This document shows, in pieces, positions 1 through 64,000 of a DNA stretch of 64,000 nucleotides. This stretch comes from Trichoplax sp. H2. Lineage: Eukaryota. The DNA lies in contig NOWV01000019.1 in NCBI GenBank assembly GCA_003344405.1, positions 496,001-560,000 on the forward strand, written 5' to 3'. A program made the translations under genes and the position numbers. Below the pieces are notes generated by a model. It had not been told where the DNA came from. It saw nothing but the letters and a program-made list of their open reading frames with translations, and did not search any database. Each line of letters opens with the position of its first letter. Within the stretch, counting starts at the first letter, position 1.

Positions 1-1747
1 CTTACAGTTCTAATCATTGTGATTGTAACTTATAGTAGATTGTAAATTATCTTGGAAATGTTCCGTGATAGGAAATGTCGCAATCTGATTATTCTGTATT
101 AGGCATTAGATGTCTATGATCGTAAATACAATTGTTTGCATTAGGGAGTAATAGCTAAAATTAGTATCTAATTCAGTGAATGATTCCAAAGTGTATCGTA
201 CTAACTATTGCAGAAGAGTATATAAACGCAATATATCGCGTAATAACGTTAATTCTTAAAGTTAGTGTTTAACGTATAATACGAGGCGTCTAGTCTTTGC
301 GTAGTCTGCTAGTAAAGCAAAAGTGTTCCAGATAGTGCAGATATCGTTCTTTGATACGTGGCTCAAGGAATTGGCATATTGATCGTACTTTACGTTATCT
401 GGTTGCGAAGCTGTTTGTGATAATGGTATACTTTTATAACCGAGAGTTTATCCTTGATCTTTATTATACGGTAGCTTTCAAATAATGATCACAAATCAGC
501 TTTAATCAGTCGAAATTTTCTAAATTTTTTTTATGTAATTTGGAACTACCATCGTTAATCCCATGTTGCCATATTTCCTTTGAAAGGAAAGATCGGTAAG
601 AATATTGCATTCGATTTCATTTCAAGTTGAAATGATTGAAACAGAGTTAATTTACCAACAGTTAAACCGCTAGTATAGCAATAGTACAACATCATGGGGC
701 GATAAAGAACACCGATTTGAAATCTGTTATTCTTATTTAGAGCAGCCATTGTGCAACCATTGACTAAAGAAAGGTTTATGTTGATACAAATAATAAATTA
801 GCGGGTCTCATTCAAATACTTCTTCATTAATGAGGTAGTTTTTCTTTAAGATTTCGCTACAGATGCGTAATCTCTTTTGTTTCTCTGTTGTCAACTTAGA
901 ATAGTGCGAACCTCCATTAGTAATCATTGCGGGCATTTCTTCAGTTTAATAATAAGCGCACTGTCTATTCTAATATTTTTTTGATATCATTTTACAAAGC
1001 ACAGTCAAAAGTCTAGACAACTGGCCGTGTGAGATTTTATTAATTTCCTATTTTGTACACTGACAGCAGGCATTATGTAAGATAATAAAATTATCCATGT
1101 GCCTTGTATTGAATGAGATCTTGCAATGTGCTAGGGTAGTATAAAGGAACAAACACTGCATATAAATTTTATAAGTACGGTATTATGCGATAAAGAACGA
1201 TCAGAAAATGAACATTCATGTTATTGACTTTTAGAAATTTGCTTAATGATAATACTCCATAATTTACAATGCAACAGAGAACCAATACTCTTTCTAGTTA
1301 TAATAATTCTTATTCGGCCCAATATCTTCTGATTCCATTTTTATTTATACTTTATTATATTGTCACACTTTATAGAGAAGGAAATTTTAGAATAGCTTCC
1401 ATTCACAATTGTTATATGATGAGATGCGGTTTTCACACGTAGGATTCGATGTTGAAACTCCTAGTTGATTATAGTAGCAATGGCTTACTTACGATGCCCA
1501 TTTGATAGTTTTTATGCAAAGTAAGGCAATAAATACTAACAAATGTAATGCTCTCAACACTATTTGTAATCTTTAGCCATTTTTAATGTAATCAGTAAGG
1601 AAATCCTCTTCATCTTATCGTCTTGCATAACTATTATAATTTATATAAAATGTAGCTGTAATCTGCTTATGACTATCGAATCAATTTTATATGATTGATA
1701 CTTTTCTAAATTCATGTTATTCTACCTTATTAGTATAAACAGATCAG

Positions 1748-4700
1748 ATGCCGAATCTATTTAAGTGGATGACTAGGTCAGCAACTCGCAGTAAAAGCCA
1801 GCAGCATTCCTTCGTGGAACAAATTGCTGAAAAATTTAATGGAGTTCGTAAGTATTGCGTGCTTATCTCTAGTAAAAGTTAGTTCTATTCTGTATTGATC
1901 TAAAAGATGATGTCTTATTATGTAAATGTTATGATAAGTAGTGTAAGATTATTTTATGGAAAAATGAATCTTTCCTTTATAAATATTGTAATCAATTCAT
2001 ACTTTTCGAAAAATATTTTGTCTGGATGGTTTGTATTTCGTAAATTAATTTTATCCGTGTATGTGTGTAATGTATTTAATAGTTCATTGGCACTATTAAT
2101 CTTTGTGTAATATTGATTAGTGCAACTTACCCTTTACCGCATGCAAGGAAGTGTTATATGGACTAGGCTACGCTAGTTTTATATTACATTATTTTGTGTG
2201 TAGACTCATACCAATATCACAAATCTCACTCTAAAGTATTCTAAATTAAACTAGCAATTAATTATATGTGATAAGATAAATTGCACCCTAGATTCCTAAA
2301 ATTACTAAATCAATAATATTAAAATCGCAGTTTTGGGTATAAATTATATCTTTCTACGGCATGCAGAACATAACTTAAAAAATCCACTACGACAGATCTG
2401 TAAATTAAATCAGAACCTGTATCGAAACGTTTCGGGTACATAAAGTATTCGATAATAAAGCAACATAACTGCTGATTTATTTTATGATTAAAAATTCGCT
2501 ACCAGATTTATCATAATTGAAGCATGAATACTATACAAATATATCGCCTAAATTGCAATCTTATATAATTTTTAACAAAAAATATTCCTAGCAGATATTG
2601 TTCGATTCTGACCCTAGTACAGTAGTCAAATTCACAATATCCTTAACCTTCATAACAGATTTATGTTATTTTGCATTATTTGACGTATAAAGTAAGAATA
2701 TTCAATTTTGCAAGTTTTACAACGCAGGAGTTTTCATTGCATAATATGATCGTAATTGGAGCTCTATTAACATTGCAATTGTGTTGGCATTGCAGACAGT
2801 AACTTCGTATTGGGAAGTACTAAAGAAAATAATCCAATTGTCTACTGTACGGATGGATTCTGTGAATTAACTCAATATAATCCGCAAGAAATCATTCGAC
2901 GAAATGGAAATTGCAATTTTCTGTATGGGGTTAAAACTCCACAGGATCATATTGACGCAATCCGGACAGCACTGGACGAACAGACTGAATTTCAAGTTAA
3001 AACTATCTTTTATAAAAAGGACGGTATGTTTCTATTTCTTTATGGCAGGGTGGTAATGATATCATAAGCATGGAAATTCAACTCTGCATTAATGATTTGA
3101 TAAGTGTAAACAACTTTCATTCTAGGATCGCCATTCGACTGTTTATTCGATATTTTACCTATTAAGAACGATGATGATAAAGTAGTCATGTTTGTTGCCT
3201 CTCATAAAGATTTATTAAATCAATCATTTGATGAATCAGGTAGGAAAGAGTATATCTATATGCTAAATGCATTTAAGATAATTAGAATTAGATTGTGCCA
3301 AATAAATAGGAACATTTCTCAGATTAATAGCGTGATTTTATTTTACAGTAAATGGCACTCTGTAGCATTTTAAAGCATTTTATAATAAAGCGCATAAAAT
3401 ATTCCGGTTAATTACGATATCTTATTATTTTCCTATAAAATACTAGATGGAGAGCTAAATAAGAATAATAGAGAATCAAAGCGTACCGTTAGTACCCTAC
3501 GTCGAAGAAACAGTCGGGCTGTCCTTTATCACCTTTCTGAACAACTTTCATTTAATGGACAGACTAAAACGGAAACGGATAAAATAACTGAAGTAAGGCT
3601 TAATGTTTGATGATTATCTTCACTTTTAAGTTGGATAACCCACATGCAATAATGCTATATTTTTAATAATATCTGATAATGTAAAATAGAAGATTAAGAA
3701 ATAAAAATGAATGGTGAATCTTACACATTCCCAACAATTCGGAGATGGCAAATTTTAAGTATTTTCTTTGTTATCTTTCATTAGAGACTAGTTTTAACCG
3801 CGAAGAATGCTAATGATGTAAAAGTTAAGCACGTTCAAAGGCCTATTTTCCTAATACTACATTATAGTCGATTAAAATTAGCTTGGGACTGGAGTATCAT
3901 CGCCTTGACATTTTTTATTGCAATTATGGTTCCGCTTTTCGTCGCATTTAAAATCTACAGTTTACCGGTAGTCATCCTACCTCAAATATGCTTCATTATA
4001 GATATTCTACTTAATTTTCGAACTACTTATATTGATAGTCATGGCCATATTGTATATCAAAGTAAAAGAATAGCCGCTAATTATATGAAAACTTGGCTCA
4101 TTATCGATCTTACGGCCTCTATCCCGTTAGAACTTATTATCGACTACGAAAATGCATCGCCATCTCTTCCGGTGAGTGGCTGTATAGAGCAAATTGAGAT
4201 AATTCATTAAAGATTTTATTACTGTTAATTACCAAGCTTAGCCTGCACAAGTTCGACTCATAGTCTAGTAAAGGTCTAAAATGGCATTCAAATGTCAGTT
4301 ATGCCATATCTTCCCAATCACATTAATAAAATAGTATAGTCTATAGGCCTTTATATAGTATTTAAATCATTCACTGCGCTACATACGGTATTAGATTTGT
4401 CTCGATTTTGCTTTTTCAAATTGTATATTTTTTTGTCTAATTTTGAATCATTGTCTTGACAGATTCGATGCATAGCCTTATTGAAATTGCTTCGACTCCT
4501 CCATCTAATTCACTTTATGGCCTATTGCGACCGTAAATTCGAATACAACGCTGCAGTTTTAGCCTTGCTATTACTATCGTTTGCAACATTAGCTCATTGG
4601 CTTGCATGTATCTGGTATATTATTGGAAATCGAGAGCTTATGAATAATCAGCGCCTTGGTTGGTTATACGAGCTATCGTTATCGCTCAATGAACCGTATT

Positions 4701-7700
4701 ATAACAGTACATCGGGTGGACCATCGCTGCAGGATAAATATGTTACCGCATTATATTTTACTTTAAGCAGTCTTACTACGGTGGGATTTGGCAATGTTTC
4801 TGGTAATACCACAGCGGAGAAAGTGTTCGCCGTCATAACTATGATTATTGGATGTAAGCTATTAGATTATCCCGTGGCAAATGTTCATCTTAGATGTTAT
4901 GCTGATATTTTCGATATCAATTACGCTAATTTTTTCTTTCTTATTCATATAGCTTTGATGTATGCCGTAATATTTGGTAATGTAACTGCAATTATTCAGC
5001 GAATCTATTCAGCTAGATCGAAATTTCGATCGCGAATGTATGATATCCGGCAGTTTTGTCATGCTTATCATTTGCCAAAGCAGTTAAAATATCGCTTAGA
5101 GGACTTTACTTACACCGATTGGTCCGTCACTAATGGCATTAACAAAGAAGAGGTAAAAATCGATTCGGCTTTTTATATACTTCGTTTTGAATTATGTGCT
5201 CTAAAATCGCTACATTCTGAAATACAGTATTTAATTTTGTTTATTTTTGTTTTTGGGTTGCTATCAGATAGATAGAATGATTAAGTAATTTTTTATTTTT
5301 GTATATCAATTTTTAAACGTACCAAAATTGAATTATCTGCCAAGTTTTGCAGACGTAGAATTAATTTGATCCCATGTTCTATCAATTAGGTTTTAAAAAC
5401 ATTACCTGTTGAGCTGCAAACTGATATCTGCCTGTACTTACATCGAGAATTTCTTGGCTTGTCGCTTTTCCAATCAGTCAGCAATGGCTGTATGAGAAAT
5501 CTTTCCAGCCGAATTCAAACAAGTTACTGTGCTCCAAGTGAGATTGTCATCTATGAAGGAGAGTTGTATCATCCTCTATATTTTGTCGCTAGTGGAACAC
5601 TGCAGGTCTTTCGAAATGATGTTGTCGTAGCGATATTAGGTACGTCAAATTATTCATGAATTGTGCCGACTTAAGCCTTTCGGTGAATCAAATTACCGTT
5701 TCACCTATCGTTGTCAATTAGCTATGGAATGTAAAAATTAACGATTCAGCTAAGAATATTGCTGTAGTACGTTAATTAAAGAGTAAAAGAGTATGATTGC
5801 TCTGCATTAATTTCTGCCATCTGTGTTCAGACATCGCTCCTTTAACTGTATATGGTTGTATACCTCAGGCTACAGTAATATTGACGTTGTATGAAATATG
5901 AGTTTTGATATACCGGCGTTATCAATAATAATATATTCACGGAAATTAATATTACCGTATTATATTTACAGCACGAATTCAGTCTTCAAATTTGATGCCA
6001 GTAGATGTAAGATTTTCACCTAGATGTACTGAGTGCATATTTGCAACATGTTTTACGAAATGAATCGGCTAGATTATGCTTTCCATCATATAGTGGTCAT
6101 TCGATCGAAATCGGCCATTTATACATTTAAATTAATGTTCATCAAGGCCGCATCGTAGATTGTATCTGAATTGTATAAGTTTTCGCCTTATTCTATTTCC
6201 TATTTGATTAATTAGGTCACGGTGATTTAATTGGGGAATTCCCACTTCAAAGTACAAGTTCCCATCTTCCAAAGTCTACTGGAACCGTTAAGGCCTTGAC
6301 ATATTGTGATTTACGCTACATTAATCATTTCGATTTAAAACAAGTTACTGAATCCTATCCTGAACTTGGACAAGTGCTACAAAATGAGTGGAATTTGGCA
6401 TATAATTTGGGAGAAGATGATGTACCGGTGAGCAAATATAAATAAATATGAATACCGAAATTGAATTACTAGCCTTGAAGATGCTGATCAGTTTGTGCTA
6501 CCAAGTAATAGTATTTCAAGCTATAGCATGGAGTTGAGCTACAATGGATGATGTTCGTAGTTAAGATTGCAAGATGCACAGTTATCTATTCATGATAGAT
6601 GTACATAATCCTTAGTAGAAGGATTAATTTATGTCATAAGTTAGTACGAACCGAAAGTTCTCGTCACATTATTTTTCAAATATTTTGCCACTAGCATCTC
6701 AAAATCTCAAGCAAATAGACTATATATATCTTTTCTTATTCGATAAACTTCGTAACATTAATACTATCTTAGAGAGAGACAATATGCGAGTTATACAAGT
6801 ACTATAATTCTATCCTCAAAAATTTTTGTAAGATTTTCTCTATCCTTACCTAGAGATTATAATTAGCTATAATGGAATTTCATCCGACATTTGCGTCAAT
6901 TTTAAAGTCTTAACCCAAATATATACGTATTCTATGATGTTAACATGTTTGTAATTAGTTTCAAACGTTCATATATTATATTTTTGCCAATAAATGCTTT
7001 ATATTAATAACTATCTTTGCGCAAATAGTTGACCATACCTAAGCAATATAACAATAATGATCCAGATGATGGTCGCCGAATGCCTTCTACGCCTAGATCT
7101 GCAAGTTTTAAAAGAATGTCATGGAGAAAGAAAAAACAGTGGAGAAGTGTAGGTAGCATTGGGGAAGATTCCATGGTACAGCCAGCAGAGAAACATGATG
7201 ATGGCTCTAGCGATGAAGGTAAGACATTGAAGTATGCATATTTTTTTCCAGAATGCAAAGACCTACGTATGTATCTGCTTGGATAGGAAAGCAGTAGAAG
7301 CTACGATAAACACAATTTATTTTACGGCTTGCATGTAGAATGAAATATTCTATTATCGTACGCTTATACCAATTGCTCCGCTTGGATGCCTATATTATCC
7401 AGGCTATTTAATTTAATATTTTTAATTTAAATTAATAGAAGTGAATAAAAATAATTTAATTAGTCGAAAGCTATACCGTAGTAAAGTAGCACTAACATAA
7501 TCGTATATATAAGATTGAATATCCATTGGCGGTAATAATTATTATGGTACTTAAGGAGCATTTATAGAATTAATTACACTTTTATAAGTAGTTTCCTATT
7601 TACTCCGATCCTATCACCAGTTACGACGCTACTGAATCGTGATAGAAAGTTTAAATTCGATTGCATTTCTTAAATGATTTTATTCAAATGCTAACGCCAT

Positions 7701-8510
7701 AGATACAAATTTTGATTGCATGTAATGTTTGAAAAGATATTAAATATTAAATTTTACTATCTAGATAATCACAACGAGAAAAATGCATCTGCTTCCATAA
7801 AAATTCGATCCAATCCTTTTGAACGCTTAAGCGCTCGTAGGAAGGACATTATCAAAGGTGGTCTTCGCTTTAATCGAAGTAAAGCTGCTAGCAAGCCCAA
7901 GTCTGTAACTAGTTCGCCTTTACTAGCTGGCAAAATGAAGAGAAGCGCCAGTTCGGTTGGTATCTCTAGTACCGATGATACCATGTTATCAAGAGGAAGA
8001 GCTCGAAGACCTAGTGATCCGTATTTAATGCATCATTTGCATGAAGGAAATAATGGGAATAAATGTGCTATTAGTAAGTTTTCAATCTTAGCTGAATCAG
8101 ATAATAACTTGCTCAGTGTCGAGCAACGATTTGAAGATGCTATGCAATCATTAAAAGCACGCTCACACGGTGGATCGGGTGAGGAGCTAGAAAATAACGA
8201 GGTCGCCCTTTCATTCTCAGTTGGTCTATCCAATGGAGCAATAAACGGCCATGATAGTACTAATAATAGTATGGATAAGGAGTATAGGCTCAAAAAAACT
8301 ACTAGTCAAGCAAGCTTGTCGGCCAAAGAAAAGCAAGAAATTCAAGGTGAAAATATGGAAACGATACAAGAACAACTTCTTGCTACTTGGGATACAGTTA
8401 TTAAAATGAATGAAAAAATAAGTCTCATGTCGGATGAAATAATTTTAGTAGCGAAAGATATAAAGGATTTAAAGGACATAGTTTCTGCTGAGAAGCAGAC
8501 CATACTATAG
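1748..8510 (+). CDS. EAG-family (KCNH) voltage-gated K+ channel, ELK/Kv12 subfamily; 11 exons, about 987 aa
   Basis: Exons 1748-1847, 2796-3023, 3126-3239, 3447-3592, 3785-4171, 4463-4853, 4953-5152, 5390-5639, 6216-6427, 7029-7218, 7765-8510 are all GT-AG and phase-compatible (2964 nt). PAS cap/PAS (HSNFVLG..PIVYCTDGFCELT), ELK-like RRRNSRAVLYHLS, FIIDILLNFRTTY, pore SLTTVGFGNVS, C-linker, CNBHD with AYNLG, and a probable C-terminal coiled coil. Confidence 0.93.
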
Positions 8511-9443
8511 AATGATGTATAGTCCAACCTTGGATATTTTTCTTCACTTTATCGATACTTGTAAATATAAACATAATAATGTTGGATTGATTTCAATTAA
8601 CTGTGCATGCAACGCTTTGAATATATTCCTAAGCAATCAGCTAATTGAGGTGGTACAGCGAATACCATTTGATTCTATATAAGATGATCGATAGCAATAC
8701 GTACATGCCATATTTCTGATATGCACTAACTTTAATGATTCTTATTTAAGTAGACCATGTTTGTTTGCCACATTTAGTTAATTTATAATCTTCATACTGA
8801 CATTTCGATTTTTGATAATTTATCGGTCCTATTTTTCCAAACCTTAGTAAAATTCAACTTGTTCTGCACTACTGTATATACAGTATAAAATAAACTAATT
8901 ATTAATGATTGATTAACTTGGGATTGTAGGCAAGGGTATAATACACCCTCAATATATATTATGTAAAGGGTGGACAAACTTACGACTTTCCTGAAAATGA
9001 ATTAGAGATGATTAATAAAACTCTTTGTCGTCTATCACTGCTTGTTATACGTCATTTGCGAATGCATAATATACTTGCTTAGTGCACAGAAAGTAGCTTT
9101 GAGTAATAACGTTACTGATTCAAGTCAAACAATAGAAGTCGACTCTCTGCAGAAGATACCTGGTAATAGTCAACATGTTCTTTTTTTAATCTATTTAGAA
9201 ATGCATAATGAATGCATATGCAGCGTAAGCTATTGGAGAATGCAGGATCCTTTATTGGTCAGCATAGTAAAAATTTTTTGACAAATAACGAAACGACCTT
9301 CCTGTCATCTTATTATATACATATATATATATATAGAACAGCTTCCCTTCTTAATCATTTAACTATCTCTGTGATCTTCCCATTGCAAGATGTAAATGTC
9401 CAAGAGTGATATCTAGCCTATGTACTTCAGTTCAGTAAAAATT

Positions 9444-12400
9444 TCAATCGTTTAATTCCAAATTTTCTAGATCCTCATCTATGTCATCCATAAATAAATC
9501 TTCTTCTATTAATAAGCTTCCACTATTAGCAGTGGCGTTATCGCTACTGCCAGCGACGGCAGCATTTCCATCATCTGTAACGTTGGAGTAACCTGCAGCC
9601 TCTCCTAATTTGTTATCATCGCCATCATCAGCAGCGTTTCCTTCCTTACTTTTACTAGCACCTGTAACAGAGGGTTTATTACATTACGACACTGTATTTT
9701 TCATAGTTTCAGAGACATCCACGCATGGCAACTCAAAACTGGTTAATCTAGTAAGGATATCATAATGGATTACCCTTTGATGTCGTCTTCTTCGACGTTG
9801 GCTCATCATCTGTAGCTGCGGCAAGTAATTCTTCAAAGGTTAAATCAATGTATTTTACGTTACTTGTCTCATCTGTTTCTGCCTTTCGCTCGAAAACTGC
9901 CTCTTCTTCGTCATCGTCGGCTTCTTCAACAAGGCTAGGTTGAAATTGAAAAACTTCTCTGCCACTTATCTACAGCGCACCATTAGAGCAAATACAGTAT
10001 TATAAATTGAGTAAAATAGTACTAACATCTGACATAATTTTTGTTCATGCAACATTTTTTTGATGTTATAACGGCGATATAACAAGGTAACAGTCACTAA
10101 CTCCAATGCTTCGTCCGGCTTTTAGTTCGGCTTTTTTCTTCTTCGTATCTGCTTCTTCTTTCTTTCGTTTCGCTTCCAACTAGTATAAGAGATAAAGTGA
10201 ACCATTAAATAATATCCATTATACACATCGAAATACTAAGTTGTCGATATTATGTTATGATAAGATCAATTACCCTATTCTTCTTCCAAACTATGAAAGT
10301 TTCATACGTAACTTTAGTTAGCTCTGAACCTAGATTCGCCCTCTAAACAGTGTAGTTTAATTGAACTTTATTGTGAGACAGTCATTTTCAACATTGTTGA
10401 ATTTCACTTTCATTTCACATCAATCATTAATCAGAACGAACCTTTGTTTCTATAAGTTCTTCTAGTGATGTGGTTTCATCTACTTCATCCTTCTTTGAAT
10501 TTTTTTTAAGCACAAATCCAGGTGGAAGTGCATGTCGATACATACATTTGTTTCCGCCATTAGGGCATGCCCAAAACCAACCATACAGACCTTTTTCAAT
10601 AGCTTCTAGAAAGTACTTGCAAACCTAACATGTGTATAGTTACCAATTCAATAAGGTAAAAGTCCAACACAGAATTGGGTAATCACTGCGATACATTAGT
10701 AGAGTAACAACGTACGATTTCAGTTCTAGGTTTGGCTTTTTCACTACCGTGCTTCTTGTTTACAACCTCCTCTAACTTTTCTTGATCCCATTTGTCCATT
10801 GTGTCTATGTGAATCAATATTAAATTTGATAAGGCAATTTTTAAATTGACCATTAGTGATATATTGAAATTATTTGACGCTAAATGATTTTAGAAAATCA
10901 GTTTTAATAACCATCTTTTAAGTCGTCTTCATCTCTTGAGTCAATATATACACTCCTTTTCTCAGTTTTTCGATCCAAGGACATATCATGAGAAAATTTG
11001 CATTTATCACCTTTACTACAATTTCCTTGCTTGTAAAAGGCACACAAAAGCGACTTTGGGTCTGCTCCTAAGTATTCAAATAGATGGTGATATGATAAGA
11101 CACCTGATTCATGCTCATCATCCGTCTTGTTGTTCAACCACAACAGGGCAAAAATTGCTAACGCTGTTGCCATAGCTAAAAGATACCTGCAGAAGCTTTT
11201 TGACTGACAGGTCTAAATAACTTCTCCATTTCATCTCTTTCTTTTTGTGCTTCGCTTTTCTTTTTCTAATATGGAAACAACAGTTGTTAGCCTATTGCTT
11301 TACAGGTATTTTTGAGTTCAACTTTGTAAACTACCTAATACAGCTATTGTATATTATTTCTACAATACTCGCATGACAAGCAGTGACAGAAATTGAATAA
11401 AAAGGAGTTGTAAAGAGATTTGGTAATCATGGCAAGTTCTTTCGATCAGAAAAGCCCAAGTCTAGACTATTGATACAATCACTTTGCCATGTTATACTTA
11501 CTTTATCCTCAAACTTTTGCTGTTCAGCCTGTTCAAGTCATAAAGCGCAATATTATATTAGCATTCATCAATCCGTCAATTTAACTGCAGTAATCTAAAC
11601 ATGTCAATAGGTCATTGAACTGTCTGACCTTGTTTGGACCTTGTTGTCCATATTTAACCTATAGATAAGTATACATCAATGGAAGACGCATGTTAATCGA
11701 ACTTTTGTATGAAAACACATGCAGTATAGTCATGAAGACTCTTCAATTATTATTAGTTTTCAACTGCTCGTATAAAAGTTGGTAGTTTGGTAGTCAACCA
11801 TTGGATGGATTGAAATCAGTCGCAATGACTTTCCGATTATAATGTCCTGTATCATCTATAACGTCCTATTGATGGTGGTGTACATTAACTTACCTGATTG
11901 GATAAGTGCTTAACGTACTCTTGCTGCTTTTTACCTTTTTTATTTTTTAAACCGAACGTTTTGTCCTAGAAGCATATTATACCGTTCATTAGTACATTGT
12001 TAACGTTCAATTACGTGTTACTCGATCTATTCCTACGAATGTTTTTAATGCAGATAATGATCGAATCGATTCTAGTGTAGACATTTCCATCATTTCTCAA
12101 CCGAAATTCTCTACCTATGCCTACAGTTGGATCGAGCTACCTATTGCTCATGGTTAAGGTAGTACTTTACGTGCATCTACTCGTATTGAGTTTGATCGAT
12201 GCCATACTCATGTCCGCTATTAGTAGACTTGCAACCATTTGGTAGATGATTTACATAACTAGTCAAGACTGAAGAGCGATGACGAGTAACTTATTGAATT
12301 TAAAGTTGTACACATGGTAGACTAATCGATCGTCAAGCTCGAATTGGAATTATCATCGATGGTCAAGCGATCCATCGATTCTGTAGATGTTACAACACTT

Positions 12401-12722
12401 CATTGTACAATCCATCAAGACGAGATTGTCGACCGAATTAGTATACCGTAAGCATGATGTTTGCCATTGCTGGTAGGAGACTCGTCTACGTAGTACGCAT
12501 CATGCGCCCACTTTAACGTAATGTAGTCGTATCCTGTCATCCTATCAAAGTGTCCATTATTGATAAGATATTAAGACGGCTTATCATTTGCTATCGATAC
12601 TATCATGATAGAATCGATGGCAATCAAGTTATTGGAATGAAAGGAGAGACCTCGACAATTTTCTCTTTCTTCTTTTGCACGGTTTTCTGACTTGGCGCCG
12701 ATGCCTTTTTCTTTGGAGGCAT
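9444..12722 (-). CDS. ZC3H15: Zinc finger CCCH domain-containing protein 15 (DFRP1/Tma46 family), multi-exon
   Basis: [114 protein letters not shown] and an acidic tail ending at TGA 9444-9446. Confidence 0.95.
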
Positions 12723-14910
12723 AATGGATCAAGTTGTGTTGATGATCTTGGCAAAATGAAAGTTGTCTATGGCGATAGCCTTCAATTCCTACCAGATAAT
12801 GCTCTATAATGGGAAAGAAGCCAAGCTGAATAGCCACTTTGCACTCTTCTTCGCTGGATATTGGGTTGCCAACGACGATGTACCTAAAAGAGCCAAATCG
12901 GGCATGGGTTGGATCCGATCGGCTTCTACAATGTACAGTACTGCGAGTGGCCACAGTCTTTATTGAGACAAGTCGATCGCATGTTTACAACTGTTGTAAC
13001 AGACCATCGGCTGAGCAGCCACAGTATGGACATGACCGCGGACTTTTCCTTCTGGCTACAAAGTGTACTGGACTGTCATAGACTATTCCCTTTTTCTATG
13101 GTACTGTAGGGCCTGGGGCACAAAGTGATGTCACCCTCGTCCTGCTGTCCTTCCGGTTTATACTGTGATGCTTTCCGAAAAAGGGAAAAAAATCTTACTG
13201 AAACTAACGTAAAACTACTATCCTTTATAGCAATATGGAGCTGGAGAGCTAAACTATTTATACAAGTTGATAGAATTACGCTACTCGTAATACTGATTAT
13301 AAAATATCCATTTCCAAGACAAAATCGCCTACAGTACAAAGTAAAATTGTTTGCCCAAACCGGTACTGTACACTACTCGATTGCGGTTGGCGATGGACGG
13401 AAGGACGCCAAGAAGACGGGTGCCATCATCACCCTACTGTAATGAACAAACTACTGTATACTAGTGTACAGTATAGTATGACTGGGCGAGATGCCGCAGT
13501 CACAATCCTTAGCAAGTGCCACAGACTCGGATGGACGGATATTCTCGGAGCAAGATCCGATAGAGAAGGTGGTAGTGAGTGACATCAGACGTATCTTGTG
13601 GGTCTGTTTTCTTCATCACTACTACTCATTTGGAAAGATGAATATCATTTTAGAACTGCATTCAACACAATAGGATTCAATAGTGACCAATCCAGTCTCT
13701 TCCTACCGACGCCATGACCAAAAGAAGTCATCAAGTGTGAATGAGTAAAAAAGCTGTGGCCAAAATTGTCGGCCATTTTTGGTACAGTACACAGTATTAC
13801 TATCTACTGTACACGCTTGGCTTATATTGCAGTCGATGTGGCTGTCGTTGCTGCAGTCTGTAAGCAATCCATGGAAGGGATGATTGAGGAGTCTTCTACC
13901 CTGATTGTACAGTACATACCCTACAGTACCAACACTGTGCACTGTAGTGCTTGAGGACGGTCAGTTTCGCGGCAAAAATGCCCACCATCAAAGCCTCTAT
14001 GAATCCTAGTGTTTCCCTCTATCACTGATATTACCCCTGGCTGATGATTGCGTAGTCTACCTAACATTTCCACTCATCACGTTTTACATGGGTCGCACAC
14101 GTGCCATTAGACCGGACCGGACCGGACCGGACCGGACCGGACCGCTCCACAAGCCAGCAGACTATAGTACTGACAGCGAAACGTCACACAAGACCTCAAC
14201 TCAGTACTGCTGACACTGCAATAGGAATACTGCTAGTAGAGCAGAGCTTGCCATTGCTGCGGCCAGTCAAACTAAATAGGAATCGCTTGGCGGACAAGCT
14301 GACTGAAACTTATTCACATTCTGCGCAAAGTTGGTGGGTAAGTTGAATAAGAAAGTAGAATAACGTGATGTAGGATGTGGAGATCCTTTAGTATTGGCAG
14401 GAAAAGACTCAGGATCTTTCTCCTTCTTCTTGATAGAACAATTGGCATGAATTTTCTACGGGTGAAAATTCATGACATGATTGAAATTCTTTCAATTCAC
14501 TGCAAAATTCATCTCATGATGAAAGTTTCTATCAGCGCTTCATGGCTAGACCATGCAATGGAGTCAATACTGTAGACTCTTGTTGAGCCATCTTTGATGA
14601 TGGCTCAACAAGAATGGTAGTCAATCCATTAACAGCGAGATTGCTTGTATCGTCGTCATTGACTGTAGCCATTTGTAGCCATATTAAAATTGCTTCCACC
14701 ACTGGGTTACTGCGCCATGTGCGAGTCACTCCAGTCTACGTACGTCGTACGGCTCAACGACTCCACTCGATCCAAGCGACTGTTGCTAGGATCGCTTTCC
14801 TTGCAGTCATTACGGTGGATAGGTTGAATAATAGCGTAGATGGAAGGCTTTAATGCAGTCTAAGTTTGTTCTTTCAACTCCAATTTCTTCTATTATCCTT
14901 CACAGAAAGC
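12723..14910. promoter_or_regulatory. Divergent promoter/5' UTR region between ZC3H15 and PA2G4
   Basis: About 2.2 kb between head-to-head start codons, visibly more GC-rich than the introns, with many TACAGTA/TACTGTA words. Transcription start sites not located. Confidence 0.6.
14110..14144. repeat. (GACCG)7 pentanucleotide microsatellite
   Basis: Perfect run gaccggaccgg...accg read directly. Confidence 0.95.
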
Positions 14911-17900
14911 ATGGCAGATAGGAAAGGGGAAGAATCGAGTGAAGAAGAGCCTACCATCGCCGAAGATGTCGTTGTCACCAAGTACAAAATGGCTGGTGAT
15001 ATGGCCAATCGTAAGTAGACAAGCTGTATTGACCTTAAAAGATCATATCATTTCGTATCGAAATAAGATTGCACTTGGACGCCAAATCATTCTACTTTGC
15101 TACCATCATCCAATTTCGCTACGCTAGCCTAGTGGATTGTACTGGAAAGGAGGCTGTGATGTTCCCATTAGTATATTCAATTCATTGTCATACAGCAGCC
15201 GGGAATGATAATCGTCAAGGCATGCTCACCTTGGATATGCTCAATTCTTCAAATATCATACACTAAAGCAAGTTATTCAGCCAGTTGTCTCCATCATCAT
15301 AACTGGTAGAACCGTTTCACTAGGTTACAATAAATCAGAAGTAGTGATGAAACGATGACACTCGTGGTTGTCTCCATCATCATAACTGGTAGAACCGTTT
15401 CAGTAGGTTACAATAAATCAAAAGTAGTGATGAAACGATAACACTCGTGGTTGTCTCCATCATCATAACTGGTAGAACCGTTTCACTAGGTTACAATAAA
15501 TCAAAAGTGAAACGATTACACTCGTGCTTTTATTGCTTGTGTCTTTTCCGAAATTGTTTCAACATAGTAATCTGCGTAATTCATTAAATATTAATTCACT
15601 CTACATGCAGTCAGAACCATGTCAAATGCAAAGTATCAATAGAAAAGAAAATAGCGGGTTATCCGATTGTCTTAGTAACGGAATGGTGGATTGACATTAA
15701 ACGTTAAAAGTAATTTGCTTTGAAAATATTCCATGCTGATAGTATGCATTATTCCAATTTGATAGGTATATTAGGCATACTGATCGACAACGCTACTGTT
15801 GGTGCCACTGCTAAAAGTTTATGTGAAATGGGAGATAAAATGATTTTGGAAGAGACCAGTAAAGTATACAAGAAGGAGAAAGAGCTCAAGAAGGGTAAGC
15901 TGAGCATAATTGTTGACCACACTTTCAAAATACATAGGTGTGTACACGTTACTGGAATAAATAAACAGTCTTAGCTACTAGGTAATGGAAAATAATGGAT
16001 GACTGTTGAAATCATAGCTAAAATCACGACGTTATAATAAGATTAATTGAAGATAGAGCAGCTTTGAGTTGAATAGTTTACTAAAAATAATTCTGAGAAT
16101 GCTTTTTCACCTTATTATTGGGTATTGAGTATAATGGAATTGATTAAATGAAAGAAATCGAAAATGATCATCTTCATTTTATTAGGTATTGCTTTCCCTA
16201 CGTGTGTATCGGTCAACCATTGCATCTGCCATTTTAGTCCCCTTAATAGTGACCCTGAATTAGAATTGAATGATGGTGATGTTGTGAAATTGTAAGTTGA
16301 TTACTGTGCTAAAGGTCCGTTCATAGGTTGCGGCACGGTACTTTGTCAGCTCATCAGACATGGTCTCATCTTAGCCATAAACTAAGGATTGTCTACGTTC
16401 TTTTGACGGGCAAAGTACATCGCCCCATCATATGAACAAGTCTTAAGACAGCAACATAGAAACTGCAAACTTAATATAGTGCTTGTAGTATACGATATAT
16501 GCTAATTATGTGATAGTGATTACCCTAATTAAAGGGTTGCTATTAGATAAAAAATTGAACAGGAACACAATTGCTTGCATCTCCAAAGTGATTTAGGCGT
16601 TCATATTGATGGATTTATCGCGGTTGTTGGTCATACAATTGTTGTTGGCTCATCCAAAGTAAGTAAATTGGATCGATACACTAAAATCCATCCAATGTTG
16701 TGAACCTGATTTTTGGCGCGTATGACATCATGATAATGTAAATTCTTATCACCGACTATAGGAGAAAAAAGTTTCCGGTCGTAAAGCAGATGTTATCGTG
16801 GCTGCTTACACTGCTGCGGAAGCAGCTTTAAGGCTAGTCAAACCTGGCAATGAGGTAATTAACGTTTGCATTGCGCAGTAGAAATTGGCCGACGAAATTG
16901 CTAGTACTTCATGATTCTGATAACTTTTTGTTTAAAATTGTAGAACCAAGTTGTAACCGACGCAATTCAAAAAGTAGCCGAATCTTTCGAATGTAAGCCT
17001 ATCGAAGGTATGTACCGTAAAAGAGAATTAAAAATAAACAATTATGAAACTGTTTAAGGATCGTCAATTTTAAAAAGTGTTCTGTAATTCAATTTTAGCA
17101 GTGCTAGAAAAGTGTCACAGATTAACTTGGTAATTGCTTTTAATGTTTCTAATGCAGGAATGATGTCCCATCAATTAAAAAAATATGTTATAGATGGAGA
17201 AAAGTCGATAATTCTAAATCCATCGGAAGCTCAAAGGTATTGCTAATTTAAGCTTTGAAAGTTCTTGAATATGTAGGAATAGATGCATGCAATATATGTA
17301 AAGGCTAATAGAAGTATAATCCGTTTTACGTAATATGTAGGAAAGAGCATGAAACGTGTGAGTTTGAAGTAAATGAAGTTTACACTGTTGATGTCCTAAT
17401 AAGTACTGCTGATGGAAAGGTATATGGATAAAGGATGAATAATATCGCGAAAGAATATATTGTAACGTTTGGATATGCTTGATGATTGTTTTAGAGTAAA
17501 GAAATGGATAATAGAACAACTGTATATAAAAAAACCAACTTACAGTACAGCCTAAAAATGAAAGCATCAAGAGGTAATAGAGAGTGCTGTTTTATAATAG
17601 CGGTTTACGTGTACATACGCAAGCTGCCTGTTACTGGCTCAAGTTATATCACCGTCTTTAAAGTTGATGGAAACGATGAATAATCCTTTGAGCTTTCTCA
17701 CGATTTCTTGCTTATGAATTTTAGTTTTCTTCAGTGAAGTATCAAACAAATTTACGGCTATGCCTTTTACTCTTAGGTACGTTCTGTAGGGTGTATTTGT
17801 TGTAGTAATACTATTTATGTTACTACTGTAGTCGTTCATCTGCTCGATACTGTACGATTGCTAGTAATTGAAAGCAATGCATAAAATTTTATTTTCTCAA

Positions 17901-18636
17901 GTTGTTCAGTTGATGATATTCTATTGGGTGCGGTTTTGATTAGAGCTTTTGACGACGAAACAAAGGCGCGTATGGGTGTCGTAGAATGCGTCAAGCATGG
18001 CTTGTTGGAACCGTTCAATGTATTGTGGGAGAAGGAAGGTAGTACTCTTTCTGATAAAATAGTTGTTTTTGTCTGTTGGGTCGGCATGGATTATATGAAG
18101 TCAACAACTAATACGACTTTTCATTATTTACGTTTACCACAGGTGACTTTGTCGCTCAGTTTAAATTCACGGTTCTGCTGATGCCTAGTGGGCCAATGAG
18201 GTGGTTATAGTTTCCTTTGTGTTCGATGGTTACATAATTAACATTGCACTGTATTAAGAGAGCTTTCCAGTGTACTTCTTAATGATTGAATGTATTTTGT
18301 ATGCTTGTAGAATTACTGGTGGCACTTTCGATCCAGAAGTGTACGAATCAGAACATGTTGTTAAAGATGAAGAAATCAAGGTATATTTTGTCTACAAATT
18401 TAGCTTTATACCACGACTAGGATACTTATATAAACTATTTTATTTCAGTCATTATTATCTCAGTCTGCGAGTCGTAAGGGGAAGAAGAAAAAGAAGAAGG
18501 TGAGAATCTTTAAGTTCTACATATAGATTAGACATCGATTTCCATCGCTCCGGTTCGATTTGTTAGGACTCAGAAACACATTAATTGTACACTTCCATAT
18601 TAGGCTACAAAAGGCGGTAACGCCAGCGAATCCTGA
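14911..18636 (+). CDS. PA2G4: Proliferation-associated protein 2G4 (EBP1), multi-exon
   Basis: [88 protein letters not shown], Lys-rich [12 protein letters not shown]; last exon 18604-18636 ends in TGA. Confidence 0.96.
15284..15526. repeat. 83-bp tandem repeat, 3 near-identical copies, PA2G4 intron 1
   Basis: Unit gttgtctccatcatcataactggtagaaccg...cactcgtg starts at 15284, 15367 and 15450; the third copy has a short deletion. Confidence 0.95.
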
Positions 18637-19706
18637 ATATCGAATTTGCTGAAAGTGATTGATAGGACATGTGAAGCACAACTTGTCGCATGGCTTTTCA
18701 ACCTGGTGTTAAAAGCAACGAATTTATTTCATTTTGTAGATGGTATTATTAGTATTATTTGAAGTTAGTAAAGTTCTCGTATTGGACCTGTACCACATCT
18801 ACAAAGATTGCTTTCGAATAAAACTGTAAACAATTCTAACGGGTAGTTGTTGTGTAACCATGCTTGTCTTTTCCTTGTCTTGCTAATGATATAATGAAGT
18901 ATAATGGTGATCAAAGTTCTGTATGAAGATGATGCACGAAATAGTCGTTTTGTGTTAACAATACTGTAGTTTGATACTTGTTTTGAATCCATGGGCATGC
19001 AGTTTTCGACTAGGCCTAGCAAAACTATTTCGTGCATAAACTTGTGATACCTATTGCACTGTACGTATTGAAATGGCCATGATCCATTGTAAAGTGTAAA
19101 TGGCACTTTTGGGTAGAGAGTAAAACTGTGAGTGTACAGTATAGCTCCCTCCCTAAACATCGTGTGCGAGTTTCTGAGCTACCCTACATGAGAGAAATTT
19201 CTGTCTAGATTGGCCAAAGTAGCACGTTTAAGGCAACGGTTTAATAAAGATGATAGAGTGGGAATATCCTTATATAATGCCATCAACTTTCGCCAAATTC
19301 TGAATCGATATAGGACGTGGACATGTAGCTCCTCTGCCATGACCACCTACTATCGATAGCACCGCGCACTTTAAATGGCTTTCGATGACAAGAGTTTGCA
19401 CTCGGTGTTTTAGCGGTGATGGAATGACGTAGTCGTCCTATACACGGACTCTATGGTGGTACTCTATGCAGTGGGTGTGCGCCATACTGTACGGTAGAAA
19501 GCCAATTGATAATCAATGGATTGATTACAAATAGATGCGCGCTGTCAAATTAATCGTTAGACTAGCTGGCGCTATTGCCACTTTTCCCTTCAAATCGACG
19601 CATAAACTTGCCAAGAAGAGATTGGCTGTGAAAGACAGCAAGGAAAAGTTGCAAGTCCAAGGGTCTACGGTTGGCCGAGTTGTTTTTTTACTAACTATCG
19701 CATGCG

Positions 19707-22553
19707 ATGGATTTGATGGAATCAACCGCGTGTACAGCAACGAGTATTCAATCCATTCCATTAAGCATGGAGTTACCATGTGAGCCACAAGTGATCCAGG
19801 AGGTAACATGTACAAGTTCTAGCCCCAAAATGATGATGGATGAAAACGATGCACAGGAATGCCACGAGAGCGATTCAGTTGAGTCATTACCTAGTGAAAA
19901 TAAAGAGAGTGAAATGGACGACAGTAGCCAATTAGCTGTTGATGCCAGCTTAGAGCACGATGAAAGTATGGTGGTGTATCCTTTCGATGGATTTGAGTCC
20001 AAATTAGTCAACGTGCTAACTCAAAATCGCTTGACTAGGAAACATCAATCAGTCTGCCTTGCTTGCCAAACGGACTATTCAACATGGTCTAATCTAGCAT
20101 GGCGCTATCCTAATTTAAAATTAGAATATCAGTATGATATCAAGTTAGGCTACGGTGAAATTTGGTTTCATGCGCCATTGCCTTCAGCTTTATATCGTAA
20201 ATTGATCAATTACTTTGGCTATACATTAGTCAGTAGAATTTGCCACAAGAATATCTCTCTCAATCGCTTCCGATATTATGGCGTTGGACCTTGCGATATT
20301 CTCGTCCATGGACAGCCAGATAAATTGAAAACGAGATGGCCTGATCGAGGTTTCGAACCAATTGGTTTAAAGGTTGGAGTAAATCGAGTTCTACCGCGAT
20401 CAGTTCGCCCGCATACATTCGAACGTTATGGTACAACACCATTGCCCACCTTAGTCTTGGAAATTGCCTATTCCCTTGAAAATGAAGATAGTTTGATCCA
20501 GGAATTAATGAATTGGGTCCATCATTCTTCCGTTCAAATTGCTGTTGGCATTGTGGTCATCAAACCTGATGATGATACTATGATATGGCCAATGAATGCA
20601 TACGTTGTCAGAAATACCACAAAAGCATTGGAAAAATTTTCAACCTTGGATCCTGCTCATTCCATCATGCAATTCAAGATAGAAGATCTTTTTTATGGAA
20701 TGGATCTGCCTTTCTGTGATGAGGTAAGCTGTGATCGTCTTCCCTAGAACTACTTTCCTACAGGTCCACAGCGAGTGATAATAATCAACATGTACACAGT
20801 ACAGTAGAGCGCATTAGTCATAAATATTGGCTACAAAAATCGAACGAGTTATCCTAGGAGAATGCTATGCATCGTTAATCGACTGACTTTGAACGCACTG
20901 TGCACGTGAAGACATTTAGAAATTGTAAAACATCAACTACTTTTGAGATTGATTACAAAAAATTCATATCATAAAATAAACTTTACGCGCTATAAAGTAA
21001 CGCTAATTGCTACGAATTTATTCACAAATGATGAATGTGGTAAAATGTGCGTTAGGATGCGCTAATGAGTAACGTTAATATAATCGCTACAAGTTTACTT
21101 GCAAAAGATGAAAATCGAAAACGACCGGCATACGTTGTTCGCTGTGGCTAGTCAGTCGCTACGACCTTACTGTAAATACGAGTGTGATTATATCAACTAG
21201 TGATGACTAACTGCTACTCACTAATGACAAAAAATGAATGTCAGAAAGCGAACAACAAGCGTTGTTGGCCAGCTGCCACGAGCTGATTCCAAAAATGTAA
21301 ATACGGCATACTGTTAGTCGACACGAGTCGGATAATAGGATTAGCAGATGACTTAAAAGTATCTGTACTTTATTAACGCAAGCTAAGCATGATAGCAAAA
21401 TTTTCTTACCGTCGCTTGTGCAAGTTTACTTCATTAATTGAGTCTAATAATAAAGATGCTTTTTAATTATAACACGGTATACATACTTTGCATATAGAAG
21501 TATGGACTACGAAAAGGAAGCAAAACTCTCTTGCCTTTCCTTTCTGTAGTCCCTGAACTAGTATCGTTTTCCACAGCTCGGTTTTGTGCTAATGGATAGT
21601 AAGAGATCTAAACGTTAGGATAGTTGCGCATGGGTTACTCTTGAAGCTTGAGTCGATAGCGTGATTTCAATTAAAGCTAACATCTCGTCTTGAGCCAGCG
21701 ATATTGCTAATGATGCTGCAGCTCATGAGTGAACATCAATGATGCCAATTTAGTAATCCATGAATGAAATCATAGGCGCATATATCGATACCTCCTAAGG
21801 TGCCTGTTATGACTACTACATAGCATTTGCGGCTCGTAACTGCTAGTAGTATTTAGAATTAATGGGTAATTTGCAGCTGATTGTAACTCATGCAAAAACT
21901 TTACTGTAGTTTAACGCTGCAAGTAATGCAAATACAAATGCCTCGTACCCTTTATACTGTATTGGCTTATTAAAGAATAAAATCGAATGGCATTAGGTCT
22001 GTATTTGCTATTACTGCAAAGTAAAATGATGAACAGCTAAATGCGGGTTTAGGAGCATTCTATGCGGCAATGGCATGAAGATGGTAGGAGCCGTGGTTGA
22101 ATAATAAATATTATTACGAGTATTGCTCAACCCTCACTTTAATAAGGAACGAACTTAAAATTACACTTGTATATTGTACAAGGTCAGGTTTAGTTTGAAA
22201 CTTAATAATCGTTCTCTATGTGTACCTTCAACTTGTCAGATGCTAAAATTATAGTAACTGTTCATATCACAGACTTGAAACTTTAATTTGCTATATAGTT
22301 TTTCTATGCAGGTATAGTACTTCAACATGATTAATTAAATCCTCTTCTAAATTTTTATTGTATTGATCAATGATGATGATTATAGGAGGAAAAAATTGAA
22401 ATTGACTTAATTCATGATATCCAGCTACTATGTTGTGATAGCATGGAAGATGATGTGATCGTACCACAGCCTCTCAAGAAATTACGTCTGGAATCATTGG
22501 ATACTTCACCCTCAAGTGCATCTAAATCTGTCCTATCCAGTTGTGATCAATAA
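19707..22553 (+). CDS. Uma2/DUF820-like PD-(D/E)xK endonuclease-fold protein with acidic N-terminus; 2 exons, about 394 aa
   Basis: Exon 1 19707-20723 (donor GAG|gtaagc) and exon 2 22386-22553 (tatag|GAG..TAA) join in phase 0. Motifs RWPDRGF, PLPTLVLEIAYS, SSVQIAVGI, EDLFYG..IEIDL. Family assigned by motif recognition only. Confidence 0.7.
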
Positions 22554-23823
22554 ATTTCTTTTCTGCCGCCGGTTATGTCATTACTCTCTTCAGTTCAGTA
22601 ATTGCTTTTGTAGTTTTATATGTAGAAATCAATGGTAGCTTGTAATTATAAAAAAAGATAGTCTGTGTAATATTGTTGCAAGCCAATATCAGTCAGGCTG
22701 TTACTCCTTTAAGGACATTTTTATTAATTTGACGTTCGAGTTGTATTATCTAATCTAGTTATATCCCATTCAAAGTTGACAAATTTAATGTTCTATTCAT
22801 TCAGTTAGCATTTTAAATCTTTTATTGCAGACTTAAAATTGGTGATAGTGACAGCAATGATGCTTTAATTCAATGGCCTCACCTTGACGGCAAGAAAAAA
22901 AGTTACAGCATGTTAACAAACTTCGTTCATAGCTATAGTTACTTGAATTTCTTATATTTTCTTGTTCTACATTTATAACAACGATTTGACATCCATTGCA
23001 CAAGACGTGATGATCACTCTATAGAATAAATAAAAAGAGATGTTGCAAGTATAATTGTGCTATGTAATTACACTTTCAATTTATACGACACTTATTAACA
23101 TGCTAGCTGACAAATAATATTTTCAGTAAGTATGGAAAATAGTTGTCAAAAGTTCAATTTTACTAGCGTTAATGTACAACGACGACGTTAATTCATGGAA
23201 GGCAGACATCAAATTAAATTCGACCATAAATACGATCAAATCTTCTTTTAACTATGCACCATTTCAATATTGATTATCGTCATAAGAATCTTTAGAAAGT
23301 CGATAAAGGGCTAAAGCAGTAAATTGCATGATAAAATTGTTTAAACAGCAAATTATCCACAAGAATATTTTCAGTATAGGACATAAGCTTATAAATTCGT
23401 CTGCAACAATATTATTTCTCTAAAAAAGGAGATCGGTAAGAATTAAAATGGCATTATAAGAATGTAACTACGGAGGTAAAGCTAACATTTGTTCTCTATA
23501 TCCTGAATGAAATGATAATTGCCCTTGAAAAGAGGATATTTAAAGTTTCAAGAGTATACATACAGTGTACTACTATAAGGACACGCAGATATACGAAAAG
23601 CAATTATATTACAGAAGCATGCATTTTAGAGGTAACTTACCTAATGCTAGTAGAACATTTGCTCATTTTTTATAATTTAACGATAATAAAAATTTTCGTA
23701 TGTTAAATAACTATAGAATATTTGTGTAATCGGTAACTCTAGTATCAGTTAGGCAATAAGCTTTAACATCGATCGAAGGAATAGGTTTGAAGTCAGATCA
23801 ATTGATACCGTAGTAGATTAAAA

Positions 23824-26800
23824 TTAAGTAGTAGTGGGTGCTTTCCAATTACATTTTCTTCCAGTTTCATAGCATGCAATTAACTTTTGCCTGAAATTAC
23901 CCATTTTAATAGTATTGGTATATTTATCATACAAATCGAGAGCAGTGACAGCATCTTCAATGCTATCATGAGTTTCCGTCTGAATATTACGATTCAAAAA
24001 ATACCACGCTAGGAACCGTAGGGACAAATAACGTTGTCGTTCAAGATGGTATATTTCCACCGTATCGATAACTTGCTCATTAGGTACCTATTTTGACATT
24101 AGGATAGGCGGCATTTGATATAATTTTAATACTACATACATGAAGTATTAGTTATGGAAGTGAACGCTTTTAATTACAACGCTTGATCAACTTACTTTAA
24201 TATTGATAACCCTAAAATCTTTACGCAAGCCATGTCCAACAAATATTACACCTCTATCAATGAGACAGAGTAATTTTCGATAGCTCGCCTTCAAAGTGGT
24301 GAGATACTTGGTTGATACCATCGGATCTAAGTCTCCAGGGCGAATACCAGAAAATTCAGTGAGGTAATCGACAACCTGTGGAGAAAATGTTGGCAATAAG
24401 CTATGATTGCTACCGGAATAAATCTGATATAATATACAATAAATGTTCAGAAAATCATCGATATCGTAATAATTAAGATATTTATAGTAATCTATTTTTG
24501 GTATCATAGGTGCATTATGGAGAACTTTCAACGAAATGTATTAGTATCAATAAATAACATGACAAACCTGTTCGCTTGTTGAAATATAATCATCAATAAA
24601 AGCTGTTCCACGTTTCGGTCCTGATCCGTAAATGACCGAAATTCTAGCTACACTCATTTGACTTGGTTTTATAGTTGATCTTGTACCATCAGAATGAATT
24701 TCAGCTTCGTCCTATCCATACGTAACAAGCAATTTTTTATTGGTGTTTTAAAGTATTTATCAGTGACTATATGTGATAACTAGCAATAAAATTAGGAAAA
24801 TTATCATTCGTAATGTCTACATTAATGTTGACCTGATTTAATGATACAAATTCAGTATCAAGGCCGACGAGATCTCCTTTGCCTGGTAGGTCTTCCTCTA
24901 GCGGCGTTACAAACGAAGACGTACTGATTTCGGGATTTTTATTTAGTGATTTATCCGCAAGGATGATCTGAGGGTCGTCACGTAGGTGTACTAATTGTAA
25001 AATTAAAGGGAAATTTGCGACTTTGAGTTAAGTAAGAAGAATTTTTCACAGAAAAATTGATCCATATTTTACCTCCACCTTCGAAATTTTGAAATACGCT
25101 AGCTTTAATAAAATATAAAATACAAGGTATTTGCCAATCAAGACTAAAGCTTGAGGAATCGACCTAATCAATGGTGAATAATTATCCAGGTCAGGAATTG
25201 TTAATTGTTCGTTATTGAATTGACTTGCAAAATGAAAATATTTGATACCGGCGGGATAGGCGTGATAGAGAAATCATTGATGAGATACCAAGTCGTGTGC
25301 CGTACGCCCTAATGCAGCAGTGGAGAGTTTAACTTAAAAAAAACAAACTTTCATTGTGTAGTCACAGAGCATGTTTACCTCCTTTAATTCGTGATATTCA
25401 GGGCCTACTCTAACGTGAGCAATTAAATTACCGCCAACGTAGTCATTCTTAATTTGACAAATATTAGCAAACAAATAATAGATGTTGCTCTCATCTTCCG
25501 GTTCTGTTTCTTTCTGTTAGGAAAATGCGTGATAAAGGAATATTCAGAGTTTATAAGTTTTGACTTGAACTTTGTAATAATAGTACTAAAATCATGTTAG
25601 TATATTAAAATCATGGGGTATCTGGTCTCTCTTCAACCATACTTTGGAGTCGATTGTGTTCATAACTAGTTCGTCATCTACGATCTGAGCCTGGATTTTA
25701 TTGGGTAGCCAGTGCCTGCTAGGTTAAATCATGTAGAATAATAGTAAACATACCGGAATCGATAATTCATTATGAGCTCTATTGTGTTCAGCCTTTACTG
25801 CTAACTTATCATCAGCTATTTCAAATGTGCAGTAGCAGTTACTTAAGTAATATACATTTTAAATATCCTTCTCCTAATAAGACTTCCTGTAAGAAGTACC
25901 AACAATCAAATAACGGTGAATTCAGATCATAATAAAATATATCTATGATGTCTTACCGAGGTACTTCTTCAGCGCTATCGCCTTCTTGGGTAACTTTCCG
26001 ATTATTCCATACCTGTATACAACAATATCAGATACATAGTTGAAACCTAATATGGCATATTCTGTCGTTAAGTATTAAAATTACAGCTACCATGTCCTGA
26101 TATTTCCAAAAGTGAATGCCTTCTTCATTATCAACTTGGCAATTAATTGCAAGTATATCAGGCAGATTTTTAACTAATCTTGTTTGAGTGCTTGGTTGAT
26201 ATTTCTGACATCGTTCGCACCAAGCAAAAACATTTTGTGTTTTTGACATACTAGATAGTAGGACTGAGCAAAAGGAATGGGTTTCTATTTCATTGGAATT
26301 AGCCTGCTTGTCTTTATTGGGTTGCGATGATTTACTTGGATAAGTAAGTGTATAAAGTAATGTAGAAGATGTTCTAACATCTTTATTTTCACAGCCGCAT
26401 TTGGTAATAATTTCCAATTTACTTTCATACAACTTCAAGAACCACGCTCCATCATTGTCTGTAGCTTCAGACTTGTCATCTTTTTTGTAGGTGTCTCTAG
26501 ATAGCTGTTGTAATACAAACAGATGCCAACTTTGAATTAGATGTGCTAAATTTGCATTTTTATAAGCTTCTTCGGTGTCCGGCAATATCAAGCCTAATCC
26601 AGCGGCTTCAGGTATTGCTCGAAATGCACGAAGAAAGTTATTAGCCTAGAATGGAATCAAATCCTCGTTATGTTACGGTCGATAATTAAGATAATCGCTA
26701 AATTCAAGACTAAGAATCAACCTGGCATGGCTGTCCTTTCGAATAATCTAACATTCGGAAAAGAAATCCTAATTCACACGCGAAACAAGGCTCTTTGTCG

Positions 26801-29800
26801 CATGAATGGTTTTGCAATCCGATACACATGGGCCGTAAGAAGTATAGCACCTGCAATGGAAATTACAGTGATTAGGTAGTTGCTTTGAACTATATTGATT
26901 GGGAATAAAAGTTCGATTGCTGTGTAGAGTGATCATTACCTGCAGCATAGAGTTACAATATGCGTTGGGTATATCAGTCTCCAAACCAGCAAAATTGGTT
27001 CGATTGTATGACTCAAAGTTAAAATCTTCTAAGCCTATCCAAATAAAGCAAATCATGCTCAGAGTTATTTCGGAAATAGGAGGTAAAATTTTTACTGTAA
27101 CGTGAGCATCTTTCAATTCTAGCGTAATTTTTAACTTACCAAGTTTGGAGTACTTCATAGCTACACGATGATAACGCTTTGGTATTTCACCATAATATTC
27201 ACTTAACGCATCTAATTTATGTAATGACGTAACATTACGAAAGAGATCTATATATACTTATGCCATTGTAACAGGTGTGGATTTTCAAACCTTGCTCCTC
27301 ATCAGACTCATTATTGTCCATAATATTGTCATCTAATTCATTGGCATTAGTAGCGCGAATTGTGTAGGGCATCTAATAACAAAGAGATTCAATCTTTACA
27401 TCTTTGCATTATCTTTAACCATAACGTTTAAATTAAAATTAAATTAAACATGCCTGATTGCGTTTGTAATTGACCGGTGCCGGAGCATATCCGATAAAAT
27501 TATTCATTTTCATGCTTTCTAAAATTTTCGGATCTATGGGTGCTAAGCGCCTTTAAATTATTTTTTAAGTAATTGCTATTAGACAATTTAAGTTGAAATG
27601 AAAAACTAACAAGATGCAAAGAGATGATAAGTTACATCTTCTAAATAAAATTCAAATCTTGCTTACCAAGTTCACGCACTTTTAACGAAATGAATGATCT
27701 ATCTAAATTGTCCATGTTAAACTATATAACGCTAACCTGTCTTTCACTTCTGTCAATTCATTGGACCAATCAGATAACAGCCTACCGCTACTATATACAG
27801 TAATATAAATAATCATTGTTAAAATGCACTTTAGAATTTGGGTAGTTTCAAAGATGTGAACAAAATACAAACTTGTCATAAGTGTAATCCATAGGCACCG
27901 TAGACAATCGTACAAAAGGATCGTTAATATCGAGGTATGGCAGCCGATTTTCCTATACATTGTTAATACATTACATGACAACTATAAAATGATTTTTACG
28001 ACTATAAATGACCAATATAAGATCGTAGCATCTCAAACACAAGTATTGATAGCCACAATATTGATTAGAATTTATTACATCAGCTGCAAATTCAGTTGGT
28101 TGTCCAAAATTATTCATCATAGCATCTTCTCGATTAGTCCAGACATGCAGATACCCTTTAACATTTGCATCACATGAAAATATTAACATATACTAGTATA
28201 ATTTTGCTAAGTTAGAATTTGAAGACTATGATCACAATTAGTCATTACACTTGATACAATGATTTAACATAACGGCATTACTCGTGTAAATTGGTTAAGC
28301 CATTGCAAACTTATTATGTCGTTTAATAAGCTGGCCCTACCTTCACTATCGCCGAAAGCAAATACTTGGGCGGATGGCGATACATCAAAAGCAAGTGGGT
28401 AGCCAGTAGATTCGATTTGTTGAACAATTAGGCTAGATGGCGTTAGCGGAACTCCTGGTTCACAAATTTGAAATTGGCCAGTCTAAAACAAAGCATATCG
28501 AATTATTATTATTATAGTAGGTTAATGATGGCTTTATTACATATAATGACAGTGGCTAAAGAAATTGTTACTTACATGGGAAACCACGGCCAACCGGGAA
28601 GTATAATTTGGCATAAATTTTAACAAAGTAGGATCGAAGTGAACCTAAAAATAATACAAGACTGTTACAGGACAGTATCTTGGACATTCTCGATATGTGC
28701 AGTCGCCAACATAAATATCATCGCCATACAGCCTCTATGCTTACTTGTATCGGATTTAGTGCTCTCATTGATCGTAAATCATACATCATCAGAAATCGAT
28801 CGCAATTTAAGTGACTATGTCTAATAATTGAAATTGTTAGTTTAGTGTACATCGTTTTGATTCGTAATTAAGTGATAAGACTTTATAATAATGGTAACGT
28901 CTATGGTGAACCTTGTTGAAAAGCCGCATGTTACGAGAAAATTATCGCTAACATCAATATCAGAAATAGAACCAGAATGAGCATCAATAGCGTTGATGCA
29001 CTGAAGCGTTGAAGGATCATGTAATGTCACCTATCACAAATTCACAATTTCAATTATTTCTTGACGGTATTAAATATAGCATACATTACAAGGTTAATTC
29101 AATTTTAAGGTAATTTAAATCAAGCTGGGTAACAATTGATGCTACGCGTAGATAGATACCTTTCCGGTAGTAGTTCCACAGCAAACATAACCAGATTTGT
29201 TGGAATAACGCAATACGGCATTAGAGCATTCAGTACTAGCCTAAATAATAAAGATGTTTATAATATCATTGTGTGATATCAGTTCCAATTTATGACTTAA
29301 CTTAAGATCCTCTTCATTGTACCTCTACTGAAAAGTATATTTATATCAGACTAAAATGAAAATCAGTGGTACGAAGAGAGGGGTGAATAAATTAACAGAT
29401 AATTTACTGGTATAAATTTTAAACTACTGAACAAGAGTGATTAAGCAAGTTGAATTCGGAATTAAATTAACATGTATATGTAGAAATTTTATATCAAGAT
29501 CAGTACAATATTCTGGCTTTACAAGTTACCTGTTTAGTGATTTTAGCTGATCTAAGATCGACTTGTGTTAGCAAGTTATTTTCGCCAGAGATGTAGGTTT
29601 TATCATGATTGGGATTGAGACACATACACTGCATATAATACAGCGAGGATTCATCTCTGCAATATCAAGAAATCATGTATTAATAAGGAAGAAACTAATA
29701 CCATAGATAGGCTGCTTTTGCAAGATTATAATTTGCCCTGGCTCTACCAGATTTAATTTGCAACAAATCTTTTATTGGCATTTAGGAAATGCGCGTTAAC

Positions 29801-31044
29801 CAATTAAGTTTGTATTCTTGCTATGACTACGATAAAACATTGGCGTGATGGAAAAAAATGAAGAGGTTTCTATTAAAGGGAGAAATTCTTCCTTACCTGA
29901 TGGTAAAATCAATAGAGCCACCCCTATTGACTAATTTCAGTTCTTCACCTGATAATGATAGGATACCACGATTTATAGAGAGCAGTTGCTTGATAAATGA
30001 ATTTTGTATATAGCGAGATGAATATCGGAGCAACTGTAAGGAATGATAGGATCCTACAAATCCCTACAATTATATTGAAGAAATAACATACCATGGTGTA
30101 AATAATTAATATCAGAATGGATAAGACATGTCGGCAGAGTAGATGGCAGCTTAGAATAGAATGATTTCTGTTGTTTAGTCTACCAGCATGTTTCAACAGC
30201 AGACCGTATCAAATGATCTTTATTATTGTACTGTAGTTATATTTATTCTCTCGACAAAGATGCCTAAAGTCAATTTTAGCTAGTAGGTTATACTGTATCT
30301 TATCAGCAGATGGTTAGCGGCTTGTTATACCGTAGGAGTAGTGCACGGTTAGAGAAATGATATAATCCATAAGACTATGACTAGCAGAAGATAAACTGCT
30401 GTGGCCATATACTGTATATTATCATGCGATATCATCCACTCTAGCTACAATTAATTATTATAGCAACAAAGTTGAAGCAAATGCAAGACTAGTCACGAAA
30501 GATTCATCCTTTGGATAGATCTTGTTTACTGTCGTATCAATGAGCGTATCTAGTACTCTTTTCTATTGGAAATGAATCTTGTTATTTCATCTTTCAGCAA
30601 TTCTGTTCCCTTAGCTAGGTATTGTAAGCAAGAAGTAAAGAAAGTATCGCCATCCTGAATATAACCATCTACAGTAGTTGATCAATCAATAATATGAATT
30701 ACAGTATAAACATTGTTCAAGGCAGGCGTATGGTGGGAAGATTGATCAACACGCCAATTTGTACTGTTGATTGCTATTGAAAGATGTCATATCCATTCTT
30801 TTCATTTGCTTATGATCAAGTTATGGATGAAATTATAAAAGAGATCATGACTACCATCAAGAAAGTATTGGAAGACTGAATAACTAGGACGAAAGATGGA
30901 TCGATGGATTACTCATTAACCATTGCTCACCGATGCATTCGCTGCCCATAATAATTCTTCGCTTGCATCGAAGCAAACAGCACTGGTGCTAAATTTATCG
31001 GCTTCCACTGTAGGGATCGTGCTTAAATACTCAAAACCAGCCAT
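23824..31044 (-). CDS. PAN2: PAN2 poly(A)-specific ribonuclease catalytic subunit (WD40, pseudo-UCH, DEDD exonuclease), multi-exon
   Basis: [112 protein letters not shown]. Start ATG at 31044. Confidence 0.96.
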
Positions 31045-34000
31045 CTAGCTTGGTTAATCTTTCTTCCTGGTTGCCAGCTTGTACTTAATATCGCATTCTA
31101 TTGGCGATGATGAAGAATATCCACCATGCACTTTTAACCGATTAATGACGTTAGTTGAATGATGGCAGAGCAAAACAACGTCCAACGAGCTGCATCCCTT
31201 TGTCGTCAGAAGGACGACCGGACATCCATCGTCCGTCTTGTTGATAGAGCACTCTACGGTACGGTGGTACAGACTGCAGAGTGTACACTGTAGACTGTAG
31301 ACTGTAGCATGGCAGAAGTTTTCTTGCATGGCCAGTGGGAATGAAGAGGTCGAAGAAAGTTGGAGAAAGAGAGAGGGAGGTGGAAATAAACCTTCTATCT
31401 TACATCTCTAGGAAGAGAAGAGACAACGTGCAATACTTTAAACTTAAACTATACCGTTAAGAGGCATTTTTGAATGAGCGTTTGGAAGGCGTAACATCTT
31501 GAAAGATTCCCCTTTCTATCGTGTTTCGTACTTTGGAAAAATGTCCATAGTCAAAGTACTGTTGCAAACACTTCTCTTTCTTATTACGCCAGTATGGACA
31601 AATTGGCCATGGTCGATTCTGGCGTCACAACACTTCTCCTACAACAAATATGGCATGAAAATGGCGTTGGCATACTAGTACTCCTGATTGAGAAAACAGC
31701 GATAGTAGTCCAATGACTAAAGGACTCTTGTTCAACCCTATAAGCCTTCGTCAATAGCGACATTAATGGCGATAGAACATACAAATTACCATATCAAGGG
31801 GGCAGGAAAATGACGTCCGCCTGTGCTAGTTGGTGCCGATCATTTTGACAACAAAAACTGCTCGATTGGCAGTGGACCTACGAGTGCGACGTCATCGGAT
31901 GCATTGGATATTCCACTTTTTGCATCAATTTGTACAAAATGGATCGCAAGTGGATAGTTTTAATAGGTACAGATAGCTCTTGACTTATCTGGTATACGAA
32001 GGTTCATCACGATTGGACTTCTTGAAGTGTTTTACGATTCAAATACATGAAAGAAAACGGATCCCATGAGTCTTAGCCGTACAGACGGTCATAAGAGAGA
32101 CTACTAAAAACGGATCAAGATCCACGCGTCTCGTAATCGTCTTAGCGATTTCGAGATACTAAATCAACACAATATTTCCTTTCGAGCAGGCTTTCATGAT
32201 GCCCTACTTGCCTAAGCAAATGGGCCAAGTTTGAACGAAATGAAGAGTCGCAACTCCCTACTCTTCGGAGTCAGAAGAATAGGGAGTTGCGAAAAACCTC
32301 CATTGATTTTGCTAAGAATTGGCACATCAATTTGGATAAATACCTGCAAGATATAGTGTATAAACATAGACATTTCAGCGGGATTTCACGAAAGGTCTAG
32401 CAGTCCTTCGGACTGGACCGTACAGCATGCGCTAGAAATAAGGTCACCCAAGTGGATCATAATGACTTTAAGATCGTAAAGCATTAAGTACGGCGACATG
32501 GATATATCAACCGCTGTTGCCTTGCAACGAATAATCAGATTAAGAATAAATAGAGAAACTGTAACTAGCATGAATAATGTATGCTGTCAAGTGCTAGTGC
32601 CATTTGCGATTATTGCTTTATGTTGTGATAATACGATGTAATCCTTCTGTTGAAGAGATTTAATCTGAAATGGGATAGAGAGACTGGATTGATCAACTAT
32701 GACTGGAATTGCTTCAAATACTTTCGCTAACTCAGTAGTTTCATCATACAGAGACTATAGTGATGCAATGTTAAAGTTCTTCACCGCGTTATAAGGGCCT
32801 ATTTTATTCTTTTATTTCCAAATTCATTACCCTACACTATATACAACATTGCTGTTTGCGATATTAAAATCTCCAGAACATGATCTTACTGCTTACAAAA
32901 TTTGGAAATAAAGTTTGGACGCATCTTTCATACAGAACTAAATAAGATGTGTCCAGACTTTCCGGGCACCCTCAGTAACATTTAGAGTGTACGCTATCGA
33001 ACCCATACTCCCGTTTAAGTCTGATGATTTGCCCATTTTAAGATTGGATACGATTGCACTACATAGAAGCTGGTTAAATGGGTGGTAGTTGATCATCAGT
33101 CGTTAATGCACTCTGGTGTCATTTTTTGCCGCCAGTAAATATATTTATCATTTCAATGCTTTGCAAGAATAAGGAAATGGCGACCATCCATATACCAAGC
33201 ATACAATGCACATTCAGTAAATGAGGTGTTGTAAGCTCGGTGAGATCGGCTAATTCAGCAGATAGATCTATGTTAGCCATGGTAGGTTAAGACTCAACTT
33301 AAGAGTATCGATGTGCGAAAAAAATAGAGAAGGATAACAGCAGAATGGATATATTTAGAAAAGGTTTTATTCAAACAGGATCATGTATATTACAAAGCCT
33401 GACCAACGTGTAAGAGTTGGAAGCAGAAAAGTAAATAATGTCCGTATAACGACTAATTATTTATACCAATGAAATAGCGCTATAATTACAAAAACAACTT
33501 ATATCGTCCTATAGTACTATAACATTTTATCTACTATACAATGAGTCAAAGAAAAATATTTCGACGATATCGTATCCCATTATCCTTGTTTTCACGTATC
33601 GCTAGCCATATAGTGCAGCAAGTAATGTAGGGGATATAAATGATTTGATGATGTTACACTTTTATATATTGAAAGCATGCATGGGCCAGCAAGTACTTCG
33701 ATTTGAAGACCTAATTATAGTATTTGCTGATTGCTCAGGGTACTCCGACTAAAGTTTTAGACACACTTACGATTTTAATTCTTTATTCAGTTGTTATAGC
33801 TAACTGTACGGGAAATCGCATATAATTACAGCTTTGCGTTGTGTGATCAGCTTCTAACTAACCGAGACGGTAACAACCGCAGTTTGAGCTAAAATAGCTA
33901 GCGGTAAAGTAGAATATACACATGGATAGAAGAAGTTGTCTGTAGGATCAAACGTAGACTAGTATTAATTGCATTACTACAGAAACAATGATTAAAAGAT

Positions 34001-35150
34001 TAAATTTTGCTTTATGTCAAGTTGCCTAGAAGTTTTGCTGAATTAACGAGAATAAAGATTACGTAATTTATATGATCTCCTTGTGTCAAAGCCGGAGTCG
34101 TGACACACCCTTAACTAATTCTGTTTAGCAGCACTATGGAAGCTCACGACCAAGTATTACAATGCGATCATAAAATTGGATTAACATTTTAAATCCTCGA
34201 GCGTTCATAACTTTGATAGCTCATACGAGAATAATCTTTTGGATATTTGGCTATTGATCGTCAAATGAATAAAAATACTCAATTGGGCTAAAGTTATGAG
34301 CACTATTTGTTCATAAGGTTAGGGGGAATAGGACTAGTAATGCATAAAATATCATCGTATGAAAGCCGTTTCTTATGGATATTGCGTCATTGGCAATAGA
34401 AACTAGTTCAGGCCTTGTCAGGATTAGCCTGAAACATTTGATCTTCAGAATATTGTGCAGAAGCTATTTAATATTAATGGGATACGAATAAAAGTAGAGA
34501 GAGCGTAATTAAAGCTTATGAGGAATAAGCAAGCTACCCAAAAACTGAGCAAACAATGCATCTTAATGTGTTCATATCATATTTTGCTTACAAGAGATCA
34601 TATGATATTATGGCTGCTGTTAGAAAGTTTAGGAAATGCGTGAACAAATGCATATTCGAAAAACAACCTTTTCTACCTGGAATACTAACAGCCTTATCCT
34701 ACCATTTCAAGGAAATATAGCAGTCACGATCATGAAACTAGGCCTACCTAACATGACTAGAACCTCAATCACGTATATTATTTATACGTTATGTTATACA
34801 TACATACATACTTAGAGGTACAAACAATCATTAAATTCTATTTTGAGTTGCAAATTGGCTGTGTCGTATCTAAATTATTTAAGTAAACAACGAAAATACT
34901 TGAAAAGTTCCAACGTATGAAGAGACTTTGCGAGAAAAATTAACTATACTTAGTTGTTATATATGTACATAATCAAGGATTGCTTGACAAATTAAATTAT
35001 CATATCATTCATACAATTTGTTTTTGAATCCCTTCTTTCTCGCTAGAACTAATAATACTGGGCTTTATGCAATGGGATAATGGCACTGTATGATGCTGAA
35101 TTAACACTTATTGAAACTTGCAATGAATAATGTTGTCGAATAAAATGAAT

Positions 35151-35470
35151 GCCAGTACAGTGTCTTACATTGTTTACGTCGTTCCGTGTTAGTTCCTATG
35201 GAAATTAATCTTATTTCAGTGCTTAACTACATCTTATTGAGCCTATCAATAAATCGCGTTATCCAATTAAATGAATGTGAGCATGGCGTCTAACATTTTT
35301 TACGTCATTTCAAGTTAGTCCCGAGAGAATTAATCCTATTTCAGAGCTCAATTAAATCTTACTGGAAACATAAATAAATCATGTTGTTGGATGGCGTGAT
35401 TGCCGGCACAGTGTCTTACATTATTTACGTAGTTCCAGACTATTCCCCAAGGAGATTAATCCTGTTTCCG
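35151..35470 (+). repeat. Three diverged copies of an approximately 125-bp unit upstream of the neuropeptide gene
   Basis: Shared core gtct(t/a)acatt.tttacgt....ttaatc.t.tttc near 35151, 35280 and 35402. Confidence 0.75.
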
Positions 35471-35579
35471 TCTTGATTATTAATTTGGCAAGAATATAGC
35501 CACAAATAAAAGACAAAGTAATTCTGAACATTATAGCTCTACATCCACTAGTTTTATTGTTTCTGAAAAGTAATTAACG

Positions 35580-35632
35580 TATAAAAGCCTTCACAACTTA
35601 TTTTCACTCTTACATCAAGTTTTTTTCGCCAG
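35580..35632 (+). promoter_or_regulatory. TATA box and probable short non-coding first exon of the neuropeptide gene
   Basis: TATAAAAG at 35580-35587, strong donor CAG|gtaaga at 35633, matching acceptor at 35843 just upstream of the ATG at 35864. Confidence 0.6.
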
Positions 35633-35863
35633 GTAAGACTAATGGGCAAAAAATCGATCACTTTCTGAAAACTCCACTCTTATACTTTAAGCTGTATTTT
35701 TTTAATATTGGCATCATCATTATCCGTAACTTAAGGTTCTATCTTTCTTAGCAGCAGGGCTAAACTCTAACCATATTATTTGCTTACGAATACAACTTTA
35801 TTTTACGTAAACTTATTTAGCGTTCTTTATTTTATCCTAACAGAACGAACCTTCAAAATCAAA

Positions 35864-38800
35864 ATGAGGTCAATTATTCTTATTTGCTTGTTATTCCTTT
35901 TCGCTGCAAAAGTGAATTCTGAATCGTTTGATTCAGATGACAAAAGAGATCTATTCTCAGATGAACACCAACGAAACAATGATGAAAACGTTGTAGAAGA
36001 TGGTGCTTCCATAAGCAGACAGTTTGCCTCAGAAAACGACGAAGACAACAATGAGGATCAGGTATATTCATAATCAATAAAATTAATATCGTCTTGAAGG
36101 AAATTTACTTCTCCGGACAGACATTATATCACTAGAATAAGGTGAAGACCATGGAGTGAACGCCTATATCGAAATTTCTTAATTAGACTGTACGATGTTT
36201 AATTTACGGCATAACTAGATATGATTTAAATACATTATTGATAGTCAAATAAGATGACAAGATAGCTAGTCAATTCTATTGATTGGCCAGTACATATTCG
36301 CAATGTAAAGCAATAACTATCGAGATCTAATGAAAATGTCTTCATCATTATTAGCAAGTCTTACAAAACAGCTTTGCAACAAGATTTGCAACAAGATAAC
36401 ATAATGCGCAATCAATCAGTCAATTCCCTGAACCACGTATCAGGGAGCAATATCTACTCATTCAGGAATACTCTTCCTATACCAGTAGACTACAGAAAGA
36501 CTTAGACGCCTCGTATCTTACGTTAAGCACTAATCATAATAACTAACTTTACTTTACGATTTATCGCATTTATATACTCTGTTACAATAGCAAAGACATC
36601 TTAGTTAGTAATGTTGGCGTTGAAACTTGATAATGAATCAAAAGCTAATTTTATCTACTGCTACCTAATGAAGACAACAGTATTTACGAACATAGACCTC
36701 AAATGACTAATAAAAAGTTATCAGATTACAATATGTTCTATTACGGAACATTTCTACGATAATCTACTATCTACCATAAGTAAATTACTATTACAGTGAT
36801 TTGAATTTATAAGAAGATTATTCTCGATTCCCTAATCAAATTACTAGTTTCAGTAGGCTGTATATATCACCATAAAAACTATTGCTATATTTAAATATCA
36901 CATATCTAAACTAGAAACCCTTCATAAAAGGGTAAATCAACAAAAGTATCCTAACATAGATGTTTCTACTATAATCTCGATATTACAGTGTATAACACTG
37001 TAACAGTGTCACAAACCAGCTTCGTGACAAGGATTACGTAAAATAAATCTCTAAATTACTATGGTCTTCCAGAATTCAGTATCCCTTAACTACCTCATAA
37101 GAATTTAGACGCCTTTGATTCTACGTTAAAACAACTATACAATTGAGAACTGCTTTATTCAACTATCTCACGGGTTTATATACCCTTCTACAGTAGCTAA
37201 CATTCACAAGTCATCTTATAAAAATACTTGGGTGAGAACATCTACTAACTAGTTTTTCACAGTCGGACTACAATATGCCCATTCACAGAATCATTTCAGT
37301 ACACATTACAGTACAGCAATAAATTTACTGTAACACATTTATAATTAGGGTAATTCCTATTGTAAGTGACTAGTTGTAATATAATATCACTACATTATAT
37401 TAACCAAATTTAGATATCTATTTCTTCACGGTAGTTCGTACCGTGACAAACAGTAAGTGACTAAAGTAGATAGAGAAGGATATACATTGGCGGATTGCAT
37501 TTTATCAGATTATGAATTAAGGTATGCCACTGTCACAAGCTAGCTGTGAATGCAACGCGCGATCGTACTCTAGAGCTCTAGCTAACCTATGGACTAGTCT
37601 AATGTAATACTGAATACCGTAGTTTAACCTTAACGACAACCTAAGTAGCACGTCTTAGCTGGTTTATGTTATAATAAAACTTTATTAACACAGTAAAGAC
37701 CTTGACAACCAAGACTAACATAGACTCGAGTCAGTGACACTAGATCAGATCGGAAGAACAATCACTGCTAACTGACTATTCAGAACCCCTGAGCATATAG
37801 AGAACAGCGGCTCCTTCTATACTCTCATTCTAGTATCCTAGTACATACTAGATGAACTTTAGCATAGAATCAATATACTATAGTATAAGCGATGCCTATA
37901 TTTTAGGCTGCTGCATACGAATTTAAAATTCGTAAGACAATAACTTATAAAGGTGTTGTTAGCAAACTAAACAAATTTGCCTAATAAACGCTCTAATTGC
38001 TTGAAAAATTGCGATTTCATCATGTTCCTTCATAAAGTGTATTTGGTACTACAGTATAGTATAGTAAATAAAGGCATCTAATAGCAAATATCATTGTTGA
38101 ACGCTTAGCTTGCAATTCAGCGCAAAAGAAACAGCATAAATTAGTCATTAATTTGCGATATTTAATTCATATTAGATGACAGAATTATTTACTACAATAT
38201 TGAGATTTAGGTGATTTTCGTGTTTGAATAGAAAGCTTAATACTACTTTGAAAGCCTGGTAGGCAAAAATATACTCTCATGAGCATGTTGATACTACAGT
38301 GTTTAAATGCTTTTTGCGACAGATTTATAAAGACAAATAGCACTACGCGTGATTTCTTTATGAAATTCGGCAGATTATGCGTAGTAGAAATACTGTTATA
38401 CGTAGGTATGTCAAAATTAAACCCAACTGTCATATTTAAAATTTTTAATATAGCCCTTAAAAGACATCTAATAAATCGACGATCATCATTATTTTTATAT
38501 GAGTGTATCTGCGATACCATGGACATAAGATATTGGTAAAAGAAAATATACATATTTGGTTAAATTTCTACTTATCGGCAAAAATTTATGTTTATTTAAT
38601 TATCCTAAAATTAAATAATATGCACACGCAATTATATTACAAGATATAGTGCCTATAGATAATGATACTGCGTACCTTTAGATTAACATGAAAAACAAAT
38701 TAATATGTATGGCTATTCACGAGTATCGTATACTATAGTGAATTTTACAGCAATAAGAATAAGTTTTATTTCATTAATATTGTTATATTTGATATATACT

Positions 38801-40258
38801 TTAATCTATTATTGCATAATAATTTGCAATATTACAATTCCGAAAAGATGATACTAAAAATAACTAATCAATTATAAAAAACTCTTCACTTTAGATACCT
38901 CCTTTGGGAAAATCTTTCGAACTTCCTGTAAGTAAATAGATAGCGCTACTATAATTATAGACAATGTGTCTGCACTACTATGGGCATAGCTATGTCATCT
39001 GCACTACTATGTGTAACAACTATTCTCAAAATTATTATTAATAAATTACTTATTATAAAATTTCTTGACTTTAGGAACGCAGACGCGGAAAGTCTTTCGA
39101 ATTTCCTGTAAGTCTATAGATATCGATACTATAGCCTGCAATAATACTATTCTTAAAGGCAATACTATTAAACAGCTCCTTATAAAACTTCTTGACTTTA
39201 GGAACACAGACGCGGAAAGTCTTTCGAATTTCCTGTAAGTCTATAGATATCGATACTATAGTCTGCAATGATACTATTTTAAAGGCAATACTATTAAACG
39301 GCTCCTTATAAAACTTCTTGACTTTAGGAACACAGACGCGGAAAGTCTTTCGAACTTCCTGTAAGTCTATAGATATCGATACTATAGTCTGCAATGATAC
39401 TATTTTAAAGGCAATACTATTAAACGGCTCCTTATAAAACTTCTTGACTTTAGGAACGCAGACGCGGAAAGTCTTTCGAACTTCCTGTAAGTCTATAGAT
39501 ATCGATACTATAGTCTGCAATGATACTATTTTAAAGGCAATACTATTAAACAGCTCCTTATAAAATTTCTTGACTTTAGGAACGCAGACGCGGAAAGTCT
39601 TTCGAACTTCCTGTAAGTCTATAGATATCGATACTATAGTCTGCAATGATACTATTTTAAAGGCAATACTATTAAACGGCTCCTTATAAAACTTCTTGAC
39701 TTTAGGAACGCAGACGCGGAAAGTCTTTCGAACTTCCTGTAAGTCTATAGATATCGATACTATAGCCTGCAATAATACTATTCTTAAAGGCAATACTATT
39801 AAATGACTTCTTATAAAATTTCTTGACTTTAGGAACGCAGACGCGGAAAGTCTTTCGAATTTCCTGTACGTCTATAGATATCGATACTATAGCCTGCAAT
39901 AATACTATTTTAAAGGCAATACTATTAAACGGCTCCATATAAAATTTCTTGACTTTAGGAACACAGACGCGGAAAGTCTTTCGAATTTCCAGTACGTTAG
40001 TAGATATCGAAATATTGATCTGCGATAGTACTATTGTCAAAGCGATATTAGTTTATCAAAAATTATAAAAATTTTTGCAATATGAACAATTTTTTGTAAA
40101 TATTTCTATCGATACAATTATGGAATTTGTGTAGTTTTACTGTTGGCCATTAAATCCCTACAAAATCAAGTGATTGATATCCGCATTCTCAAATAATATT
40201 AGTGCAATACTAATTGTGATAAATTTCTATGTTTCAGGAACGCAGACGCTGGAAATAA
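35864..40258 (+). CDS. ELPE: Secreted neuropeptide precursor, ELPE type (GKSFELPE/GKSFEFPE repeats); 11 coding exons, about 171 aa
   Basis: Exon 35864-36061 encodes a signal peptide (MRSIILICLLFLFAAKVNS) and an acidic spacer. Nine phase-0 33-nt exons follow at 38895, 39075, 39202, 39328, 39454, 39580, 39706, 39833 and 39959, each flanked by ctttag and gtaagt/gtacgt. Terminal exon 40238-40258 encodes ERRRWK*. The name is recalled from the placozoan peptide GKSFELPE. Confidence 0.88.
39020..40020 (+). repeat. 126-127 bp tandem repeat, 8 copies; each unit is one microexon plus one intron
   Basis: Exon starts are spaced 127, 126, 126, 126, 126, 127 and 126 bp apart; intronic parts are nearly identical. 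Confidence 0.97.
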
Positions 40259-43200
40259 TTAAATTAGGTTAAATCTTCCGTATGTTACATAGGTAAGAAT
40301 TTTGTATTAATTAGCTAGCGTAGAATATAAACCGATATTCTTACAAATTTATTTACCAACTCCAAACATTTATAAATATCACACGAGTAATATCATCTGT
40401 GGAATATCATTACAGCAGACATATTTTAGATAAAGATTTCAAAATATTTGACAGTAATATTCTAACAATCCGAGCATTAAACCGCAAATATTATGATGTT
40501 TTATATTTCTACGACACCTCAGACTTATTTGTGAGAATTTTCTATAAACCATTGCGGTGTCAGGAATCGACGTAAATTAATTCCGATGAATAACAATTAT
40601 ATCTAATTATCTATCCAAATAGCAATTATCATAAATCAACACTATTTAATTGCGATAAGTAACAACTATATCTGCTCGTCTATTCAACTACTACAGCTGC
40701 CCATTATTAATCGTTATACAATACAGTTCAACAACACATACAACATTCTGCTTCATATTCGCGCACTTAGTCGATTTTTGATAGTAGACTGTTATCCTAA
40801 ATGCATTAGAAATGCCGGATAGCCATATTTGAAAACAAATCTAATGACTCACTAATAATGATAACTTCTTTACAAAAGGAAGGCCGAAGATGTAGCGCTA
40901 AGGAAAAAAAGAACTTTGATCTAATCTTCAATAATTTGAATAGTGTAGTATTAAGTCATTGTTAGTAAATATTAAACCACTCAACCATCTTAAACTTTAA
41001 TTAACGATACTGATCATATCTCAACGTGGGTGTGTAGCTTAGAAGTTTAAATTATGCTCCTCTAATTTGTACTGTAGTTTGAGTCCTTTACTAATTTTTT
41101 CTAATTAACGATAGCTAAATGTATTGTTCCAATTTGGTAATTTGTTTCGTGATGTATTAGCAAGGCGTGAAGGAGAAATAAAACAATAATATCATACAAG
41201 CTAGAAATCGATGTGAATAAAAATATCTATCTATTTTTCATTAAATAGCTAAGTTTAATACAAACATCATTAACTAAATCACTGTAGAATTACTTAGAAA
41301 TTGCTAAAGCAAGTTTATAAATTATCAAGTAATCAAGCTGGATTAATTTAGCACTGAAGAAATATGGATCTCATGGTATGTTTAAATTTTATTCAGAGAC
41401 ATATCAAAGACAACCAATTTCGTGGCAAAAATAGCCTTCTATTCTTAGATCAGTTACCATGTCATATCAATCTATAGTAAAACAGAAGCTATGGACGGCT
41501 ATATTTCAGTAGAATCTAGAAATGCAAAACCAAGTAATAGAATAAGTAGAAAGAATAAAGAAAATATATATTATAGGCCATAACAATATAGCGGAAAGTA
41601 TCTGAAAAATCGATTTGTAACGAACAACTGACGACAGAATAATTTAAATCAGTTCTAACGATGAAATCAAAATTTTGAAGTGAATATAATCGTATCACAG
41701 TATCAAGGCTGCAGTTATTACGAGTAATCGTCAGCTCTCGATATAATAAAAATTTTATTTAGTAGATCTTAAGTTAACATCAATAGTATTTATGTGAGAT
41801 CTTTCGAGTATCAATCAGTAAATGCCAATATTGATACCATTAACTGATAATAGAAAAGATGCCTTAGCCTTATCAAATACGTACAGGTAATACACGAAAT
41901 TTGTTTAAAATAGCTAATCTCAAAGCTAGTAATAGCTATGTTTTGGTAGCTATTGTCTTGTTTGCCTTTAGATAACTTAATTTACGATATTCAAGGGGGA
42001 AAATTAGCCCTTATTTTATCGATTTCTCTTGTTTTCACTTCCATTAGGGTTGGTTATAGGCAAGTTTAATTACGAGATAAGTGCAAGGACTAATTTGATA
42101 ATATACCCGTTTGAGAACGAAGTTCAGTAAATTTATGAAATAGTCGGTTTGCAAAATGCCCAGTCAATTCATGAAATACTTATTCAGTTCGCGAAAATGC
42201 GTACTTAATGACAAAGTTAGCTTTATATACTTGCCCATACTATAATAATTATTAACAAGTAAATCAGAGAATTGTTTTTCTTCATTGACTGCCAATTTAT
42301 TGCAATAATCTAAACGATCAAAAAATATACGAGCGTTATGACCGCTAAATCAGTGCAAGAATATTGCCAAGTAAATCAGAAAATGTATACTTTTTTTTGA
42401 TTAAATAATAATAACTGAGTGCCAAATTAATGCAGTAATTCGAATAATCAATAAATATGTAACTTTACAATTATTGAATTGAGAATGTTCTAATTATAAA
42501 ACTAATAATTGATTTTTACAAATTCTCTGATTAATATGACATTCACTGTTACAATTAACATTAGCCATAAAGCATTTGCATCAGTTAGTAAAACAAGATG
42601 TATGATAGTAGTAAATTAACATGAAGTATCGTGATTGGAATAAACAACTTACTGAATCATATAGCTGGCCATATATGGAAACATGAATAAATAAAGGAAC
42701 ACTAAATCGGATAAATATTTTTCTTTGACTCATTGTATAGTAGCTAAAATTTTATAGTAATACAGTACGATATAGATTGTTTTTGAAATCATAGTTATAT
42801 TTCATTGGTATAAATACTTAGTCGTTGTGCCAAGATTACTTACTTCTCTACTTTTTAACATGCAGAATCACCTCTTGCATAAAAGTTCTTCTAAACTGTC
42901 ACACATCACTAGTGATAAAGTAAGTCTAAACACGCCAAACCTGACGAAGAACGCCTCTCACTGACTTAAAGAGGCGAGATTAGCTTTATCACCAAATAGA
43001 TCAATTCCAACGACCAAATGCCATAATTATAGTGTCACTGATAGTGTAGACGAGGCAGTCAGATAATGACTACTGTTTATTACTCAAGAAATCATGATAA
43101 CCAAGATTATAGTCTAGATAGTTCGATAGCAATTGACAAACTAGTTGACTAACTAACTAAAAATTATTATCTGTTTTTTCGCACATCAATACTCTTAATC

Positions 43201-44770
43201 TGCCTTGGCTAACGTAGGTCTATCTACGGAATTAGCCAATCTCAATGGACCTACAATACCTCATATATGTACATTGTATGCTTGATGTGTGGCTAAAAAA
43301 AGCCTCAAGTCCGCATAATTATTTTAGAATTTAACACGCGTTTTGATTGCAACTAATATGTGTTTAATCTAGTGAACATCTTTTAGTCTAAAGAAATTTT
43401 AAAATCAATAGTCAGGTTGACTTACCTTATAGCTATATCTTAAGCAGACATTGCTTAAGCTTTTCGTCATCTATAAGGAGTGACAAAATATCCATTTTGT
43501 CATGATGGAGATTTAGATTGGATATTTCTTTAACAGCTTGCAATGAAAACGGTATTACACGATAACAAGCATATCAATCTTGATTCAAAATTTGCTTCTA
43601 TTTCTTGTATCGTAGTATATAACGTATGCGAAATTCTACAACCATCTACCGATTTCAAAAGACTTAACCAGACCTATAATAAAGCTGCTGATTTCTTTGC
43701 ACTGAAACTGTAGTAGAAAGTAGTAAGTTGACATTATAATCATACTGAATTTTTTGTATAACTGTGATAGTAGCAAATTACTATGACCGTTGATGAGCCT
43801 GAAATTTCAACGCGCAGTTTAAAATTTCTAAATATTCTATTTTATTGGTCTTTAGCTTGACTACGTAACAAATATAAAAATAAATAAATCAATTTTCTAT
43901 CAATCATTTTAGAAATGGCAAAATGGAATAAATATCAAGCTTAATCGTTGCTGTCATTTCGGTACGTTTATCATTTTTAGTCAAAAAGTTTTGTATCTAC
44001 AAGCTGGGATTACGACTCTAACGCGCCAAAAAACGGAGTCTACTCCACATTTGCTGGGTTAACAGAACAAATAGAAAAAATTTGCATTCCTAGAAATACT
44101 TCTAGTACTATTATGAAATTGAAATCCTACTCAAGCGAAAGCGTAGGTACTTTCTCTGTTTCCAGGACTTACCGCAAGCTACCGTGCTCTTATAGTTTTA
44201 AATTTCTGCCCATTCTGAAACTAGTTCCTAATTCTAAGCTAGGTGGGATAAAGGTATTTACGCCTGATTATCCTTGCTTTAACTGTCTTGTTCTATAAAA
44301 TAGATCATATTTCAAGTCTATATATAATTCAAATATGAAAATCCTATCAAGGATAGAAAAACTGTACAATTTGATAGTGTATTATGATATTGAAATTTCA
44401 ATTATTCATGCAAGCTCTATCTAATGATCATATTACAATCATGACAAGTAAAGCATAAACCTGCTTCGACTGCTTAAGATTACCAAGTCTATCTAGCCGA
44501 CTGAAGTAACTCGTGGTTAAAACTAAATTTCTTAATATATATATTATCCAGCAGACGTAATATGACTTAAATTAAAGTAATATAACAATGAACCGTGATT
44601 ACTTTAAATTACGCCCAACGTTGATGCGCAGAATTCTTGCCCTATTTGCAATGGCCATTATAATGATGTAATTTTGAGTGATTGTAGCATCGAATCTCGC
44701 CATTTTATAAAGTAACGGAAACATAGATACTTTGATGGTATTGACAGATAGTCATGAGTCAACTCAACAA

Positions 44771-45140
44771 AAGATTTATTTATTTACTTCCATTTTAGTA
44801 GCAGAAAAATCAACATTGTGATTTGACCTGTGCCTAACAAGCCATAGGGAGCAGATGATGTTAATTTACGGGTTGGTTTTAAGATTATCAATGTGTTTCA
44901 CTGATTTCGTTGATAGAATTAAAATAGTAGTCGAAATTCTTTGACTTACGTTTTACAGATAATAATTAGCCAAATCAATGAAAGATTTATTCATTCAGAT
45001 CCTTTTAGGGAGAAGAAAATTCAGTATCGTGATTTAGCTTTGTGTCTACGAAAACCATGGGGAGAAGAAATGTTGATTTACAGATTGGCTTAACATTATC
45101 GGTGTATTAGGCTGATTTGGCTGATAGTATCAAAGTAGAA
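44771..45140. repeat. Diverged direct duplication, two copies about 210 bp apart
   Basis: aaagatttatt...ccat(a/g)gggag..ga..tgtt.atttac...ctgattt...gatag starting at 44771 and 44981. Confidence 0.7.
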
Positions 45141-46699
45141 ACATCGCTACAGCTAAATAAATAAACAAATACGGATAGCAAATGATCACTCGATGCAGTT
45201 AGTCATACACCTAGATAACTTCTGCCTCGTTTATTGTTACCAAGACATCGAATTTTTGATGTAACGGAGAGATTTTAGTATAGCGTCTACGTGATTCAAT
45301 GTAATACGAATCGATGGTATCTCGTGATTGATAAGGTAGAAATGGATGATGTAAATGTTGCCCTTCAAAAACTATTCTTGACGACAAAATGTCATTCTTG
45401 AAAATAAATAAATGAATGATCACTAATTCTGCTTGATGTCTTCTTAGCAAATAGCTGAAGTTATGTTAATCTATCGCTAATACTTAATAACTAGCTCAGA
45501 TATACGCATGCAACATCTTTAGCTAAATCCTGAAACAGGAGAGAAAATTTTAAATTGAAATGGCTTATCACCATATCTTTATATCGGTTGATATTTTTAA
45601 GTGATTATATCTCGAATTTTAAAGCAACTATTCCGTATCTGTGTGTCTAGGTGATATGGAAGAAAATTCATTTCCTCAAAGTTTTACCGCACCAAACTAT
45701 AAACTATTCCTTTGCCTTTAGTATCAGTAACGTCTTTAAACATCTTTTCATGATTTTACTCGTATTTTTTTGCCTTGCTATCAACAGAATAAATATTCAT
45801 TTCTGCAAACTACATCAAGCAGAGTGGAATACTATCGTATGATCATACGATTGATCAATTATTAAATAAACATCTACGGTCAATTATGACGTTATAAAGA
45901 CGTTATGACGTCGTTATAAACTATAATGTTAATATGGTAGTCACTGGATGGAACTGTATCAGGTTTATAAGTATGTTATGGTGGAATTACTTGTATTAAT
46001 CATCTATTACTCCCATTCTACGTATGTCATACATTACTGCAATAACAAATGTTAACATACCGAAACGAATTCTAGTTATTCTAAAGTAATCATACAATAC
46101 CAAGGAAATTTTATTTCTGCCCGGATTAAGAGCCTGAATTAAAATGATTGTTTTCTTCTTGGTAGAGGATTGATCTTAATGAGGCCATACTATCGTCACT
46201 GCGAAAATGACTCAATGCTATCAGTAAGTAACTGGATCAAAACTGTAGTAGATTGCAGATCTACTCTCGTTAAGAAGTTGAAATGAACTTTATCCGGGAA
46301 ATACGCTATCATGACAGGGTGTCCAATCATTTAAACGACCGTCATGAGTCCGAAAAGGATAGCAAAGGTTGATAATTAATTTGCACTGAAAGACACTCTC
46401 AAATTGTGTCTTATGAATTAATGTAGTTAAGATATATAAAATGAACTTTACACCTTGGATGTTGACGAACGGTAGGTACATATAAGAGCCCGGTGGTCAT
46501 TGACATTAATCGATAGGAATGCTCCCAAACTAAAGACCACCATTAGTAGAATAGAAAAGCTGCGGTCAACAATTGATCCTATAGCTATCACACTATGATT
46601 TTATTAATATATCATAATCGGATATTGGAACATGGTCATCCGATTTTCTGAGCAGGAAATGTTACCTTTCATGTACGAGTATAGCAGGTTTACATTCAA

Positions 46700-47310
46700 C
46701 TTTACACTAAGTCAGTGGACCCTAATTGTAATCTTCTTCGTAAGATAAAACTATAAACTCTTGGGCTTTTAGTTTTACTGCCATAAATAGCGTGAATTGT
46801 AAGTTCACCCTATATGACAAAGTTAGTAAACCCCAATTTTAATCCTCACCTCCGTAAGATCAAACTATCAACTCAGACTTCAGACTTGCTACGATCATAA
46901 GTTCAGCATTTCATGCTTACCAGTAGTTAGAAGACCATAATTCTAATCCTCGCCTCCGTAAGATAAAACTATAAACTCTTTGACTTCAAACTTGCTACCA
47001 TGATAAGTTCAGCCTTTAGCGCTAAGTCAGAGGACCTTAATTTTAATCTTTGCGTCCGTAAGATAAAACTATAAACACTTCGACTTCAATCTTACTACCA
47101 TTATAACTTCATCACTTAGGGCTAAATTAATGGACCCTAATTTTAATCCTCGCCTCTATACGATAAAACTATAAACTCTTTGATTTCAGTATAAGTGCCA
47201 TCACAACTTCACCCCTAAGCCTTCAGTTAAACCTAATTTTAAGCCTCGCTTTCGTCAGCTAAAATTATAAACCCTTGGACTTTAGCAGTACAGCCGTTAC
47301 AAGTTCATCA
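46700..47310. repeat. Degenerate approximately 100-bp tandem repeat, about 6 copies
   Basis: Recurrent ccctaattttaatcctcgcctccgtaagataaaactataaactct core near 46741, 46855, 46958, 47058, 47159 and 47255. Confidence 0.85.
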
Positions 47311-48211
47311 TTCAGCAAATAAAATAAATACTACAGTAAGGCTTCAAAAGATAAAAATAATTGCAGACGATAGAATATAAAATTCCTTTTATCCATGGAA
47401 GGTGTTACTAACTAAACAAGCGATTAAAAGGAGTTGTGGCAACAAGAACGCGTGCCACATCACCCTATCCTAATACTATACGTTGCATGGCCAACCCTTT
47501 TCTTCGACACCAAATGATCCCTTCCATTTGAATACAGTACAGTAAATCGAATGATTTAAATTTCTGTGCACAATGTTTCTGTTTACCTTGAGTAATAGAG
47601 ATATGACAATCACGAATAATCAACGACCGTTGCCATATCCAGTTCAAAGATATTACCCTTACTCGCAACCAAGCAGGGAAATGTTGCTGTCATGACTGTA
47701 TAAGCTGTTAGATTGAATTAGAGAAGTATAATTATTGATCCAATTCTGCATCCACGTCGTTTAAGGGATAATAGAATACAAAAGAAGAATCTATTTTCTA
47801 TTCATCCATATTAATGGCCTCCTATCTTGACGTGAAGAACCAATCGAATGTTATTGATGTTTTCTCGTCTTGTTTTCATTAACGCAGTTGCTGAGCTCTA
47901 TGTTTAATTACGCAACCTCAGATTGGACTTTGATATTGTATTTAAAATATACAGTCGTTAAATTATTGTCTTCAATCAAGTGTGGGAAGTCCAAGTGTAC
48001 TATGTTGGCAAAAAGAATGGATAGATGCAATTTTTAATTGGTAGGTTAGACTTTCATTGTCATTATCGACTTGATAAAAGTTAGTTTAATCGTTGTAAAA
48101 TATCTTTTGAATGATACTCTTCCTTCAGGCTAATTGAAAAAGGGAAAGGGAAGAATCGCGTTGAATGGTAAAGTTAGAGTAGAATTGAAGACTGGCTCAC
48201 TGTTGCAAAAA

Positions 48212-51200
48212 ATGGCAATATTACCGGATAACATTAATGTCGATAGTGTACTGGATGAAATTGTACAGTCGATGAAGAATGTACATCAATTGGATAAAAC
48301 GAAACAGTTAGTTTATCAATTAGATAGTAAATCGATCATCGATAAGATAATTGATCCTTTATCTGTGGCCACAAAAATCATTCAAATTGTTCAAAATCAT
48401 TATCAGACGATTGGATTTGAATGGCTATATCCATTACTTCAGTTTGCTCGAGAGAACGTTATTTTTTCAAATTTGAATGACATCATTGGCCAAGAAAATC
48501 AACAACGAATCCTCTCTACAATTGGCTGTGTTGAAAATTTGAAAGAGAAAATGCTCAAATTAATTAAGGACTGGAATGAGACAGAAAGTTACAAAATGAC
48601 GGATAATCTTCCACCCTATCCAATTTATGCTGAATTAGATATCCTATATCAACTCTTGCATGCTATATTAAATCAAGATCCAACGGGTCTTTTCCAAAAA
48701 ATACATAATGTATACAATAAGTGCTTTGATATTATTGAATCTGTTTTGATTTATGATTGCCAACGATTAATTGCTTTGGTTCAGGAATTAAAAGCTTGGA
48801 TAACTACCGATCTATCTTATGTCAGCCATTATATCTATTTAGACATTATGAATAAAATTATCGGCTGCAGCTATTGCAGTTTTAATCAAAGAGAATTTAC
48901 CTATTCTGGTGGTCAAATTTATTACCTAGATGGCTCTGTTTTTGTCATGGAACCGTATTACTCGATCTGGAATGTTGTTCAGAAGACTACAAGTTGGAAA
49001 TCATCCACTTTCCAATCCAATATTATTCTACAGAAAGGAATAACCGATACCATTAAAATATTTCAATCCATCAAATTACCCATTAAAATTAAAGACCAAA
49101 TTAAAGTCGATTTAGCCAACATGATGAGTCAGTTGAGTCATCCCTATCTCGACTATTTAATATGGTATCATCGGCAGCCACTAGCAGAAATAGTTCACGA
49201 TGATTTATTAGCCAAGCTAACACTACTGGAGTTATCCCCTAAATATTCAGGGATGGCAGTTCAATTATCTGAACTCGAATTCATTCCACTTTTAACTCAA
49301 CTACCAACCATCATCAATTTACCTTCATCAAAAGAAACTTTAATACAACGCCATCATTACTTCAATCAAATCTATCACGAGATGGACGTGCAAGGTCATC
49401 ATTCAATGGTCTTGTCTGGTCTAGCTGGGGTTGGGAAATCATCATTAGCTCTTCATTATGCTCGATCACATACAATCCATTACAATTGCATACATTGGTT
49501 TCATGCCGAGACAGAATTATCCTTGCAACATGATTTCATAAAATTAGCCAAGGCAATCCTGAGAAATAAACAACGATTCCATTTAGAAAAAAAACCCCAA
49601 TTGGATTCCATTCGCGATTGTTTAGATCAATTTACGGAGAATTCTGAATTGCTACAGTCCGTTGGCGATAATAATATTATTATTGCATCACAATTAAAAA
49701 CTTGTGATGAACAACGGATTGATCTGATCAATAAGCTTGTCCAGGCTACCTTGGATTTTATACTTGGCCACTATTGCTTTTTACTGATTTATGATAATGC
49801 TGACCAAGAAGAAATCGTCCGACGCTATATGCCTCAAAGACAAGGTCACGGTCTTGTACTGCTGACATCTCGGTATGCTAACTGGGGCGATGTGGAAAAG
49901 ATTAACATTGATTTATTCCAACGCCAAGAATCCATTGATTATTTGCTACAACGAACCAATTCAGAGGATAAAGAATCTGCTGATTTAGTTGCCAATCGAA
50001 TTTGTGATTTACCTTTAGCCTTGTCGCAAGCTGTCGCTTATATTCAACGTACTGGTATTTCACTAAGTGGATATCATGCACGATTAATGGCAGAAGAAAA
50101 TGATATTGCTCAAGATAGTTACTCATCTGCATATTATAAAAAATATCAGCAAGTCGACTCTGGACAAATTAAATTAAGCCAACAACTGACGCCGTTGACA
50201 ACATGGTCCTCTACCTTTTCTCAATTAGTTACTAATAATCCCTCTATTCAATCCATGTTTATGCTAATTGCTTATATTCAAGTAGACCAGTTAACAGATA
50301 ACTTATTATTCGAATTTTGCCAACTACAAGATCCCAACACAAAAAGAGAAGATTATAACAATGCCATCTGTGGCTTAAATCATTATCATGTTTTACATGG
50401 CTGCCCAGAGGGTAGTTTACCTAGCTATAAAACGAATAAATTAATCCAAATGGCTATACGCAATCATATCTTGGAAATTGTTTCAACTCAGTTAGGACAT
50501 TCATTAGGCGATTGGATATACGTCCAAGATATAATCTTATGCCGAATTTTAGTCTATTTTGTTGATAAGCTAAGTCATGATGAATGGATCGAATCCGATG
50601 ACCAGACTGTTGGCCAAAGTTTAAACTTAATTTATCATGCTGATCAACTTCGGCAACATTTATTAAATAGCGAATTACTATCCCATCAACGCTTGATGTT
50701 AGAAGAAAAAATGACTAAAATGTACACGACAATCACCAATCCATTATCTCAACTGGAGATGAATATTATGGCCAAGATTGAAACTTTTAAAATGGCGCGT
50801 AAGTACTTCTATTCGTGTTTGTGCATCCACATTTTTCGTTACTTTCAAAAATTTCGGTTGTAAATCATTTTATTTTCGCCTCTATACTCGTTGTTGATTC
50901 ATGCCTCATGCATACTACCTTGGTGTTTTATTCCCCCCTCCATACTCATCATTGATTTATGCCCTATACATATTATCTTGACTTACCGGAAACCAACAGC
51001 AGAGTATTTAAATGTTTACTTTTAATACTGATTATTTTCAACATGATCGTAGTCGGGTTTTTTTTATCAGATCTTGCTACCTAGCATTCGTATAAGTAAC
51101 ATTTTACGAATAGTTTACGGCAGGATAATTAAATCAATTAGCATATTTACATATTGCATATCACAGAATGAGTAACAATTCCCTAGTTTATGTTCATTAC

Positions 51201-54200
51201 AGTAGAAAGTTTTCGCCATTCAAGTGCAGGTTTGAATAAGCCTTACATGATTAAAATTAATTACTTATCGCAGATTCACAAAATTACTTAAGCTTGCAAT
51301 AAATGTGGCCTACTGTAGAAAGTTCCGTTTAGAATATATTTTTATGGCGAACTAACTATTTAAAGCTAATCAAGCAATAATTATGACCTACTGTGGAGAG
51401 TTTCGGATATGATATACGGTATATATAGTATTATGATGGACTAAACGTTTAAATGTAATTTTGTAATAATGATGACTTTCTTTAGACAATTCTGGTTATA
51501 ACGTATGACATATAAATTATTACGGTAGATTAATCATTTAAAGCTAGTTTTGCAATAATTTTGGCTTACTATATCGAGAATTTCGGTTATATGCATAATG
51601 TACGATATATAGTATTATGGTAAACTTAACATTTAAATCTAATCTTGCAATAATTGTGACTTACAGTATACTTACAGCAGAGAATTCCCATAAAATATTC
51701 ACTTTCGTTAGACCAGTGATCAGTTGTACTCTAATAATGTAATGATTGGTACTAAAAGAGTTATTGCTAATGTTAAAGGATGAATTGTTAACAATCATAA
51801 CAAAATTATTTTAACCATAGTAAATTATAGAAGTGACGAAGATGAAGGCTACGATACTAAATTTGCTGATGATATTGATGTAGATCGAGGTCTGTAAAAT
51901 TTATTCTTTAAATCTAATTTTTATTTTGTATTTAATCTAATAGCCATGTTCATTTGCTAGTTTTAGAAACAGATTTTGCTTTAAACAAAACTTAGTCTCA
52001 CCTATCAGATTATTTCGATTTAATATACTAACATTATCTTTTAAAGTTACCGTAGCTATAAAGTATATTATGATTATTGTGATACTTTGTATTCGCCTAA
52101 TTGACAGCGTTATTAAACTAAATTCAAAACCTTACATTAGATATTATCTGCAGTAAGCGTATAAAGGATATTATCGTTTTAATTCATTCTTCAGATCGTG
52201 ATTCATCCATGGAACAAGCGAATGTATCTTACGAGGACAGCCAAGTTTCCAACCATGTTTTGCGGTCTGTAGGAGGTGTTAGTGGTGTTGAAATTGGCGA
52301 AGAAATAAAATTATCCACAGCTGATGATATCCAAGAAAAAAGTGCCTTAAGTTTAAGCCCAGTTCAGCAAGATAGCGATTACTTTAATGACTCTGATGTG
52401 ATTCAAGACAGCCCAGGGATAACTAATGAGAGCAATCCAAATCTTCAATTAGCAGCTCAAGACTTGACACATACTACCAATACAGCGGACAGCTCTACAA
52501 TAAACGAAAGCGATCCAGAAAATTCTGCTTTAAATAAATTACACCTATCTGATGATCCCCTATTAATCTTAGAATTAGTTATAAAAGAAGCTGAAGTAGT
52601 GGAGGAGGAGATTACTATAACAAATGAGCCAAATGTTGAGATAAATGAAACAGAAGCCGTTGGCACAATCCCGGAGAAAAATCATGGCCAGAATCATTCC
52701 TCACCGATAAACACCTCTAGAAGTGATGATATAGCCAACGCAGAAGTAGCTGAAGATGCATTAGTAGGTTTTTATGAAGAAGATATCAGATCAAGTATTG
52801 AAGCTACGGCAGATATAAGCGAAGCCGCTCAAGACAATAATGCAACAACGAAAATGAATGAGAATGGAGATAATCTTTCCATCGCTAAGACCACTTCCAC
52901 ATCCACTACAGACCCTAGGCGAGTTTATAGCCAACCTAATGTTAATAATGTTGCTGCAGCTAAATTCTACTATGATCCTGCACCTAATGTAAAGAGGGAT
53001 CGCAGTGTATCGGATCTCCGGTGTACAATTTTTCCAATAATGAAGCCAGGTAGAGTACTGTTTTAATTTGTAGGTTTTAATGCAGAGAATTTCATTTTTT
53101 ATTGCTAATATTTTTACCTTTTCGATTCTTTCTTTATTCTACCGACGCTGATAAAAAACGATGATGACTATAGCTGCAACTGGATACCCACAAAAGTCGA
53201 TTACTATTTTAGCTAATAAAACTAATTGCTTCAAGTTAAAAGAAGCTCCAGGTGTCCAACTTACAATAACACCATCTTGCTTTCAGATTGATACCAGTGC
53301 TACTATATCTGTATTTTATGCCGATCCACCTTATAATAAAGGCCTGAATAGCGGATGTATTCAAATGGCTCCTATAGTTCGAATAAAATGCGATGATATT
53401 ACAGGGCAACAGTCAACACGATTCCCTTTTTCATTGCAAATTCCCGTGCCTCTTGCTGAAGAAATTTGCCTATATTTGTCAGTCAAGAAAATTAATGAAT
53501 TGCCTGTACAAATTTTGCATCGACGCCATGAGCCTGATAGTGAATGGGAATTACTGGATTCTAAATTTACCTACTTTGTTAATGATCATTCGTGCCCATG
53601 TATTAGTTTTAATATGCATTACTTTGCTGATGTAACATTTGTCTTGGACGATGTTTTATCTACAATGCAACAAATATCGCAGGATACATTTCCAAGTTTT
53701 CAGCAACACATACGATTATGGAGTTATGTCTCTTTACCAAGAAAAGGGTCCACTCGGTCTATCATGAAGTTGATTATCGCTAAAACTGGGCTGGGACATA
53801 TTAGTATTTTGGATGCTATTGAAAATAATCCCAATTTTATACCATTAGAGGCAACAGGATTAGATGATTTCGTCGTTCGCAATGGATCTTATCGCCTTCA
53901 CTTTGTACCTATATCTTCAGCTTGTGGGCTAATAGAAGATTTTCCAGTTTATACTGCTTTCGATTGGAATAACAGAAATTACTTTGCATTTGACATTAAA
54001 TGCCGTTTAAAAGATCCAGCATCTAATAATGGTAACTTGGGAAAATTATGTCTTTCCCAAGTCAGCGAGGAACGTACTGTTCACGAATGTAATCTGATCA
54101 TGGTAAGGTCGACCAGTAGAACTCAACAGATTGCCATTTCTTAAAAATTTTTAAACTTTCATACTAGGAAAAGTACTGGTATAGCTCTAATATATTTCAA

Positions 54201-54827
54201 TTTTTTTAGCCTCAAGAGGTTACTACTTCGCTGGAATTAATACAATCTCCACCGCCTGAAGTCGAAGGTTTGTCGTGATCTCGTAGTTAATCGGATATAC
54301 ATATGATATATTAATGGGACGTTTTCTGCAGATGATTATAGATCAAATTTATAAATTAAATTCTTTAATAATTTTTCCTTGCAGAAGTTGCAGGTGAAGA
54401 TTTAAAGTCCCATTTGGAATTTATTGCCTCCCAAAATATTGACTTGGACAAGTTAGCAGCTAAATTAGATAATGCGGTTAGGCTTAGTGAAGCCGGTCGT
54501 AAACTTAAGTCGAAGAGCGATAAAGTCAGAGTCCTCCTAAAGATTTGGAAAGAGAGTAATGAACCTAAAGCTAACCTAAACCAATTAACTAAGGCTCTAG
54601 GTGCTATGAACAAAGGAGATGTTGTCAAAAGAATCGGTAAGTTATAATTTAATTTTGTAGAGTCAGTATTACCGCCAATTGATTTTATCAATTAATCAAA
54701 ACTCTTCAAATTAATCTGTAAGCCAACTTGCCTAAGTCTGTAATTTTTCTTTCCATAAATTATAATAGCTGAAACACAAGCCGATCTATTTGCTCGCCGT
54801 AAGAAAGCTAAAGAAACTATTGTGTAA
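48212..54827 (+). CDS. STAND (NB-ARC/AP-ATPase) protein with acidic linker, ZU5-UPA-like region and C-terminal death-fold domain; 7 exons, about 1602 aa
   Basis: Exons 48212-50798, 51821-51889, 52195-53049, 53174-54102, 54210-54267, 54385-54636 and 54769-54827 join in frame (4809 nt). Walker A GLAGVGKS, Walker B LLIYDNAD, LLTSR, DLPLALSQA; ZU5-like GVQLTITPSCF..MAPIVRI..PFSLQIPVP..EWE; death-like KVRVLLKIWKE..LTKALGAMNKGDVV. An in-frame TAA at 48131 makes the ATG at 48212 the likely start. Confidence 0.75.
51290..51670. repeat. Degenerate approximately 90-bp tandem repeat, about 5 copies, in the first coding-region intron of the STAND gene
   Basis: aaagcta.t.ttgcaataatt.tg.c.tac core near 51290, 51363, 51451, 51540 and 51634. 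Confidence 0.75.
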
Positions 54828-56814
54828 GAAATGATTAAGTTACTTCTAAACACAAAATGGAGAACTGAAATAGTCAAGAGTGTAAATTTTATGTTAAAGA
54901 ATATTTGATTAGATAATATTAGCTTTATTATAAATAATTATATTACCAGATCTGTATGAATTTAAAGAAAGACGATATTTTCAATTTTGTGATCATATGC
55001 TTGGCTATAATCTACCTAAATTGATCATGATTGCTTTCGATTAGCATGTTTTAGCTTCGTCAATCATCATGTATAATTTATTTCATTATACAGTACATTT
55101 CACATTTTAGAATTTAATACTTTAATATTATGCATCAAGGCATTCTTGTAAAGGTAAAATCTATTTTCTGATCCTACACTCAAAATAATTTGTAATTGAT
55201 ACTTAATAATCTGCGTACGTCATTGATCTCTTGAAACAGTCTATCAAATATGAAATTTTTAATGAAATACAAGGATTATATTTATAATTTTCTTCTTCGC
55301 ATCTCATTTATTTCATTAAAATTGTTCAACATGTTCATTTTCCCTCAAGTAACGATATACTGAAATTAAGCAAATAAATTAAATTTTGCTATTAATTGCT
55401 ATGATAATTGTAAAAATGTAAGTAGCCAGCAAAGTGTATGTTTTGAATCATTCTTTGTTAGCATCAATAGCTGGATAATGTTGATATTTGGCGTGAGATT
55501 TTAACCGATGACTTCAATTTTCGGCCTGATTTGGTAATTTATAAAGTGCATGTATGCAATTGTTTCACTGCTGCTACTGCAGCCATATTTTCGCAAATTC
55601 GTATATTTATAAATTGATAATAATAAACGATATTAAATAATACATCAGATTAGTCATCAGCTTCAGATTTATTTTCCACTAATTGAAAATTCTCATAAGA
55701 TAGCAAATATCTCTTATACGAGCATTTCTTTATTGAAAACATTTATAATTTTCGATATTATAAACGCGATACAAATTATAAAGGATTAGTTAGTAAAATT
55801 ATGCTATCAGCGGTATGTTTTCTAGGCTACACACTTTATAATTGAATTGTAGTCATAATGCAAAAACTACTATATATATCATGTCTAAAGCCCGATCCGG
55901 CTATTATGTATAATTATATTATAGCCGGGATTCAGGCTTTAGCCGAGACATATAGACGTATAATGTTATTAAATTATGAAAATGAACTCAAATATTTATC
56001 TTGAAGCCTAACCCTTAGTTACTAAAGGTTGCTAAAGTAAGAATTTTAGCAGCAATTTAGGATGCGCTGTTTTTTCTAGCAACAAAATTATAGATATTAT
56101 TCATTGAATAGAAATATCAGGGGCGAAACCATCAGTAATTATAATCCAATTATCCTTATCAAGCCTAGAAAGCATACAATATACTATATAGTAGAAGTAA
56201 CGCGCATGAATTCAATGTGTAATAAAGTTCCGTCTGTGGTAATAGGCAATTACAATCTTTACTTGCGATTAGTTATTACATACTAAGCTAATTTTTTTGG
56301 ATATAAATTAATTATTAGTAACTGCAATACACATTTTTAATTAATATTTAAATAGATCTCGAACGTATTAGAAGTGGTCTAGAAATTTTTTAATAATACT
56401 ATTTATAATCTAGTAAAAGAAACTTGCTTTAGAAATAGTAGTATCGATATTTATAATTTTATTATTAACATACTACCGCTGCGAATGTATGCTTTACAAC
56501 TTGATTCAAACCAAGTCGTTAGGTTAATATGTTCTTGACTAAAGTTCATGACATTTTAAATACTATTCATTTATACCTTGTTTAATAAAGAACGCTTGTC
56601 ATGATGCTAATTCTGTTATGCAATCACATCGAACGCTACTATAAATATAATTAGACAAGTAACGTTTTAACTGACATAGTATCAGGTTAATCTTTCTGAA
56701 AGCTCATCTTGAATATGAAACTGCCTAAATGTTATCGATAGCCATAGTCGGTAGATACAATACCACTATAAGTTCGGATCTATATAATTTAACTATGGAC
56801 TATATATATCAGTC

Positions 56815-57270
56815 TAAAGCGGATTAGCTACGCTATTAGCATCTGAATGATCTACATTTTTCGTAACTGGATGATCTATACTATTAGAGTATGAGCGATC
56901 TGCATCTTTCAGAAGCAGGATATCCATGTTGTTAATCTATGAATGATTAGCATCGGTCGGAAGTGAATTATTTAGGCCATTAATATACGAACGAATTACT
57001 TATTTCGAAAGTGGATTATTCATGGAATTGGATGGATTATTTATGCTGTTTAGATATGAATGATCTGCATCTTTCGGAAGCGGATTATTTATACTGTTAG
57101 TGTATAAATGATCTGTATATTTCGGGAACGGATTATCTTTGCTGTTAGCATATGAGTGATCGACATTTTTCGGAAGCGGATTATCCACGGAATTAGCCAA
57201 TGAATCATACACATTATTTAGATATGGATTATTTGTGCCGTTTAGATAGGAAATGTCGACTGGAATCAAC
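56815..57270 (-). repeat. Degenerate 48-bp (16-codon) tandem repeat, about 9 copies
   Basis: The minus frame reads repeated D(A/V)DHSYxNSxxNPLPK units; later copies contain in-frame stops. Confidence 0.75.
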
Positions 57271-57463
57271 TGTAGTGATACAATAATATTCATATTATGT
57301 AGGCTAGCACTTGTAGAGTCTAGTCAAATGCAATGACTAATTTCAGGTATTACTCGGATGATCATTCAGTACCAATGTCATATTTTTAATTTTTTTATCT
57401 TCCTTAATAATTTACGTTATGAATGCATGATTTTATGTCTCAGAATTAGCTGCTGGATATAGT

Positions 57464-57820
57464 TCAGTCCAGGCTTGCAATAGCAGTGATCGCTGCTGAT
57501 ACCTTGGCTAACAATTCCTGACTTTTACATTGTCTCATCTCACTCAGGCGCATATAATTCGGTTCAGTTTTACATGAGTTGGAGTTGTCGGTGGTTTCCG
57601 ATCCATTGGCTAGAGACTTCTTGCCTTTAGATTCTTTGACCATGTTTAGGTTAATAGAATTTAGTTCAAGGTTATAAGGGTTGATGCCGTTACGGATTAC
57701 TGATGCTTTTTCTAAAAATTCCTGGCTTCTAGCTCTCTCACCAATAAGTGTTGTAGTTGATACTGTTGGAAATCTCTCATAAGCTGACAATTTCCTCGTT
57801 TTAAACGAATTTATGGATAA
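57464..57820 (-). CDS. Unassigned probable coding exon, low-complexity cytoplasmic-like sequence
   Basis: Open frame of more than 110 codons with protein-like composition (…KTEPNYMRL…); parent gene unclear, possibly an alternative 3' exon of the SRCR gene. Confidence 0.35.
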   Translation of the reverse strand, partial: LSINSFKTRKLSAYERFPTVSTTTLIGERARSQEFLEKASVIRNGINPYNLELNSINLNMVKESKGKKSLANGSETTDNSNSCKTEPNYMRLSEMRQCKSQELLAKVSAAITAIASLD

Positions 57821-58659
57821 AGATAATAAACTTAATCATAAATCAACATTTATCATTTTATTATTTATTACAATCATAGGTAAGCATAGTTAATTAAGTT
57901 TACTTTTCTGTCAATTGCAATTTGTATACATAATAAACTTGCAAGAGCAATGAAACATCGTGTCAAGACAAGCGAGCAGAATTTTATAGATACCGATTCT
58001 GCTTTCATAATAAGTTATGAGTCCTTAATTAATTACATGGTTAGGGATGATTTAATCGACTATCTATTACAAATGCATGTATTACCTTGCCACGATTGTA
58101 TTGCTACTGGGTAAAAATTAAATTAAATTTTCGGAAGTCCACAGTAAACTGTGAATTTTATGTTAGAAAATCAGTGCCACGTCAATTACTTCATGGATGA
58201 CGATAATGACTTGGTTAATTTAAGCTTTCTTTTCTACTATGATTACATTCTAAGCAGTATGACATTTTGCAGGGCAAACTATGGTACTATAGCTGAAAAG
58301 TTGAGTGCAAAATTGGAATACTTTCTAAACGCAGAAAGCTACAAATCTTAGATTTTGGTATTTAATTTACAAGTTGCAATACCTCAGCCTCTAATGAACT
58401 AATGTAGTGGTTTAAGCGCTGTTCTACGATTTTACTACTAATCTTAATGGCGATACTATCATATCATAGATTCACAGCCTGATATGAAACGGAAGTATAT
58501 CGTTACAAAATCAATGCTCGCGATAAACTTTCTTCGATGACTATGAAATCACTACCGCTATCATCAGACCATTTAGACAATGATAGCAATTAAAAAAAAT
58601 TCGGTTTCCGGCAATAAATGATAACACATGATTCTACATTGGAATGGTACCGCATGCAA

Positions 58660-58890
58660 TCTGGATGGTACGGCCTGATGAAGCAGTAGATGGTGCGAGC
58701 CACCAGCGCCATCAACATAATCTGATCTTGTGAAATTCAAACTGCATAATCTGCTATGCTTATTCGGTTTCCAGCTGTTCCTTCCAATAGCCGTTATCCA
58801 TGCTAGATAATTAGTTAACAATTAAATCTTTTGGAATTGGTTTTACTTAATTTCAGCCTGATTAAATTTAAATTTAAGGAGTGCCCTTTT
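58660..58890 (-). pseudogene. Degenerate THAP zinc-finger fragment
   Basis: WITAIGRNSWKPNKHSRLCSLNFTRSDY...LLHQAVPS matches the THAP C-terminal half. The zinc-ligand His of CSxHF is Asn, and no intact N-terminal CxxxxC is in frame. Confidence 0.7.
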
Positions 58891-59169
58891 GGCCTCTTTC
58901 CAATGAACTGAGAAAATCCTATTTATATGGCAATTACTCAAAAGTACGCTACTGTCTGCAATGTAATCACTAATTTTTCGCTTGAAGATTATCTAAACTG
59001 TTATGATAGGCTATTGTGCTGTATATATTATATAACGCGTATTATAAAAGTAACAGAATGTAAATCAACGATGTAGCTGCTGTTAGTAATTTAATTTAAT
59101 TTCTAATAATCAGCTACTGTTGAATAAGTACAGGCATTAAAATATCGAGTATTTTAATACCATACCTCG

Positions 59170-62100
59170 TCATCTCAATGATCCTCCTTCACTTGAGAGT
59201 TGTATATTATTTTCATGGCAAACGAAGATAGGGTTATTATTTTTATCGCTGACTCCATTTTCTAATGCCAAAGATTGATTGTAATTATTTGCTGGTAGCG
59301 GAATCATTAACAAACGCGCATATTAAACCCCAAATATTGGAATAAATAGCGGGAGTGTAAATATTTGCTAATAAAAATGATCATCAAAACATTTCGGAAG
59401 ACACATCCAATCTACTATCTAATTTAAAGTCTACTAGATGTTTCCTTACGTTAAAATAACTCAAATTCTAAGCAATCAACTAAATTTTTCCTAACAAGAA
59501 CTAAATATACCTTCATGAATTGATGTGTCACCACTGTTAGAATAATTAACTGATTCTTGATTGGCGCTAGTAATCGAGATGTTGCTGCGTCTTCGTGGGA
59601 AGCGATGCCGATATTTTCTACGATGTATTGACTTGCTTGTAGGATAGATCTTATTTTTTGACGTTCTGATGATAGCGCAAGTTATGAACAGCATAAAAAT
59701 AAGTCCGCCAATACACCCGGCAATGATACCACCAGTTCTTGCTGAGTCTAATATGAATATGGATAATATCCGTCTATAGATACTACTACATTTACTTAAA
59801 AAAGTGATAAGCAAAGTATAGTTTACATAAATTGCGCTATCTAGAATACGACATAGAATTACCGGGAACAAGCTCGGCATTGTTAATGGAAATCTTTGAA
59901 AGCATAAATATACTATTTTCAGAAGAGCGAAAAGAAGTTGTTGCTAGACCGACTACTTCCACCTGTAAAGTGCAATTAGTGATTTGTAAAGCTGATTTCT
60001 GATCCCGATAAATTTTGTTTTAATATTTAAATTAGCAAAGTACATTGGAAAAGTATTACAAATACGATAAATATTGCTCTGAAAATAGACTATTTGAAAA
60101 ACTAATAGAATGACTTTTATTATGACATCAGCCATAGCTGCACGAATTTGAAACTTACATAAAAATCTTCTTGCGCGAAAAAGTTATGAGATTGCCAGTT
60201 AATAGTTTTGTTCAATTCTAGATTAATAATCAGCATATCTAGAAGCACATGATTCTCTGCTGAATATAATTGGCGATATCGTACGATGATGCGATCGATG
60301 AGAACATTTTGTACTTGGAATGATATTTGAACCTAAATTTGAAATATATTGTTTTATAATAGGCCAAGAATCGATTAGGATTTAATTCTATAGAATGTCC
60401 TAATATGTATTAACAGTATAGGTCATCATTGGTGAAAAATAATTTAATTTCTAAAGGTGGCCATGACGAAACACAAGCTCTTACAAATGGAGGTTTTTTC
60501 ATATCATGCTTTAAAACAGGACTTCTTAGTATAGCTTCTAGCGGCTTCGTAAATTTCGGAGGTCTGATGACATAAATTAGGCTACCAACTACAGTGTACC
60601 AAATATTAAATTACGACAAAGATAATCAGTTGTTAACGTTAAATTAAAGGTAAAGGTTAGATAGTGAATCAATTTCAATCAAGATATGTTCGATCTGTGA
60701 TCTTAACAGATCGGCTGCAATTGTTAAGCTTTCAAATGCAACGGCAAGAGCTATATATACGGTAAGTTATTTCTTAAATTTTGCTTAGCAAAAAATTTAT
60801 TTTTCCGTAATGTTATGCTTATAATACCGATATTTCTGTCCACAGATGAAGGGATATAATGATTTCCAGTGCTTGGTAACCAAAGCCATGACCAATTTCC
60901 CATAGGTGTCCACTTACAGAAACCGTCACAAAATATGCAACGTGTAGCTGTATCACTGCATTCTAAAATTTGTTTTAAATGGATTAATAAGACAAGGTTA
61001 GATATCTTTTATGCAACATATGGTGCACATTCTGATCTTACACATCTCCGTTGGCTATTATATTATTAAATGTTATTTGTGGTTTTTATGAATCTGCTTA
61101 TCATTATCAATGTACAGTTACGAAAGAATGGTAGCTAAGGTAGTAAGTATTGCCTGAATTGAACTTAATATTTGAGTTTTATATTGATCATCAGAATAAA
61201 GTGTTCAGTAATTAATCTATGCGGTACTCTATAATTTTACAACATTAACTGTTCGTTGATGAAGTGTAGAAGACAAGCTGGGAGTTAATTTTAGTTTTTT
61301 TTTACTTTTTTAAACTATTTACCTGTTGCAGAAACTTCGTTTCCAGCTCTAATACATCGTAATGTTGCTATACTGCTTTTCGAACATGTTGGCCCATTCA
61401 TGGTGATATTGAATGAGCATTGACTGAGTGAAGTTTCATAACCGTAGCAATGTAGATTGCTAATGTAAGAATTTGGTACCACATAGTTCATTAAGGTTAC
61501 TAAAAGATGATAATTATAAAAGGATCTGATTAATCGCTAAGATATTTTTCCTTCACGTTAGGAGAATATTGATAGTTTATAAGAATGCAATTATGTGACA
61601 ACTCATAGTTGCAAAAATTGTAGTACACCTTTACCTGAGGAAGATGAAGCAGCCAAGTAACCAAGTTGACGACAAACTACATCAGCTGCAAAATTATTCC
61701 ATCCGACGGCACAAATAACTCCATTCCTACCATTTATTTTAATATTGACATAGCCTTCTTCTGGTTTACTACCACCTCTCATAGAAACTGTGAGATGGGT
61801 TTGCGGAGTGCCGACGATAGGATCTTAATAAAATTCAATAAAAATACGACGAAGTATATCACGTTAAAACGATATCGCTTTTTTCTATCCCTAGCTGCTT
61901 TACTATTTGAAAATGCCGCACAAATGCAAATCGATCACTTTTACGTTCCATAATATATTGTACTACAGATGTTAATAAATAATCAGTGCGGTTGTCTATA
62001 ATTAACTCAAATTTTAGCATGATATCCTACCCATAAGTGAAGGCCGTGAACAAGTTATCCATAAATCTTCCGAATGAGTACATTCATTCTTGCCCCATGA

Positions 62101-63437
62101 TAGAATGTGGCATTGGCCAAGATTACTTGCTTTTGGATTGCAATTGAAATACCGTGTAGATGTCCATATTTGTCCTCGTCCTGGATTATCAGACACTAAA
62201 GCGCAATTATTCAATAAAATAAATGCTCATTAAAGTGTGTTTCGTTGATCGATTTTAAAAGTAACAAGTGCAAATCCAACATATACAGAAATGGTATTAG
62301 TTTAGATGCTCATGCCAGTAACAGTGGCTATCATAAACTGATCGCAATGATTAAAATTATGAAAAAAAAATAATTTGTATGCCAAATATTCTTAAAATAA
62401 TCAAATGGCCTCTAATTTATCACAATATACTAAATAATGATCTAGACCTAAATTCTATGGCACTGTGCATTTTCAAATGTTATTATAAGCAATAAGTGTA
62501 CCCCTAGCTCCTAAGACTGCTTCGTTGTACTGATGGAATTAACATATTAGCAAGAGACCAATAAATAGACGATGCTATTAAGTTTTATTATAGTATTATA
62601 TTACTAACTTGCAACCGTGCCAAATTCGCTTTCATTAGCTTGACGGCAAATTACAGAAGCCACTAATGATGTTTTATTATTTAAGCATATTGTTCCCCAT
62701 TGTTCGCGATGATAAATTGCAACTCGGCCAGAATTTAAGACTGAATAATATTTGCGAGCGATCATAATTGGATAAATACCTGTTTCATGAACAATAAGAA
62801 TAGCAAGTATTGAACTATCAAGCTTTTATTGCAATGATTCTTACGCTATCAAATACTTAGATCTACAAGTTCAGGTGTCATAAAGCATTATGTCAAGAGT
62901 ATTTGAGCAAGCAATGACTGAGCTTTAGTGCGGCTTGTTAGCTTACTGCCTAACGGGTAAGGTGGAGTATTGACTTTAGGGCGTTTGCAAGCCGTAATAT
63001 TGCATGATTGCCAACTTAGATTGGATAAGGTAGTATAGCACCATGGAGCACTACGAAGGCCTCCAGGATTTCGACAATAATTAGAAGATAAATCATCATC
63101 AGTATATAACGACGAATTATAAGGGTGCGAGTGAGGATTCTGTGAATTCCAAGATTGGCAAGAGTAGCCCTGCTTGGTAATAGATGTCTTTCCGCGATAA
63201 CCTTGTCCTCGATCACTGTAGCAATCAGTTTCTAAGGAAAATAATGATATAGATCAATTAATGCAGTTGCTTGAATAATTTGATATTCTTATGTCCCTAT
63301 CTTGTCTTGTTTAATCATAAATTGACTTTATTTAATTTACTTTTACGTTGTGCTGACTTACCGATTGGATAAACAGAGACATCATCGATGAAAATGTTGC
63401 TGTTATATAGGTTAATTGCAATTCCGCGTAGCAGGAT
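59170..63437 (-). CDS. Type I membrane protein, 5'-incomplete: MAM end, kringle, SRCR, SRCR, divergent MAM, TM, cytoplasmic tail
   Basis: Exon 63437-63362 ..SNIFIDDVSV; exon 63231-62947 kringle CYSDRGQGYRG..CQSWNSQNPHSH..NYCRNPGGLRSAPWCYTT; SRCR GRVAIYHREQWGTIC..ASVICRQ and GVICAVGWNNFAADVVCRQLGY; MAM-like CIFCDGFCKW..EAILRSP; TM GGIIAGCIGGLIFMLFITCAII; stop at 59170-59172. Confidence 0.8.
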
Positions 63438-64000
63438 CTAAGACATTTCATTAATGATTAATAGATTGGTAATTTTTAAGTTATTATCATGATTACGTTT
63501 CACTAGTAGCTATTACTCTAGATTTTATCTTGCAGACATAGCTAAACATTTAAGTCTATAGATTTAAAGATTTGCTGTAACGCTGTCATTTTGTATTTAT
63601 TGCGATTAACATCATTTCAATTAAATATGTGTTATTCTTATTCTTACTCTGTAATCTGCATGTTCGGGACGAAATCGTATTAATAACTTTTGCCAGATTT
63701 TTCTTGAATTTTGCTTTGGAATAGTTGTAATTAAGTATAAAGTTGTGCTATATAATGGGTATGTAACGTAGATATTGAAGGTTTGATGATTTGGCCGATC
63801 GATGTAATAAAAAAGGGAAACCTAAATAATAACAGAATATAGAACTTTCAGCTTTAGCAGCCCTCTGAATATTTTAGTAACCTCCAGTCCTAATTATGGT
63901 TTCAGCTGCAACAACTAAAAGCTTAGCTATTCACGGCTATAAAATAAAAATTTATCTATATTTTCGTAGTACTGTATAGTTAAATTTTTTAACAGCTAAT

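Follow-up and report, generated by a model that had tools for sequence, protein, structure and literature searches.

Histidine in place of S4 arginines is a classic laboratory probe of voltage-sensor movement and a cause of channelopathies, and natural cases are very few. A KCNH (EAG-family) K+ channel gene of the placozoan Trichoplax sp. H2 raises the question of what a channel does when two consecutive gating arginines of its S4 are histidines in nature, and whether it still senses voltage. We analysed a window of 64,000 nucleotides containing this gene (GenBank assembly GCA_003344405.1, contig NOWV01000019.1, positions 496,001 to 560,000 of the forward strand), and all coordinates below are those of the window.

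Gene structure and transcription

The locus encodes an EAG-family (KCNH) K+ channel subunit that is intact and transcribed. Spliced RNA contigs from 4 runs belonging to 3 studies define 11 coding exons and ten introns, all with GT..AG joints, and the frame is open through all exons to give a product of 980 aa. The public T. adhaerens model (P0001) has only 667 aa; compared with the RNA joints, its exon-6 acceptor is wrong and it ends prematurely. The gene and its main modules are as follows.

1769..8510, plus strand: KCNH (EAG-family) K+ channel gene, 11 coding exons, Trichoplax sp. H2
1769-1847, 2796-3023, 3126-3239, 3447-3592, 3785-4171 and 4463-4853, plus strand: exons 1-6, from RNA contigs
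4953-5152, 5390-5639, 6216-6427, 7029-7218 and 7765-8510, plus strand: exons 7-11, from RNA contigs; stop codon at 8508-8510
2796..3239, plus strand: eag/PAS domain, exons 2-3 (Pfam PAS_9, 2.9e-16, P0001 residues 33-132)
3785..4171, plus strand: exon 5, voltage-sensor segments S1-S3, from the alignment
4463..4853, plus strand: exon 6, with S4, S4-S5 linker, S5, turret, pore helix, filter and the start of S6
5390..6427, plus strand: CNBHD, exons 8-9 (Pfam cNMP_binding, 2.7e-08, 34.1 bits against a cut-off of 27.5)
7029..8510, plus strand: C-terminal tail, exons 10-11; missing from the public 667-aa model, no Pfam match

The joint 4171>4463, at which exon 6 starts, was used in all four RNA runs, and the joints 6427>7029 and 7218>7765 leading into the tail were likewise present in 4/4. 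Identity between the protein and T. adhaerens TRIADDRAFT_30951 is 98%. A tblastn search with P0001 returned a single KCNH locus with a single S4 exon in the window, which, together with the uniform use of the 4171>4463 joint, speaks against an alternative S4 exon, although contigs could miss a transcript that is rarely edited or rarely spliced otherwise.

Pfam recognized the PAS domain with 60 bits (cut-off 27; P0001), in exons that are transcribed, and the ion-transport domain, with its six transmembrane helices, with 2.1e-22 (Ion_trans) and 2.7e-11 (Ion_trans_2). The CNBHD ends in a Y-N-L motif, for which the consensus of the relatives is x-N-L; the motif is called the 'intrinsic ligand'. 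A search of the whole window against Rfam gave zero matches.

Charge losses in S4 and S2

A phmmer search against the PDB returned hERG as the top solved-structure match (E 4.5e-43) and aligned exon 6 without gaps through S4, so that hERG numbering could be used throughout (query residue 4 corresponds to residue 521 of chain 8io4, 1159 aa). The positions in exon 6 on which the argument turns are given below.

4472..4537, plus strand: S4, from the hERG alignment
4484-4486, plus strand: K525 position, Lys (AAA), kept
4493-4495, plus strand: R528 position, Arg (CGA), kept
4502..4504, plus strand: R531 position, His (CAT); relatives (n=333) R 329, H 4
4511..4513, plus strand: R534 position, His (CAC); relatives (n=333) R 322, H 2
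4520-4522, plus strand: R537 position, Ala (GCC)
4523-4525, plus strand: K538 position, Tyr (TAT)
4529-4534, plus strand: D540 and R541 positions, Asp and Arg, both kept
4778..4792, plus strand: selectivity filter T-V-G-F-G, aligned to hERG

Basic residues occupy only the first two of the six periodic S4 positions, the remainder being H, H, A and Y, and the EAG-family arrangement with a basic residue at all six (K, R, R, R, R/Q, K) is absent. Among the 333 of 401 relative proteins in which S4 was covered, a redundant set with many vertebrate orthologues, the K-R-H-H-A-Y pattern occurred once, in the T. adhaerens orthologue. Histidine at the R531 or R534 position was found in 0/79 metagenome loci; the 80 loci of that scan reached at most 59% identity, and no placozoan relative with DNA was among them. 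The only differing letter listed for exon 6 in the RNA contigs was 4632 G>A, and the codons of both histidines were unchanged. Editing of the transcripts from His to Arg was also considered and rejected, as no A>G was listed at 4503 or 4512 in any run, in contigs that drop rare variants. The S4 histidine pattern is thus confirmed as real and beyond chance. In an AlphaFold model of P0001 (mean pLDDT 78.8, pTM 0.49), S4 was the membrane helix of lowest confidence, with a pLDDT of 55-67 at residues 301-340 (S3-S4 and S4) against 74-90 in S1-S3.

We then compared S1-S3 in an alignment over 157 relatives.

3971..3973, plus strand: D456 position (outer acidic residue of S2), Val; relatives D 149, E 5, V 1, H 1, N 1 of 157
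3983..3985, plus strand: D460 position (EAG-specific acidic residue of S2), Gln; relatives D 145, E 11, Q 1 of 157
3992-3994, plus strand: F463, the charge-transfer Phe, kept
4001-4003, plus strand: D466, kept
4106-4108, plus strand: D501, kept
4130-4132, plus strand: D509 position, Glu, acidic character retained

The single relative with Val at the D456 position and the single one with Gln at the D460 position are both P0001, while D411, F463, D466 and D501 are present in 157/157 relatives and in the placozoan channel. Judged by the alignment, the change is therefore wider than two Arg-to-His exchanges and includes the S2 losses D456V and D460Q, and the outer S2 acidic losses, unique among the 157 relatives, are what is new here. 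Acidic residues at the universal S2 position (D456) and at the EAG-specific S2 and S3 positions (D460 and D509) are described as conserved in all channels of the EAG superfamily in the portion of PMC3664700 consulted; here, only the D509 position is acidic, as Glu. The same portion of that paper reports that hERG, Kv10.2 and Kv12.1 respond to pH much less strongly once D460 or D509 is neutralized. With D460 lost, only one half of the usual external proton and divalent site of the family (D460 plus D509, as given there) is left, so that a response of the placozoan channel to pH would have to come about differently.

The alterations are distributed unevenly over the protein. Conserved columns were altered at 9/31 positions in S1-S3 and 5/13 in S4 and the linker (14/44 for the voltage sensor overall), two of them in the S4-S5 linker (Y542K and S543F), and at 9/37 in the C-linker and CNBHD, against 1/50 in the pore module. 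Over residues 1-650, the window and the RNA contigs differed by 11 synonymous and 4 non-synonymous changes, none of them in S4; the sensor exon showed 4 synonymous changes and 1 non-synonymous change among strains. This tally, in which variants from several strains are pooled and which falls short of a formal dN/dS, points to purifying selection.

Fragments from other placozoan sequences extend part of the pattern. P0402, at 73% identity, has the same Val and Gln in S2, and the fragments P0302 (87% identity) and P0157 carry Thr at the R537 and Tyr at the K538 position. Because the called open reading frames of the distant fragments begin at a Met directly after the histidine sites, conservation of the histidines is shown among near-identical strains only.

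Most of what the preliminary description had read from this DNA held up. The S4 that it described reads in frame on the plus strand from 4463, which is the exon start given by the RNA joint, and the hERG S4 string that it quoted agrees with the 8io4 alignment, as does its assignment of R531 and R534 to His with the R537 and K538 charges absent. It had also called the pore and the CNBHD intact: the pore module, with its aligned GFG filter, is the least altered part of the protein, and the CNBHD is present by its Pfam score. It had asked for the codons to be confirmed in cDNA, and in the RNA contigs the histidine codons are the same, in the same exon.

Subfamily placement

The preliminary description had further named the channel an ELK, and this part stands less firmly. 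In a quick tree rooted with an Eag outgroup, which we picked by PDB search (L075; KCNH5, 4.7e-80), the protein fell on the Elk side (support 96) and outside the bilaterian Elk clade (95), and free trees placed it outside the Erg crown clade (100 and 99). The shortest path length in the trees led to Elk, and of 27 columns diagnostic for Elk versus Erg, 11 matched Elk and 7 matched Erg. However, AU tests rejected neither a placement with Erg (p 0.519) nor one outside Elk and Erg together (p 0.518), on a branch that is long (1.64-1.67 against a median of 0.34-0.38). Elk channels are also marked in S4 by a Gln in place of R537 and by a His that precedes K525 by three residues, and the placozoan protein has Ala at both sites. 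That Gln occurs in 56/333 relatives, and the outer S4 histidine in 47/55 of the Gln-type (Elk-type) relatives versus 1/255 of the Arg-type. The 'ELK' label is thus not established. The idea that 'D-H' after S4 would mark the Eag subfamily failed, since such rows lie inside the Erg clade.

Compared with hERG (Kv11.1, KCNH2) and Erg channels, the placozoan channel is alike in its domain order, its GFG filter, its nearly identical pore and S6, the D-R...E-Y motif of the S4-S5 region, and D411, F463, D466 and D501. It differs by R531H, R534H, R537A, K538Y, D456V and D460Q. With the Elk channels (Kv12; KCNH3, KCNH4 and KCNH8), it shares a similar hydrophobic L-L spacing in S4.

Predicted gating and competing explanations

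All electrophysiological properties that we ascribe to the placozoan channel are those we infer from its sequence. The proposals of the preliminary description, a channel that would be tuned by pH, depend weakly on voltage, leak protons or act as a modulatory subunit, are plausible in this sense. Our leading reading, which we hold tentatively and at a little under an even chance, is that the subunit would still form a K+-selective tetramer whose voltage sensitivity is low and dependent on pH. The voltage sensor has been stripped of charge; its outermost K525 and R528 would supply the fixed gating charge, and the two histidines would contribute charge only if protonated. Their protonation would be favoured by the acidic residues kept in the inner cluster (D411, D466 and D501), and the ordinary external proton and divalent site of the EAG family would be disabled. 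The S4 histidines may also be neutral and inert, and the long branch is also compatible with a past period of relaxed constraint on gating.

Few known systems resemble this sensor. According to an excerpt of PMC2154355, KCNQ1 (Kv7.1) likewise has a natural histidine at a charge position of S4 (His240), in a segment whose lower half is neutral, and its paucity of charge in lower S4 has been experimentally linked to a predisposition to a voltage-independent 'leak'. KCNQ1 belongs to another family, however, and has one histidine, in a deeper position, with four arginines kept, whereas the placozoan channel has two consecutive histidines after only two fixed charges and has lost its outer acidic partners. 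The flatworm Kv3 channel N.at-Kv3.2 carries a natural omega current and likewise has His and Gly at S4 arginine positions (PMC2443804 and PMC3982104, both from excerpts). It is of the Shaker type, and its first and third arginines are changed, versus the third to sixth charges in the placozoan channel. What Hv1 and N.at-Kv3.2 have in common, a non-arginine S4 residue at the charge-transfer centre, would appear to be present here as well, with histidine occupying the sites of R531 and R534 and with F463 and D466 kept. When S4 arginines of Shaker, Nav or Cav channels are mutated to histidine, the result is a leak selective for protons or a proton transport driven by voltage (PMC3982104, the part consulted, with reference to Starace and Bezanilla 2001, 2004). 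Each of these mutants, whether made in the laboratory or found in disease, has one residue exchanged in a sensor that is complete otherwise, whereas the placozoan change is natural and double and comes with four further charge losses. As natural gating pores, the same part of that 2014 review (PMC3982104) counts Hv1 and a single flatworm Kv3 channel and no others.

In the literature that we searched, we found neither this gene nor any Trichoplax KCNH S4 histidine; supplementary alignments from the Jegla laboratory may show this S4. The first placement of Trichoplax EAG-family genes was reportedly made by Li et al. in 2015 (J Exp Biol, PNAS). The word 'Trichoplax' has 0 occurrences in PMC3664700, in the text consulted. 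Evolution has here placed histidine at two S4 sites and removed four more charges in compensation, in a channel whose K+ pore is almost fixed and in an animal that has no neurons, and has so provided a case in which to test voltage gating that is weak or depends on pH. Provided that it can be expressed, the channel would test how little fixed charge sustains voltage gating in the EAG family and whether histidines in S4 can act physiologically in sensing pH or shuttling protons, and it would probe the role of the family in non-neural epithelia.

A rather unlikely alternative, but a substantial one, is a voltage-insensitive or constitutive K+ channel whose sensor is locked or uncoupled, with gating left to PAS and CNBHD, lipids or partners and the histidines tolerated with no role in pH sensing. 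The loss of four of six S4 charges and of two outer acidic residues would suit such a channel, as would the linker changes Y542K and S543F, the altered C-linker and CNBHD, the constitutive activity promoted by scarce lower-S4 charge in KCNQ1 (PMC2154355, excerpt) and the lack of neurons in placozoans (bioRxiv 10.1101/2024.12.09.627618, excerpt). The protein nevertheless keeps K525, R528, F463 and its inner acidic cluster, all invariant in the 157 relatives, which is unexpected for a dead sensor; the excess of synonymous changes in the sensor exon also counts against it, and histidine at both sites, rather than just any neutral residue, would be left unexplained. If the channel is voltage-independent, it documents the conversion of a voltage-gated channel into a leak or ligand-modulated channel.

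A more far-reaching reading seems unlikely to us as a whole: the sensor would have been kept in placozoans in a form in which two consecutive titratable histidines replace the third and fourth gating charges, proton binding to S4 would directly set the opening of the K+ pore, and S4 movement would ferry protons across the membrane, all of this having evolved alongside the loss of the usual acidic proton site. Such a sensor would be what the Shaker Arg-to-His mutants imitate, at work in physiology.

It is distinctly improbable that the protein serves as a 'silent', regulatory subunit, conducting only in heteromers that it would form with another EAG-family subunit of placozoans and whose behaviour it would tune. 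The long branch and the atypical sensor are consistent with it, regulatory Kv subunits have evolved repeatedly in animals (PMC9989356, excerpt), and several placozoan EAG-family genes are implied by the literature (bioRxiv 10.1101/2024.12.09.627618, excerpt). However, pore, S6 and filter are nearly unaltered, our protein searches returned no placozoan paralogue, and the known silent subunits in the excerpt of PMC9989356 are members of the Shaker family rather than of EAG.

We regard it as very improbable that the sensor itself carries protons as its main physiological output, with the two histidines forming a proton shuttle or gating-pore path, in nature's parallel to the Shaker Arg-to-His mutants and to the omega current of N.at-Kv3.2. 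Histidine at exactly two consecutive S4 charge positions beside a retained charge-transfer centre would fit such a path, as would the H+-selective leak or transport of Arg-to-His mutants (PMC3982104, the part consulted) and conduction through the sensor of N.at-Kv3.2 with its His and Gly (PMC2443804 and PMC3982104, excerpts). Against this, the K+ pore is the most constrained module, an argument that selection has acted on K+ conduction. Moreover, the proton fluxes of engineered histidine mutants are small.

Finally, an artefact or a decaying gene (sequencing error, mis-called exon or pseudogene), which the mis-called exon-6 acceptor and early stop of P0001 and the long branch might suggest, is scarcely credible, given the identical codons in the window, P0001 and the RNA contigs of 4 runs, the ten GT..AG introns and 980-aa open frame, the mostly synonymous changes in the core and the linked changes common to more distant relatives.

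Transcript-supported gene model and S4 sequence

The gene was modelled on contigs of four public runs from three studies, aligned to 1700-8600; RNA-Seq is on record for two runs, and the other two, whose contigs are spliced, are presumed to be RNA. A single spliced form with ten introns, all GT..AG, was present in all four runs. The resulting frame and the S4 charge-position codons, read in frame from 4463, are:

1769-8510, + strand: coding frame from ATG (1769) to stop (8508-8510); 11 exons, 980 codons, open when joined at the contig splice sites
4484, + strand: Lys codon
4493, + strand: Arg codon
4502, + strand: His codon (CAT)
4511, + strand: His codon (CAC)
4520, + strand: Ala codon
4523, + strand: Tyr codon

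Because the joint 4171>4463 was seen in all four runs, the S4 exon starts at 4463, as a preliminary description had stated, and reading the + strand in frame from there returned the same S4 string. The only difference between window and RNA contigs listed within this exon is 4632 G>A. Both His codons hold in the transcripts, with no difference listed at either in the four runs, although contigs lose rare variants and a minor edited or alternative S4 transcript may exist.

A search of all solved structures with the S4 exon returned hERG as the best match (E 4.5e-43, ungapped through S4; residue 4 of the query pairs with residue 521 of full-length hERG); Eag1 and Eag2 matched at about 1e-30, and no Elk structure was among the matches. 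In this alignment K525, R528, D540 and R541 are retained and the remaining positions read R531H, R534H, R537A and K538Y, which bears out the earlier claim of His at the R531 and R534 equivalents and loss of the R537/K538 charges.

The closest named protein is TRIADDRAFT_30951 (P0001), the T. adhaerens orthologue, with 98% identity over the S4 exon, an identical S4 and a few residue differences, which mark the window as DNA of a close placozoan relative. Compared with the RNA contigs, its public 667-aa model continues past the exon 3 donor (3239) into part of intron 3, uses an acceptor 11 bases downstream, inside exon 6, making the S3-S4 linker shorter, and ends in intron 9, so that exons 10-11 (about 310 residues) are lacking. 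AlphaFold2 on P0001 with 35 relatives gave a mean pLDDT of 78.8, with confident PAS domain, S1-S3, pore and CNBHD; the weakest membrane part was the S3-S4 linker and S4 (block means 56, 55, 67 and 62, residues 301-340). Because P0001 has the wrong S3-S4 joint, the model adds little.

Three protein searches and one cluster look-up yielded 401 relatives, 333 of which cover S4. The sets contain redundancy: when the voltage sensors of 157 relatives and of the window's protein were aligned, no more than 113 of the 158 rows were distinct. The first two S4 positions are Lys and Arg in all 333. The R531 position is Arg in 329 and His in four (P0001 plus three isoforms encoded by a single fish KCNH4-like gene), and the R534 position Arg in 322 and His in two (P0001 and a turtle KCNH4). 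At the R537 position we counted 273 Arg, 56 Gln, 2 Pro, 1 Lys and 1 Ala, and at the K538 position 319 Lys, 11 Arg, 1 Tyr, 1 Asn and 1 gap. The complete K-R-H-H-A-Y pattern occurs in one relative, P0001. His was absent from the R531 and R534 positions in all 79 metagenome loci with S4 covered (of 80).

Barring sequencing error, the turtle KCNH4 (P0115) and the truncated fish gene (P0180, P0269, P0271) are thus other family members with one natural His at an S4 charge position. Ten metagenome KCNH loci (L024, L028-L031, L033, L034, L036, L038, L051) carry His in place of the Asp equivalent to D540, at the lower end of S4; in a quick tree, two of these loci make up a sister group on long branches, close to the window's protein.

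Family placement and divergence of the voltage sensor

Among named cluster members, Gln at the R537 position marks Elk (KCNH3, 4, 8) and Arg marks Erg (unc-103, KCNH7). In a quick tree with an Eag outgroup of two metagenome loci (KCNH5 at 4.7e-80), the window's protein branches on the Elk side (96*), excluded both from the clade of bilaterian Elk channels (95*) and from Erg (99*); its terminal branch measures 1.64-1.67 changes per column, the median being 0.34-0.38. AU tests rejected neither a placement with Erg (p 0.519) nor one outside Elk and Erg (p 0.518), and each constraint gave a tree 0.64 log units better than the unconstrained quick one. At 27 Elk-versus-Erg diagnostic columns the protein has the Elk state at 11, the Erg state at 7 and neither at 9, and it lacks the outer S4 His, which 47 of 55 relatives of Elk type and 1 of 255 of Erg type have. 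Because of the tree, AU tests, diagnostic columns and missing outer His, we call it, from its sequence, an EAG-family channel near the Elk/Erg split rather than the ELK channel of the preliminary description.

Sensor residues were counted on an alignment of 157 relatives in hERG numbering. D411, F463, D466 and D501 are invariant and kept in the window's protein, and D509 is replaced by Glu. D456 has become Val (relatives: 149 Asp, 5 Glu, 1 His, 1 Asn, and Val in P0001) and D460 Gln (145 Asp, 11 Glu, and Gln in P0001). The consulted parts of Kazmierczak et al. 2013 (PMC3664700) describe D460 and D509 as an EAG-specific pair and D456 as the S2 acidic residue that is universal, all three positions being acidic in all EAG-superfamily channels; neutralising D460 or D509 strongly reduced the extent to which pH shifts activation in Kv11.1, Kv10.2 and Kv12.1. 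On that account, half of the external proton/divalent site usual in this family is gone here, since D460 is Gln.

Conserved columns changed in the window's protein, by module (column conserved if at least 95% of 143 relatives agree)
S1-S3: 9 of 31
S4 and S4-S5 linker: 5 of 13
S5-pore-S6: 1 of 50
C-linker and CNBHD: 9 of 37

Departures amount to 24 of 131 conserved columns; counted the same way as a control, relatives depart at a median of 0 columns, with 11 at the 95th percentile and 35 at most. The pore is thus as intact as first described, and, judged by these columns, the gating apparatus has moved and the conduction pathway is held fixed.

No other animal sequence comes as near to this gene as three fragments of more distant placozoan relatives, which are not near-identical to it. 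P0402 (S1-S3, 73% identity, ungapped) has the same S2 Val and Gln and S3 Glu; in P0302 (87%) and P0157 (78-79%), which both begin at the Met right after the second His position, the R537 and K538 equivalents are Thr and Tyr. Because of these residues, loss of the outer S2 acids and of the lower S4 charges is common to more distant relatives and maintained, the sharing covering S2 and lower S4, as P0402 spans S1-S3 only and the other two start after both His sites.

Window and contigs differ at no fewer than 46 positions; of the 40 listed, 12, intronic or behind the stop, were excluded and the 28 coding ones classified. Among those listed, 16 are synonymous and 12 non-synonymous: 11 versus 4 in residues 1-650, and 5 versus 8 in the C-terminal tail. 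This is a rough sign, by count and no formal test, of purifying selection on the channel core.

Predicted gating and competing readings

K525, R528, the charge-transfer-centre Phe and the inner acidic cluster would be exactly the parts that a minimal sensor needs, and because they are retained, we argue that S4 still moves in the field. In hERG, most gating charge reportedly comes from K525, R528 and R531, the deeper three having a stabilising role; from these roles, about two thirds of the fixed gating charge or less would remain, with a titratable third carrier. Because His adjoining D466, D501 and D411 would tend toward a raised pKa, protonation could then supply extra gating charge and make gating shift with pH. 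We tentatively favour a K+ pore with weak, pH-dependent voltage gating.

Second is a voltage-independent channel with inert His, which we consider rather unlikely. In its favour, KCNQ1, with its charge-poor lower S4 and natural His, is predisposed to voltage-independent activity (part of PMC2154355); against it, the two outer charges are kept here. A silent or regulatory subunit, third and improbable, would accommodate the altered sensor; the nearly unchanged pore sits beside it less easily. Still more doubtful is a proton path as main function. Shaker Arg-to-His mutants transport protons when the His accesses alternate sides (part of PMC3982104), and in a flatworm Kv3 channel natural S4 Arg loss can reroute current through the sensor (part of PMC2443804); the channel here retains its K+ pore. 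An artefact or pseudogene is barely credible, given the open, spliced frame in four runs and the identical P0001 S4.

The interest of this channel, whose function is predicted only, lies mainly in channel biophysics, for which it is an experiment done by nature. Public databases have carried the gene for years, and it stands in published EAG-family trees (bioRxiv 10.1101/2024.12.09.627618, as far as its consulted part goes); the full-text literature searched, which comprised main texts apart from those of the two founding papers, mentions neither its S4 nor its S2 peculiarities.

Additional observations in the window

In X6, one of the four transcript runs, a contig starts within intron 4 and continues unspliced into exon 5 (3605-3784), and a second spans the end of intron 10 (7399-7792); neither was seen in the other three runs, and intron retention, unprocessed RNA or an internal start could explain them. 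A 39-base stretch in intron 1 (2226-2264) has comparatively deep contigs in all four runs, with flanks unlike the window and no Rfam match, which suggests a short repeat common to another, more abundant transcript.

39071-40052, - strand: open frame of tandem copies, unit about 43 residues; Pfam matches weak only, no stretch passing alone
48134-50863, + strand: uninterrupted 909-codon open frame with a P-loop-like G-x-x-G-x-G-K-S motif and no Pfam match at E 0.001, which may encode a STAND-type NTPase

Neighbour genes at 24187-27257 (-), 10904-11212 (-) and 62888-63253 (-) were recognised through single-exon Pfam matches, in that order UCH_1 (9.9e-39) with an RNase_T exonuclease exon, which looks PAN2-like, a CCCH zinc-finger exon and a Kringle-domain exon (3.9e-24).

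What the first reader, a model, noticed from the sequence alone, without database searches (positions are those of the whole stretch)
38895..40258. A satellite-like array that is a neuropeptide gene: one 33-nt microexon per repeat unit
Seen: each 126-127 bp unit contains ttcttgactttag|GAA C(G/A)C AGA CGC GGA AAG TCT TTC GAA (C/T)TT CC(T/A)|gta(a/c)gt. Spliced to the signal-peptide exon, this gives IPPLGKSFELPE-RRR-GKSFEFPE-HRR-GKSFEFPE-HRR-GKSFELPE-RRR-GKSFELPE-RRR-GKSFELPE-RRR-GKSFELPE-RRR-GKSFEFPE-HRR-GKSFEFPE-RRR-WK. Peptide repeats in precursors commonly sit within one exon; here the duplicated unit is exon plus intron. All exons are phase 0, so exon skipping or unequal crossover would change peptide number without breaking frame (inference). 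Near-identical introns imply recent expansion or concerted evolution. The peptide itself is, as I recall, already described; the gene architecture is the notable part. It is invisible to the ORF track and would be repeat-masked.
Basis: partly seen in the sequence, partly recalled or inferred. Interest (0 to 1): 0.9.

Follow-up and report, generated by a model that had tools for sequence, protein, structure and literature searches.

The report
Peptide gene built from tandem microexons
This is the already known Trichoplax gene for the secreted ELPE peptide, in which each of nine peptide copies has its own 33-base exon within a near-perfect tandem repeat; it is a neat case of a gene layout already described in Hydra and frogs.

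Summary
A 126/127-nt tandem array (39053-40010) carries 33-nt, phase-0 microexons flanked by AG and GT. With an older copy at 38895 there are nine microexons.

RNA contigs from three studies join the signal-peptide exon (ends 36061) to 38895 and join microexons to each other. They also join the last microexon to a terminal exon at 40238. A DNA-like run shows no such joints.

The 171-aa product has nine GKSFE(L/F)PE copies separated by RRR or HRR. It is the published ELPE prepropeptide. Synthetic GKSFELPE alters Trichoplax behaviour, and the mRNA is found in dorsal epithelial cells.

The public Trichoplax sp. H2 model TrispH2_002981 already holds all nine microexons. Its last donor, 4 nt downstream of the one the RNA contigs use, gives a different C-terminus.

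Inner units are 94-100% identical and three introns are identical. Edge units are about 72% identical to the core. This fits recent unequal crossing-over or gene conversion.

The layout is not new. The Hydra GRFamide preprohormone-C gene and the Xenopus caerulein and magainin genes are built the same way.

Exon skipping and copy-number variation remain untested. I rate it a new member of a known kind, of modest interest.

The parts
35600..35632 (+). 3' end of a 5'UTR exon. Its start was not determined. Donor is CAG|GTAAGA at 35632|35633.
   Evidence: Loose ends of RNA contigs in X9 and X11 before 35841 match window 35600-35629 exactly. The sequence was read. The contigs carry 352-381 further letters upstream whose place I could not see.
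35633..35843 (+). 5'UTR intron (GT..AG, 211 nt)
   Evidence: The boundary is ambiguous by up to 3 nt because CAG occurs on both sides. The GT..AG rule places it here.
35844..36061 (+). First coding exon. ATG at 35864. It encodes a signal-peptide-like N-terminus of 19 aa and an acidic spacer of 47 aa (17 D/E, 4 K/R). The coding part is 198 nt and ends in phase 0.
   Evidence: Sequence. Translation. RNA contig depth is 716-1755 here, against 5-40 in the intron. The signal peptide was judged by eye only.
36062..38894 (+). Intron of 2833 nt (GTATAT..TTTAG). It holds a highly repeated element at about 36990-37450.
   Evidence: Joint 36061->38895, GT..AG, in X4, X9 and X11 at depths 716, 1510 and 2218, and absent in X1.
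38895..38927 (+). Microexon 1 (IPPLGKSFELP). It is an older, diverged copy, followed by a 147-nt intron.
   Evidence: Its unit is 91 of 126 aligned bases identical to a core unit.
39053..40010 (+). Tandem array of exon-plus-intron units, period 126/127 nt, holding microexons 2-9.
39075..39107 (+). Microexon 2 (ERRRGKSFEFP)
   Evidence: The splice from microexon 1 into an R-type exon is seen as loose ends at 38928 in X4, X9 and X11.
39202..39234 (+). Microexon 3 (EHRRGKSFEFP)
   Evidence: The F|H junction class is seen in X4, X9 and X11. The tool placed it at 39865->39959, and it is identical in sequence to 39107->39202.
39328..39360 (+). Microexon 4 (EHRRGKSFELP)
   Evidence: No junction contig specific to this exon was listed.
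39454..39486 (+). Microexon 5 (ERRRGKSFELP)
   Evidence: Loose ends at 39487 lead into an R-type exon in X4, X9 and X11. This L|R class is shared by microexons 4-7.
39580..39612 (+). Microexon 6 (ERRRGKSFELP)
39706..39738 (+). Microexon 7 (ERRRGKSFELP)
   Evidence: Joint 39738->39833 in X4 at depth 2.7.
39833..39865 (+). Microexon 8 (ERRRGKSFEFP)
   Evidence: Joint 39865->39959 in X4, X9 and X11 at depths 1765, 11143 and 3450.
39959..39991 (+). Microexon 9 (EHRRGKSFEFP, ends CCA), followed by a 246-nt intron.
   Evidence: The joint listed as 39233->40238 with one letter A between is 39991->40238. It is seen in X4 and X9 at depths 695 and 3724.
40238..40292 (+). Terminal coding exon (ERRRWK, stop at 40256-40258) plus the first part of the 3'UTR. 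It is a decayed repeat unit with a 1-nt insertion.
   Evidence: (79% identity to the unit's acceptor and exon start).
40293..40878 (+). 3'UTR intron (GT..AG, 586 nt)
   Evidence: Loose ends behind 40293 in X4 and X9 match window 40880-40905 exactly. Sequence.
40879..41133 (+). Last (3'UTR) exon, at least about 255 nt. The true end is not determined. AATAAA motifs lie near 41178 and 41214.
   Evidence: The poly(A) site is inferred from the motif only.

Best explanation
This is the ELPE prepropeptide gene of Trichoplax. The window encodes the Trichoplax sp. H2 model TrispH2_002981 letter for letter.

Gene structure. The gene has at least 13 exons:
- a 5'UTR exon;
- a signal-peptide and acidic-spacer exon;
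- nine 33-nt phase-0 microexons;
- a short terminal coding exon;
- a 3'UTR exon.

Each microexon encodes E-(R/H)RR-GKSFE(L/F)P. That is the last residue of the previous peptide, the basic processing site, and the first seven residues of the next peptide. Any donor joined to any acceptor therefore rebuilds a complete peptide and keeps the frame.

Shown: the exons are spliced in series. This gives a 171-aa precursor with nine copies, five of GKSFELPE type and four of GKSFEFPE type.

Inferred from established prohormone processing: a convertase cuts after RR and a carboxypeptidase trims the basic residues. This would release GKSFELPE and GKSFEFPE(H). The first copy has no basic site on its N-terminal side.

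Inferred from the sequence pattern: the array grew, and is kept uniform, by unequal crossing-over or gene conversion of a 126-nt exon-plus-intron unit. The effect is more peptide per transcript.
For: Repeat and exon anatomy.

In-frame joined CDS of 516 nt with nine basic-site-flanked copies.

RNA contigs:
- The joint 36061->38895 appears in 3 of 3 RNA-like runs laid (X4 is RNA on record; X9 and X11 behave as RNA), from three studies.
- Also seen are the F|H microexon junction (3 of 3 runs), L|R junctions as loose ends at 38928 and 39487 (3 of 3), and the last-microexon-to-terminal-exon junction (2 of 3).
- Junction and exon contigs stand at depth 700-11000, against 5-40 for intron contigs.
- Run X1 has flat depth of about 94 and none of these joints.

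Identity with the public model: 177 of 177 aa are reproduced from the window when the model's last donor is used.

Published biology (passages read):
- Synthetic GKSFELPE ('ELPE') at 20 uM makes animals flatten and churn.
- The Ta ELPE mRNA is in nearly all dorsal epithelial cells. Orthologues were found only in H1 and H2.

Recent homogenisation:
- The 7 complete inner units differ at 2 of 33 exon columns and 10 of 94 intron columns.
- Three introns are identical.
- All four combinations of the two exon variants occur.
- Edge units are 91 of 126 identical to the core.
Against: - All runs laid were assembled contigs with 31-letter words, so no single molecule spanning all nine microexons was seen.
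- Most microexon junctions can only be assigned to a sequence class, not to one exon pair. Their shorter sides are 18-30 letters.
- The number and order of inner units rest on the assembly alone. The DNA-like contigs anchor only the two flanks, up to 39078 and from 39961.
- The public model probably derives from the same assembly, so it is not independent support.
- The signal peptide was judged by eye.
- I did not see mature peptides.
- Exons are not more conserved than introns (Fisher p = 0.73). The array therefore shows no sign of purifying selection, only youth or homogenisation.
Confidence: 0.88

Rival explanations
1. The array is a splicing dial. In-frame skipping of microexons is common and produces precursors with different numbers and L/F/H mixes of peptides, as reported for the Hydra GRFamide preprohormone-C gene. 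This adds to the gene model rather than replacing it.
For: - All microexons are 33 nt and phase 0, with near-identical splice sites.
- In X4 one contig at depth 1010 joins an F-type exon ending CCT to an R-type exon. The tool placed it at 39234->39833, skipping 598 nt. That junction class does not exist in the serial order of the window.
- Hydra shows such splice variants.
Against: - The odd junction is seen in 1 of 3 RNA-like runs only.
- That run carries another organism label (B) and differs from the window at several intron positions.
- One base change turning an HRR exon into RRR in that lineage, or a different unit order there, would give the same contig without any skipping.
- Contigs cannot count isoforms.
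Confidence: 0.3
2. The number or order of units in the window is an assembly error, either collapse or expansion of a 126-nt repeat. The gene is real, but the count of nine is not.
For: - Short-read contigs of the DNA-like run break at both edges of the array.
- No listed piece spans it.
- Inner units are up to 100% identical.
Against: - The units carry a consistent mosaic of variants rather than a featureless consensus.
- The public H2 model has the same nine copies in the same order, though probably from the same assembly.
Confidence: 0.15
3. The product is not a signalling peptide. It is another kind of epithelial secretion, for example a surface or defence-related product of dorsal epithelial cells. 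On this view the behavioural effect of bath-applied peptide is pharmacological.
For: - The mRNA is in nearly all dorsal epithelial cells. About half of them co-express an intelectin.
- The authors judge a primary role in starting feeding unlikely.
- The effect was analysed in depth at 20 uM.
- There is no amidation signal and no relatives outside Trichoplax.
Against: - The precursor has the standard layout of a multi-copy propeptide with basic cleavage sites.
- Synthetic GKSFELPE changes behaviour in a reproducible way, n = 42 animals in 5 trials.
Confidence: 0.25
4. The coding sequence is on the minus strand. A stop-free frame of 266 codons runs through the array at 39071-39871.
For: The open frame exists.
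Against: - It has no Met codon.
- Its Pfam matches are eight unrelated families with no single passing stretch, which is repeat inflation.
- All splice joints read GT..AG on the plus strand.
- A 126-nt unit is 42 codons, so any frame that happens to be open in one unit stays open across units.
Confidence: 0.02

Closest known systems
Trichoplax ELPE prepropeptide (Ta ELPE; public model TrispH2_002981 of Trichoplax sp. H2)
   Same: It is the same gene. All 177 aa of the model are encoded by the window. The predicted peptide GKSFELPE is the published synthetic 'ELPE'.
   Different: The model uses a donor 4 nt downstream of microexon 9 (39995|39996) and ends in VRTQTLEIIKLG. RNA contigs in X4 and X9 use 39991|39992, which gives ERRRWK-stop. 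None of the ELPE papers I could read mentions the exon structure.
Hydra GRFamide preprohormone-C gene (Koch, Hauser and Grimmelikhuijzen 2021, PMC8638164; passages read)
   Same: - Exon 1 carries the signal sequence.
- Seven inner exons each encode one peptide copy.
- The end of each peptide is encoded at the start of the next exon.
- Exon choice changes the number of copies without breaking the frame.
- It is also a non-bilaterian animal.
   Different: - There is no sequence relationship.
- Alternative splicing is shown there and not here.
- Here the exons are 33-nt microexons in a near-perfect 126-nt tandem array with near-identical introns. I did not see exon or intron sizes or intron identity for Hydra.
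Xenopus laevis caerulein and magainin genes (Roelants et al. 2013, PMC3731216; passages read)
   Same: [quoted passage not shown]
- The authors explain this by recent duplication or gene conversion and unequal crossing-over.
- They propose that it boosts peptide yield per transcript.
   Different: These are vertebrate skin-defence peptides and are unrelated in sequence. I did not see unit sizes.
Beetle periviscerokinin (Capa) genes (Veenstra 2019, PMC6585902; passages read)
   Same: One to four inner exons each encode one peptide. The introns are all of the same phase, so exon gain and alternative splicing keep the frame.
   Different: - The introns are phase 1.
- The copies are few and diverged.
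- The introns are described as much larger than those of the pyrokinin gene.
- They do not form a satellite-like array.
Schistosome micro-exon genes (MEGs; PMC10526429, abstract start seen in the search listing only)
   Same: They encode secreted products from many short exons.
   Different: MEG exons of 3-81 bp are separated by long introns of up to 5 kbp, not by 93-nt introns in a tandem array. Their products are not multi-copy peptide precursors, and there is no homology.

Membership tests
Trichoplax ELPE prepropeptide gene | Encodes the published ELPE peptide GKSFELPE in several copies | tested here: met
   Five GKSFELPE and four GKSFEFPE copies. The peptide sequence is as given in 10.1101/360925.
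Trichoplax ELPE prepropeptide gene | Sequence identity with a named Trichoplax protein | tested here: met
   P0001 (TrispH2_002981) matches the first coding exon at 100%. It is reproduced 177 of 177 from window exons.
Multi-copy secreted propeptide precursors | N-terminal signal peptide | tested here: inconclusive
   The N-terminus MRSIILICLLFLFAAKVNS has a charged start, a hydrophobic core and a small-residue end. This was judged by eye. No signal-peptide predictor was available.
Multi-copy secreted propeptide precursors | Repeated short peptides flanked by di- or tribasic cleavage sites | tested here: met
   Nine copies, each followed by RRR or HRR. The first copy lacks a basic site on its N-terminal side.
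Multi-copy secreted propeptide precursors | Mature peptides detected in the animal | not testable with these tools
   H2 peptidomics exists, but its tables are in supplements, which are closed.
Peptide genes with one copy per tandem-repeated exon (Hydra preprohormone-C, Xenopus caerulein and magainin) | Each repeated exon encodes one peptide copy with its processing site | tested here: met
Peptide genes with one copy per tandem-repeated exon (Hydra preprohormone-C, Xenopus caerulein and magainin) | Repeated exons share one intron phase, so exon number can change in frame | tested here: met
   All are 33 nt and phase 0.
Peptide genes with one copy per tandem-repeated exon (Hydra preprohormone-C, Xenopus caerulein and magainin) | The exons are really spliced in series | tested here: met
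   Junction contigs in 3 of 3 RNA-like runs and none in the DNA-like run. The full series on one molecule was not seen.
Peptide genes with one copy per tandem-repeated exon (Hydra preprohormone-C, Xenopus caerulein and magainin) | Alternative splicing varies the copy number | tested here: inconclusive
   One out-of-order junction in 1 of 3 RNA-like runs. That run is from another organism label, so a strain difference explains it equally well.
Peptide genes with one copy per tandem-repeated exon (Hydra preprohormone-C, Xenopus caerulein and magainin) | Common descent with those genes | tested here: not met
   Of 85 hits at E<=0.001, 84 lie mostly in the repeat part of the query. The 5 I read are unrelated periodic proteins. 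This is a likeness of design, not of ancestry.
Schistosome micro-exon genes | Short exons interspersed with long introns | tested here: not met
   Introns between the microexons are 93-147 nt. The MEG definition comes from the abstract start.

The most novel reading that the evidence does not exclude
The ELPE array is a young, fast-changing dosage and mixture dial in a gene found only in the Trichoplax lineage. On this reading:
- unit number, unit order and the L/F and R/H variants differ between H1, H2 and even individual clones through unequal crossing-over;
- the identical splice sites also allow regulated in-frame exon skipping.

Peptide dose and peptide mix would then vary both genetically and at the RNA level. 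That would make it a tractable natural model of how multi-copy peptide precursors are born and expand.
Probability: 0.3. Interest if true: 0.5.

Novelty: new member of a known kind. Interest (0 to 1): 0.3.

Why it matters
The finding shows, with RNA support, that a placozoan multi-copy peptide precursor grew by duplicating a 126-nt exon-plus-intron unit rather than by repeats inside one exon.

Together with Hydra preprohormone-C and the frog skin-peptide genes, this makes three independent origins of the same design. That suggests it is a recurrent route to raising peptide yield per transcript.

Practical points:
- The public H2 model probably has a wrong C-terminus.
- Repeat masking and ORF-based annotation would hide this gene.
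- A spurious 266-codon antisense frame could mislead annotators.
- Nine identical donor and acceptor pairs 93 nt apart are a natural test of how short introns are paired correctly.

The gene and its peptide are already known, so none of this changes the view of placozoan signalling.

Tried and rejected
- Whole genome: none is held for this window. I could not check whether other placozoan propeptide genes share the layout, or whether the gene is single-copy.
- Earlier notes of this scan: nothing relevant.
- Homologues:
  - Two word-index searches returned only the H2 protein itself.
  - The full phmmer scan gave 85 hits at E<=0.001. The 84 besides the protein itself lie mostly in the repeat part of the query. 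The 5 of them I read are unrelated proteins with repeats of about 10-21 residues. I rejected them as periodicity matches.
- Pfam: nothing above cut-off for the precursor.
- Antisense frame: inflated, incoherent Pfam matches. Rejected.
- Related units elsewhere in the window: none. The best outside blastn hit has E = 0.15, and the peptide motif is found only at the nine microexons.
- The 100-nt array at 46835-47282 looked by eye as if it shared the acceptor motif. It gave no blastn hit to the unit.
- The three ~126-nt direct repeats upstream (35095-35471) are unrelated to the ELPE unit.
- Copy number from depth: not possible. Depth is summed over contigs that fit several units.
- Low or absent RNA-run cover in bin 39242-39402, and the absence of some junction classes from the tables, are not evidence.
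- Two low-depth contigs in X9 (39108->39204 and 39108->39205, depth about 5) are the normal F|H junction with one changed letter. I took them as errors.
- Literature: the query 'paracopies' + 'each exon' + 'neuropeptide' found nothing. Searches gave no case bearing on ELPE.

Full report
**1. The observation**

- Tandem Repeats Finder reports a 126-nt period, 7.6 copies, 96% matches and no indels at 39053-40010.
- The repeat finder gives start-to-start spacings of 126 or 127 nt. It adds a more distant copy 180 nt upstream and a decayed copy at 40221-40254.
- A script that looked for AG|33 nt|GT found nine segments.
- The core motif occurs 9 times in the window, against 0.03 expected from 100 shuffles.
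- The coding part of the upstream exon is 35864-36061 (198 nt) and each microexon is 33 nt, so all junctions are phase 0.
- The joined CDS is 516 nt, or 171 aa.
- The terminal coding exon begins at 40238, with the stop at 40256-40258.
- Reading through any donor meets a stop within four codons.
- With an ATG start required, only the first coding exon appears as an ORF (69 aa) among ORFs of 40 aa or more.

**2. Is it spliced?**

I laid contigs of four public runs on 35700-40500.

Run X1 behaves as DNA. Its depth is flat at about 94 across exons and introns, and it has none of the joints below.

X4 is an RNA library on record. X9 and X11 behave as RNA. The three come from three studies, and they show the following.
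- The joint 36061->38895 (GT..AG, 2833 nt skipped) appears in all three, at depths 716, 1510 and 2218.
- A microexon-to-microexon joint skipping 93 nt appears in all three, at depths 1765, 11143 and 3450.
- Loose ends at 38928 and 39487 run on into the first letters of an R-type microexon, in all three.
- A joint from an F-type exon ending in A to 40238 appears in X4 and X9. Only microexon 9 ends in CCA, so this is 39991->40238.
- Intron contigs in these runs stand at depth 5-40.

Because the exons are near-identical, most junction contigs define a class (L|R, F|H) and not one exon pair. Their shorter sides are only 18-30 letters, which is the most a 33-nt exon allows. No contig spans the whole series, so the complete nine-exon molecule is inferred.

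Loose ends also reveal two further features.
- A 5'UTR exon ends at 35632. The loose letters match 35600-35629.
- A 3'UTR intron lies at 40293-40878. The loose letters match 40880-40905.

**3. What it is**

The first coding exon finds a single protein in 5.8 billion clusters: TrispH2_002981 of Trichoplax sp. H2, 177 aa, 100% identical. The whole protein again finds only itself.

That model holds the same nine copies in the same order. I reproduced it 177 of 177 from window exons, provided the last donor is 39995|39996. That choice shifts the frame of the last exon. The RNA contigs use 39991|39992 instead. The public C-terminus (VRTQTLEIIKLG) is therefore probably wrong, and ERRRWK-stop is right.

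Published work, from passages I read:
- The preprint 10.1101/360925 lists the synthetic peptide 'ELPE' as GKSFELPE. It says ELPE had not been reported before. Application at 20 uM makes animals adhere, flatten and churn.
- PMC11452194 reports the Ta ELPE mRNA in nearly all dorsal epithelial cells and a few ventral ones. It finds orthologues only in H1 and H2, and doubts that the cells' main role is to start feeding.
- PMC10580291 cites ELPE as controlling ciliary beating and reports H2 peptidomics. The peptide tables are in supplements I could not open.

No Pfam family matches the precursor. A full phmmer scan of 1.84 billion representatives gave 85 hits at E<=0.001. The 84 besides the protein itself lie mostly in the repeat part of the query. 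The 5 I read are unrelated periodic proteins. The gene is therefore lineage-restricted, as far as these searches see.

**4. How it most likely works**

Shown: the exon series is spliced, and it yields a precursor made of four parts.
- a signal-peptide-like N-terminus, judged by eye;
- a 47-aa acidic spacer with 17 D/E;
- nine copies of GKSFE(L/F)PE, each followed by RRR or HRR: five L-type and four F-type, three of the F-type before HRR;
- a short C-terminal remnant, WK, after the last RRR site.

Inferred from standard prohormone processing: cleavage after the basic residues and carboxypeptidase trimming give GKSFELPE and GKSFEFPE, or GKSFEFPEH. The first copy has no basic site on its N-terminal side.

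The exon border falls between P and E. Each exon therefore carries the last residue of one peptide, the cleavage site, and most of the next peptide. Any donor joined to any acceptor restores a full peptide.

**5. Origin of the array**

I aligned the seven complete inner units.
- They vary at 2 of 33 exon columns. Both changes alter the protein (R/H and L/F).
- They vary at 10 of 94 intron columns. The exon and intron rates do not differ (Fisher p = 0.73).
- Three introns are identical.
- All four combinations of the two exon variants occur, and they do not follow the intron variants. That points to exchange between units or to recurrent mutation.

The first and last units are only 91 of 126 identical to a core unit and carry insertions. 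The terminal exon is a decayed unit with a 1-nt insertion that creates WK-stop.

A diverged edge with a uniform core is the usual signature of a tandem array evolving by unequal crossing-over or gene conversion. This is inference.

**6. What remains open**

- One contig in X4 (depth 1010) joins an F-type exon ending CCT to an R-type exon. That junction does not exist in the window's serial order. It could be exon skipping. But X4 carries another organism label and differs from the window at several intron positions. A single base change, or another unit order in that lineage, explains it equally well.
- The number of units rests on the assembly. The DNA-like contigs stop at 39078 and resume at 39961.

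**7. Comparison with what is known**

The layout has clear precedents.
- Hydra GRFamide preprohormone-C gene (PMC8638164, passages). It has ten exons. Exon one holds the signal sequence. Seven exons each hold one peptide copy, and the last residues of each copy are supplied by the next exon. Transcripts with different exon sets exist.
- X. laevis caerulein and magainin genes (PMC3731216, passages). [quoted passage not shown] The authors discuss recent duplication, gene conversion, unequal crossing-over and a boost in peptide yield.
- Beetle periviscerokinin genes (PMC6585902, passages). They add peptide exons flanked by same-phase introns.

What is particular here:
- the small and uniform exon size, 33 nt;
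- the short, near-identical introns of 93-94 nt, which make the locus look like a satellite;
- the host, a placozoan.

On whether the ELPE exon structure is already in print:
- 'exon', 'intron', 'splic' and 'gene structure' are absent from the main texts of PMC11452194 and 10.1101/360925.
- 'exon' is absent from PMC10580291.
- GKSFELPE occurs in one paper of the library.
- Searches showed nothing else on it.
- Subscription papers and supplements were not searchable, so this is not proof of absence.

**8. Verdict**

The gene and peptide are already known and already modelled. The architecture is a new member of a known kind. Interest is modest.

Noticed in passing
window 39959-40258 (donor choice 39991|39992 versus 39995|39996): The public Trichoplax sp. 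H2 model TrispH2_002981 ends in VRTQTLEIIKLG because it uses a donor 4 nt downstream. RNA contigs in two runs use the upstream donor, which gives ERRRWK-stop (171 aa instead of 177).
   Followed up: yes
window 39071-39871, minus strand: A stop-free frame of 266 codons without any Met runs antisense through the array. It exists because the unit is 42 codons long. Its Pfam matches are inflated by the repeat and are incoherent. It could be mistaken for a gene.
   Followed up: yes
window about 36990-37450 (a 34-nt stretch at 37096-37129 is 74% like 36493-36526), inside the 2833-nt intron: A highly repeated element. In the DNA-like run the summed contig depth reaches 1e5-1.8e5, against about 94 beside it, with many variant contigs. 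It is also present in the RNA runs. No terminal inverted repeat was found with a 10-nt seed.
   Followed up: partly
window 35095-35471: Three direct repeats of about 126 nt (66-72% identical) lie just upstream of the 5'UTR exon. They are unrelated to the ELPE unit and share a conserved core containing TTACGT. They may be regulatory modules, or part of a longer 5'UTR, since RNA contigs extend 352-381 letters beyond the splice at 35841.
   Followed up: partly
window 40264-40500 and beyond: RNA-run contigs also cover the 3'UTR intron unspliced (X9 depth 294; X11 a 2452-nt contig from 40321 at depth 114). This suggests intron retention, an alternative 3' end or a neighbouring transcript.
   Followed up: no
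window 46835-47282; also 15284-15508, 51421-51664, 57034-57184: Other tandem arrays are present: 100 nt x 4.5 at 76% matches, 83 nt x 2.7 at 97%, 95 nt x 2.6 at 74%, and 48 nt x 3.1 at 78%. The 100-nt array gave no blastn hit to the ELPE unit. The others were not examined.
   Followed up: partly
window 26028-27257 (minus) and 48134-50863 (plus): Neighbouring genes. Exons of a UCH_1 ubiquitin hydrolase lie on the minus strand (E = 1e-38). A 909-codon single open frame on the plus strand has weak NB-ARC and AAA_16 matches below Pfam cut-offs.
   Followed up: partly
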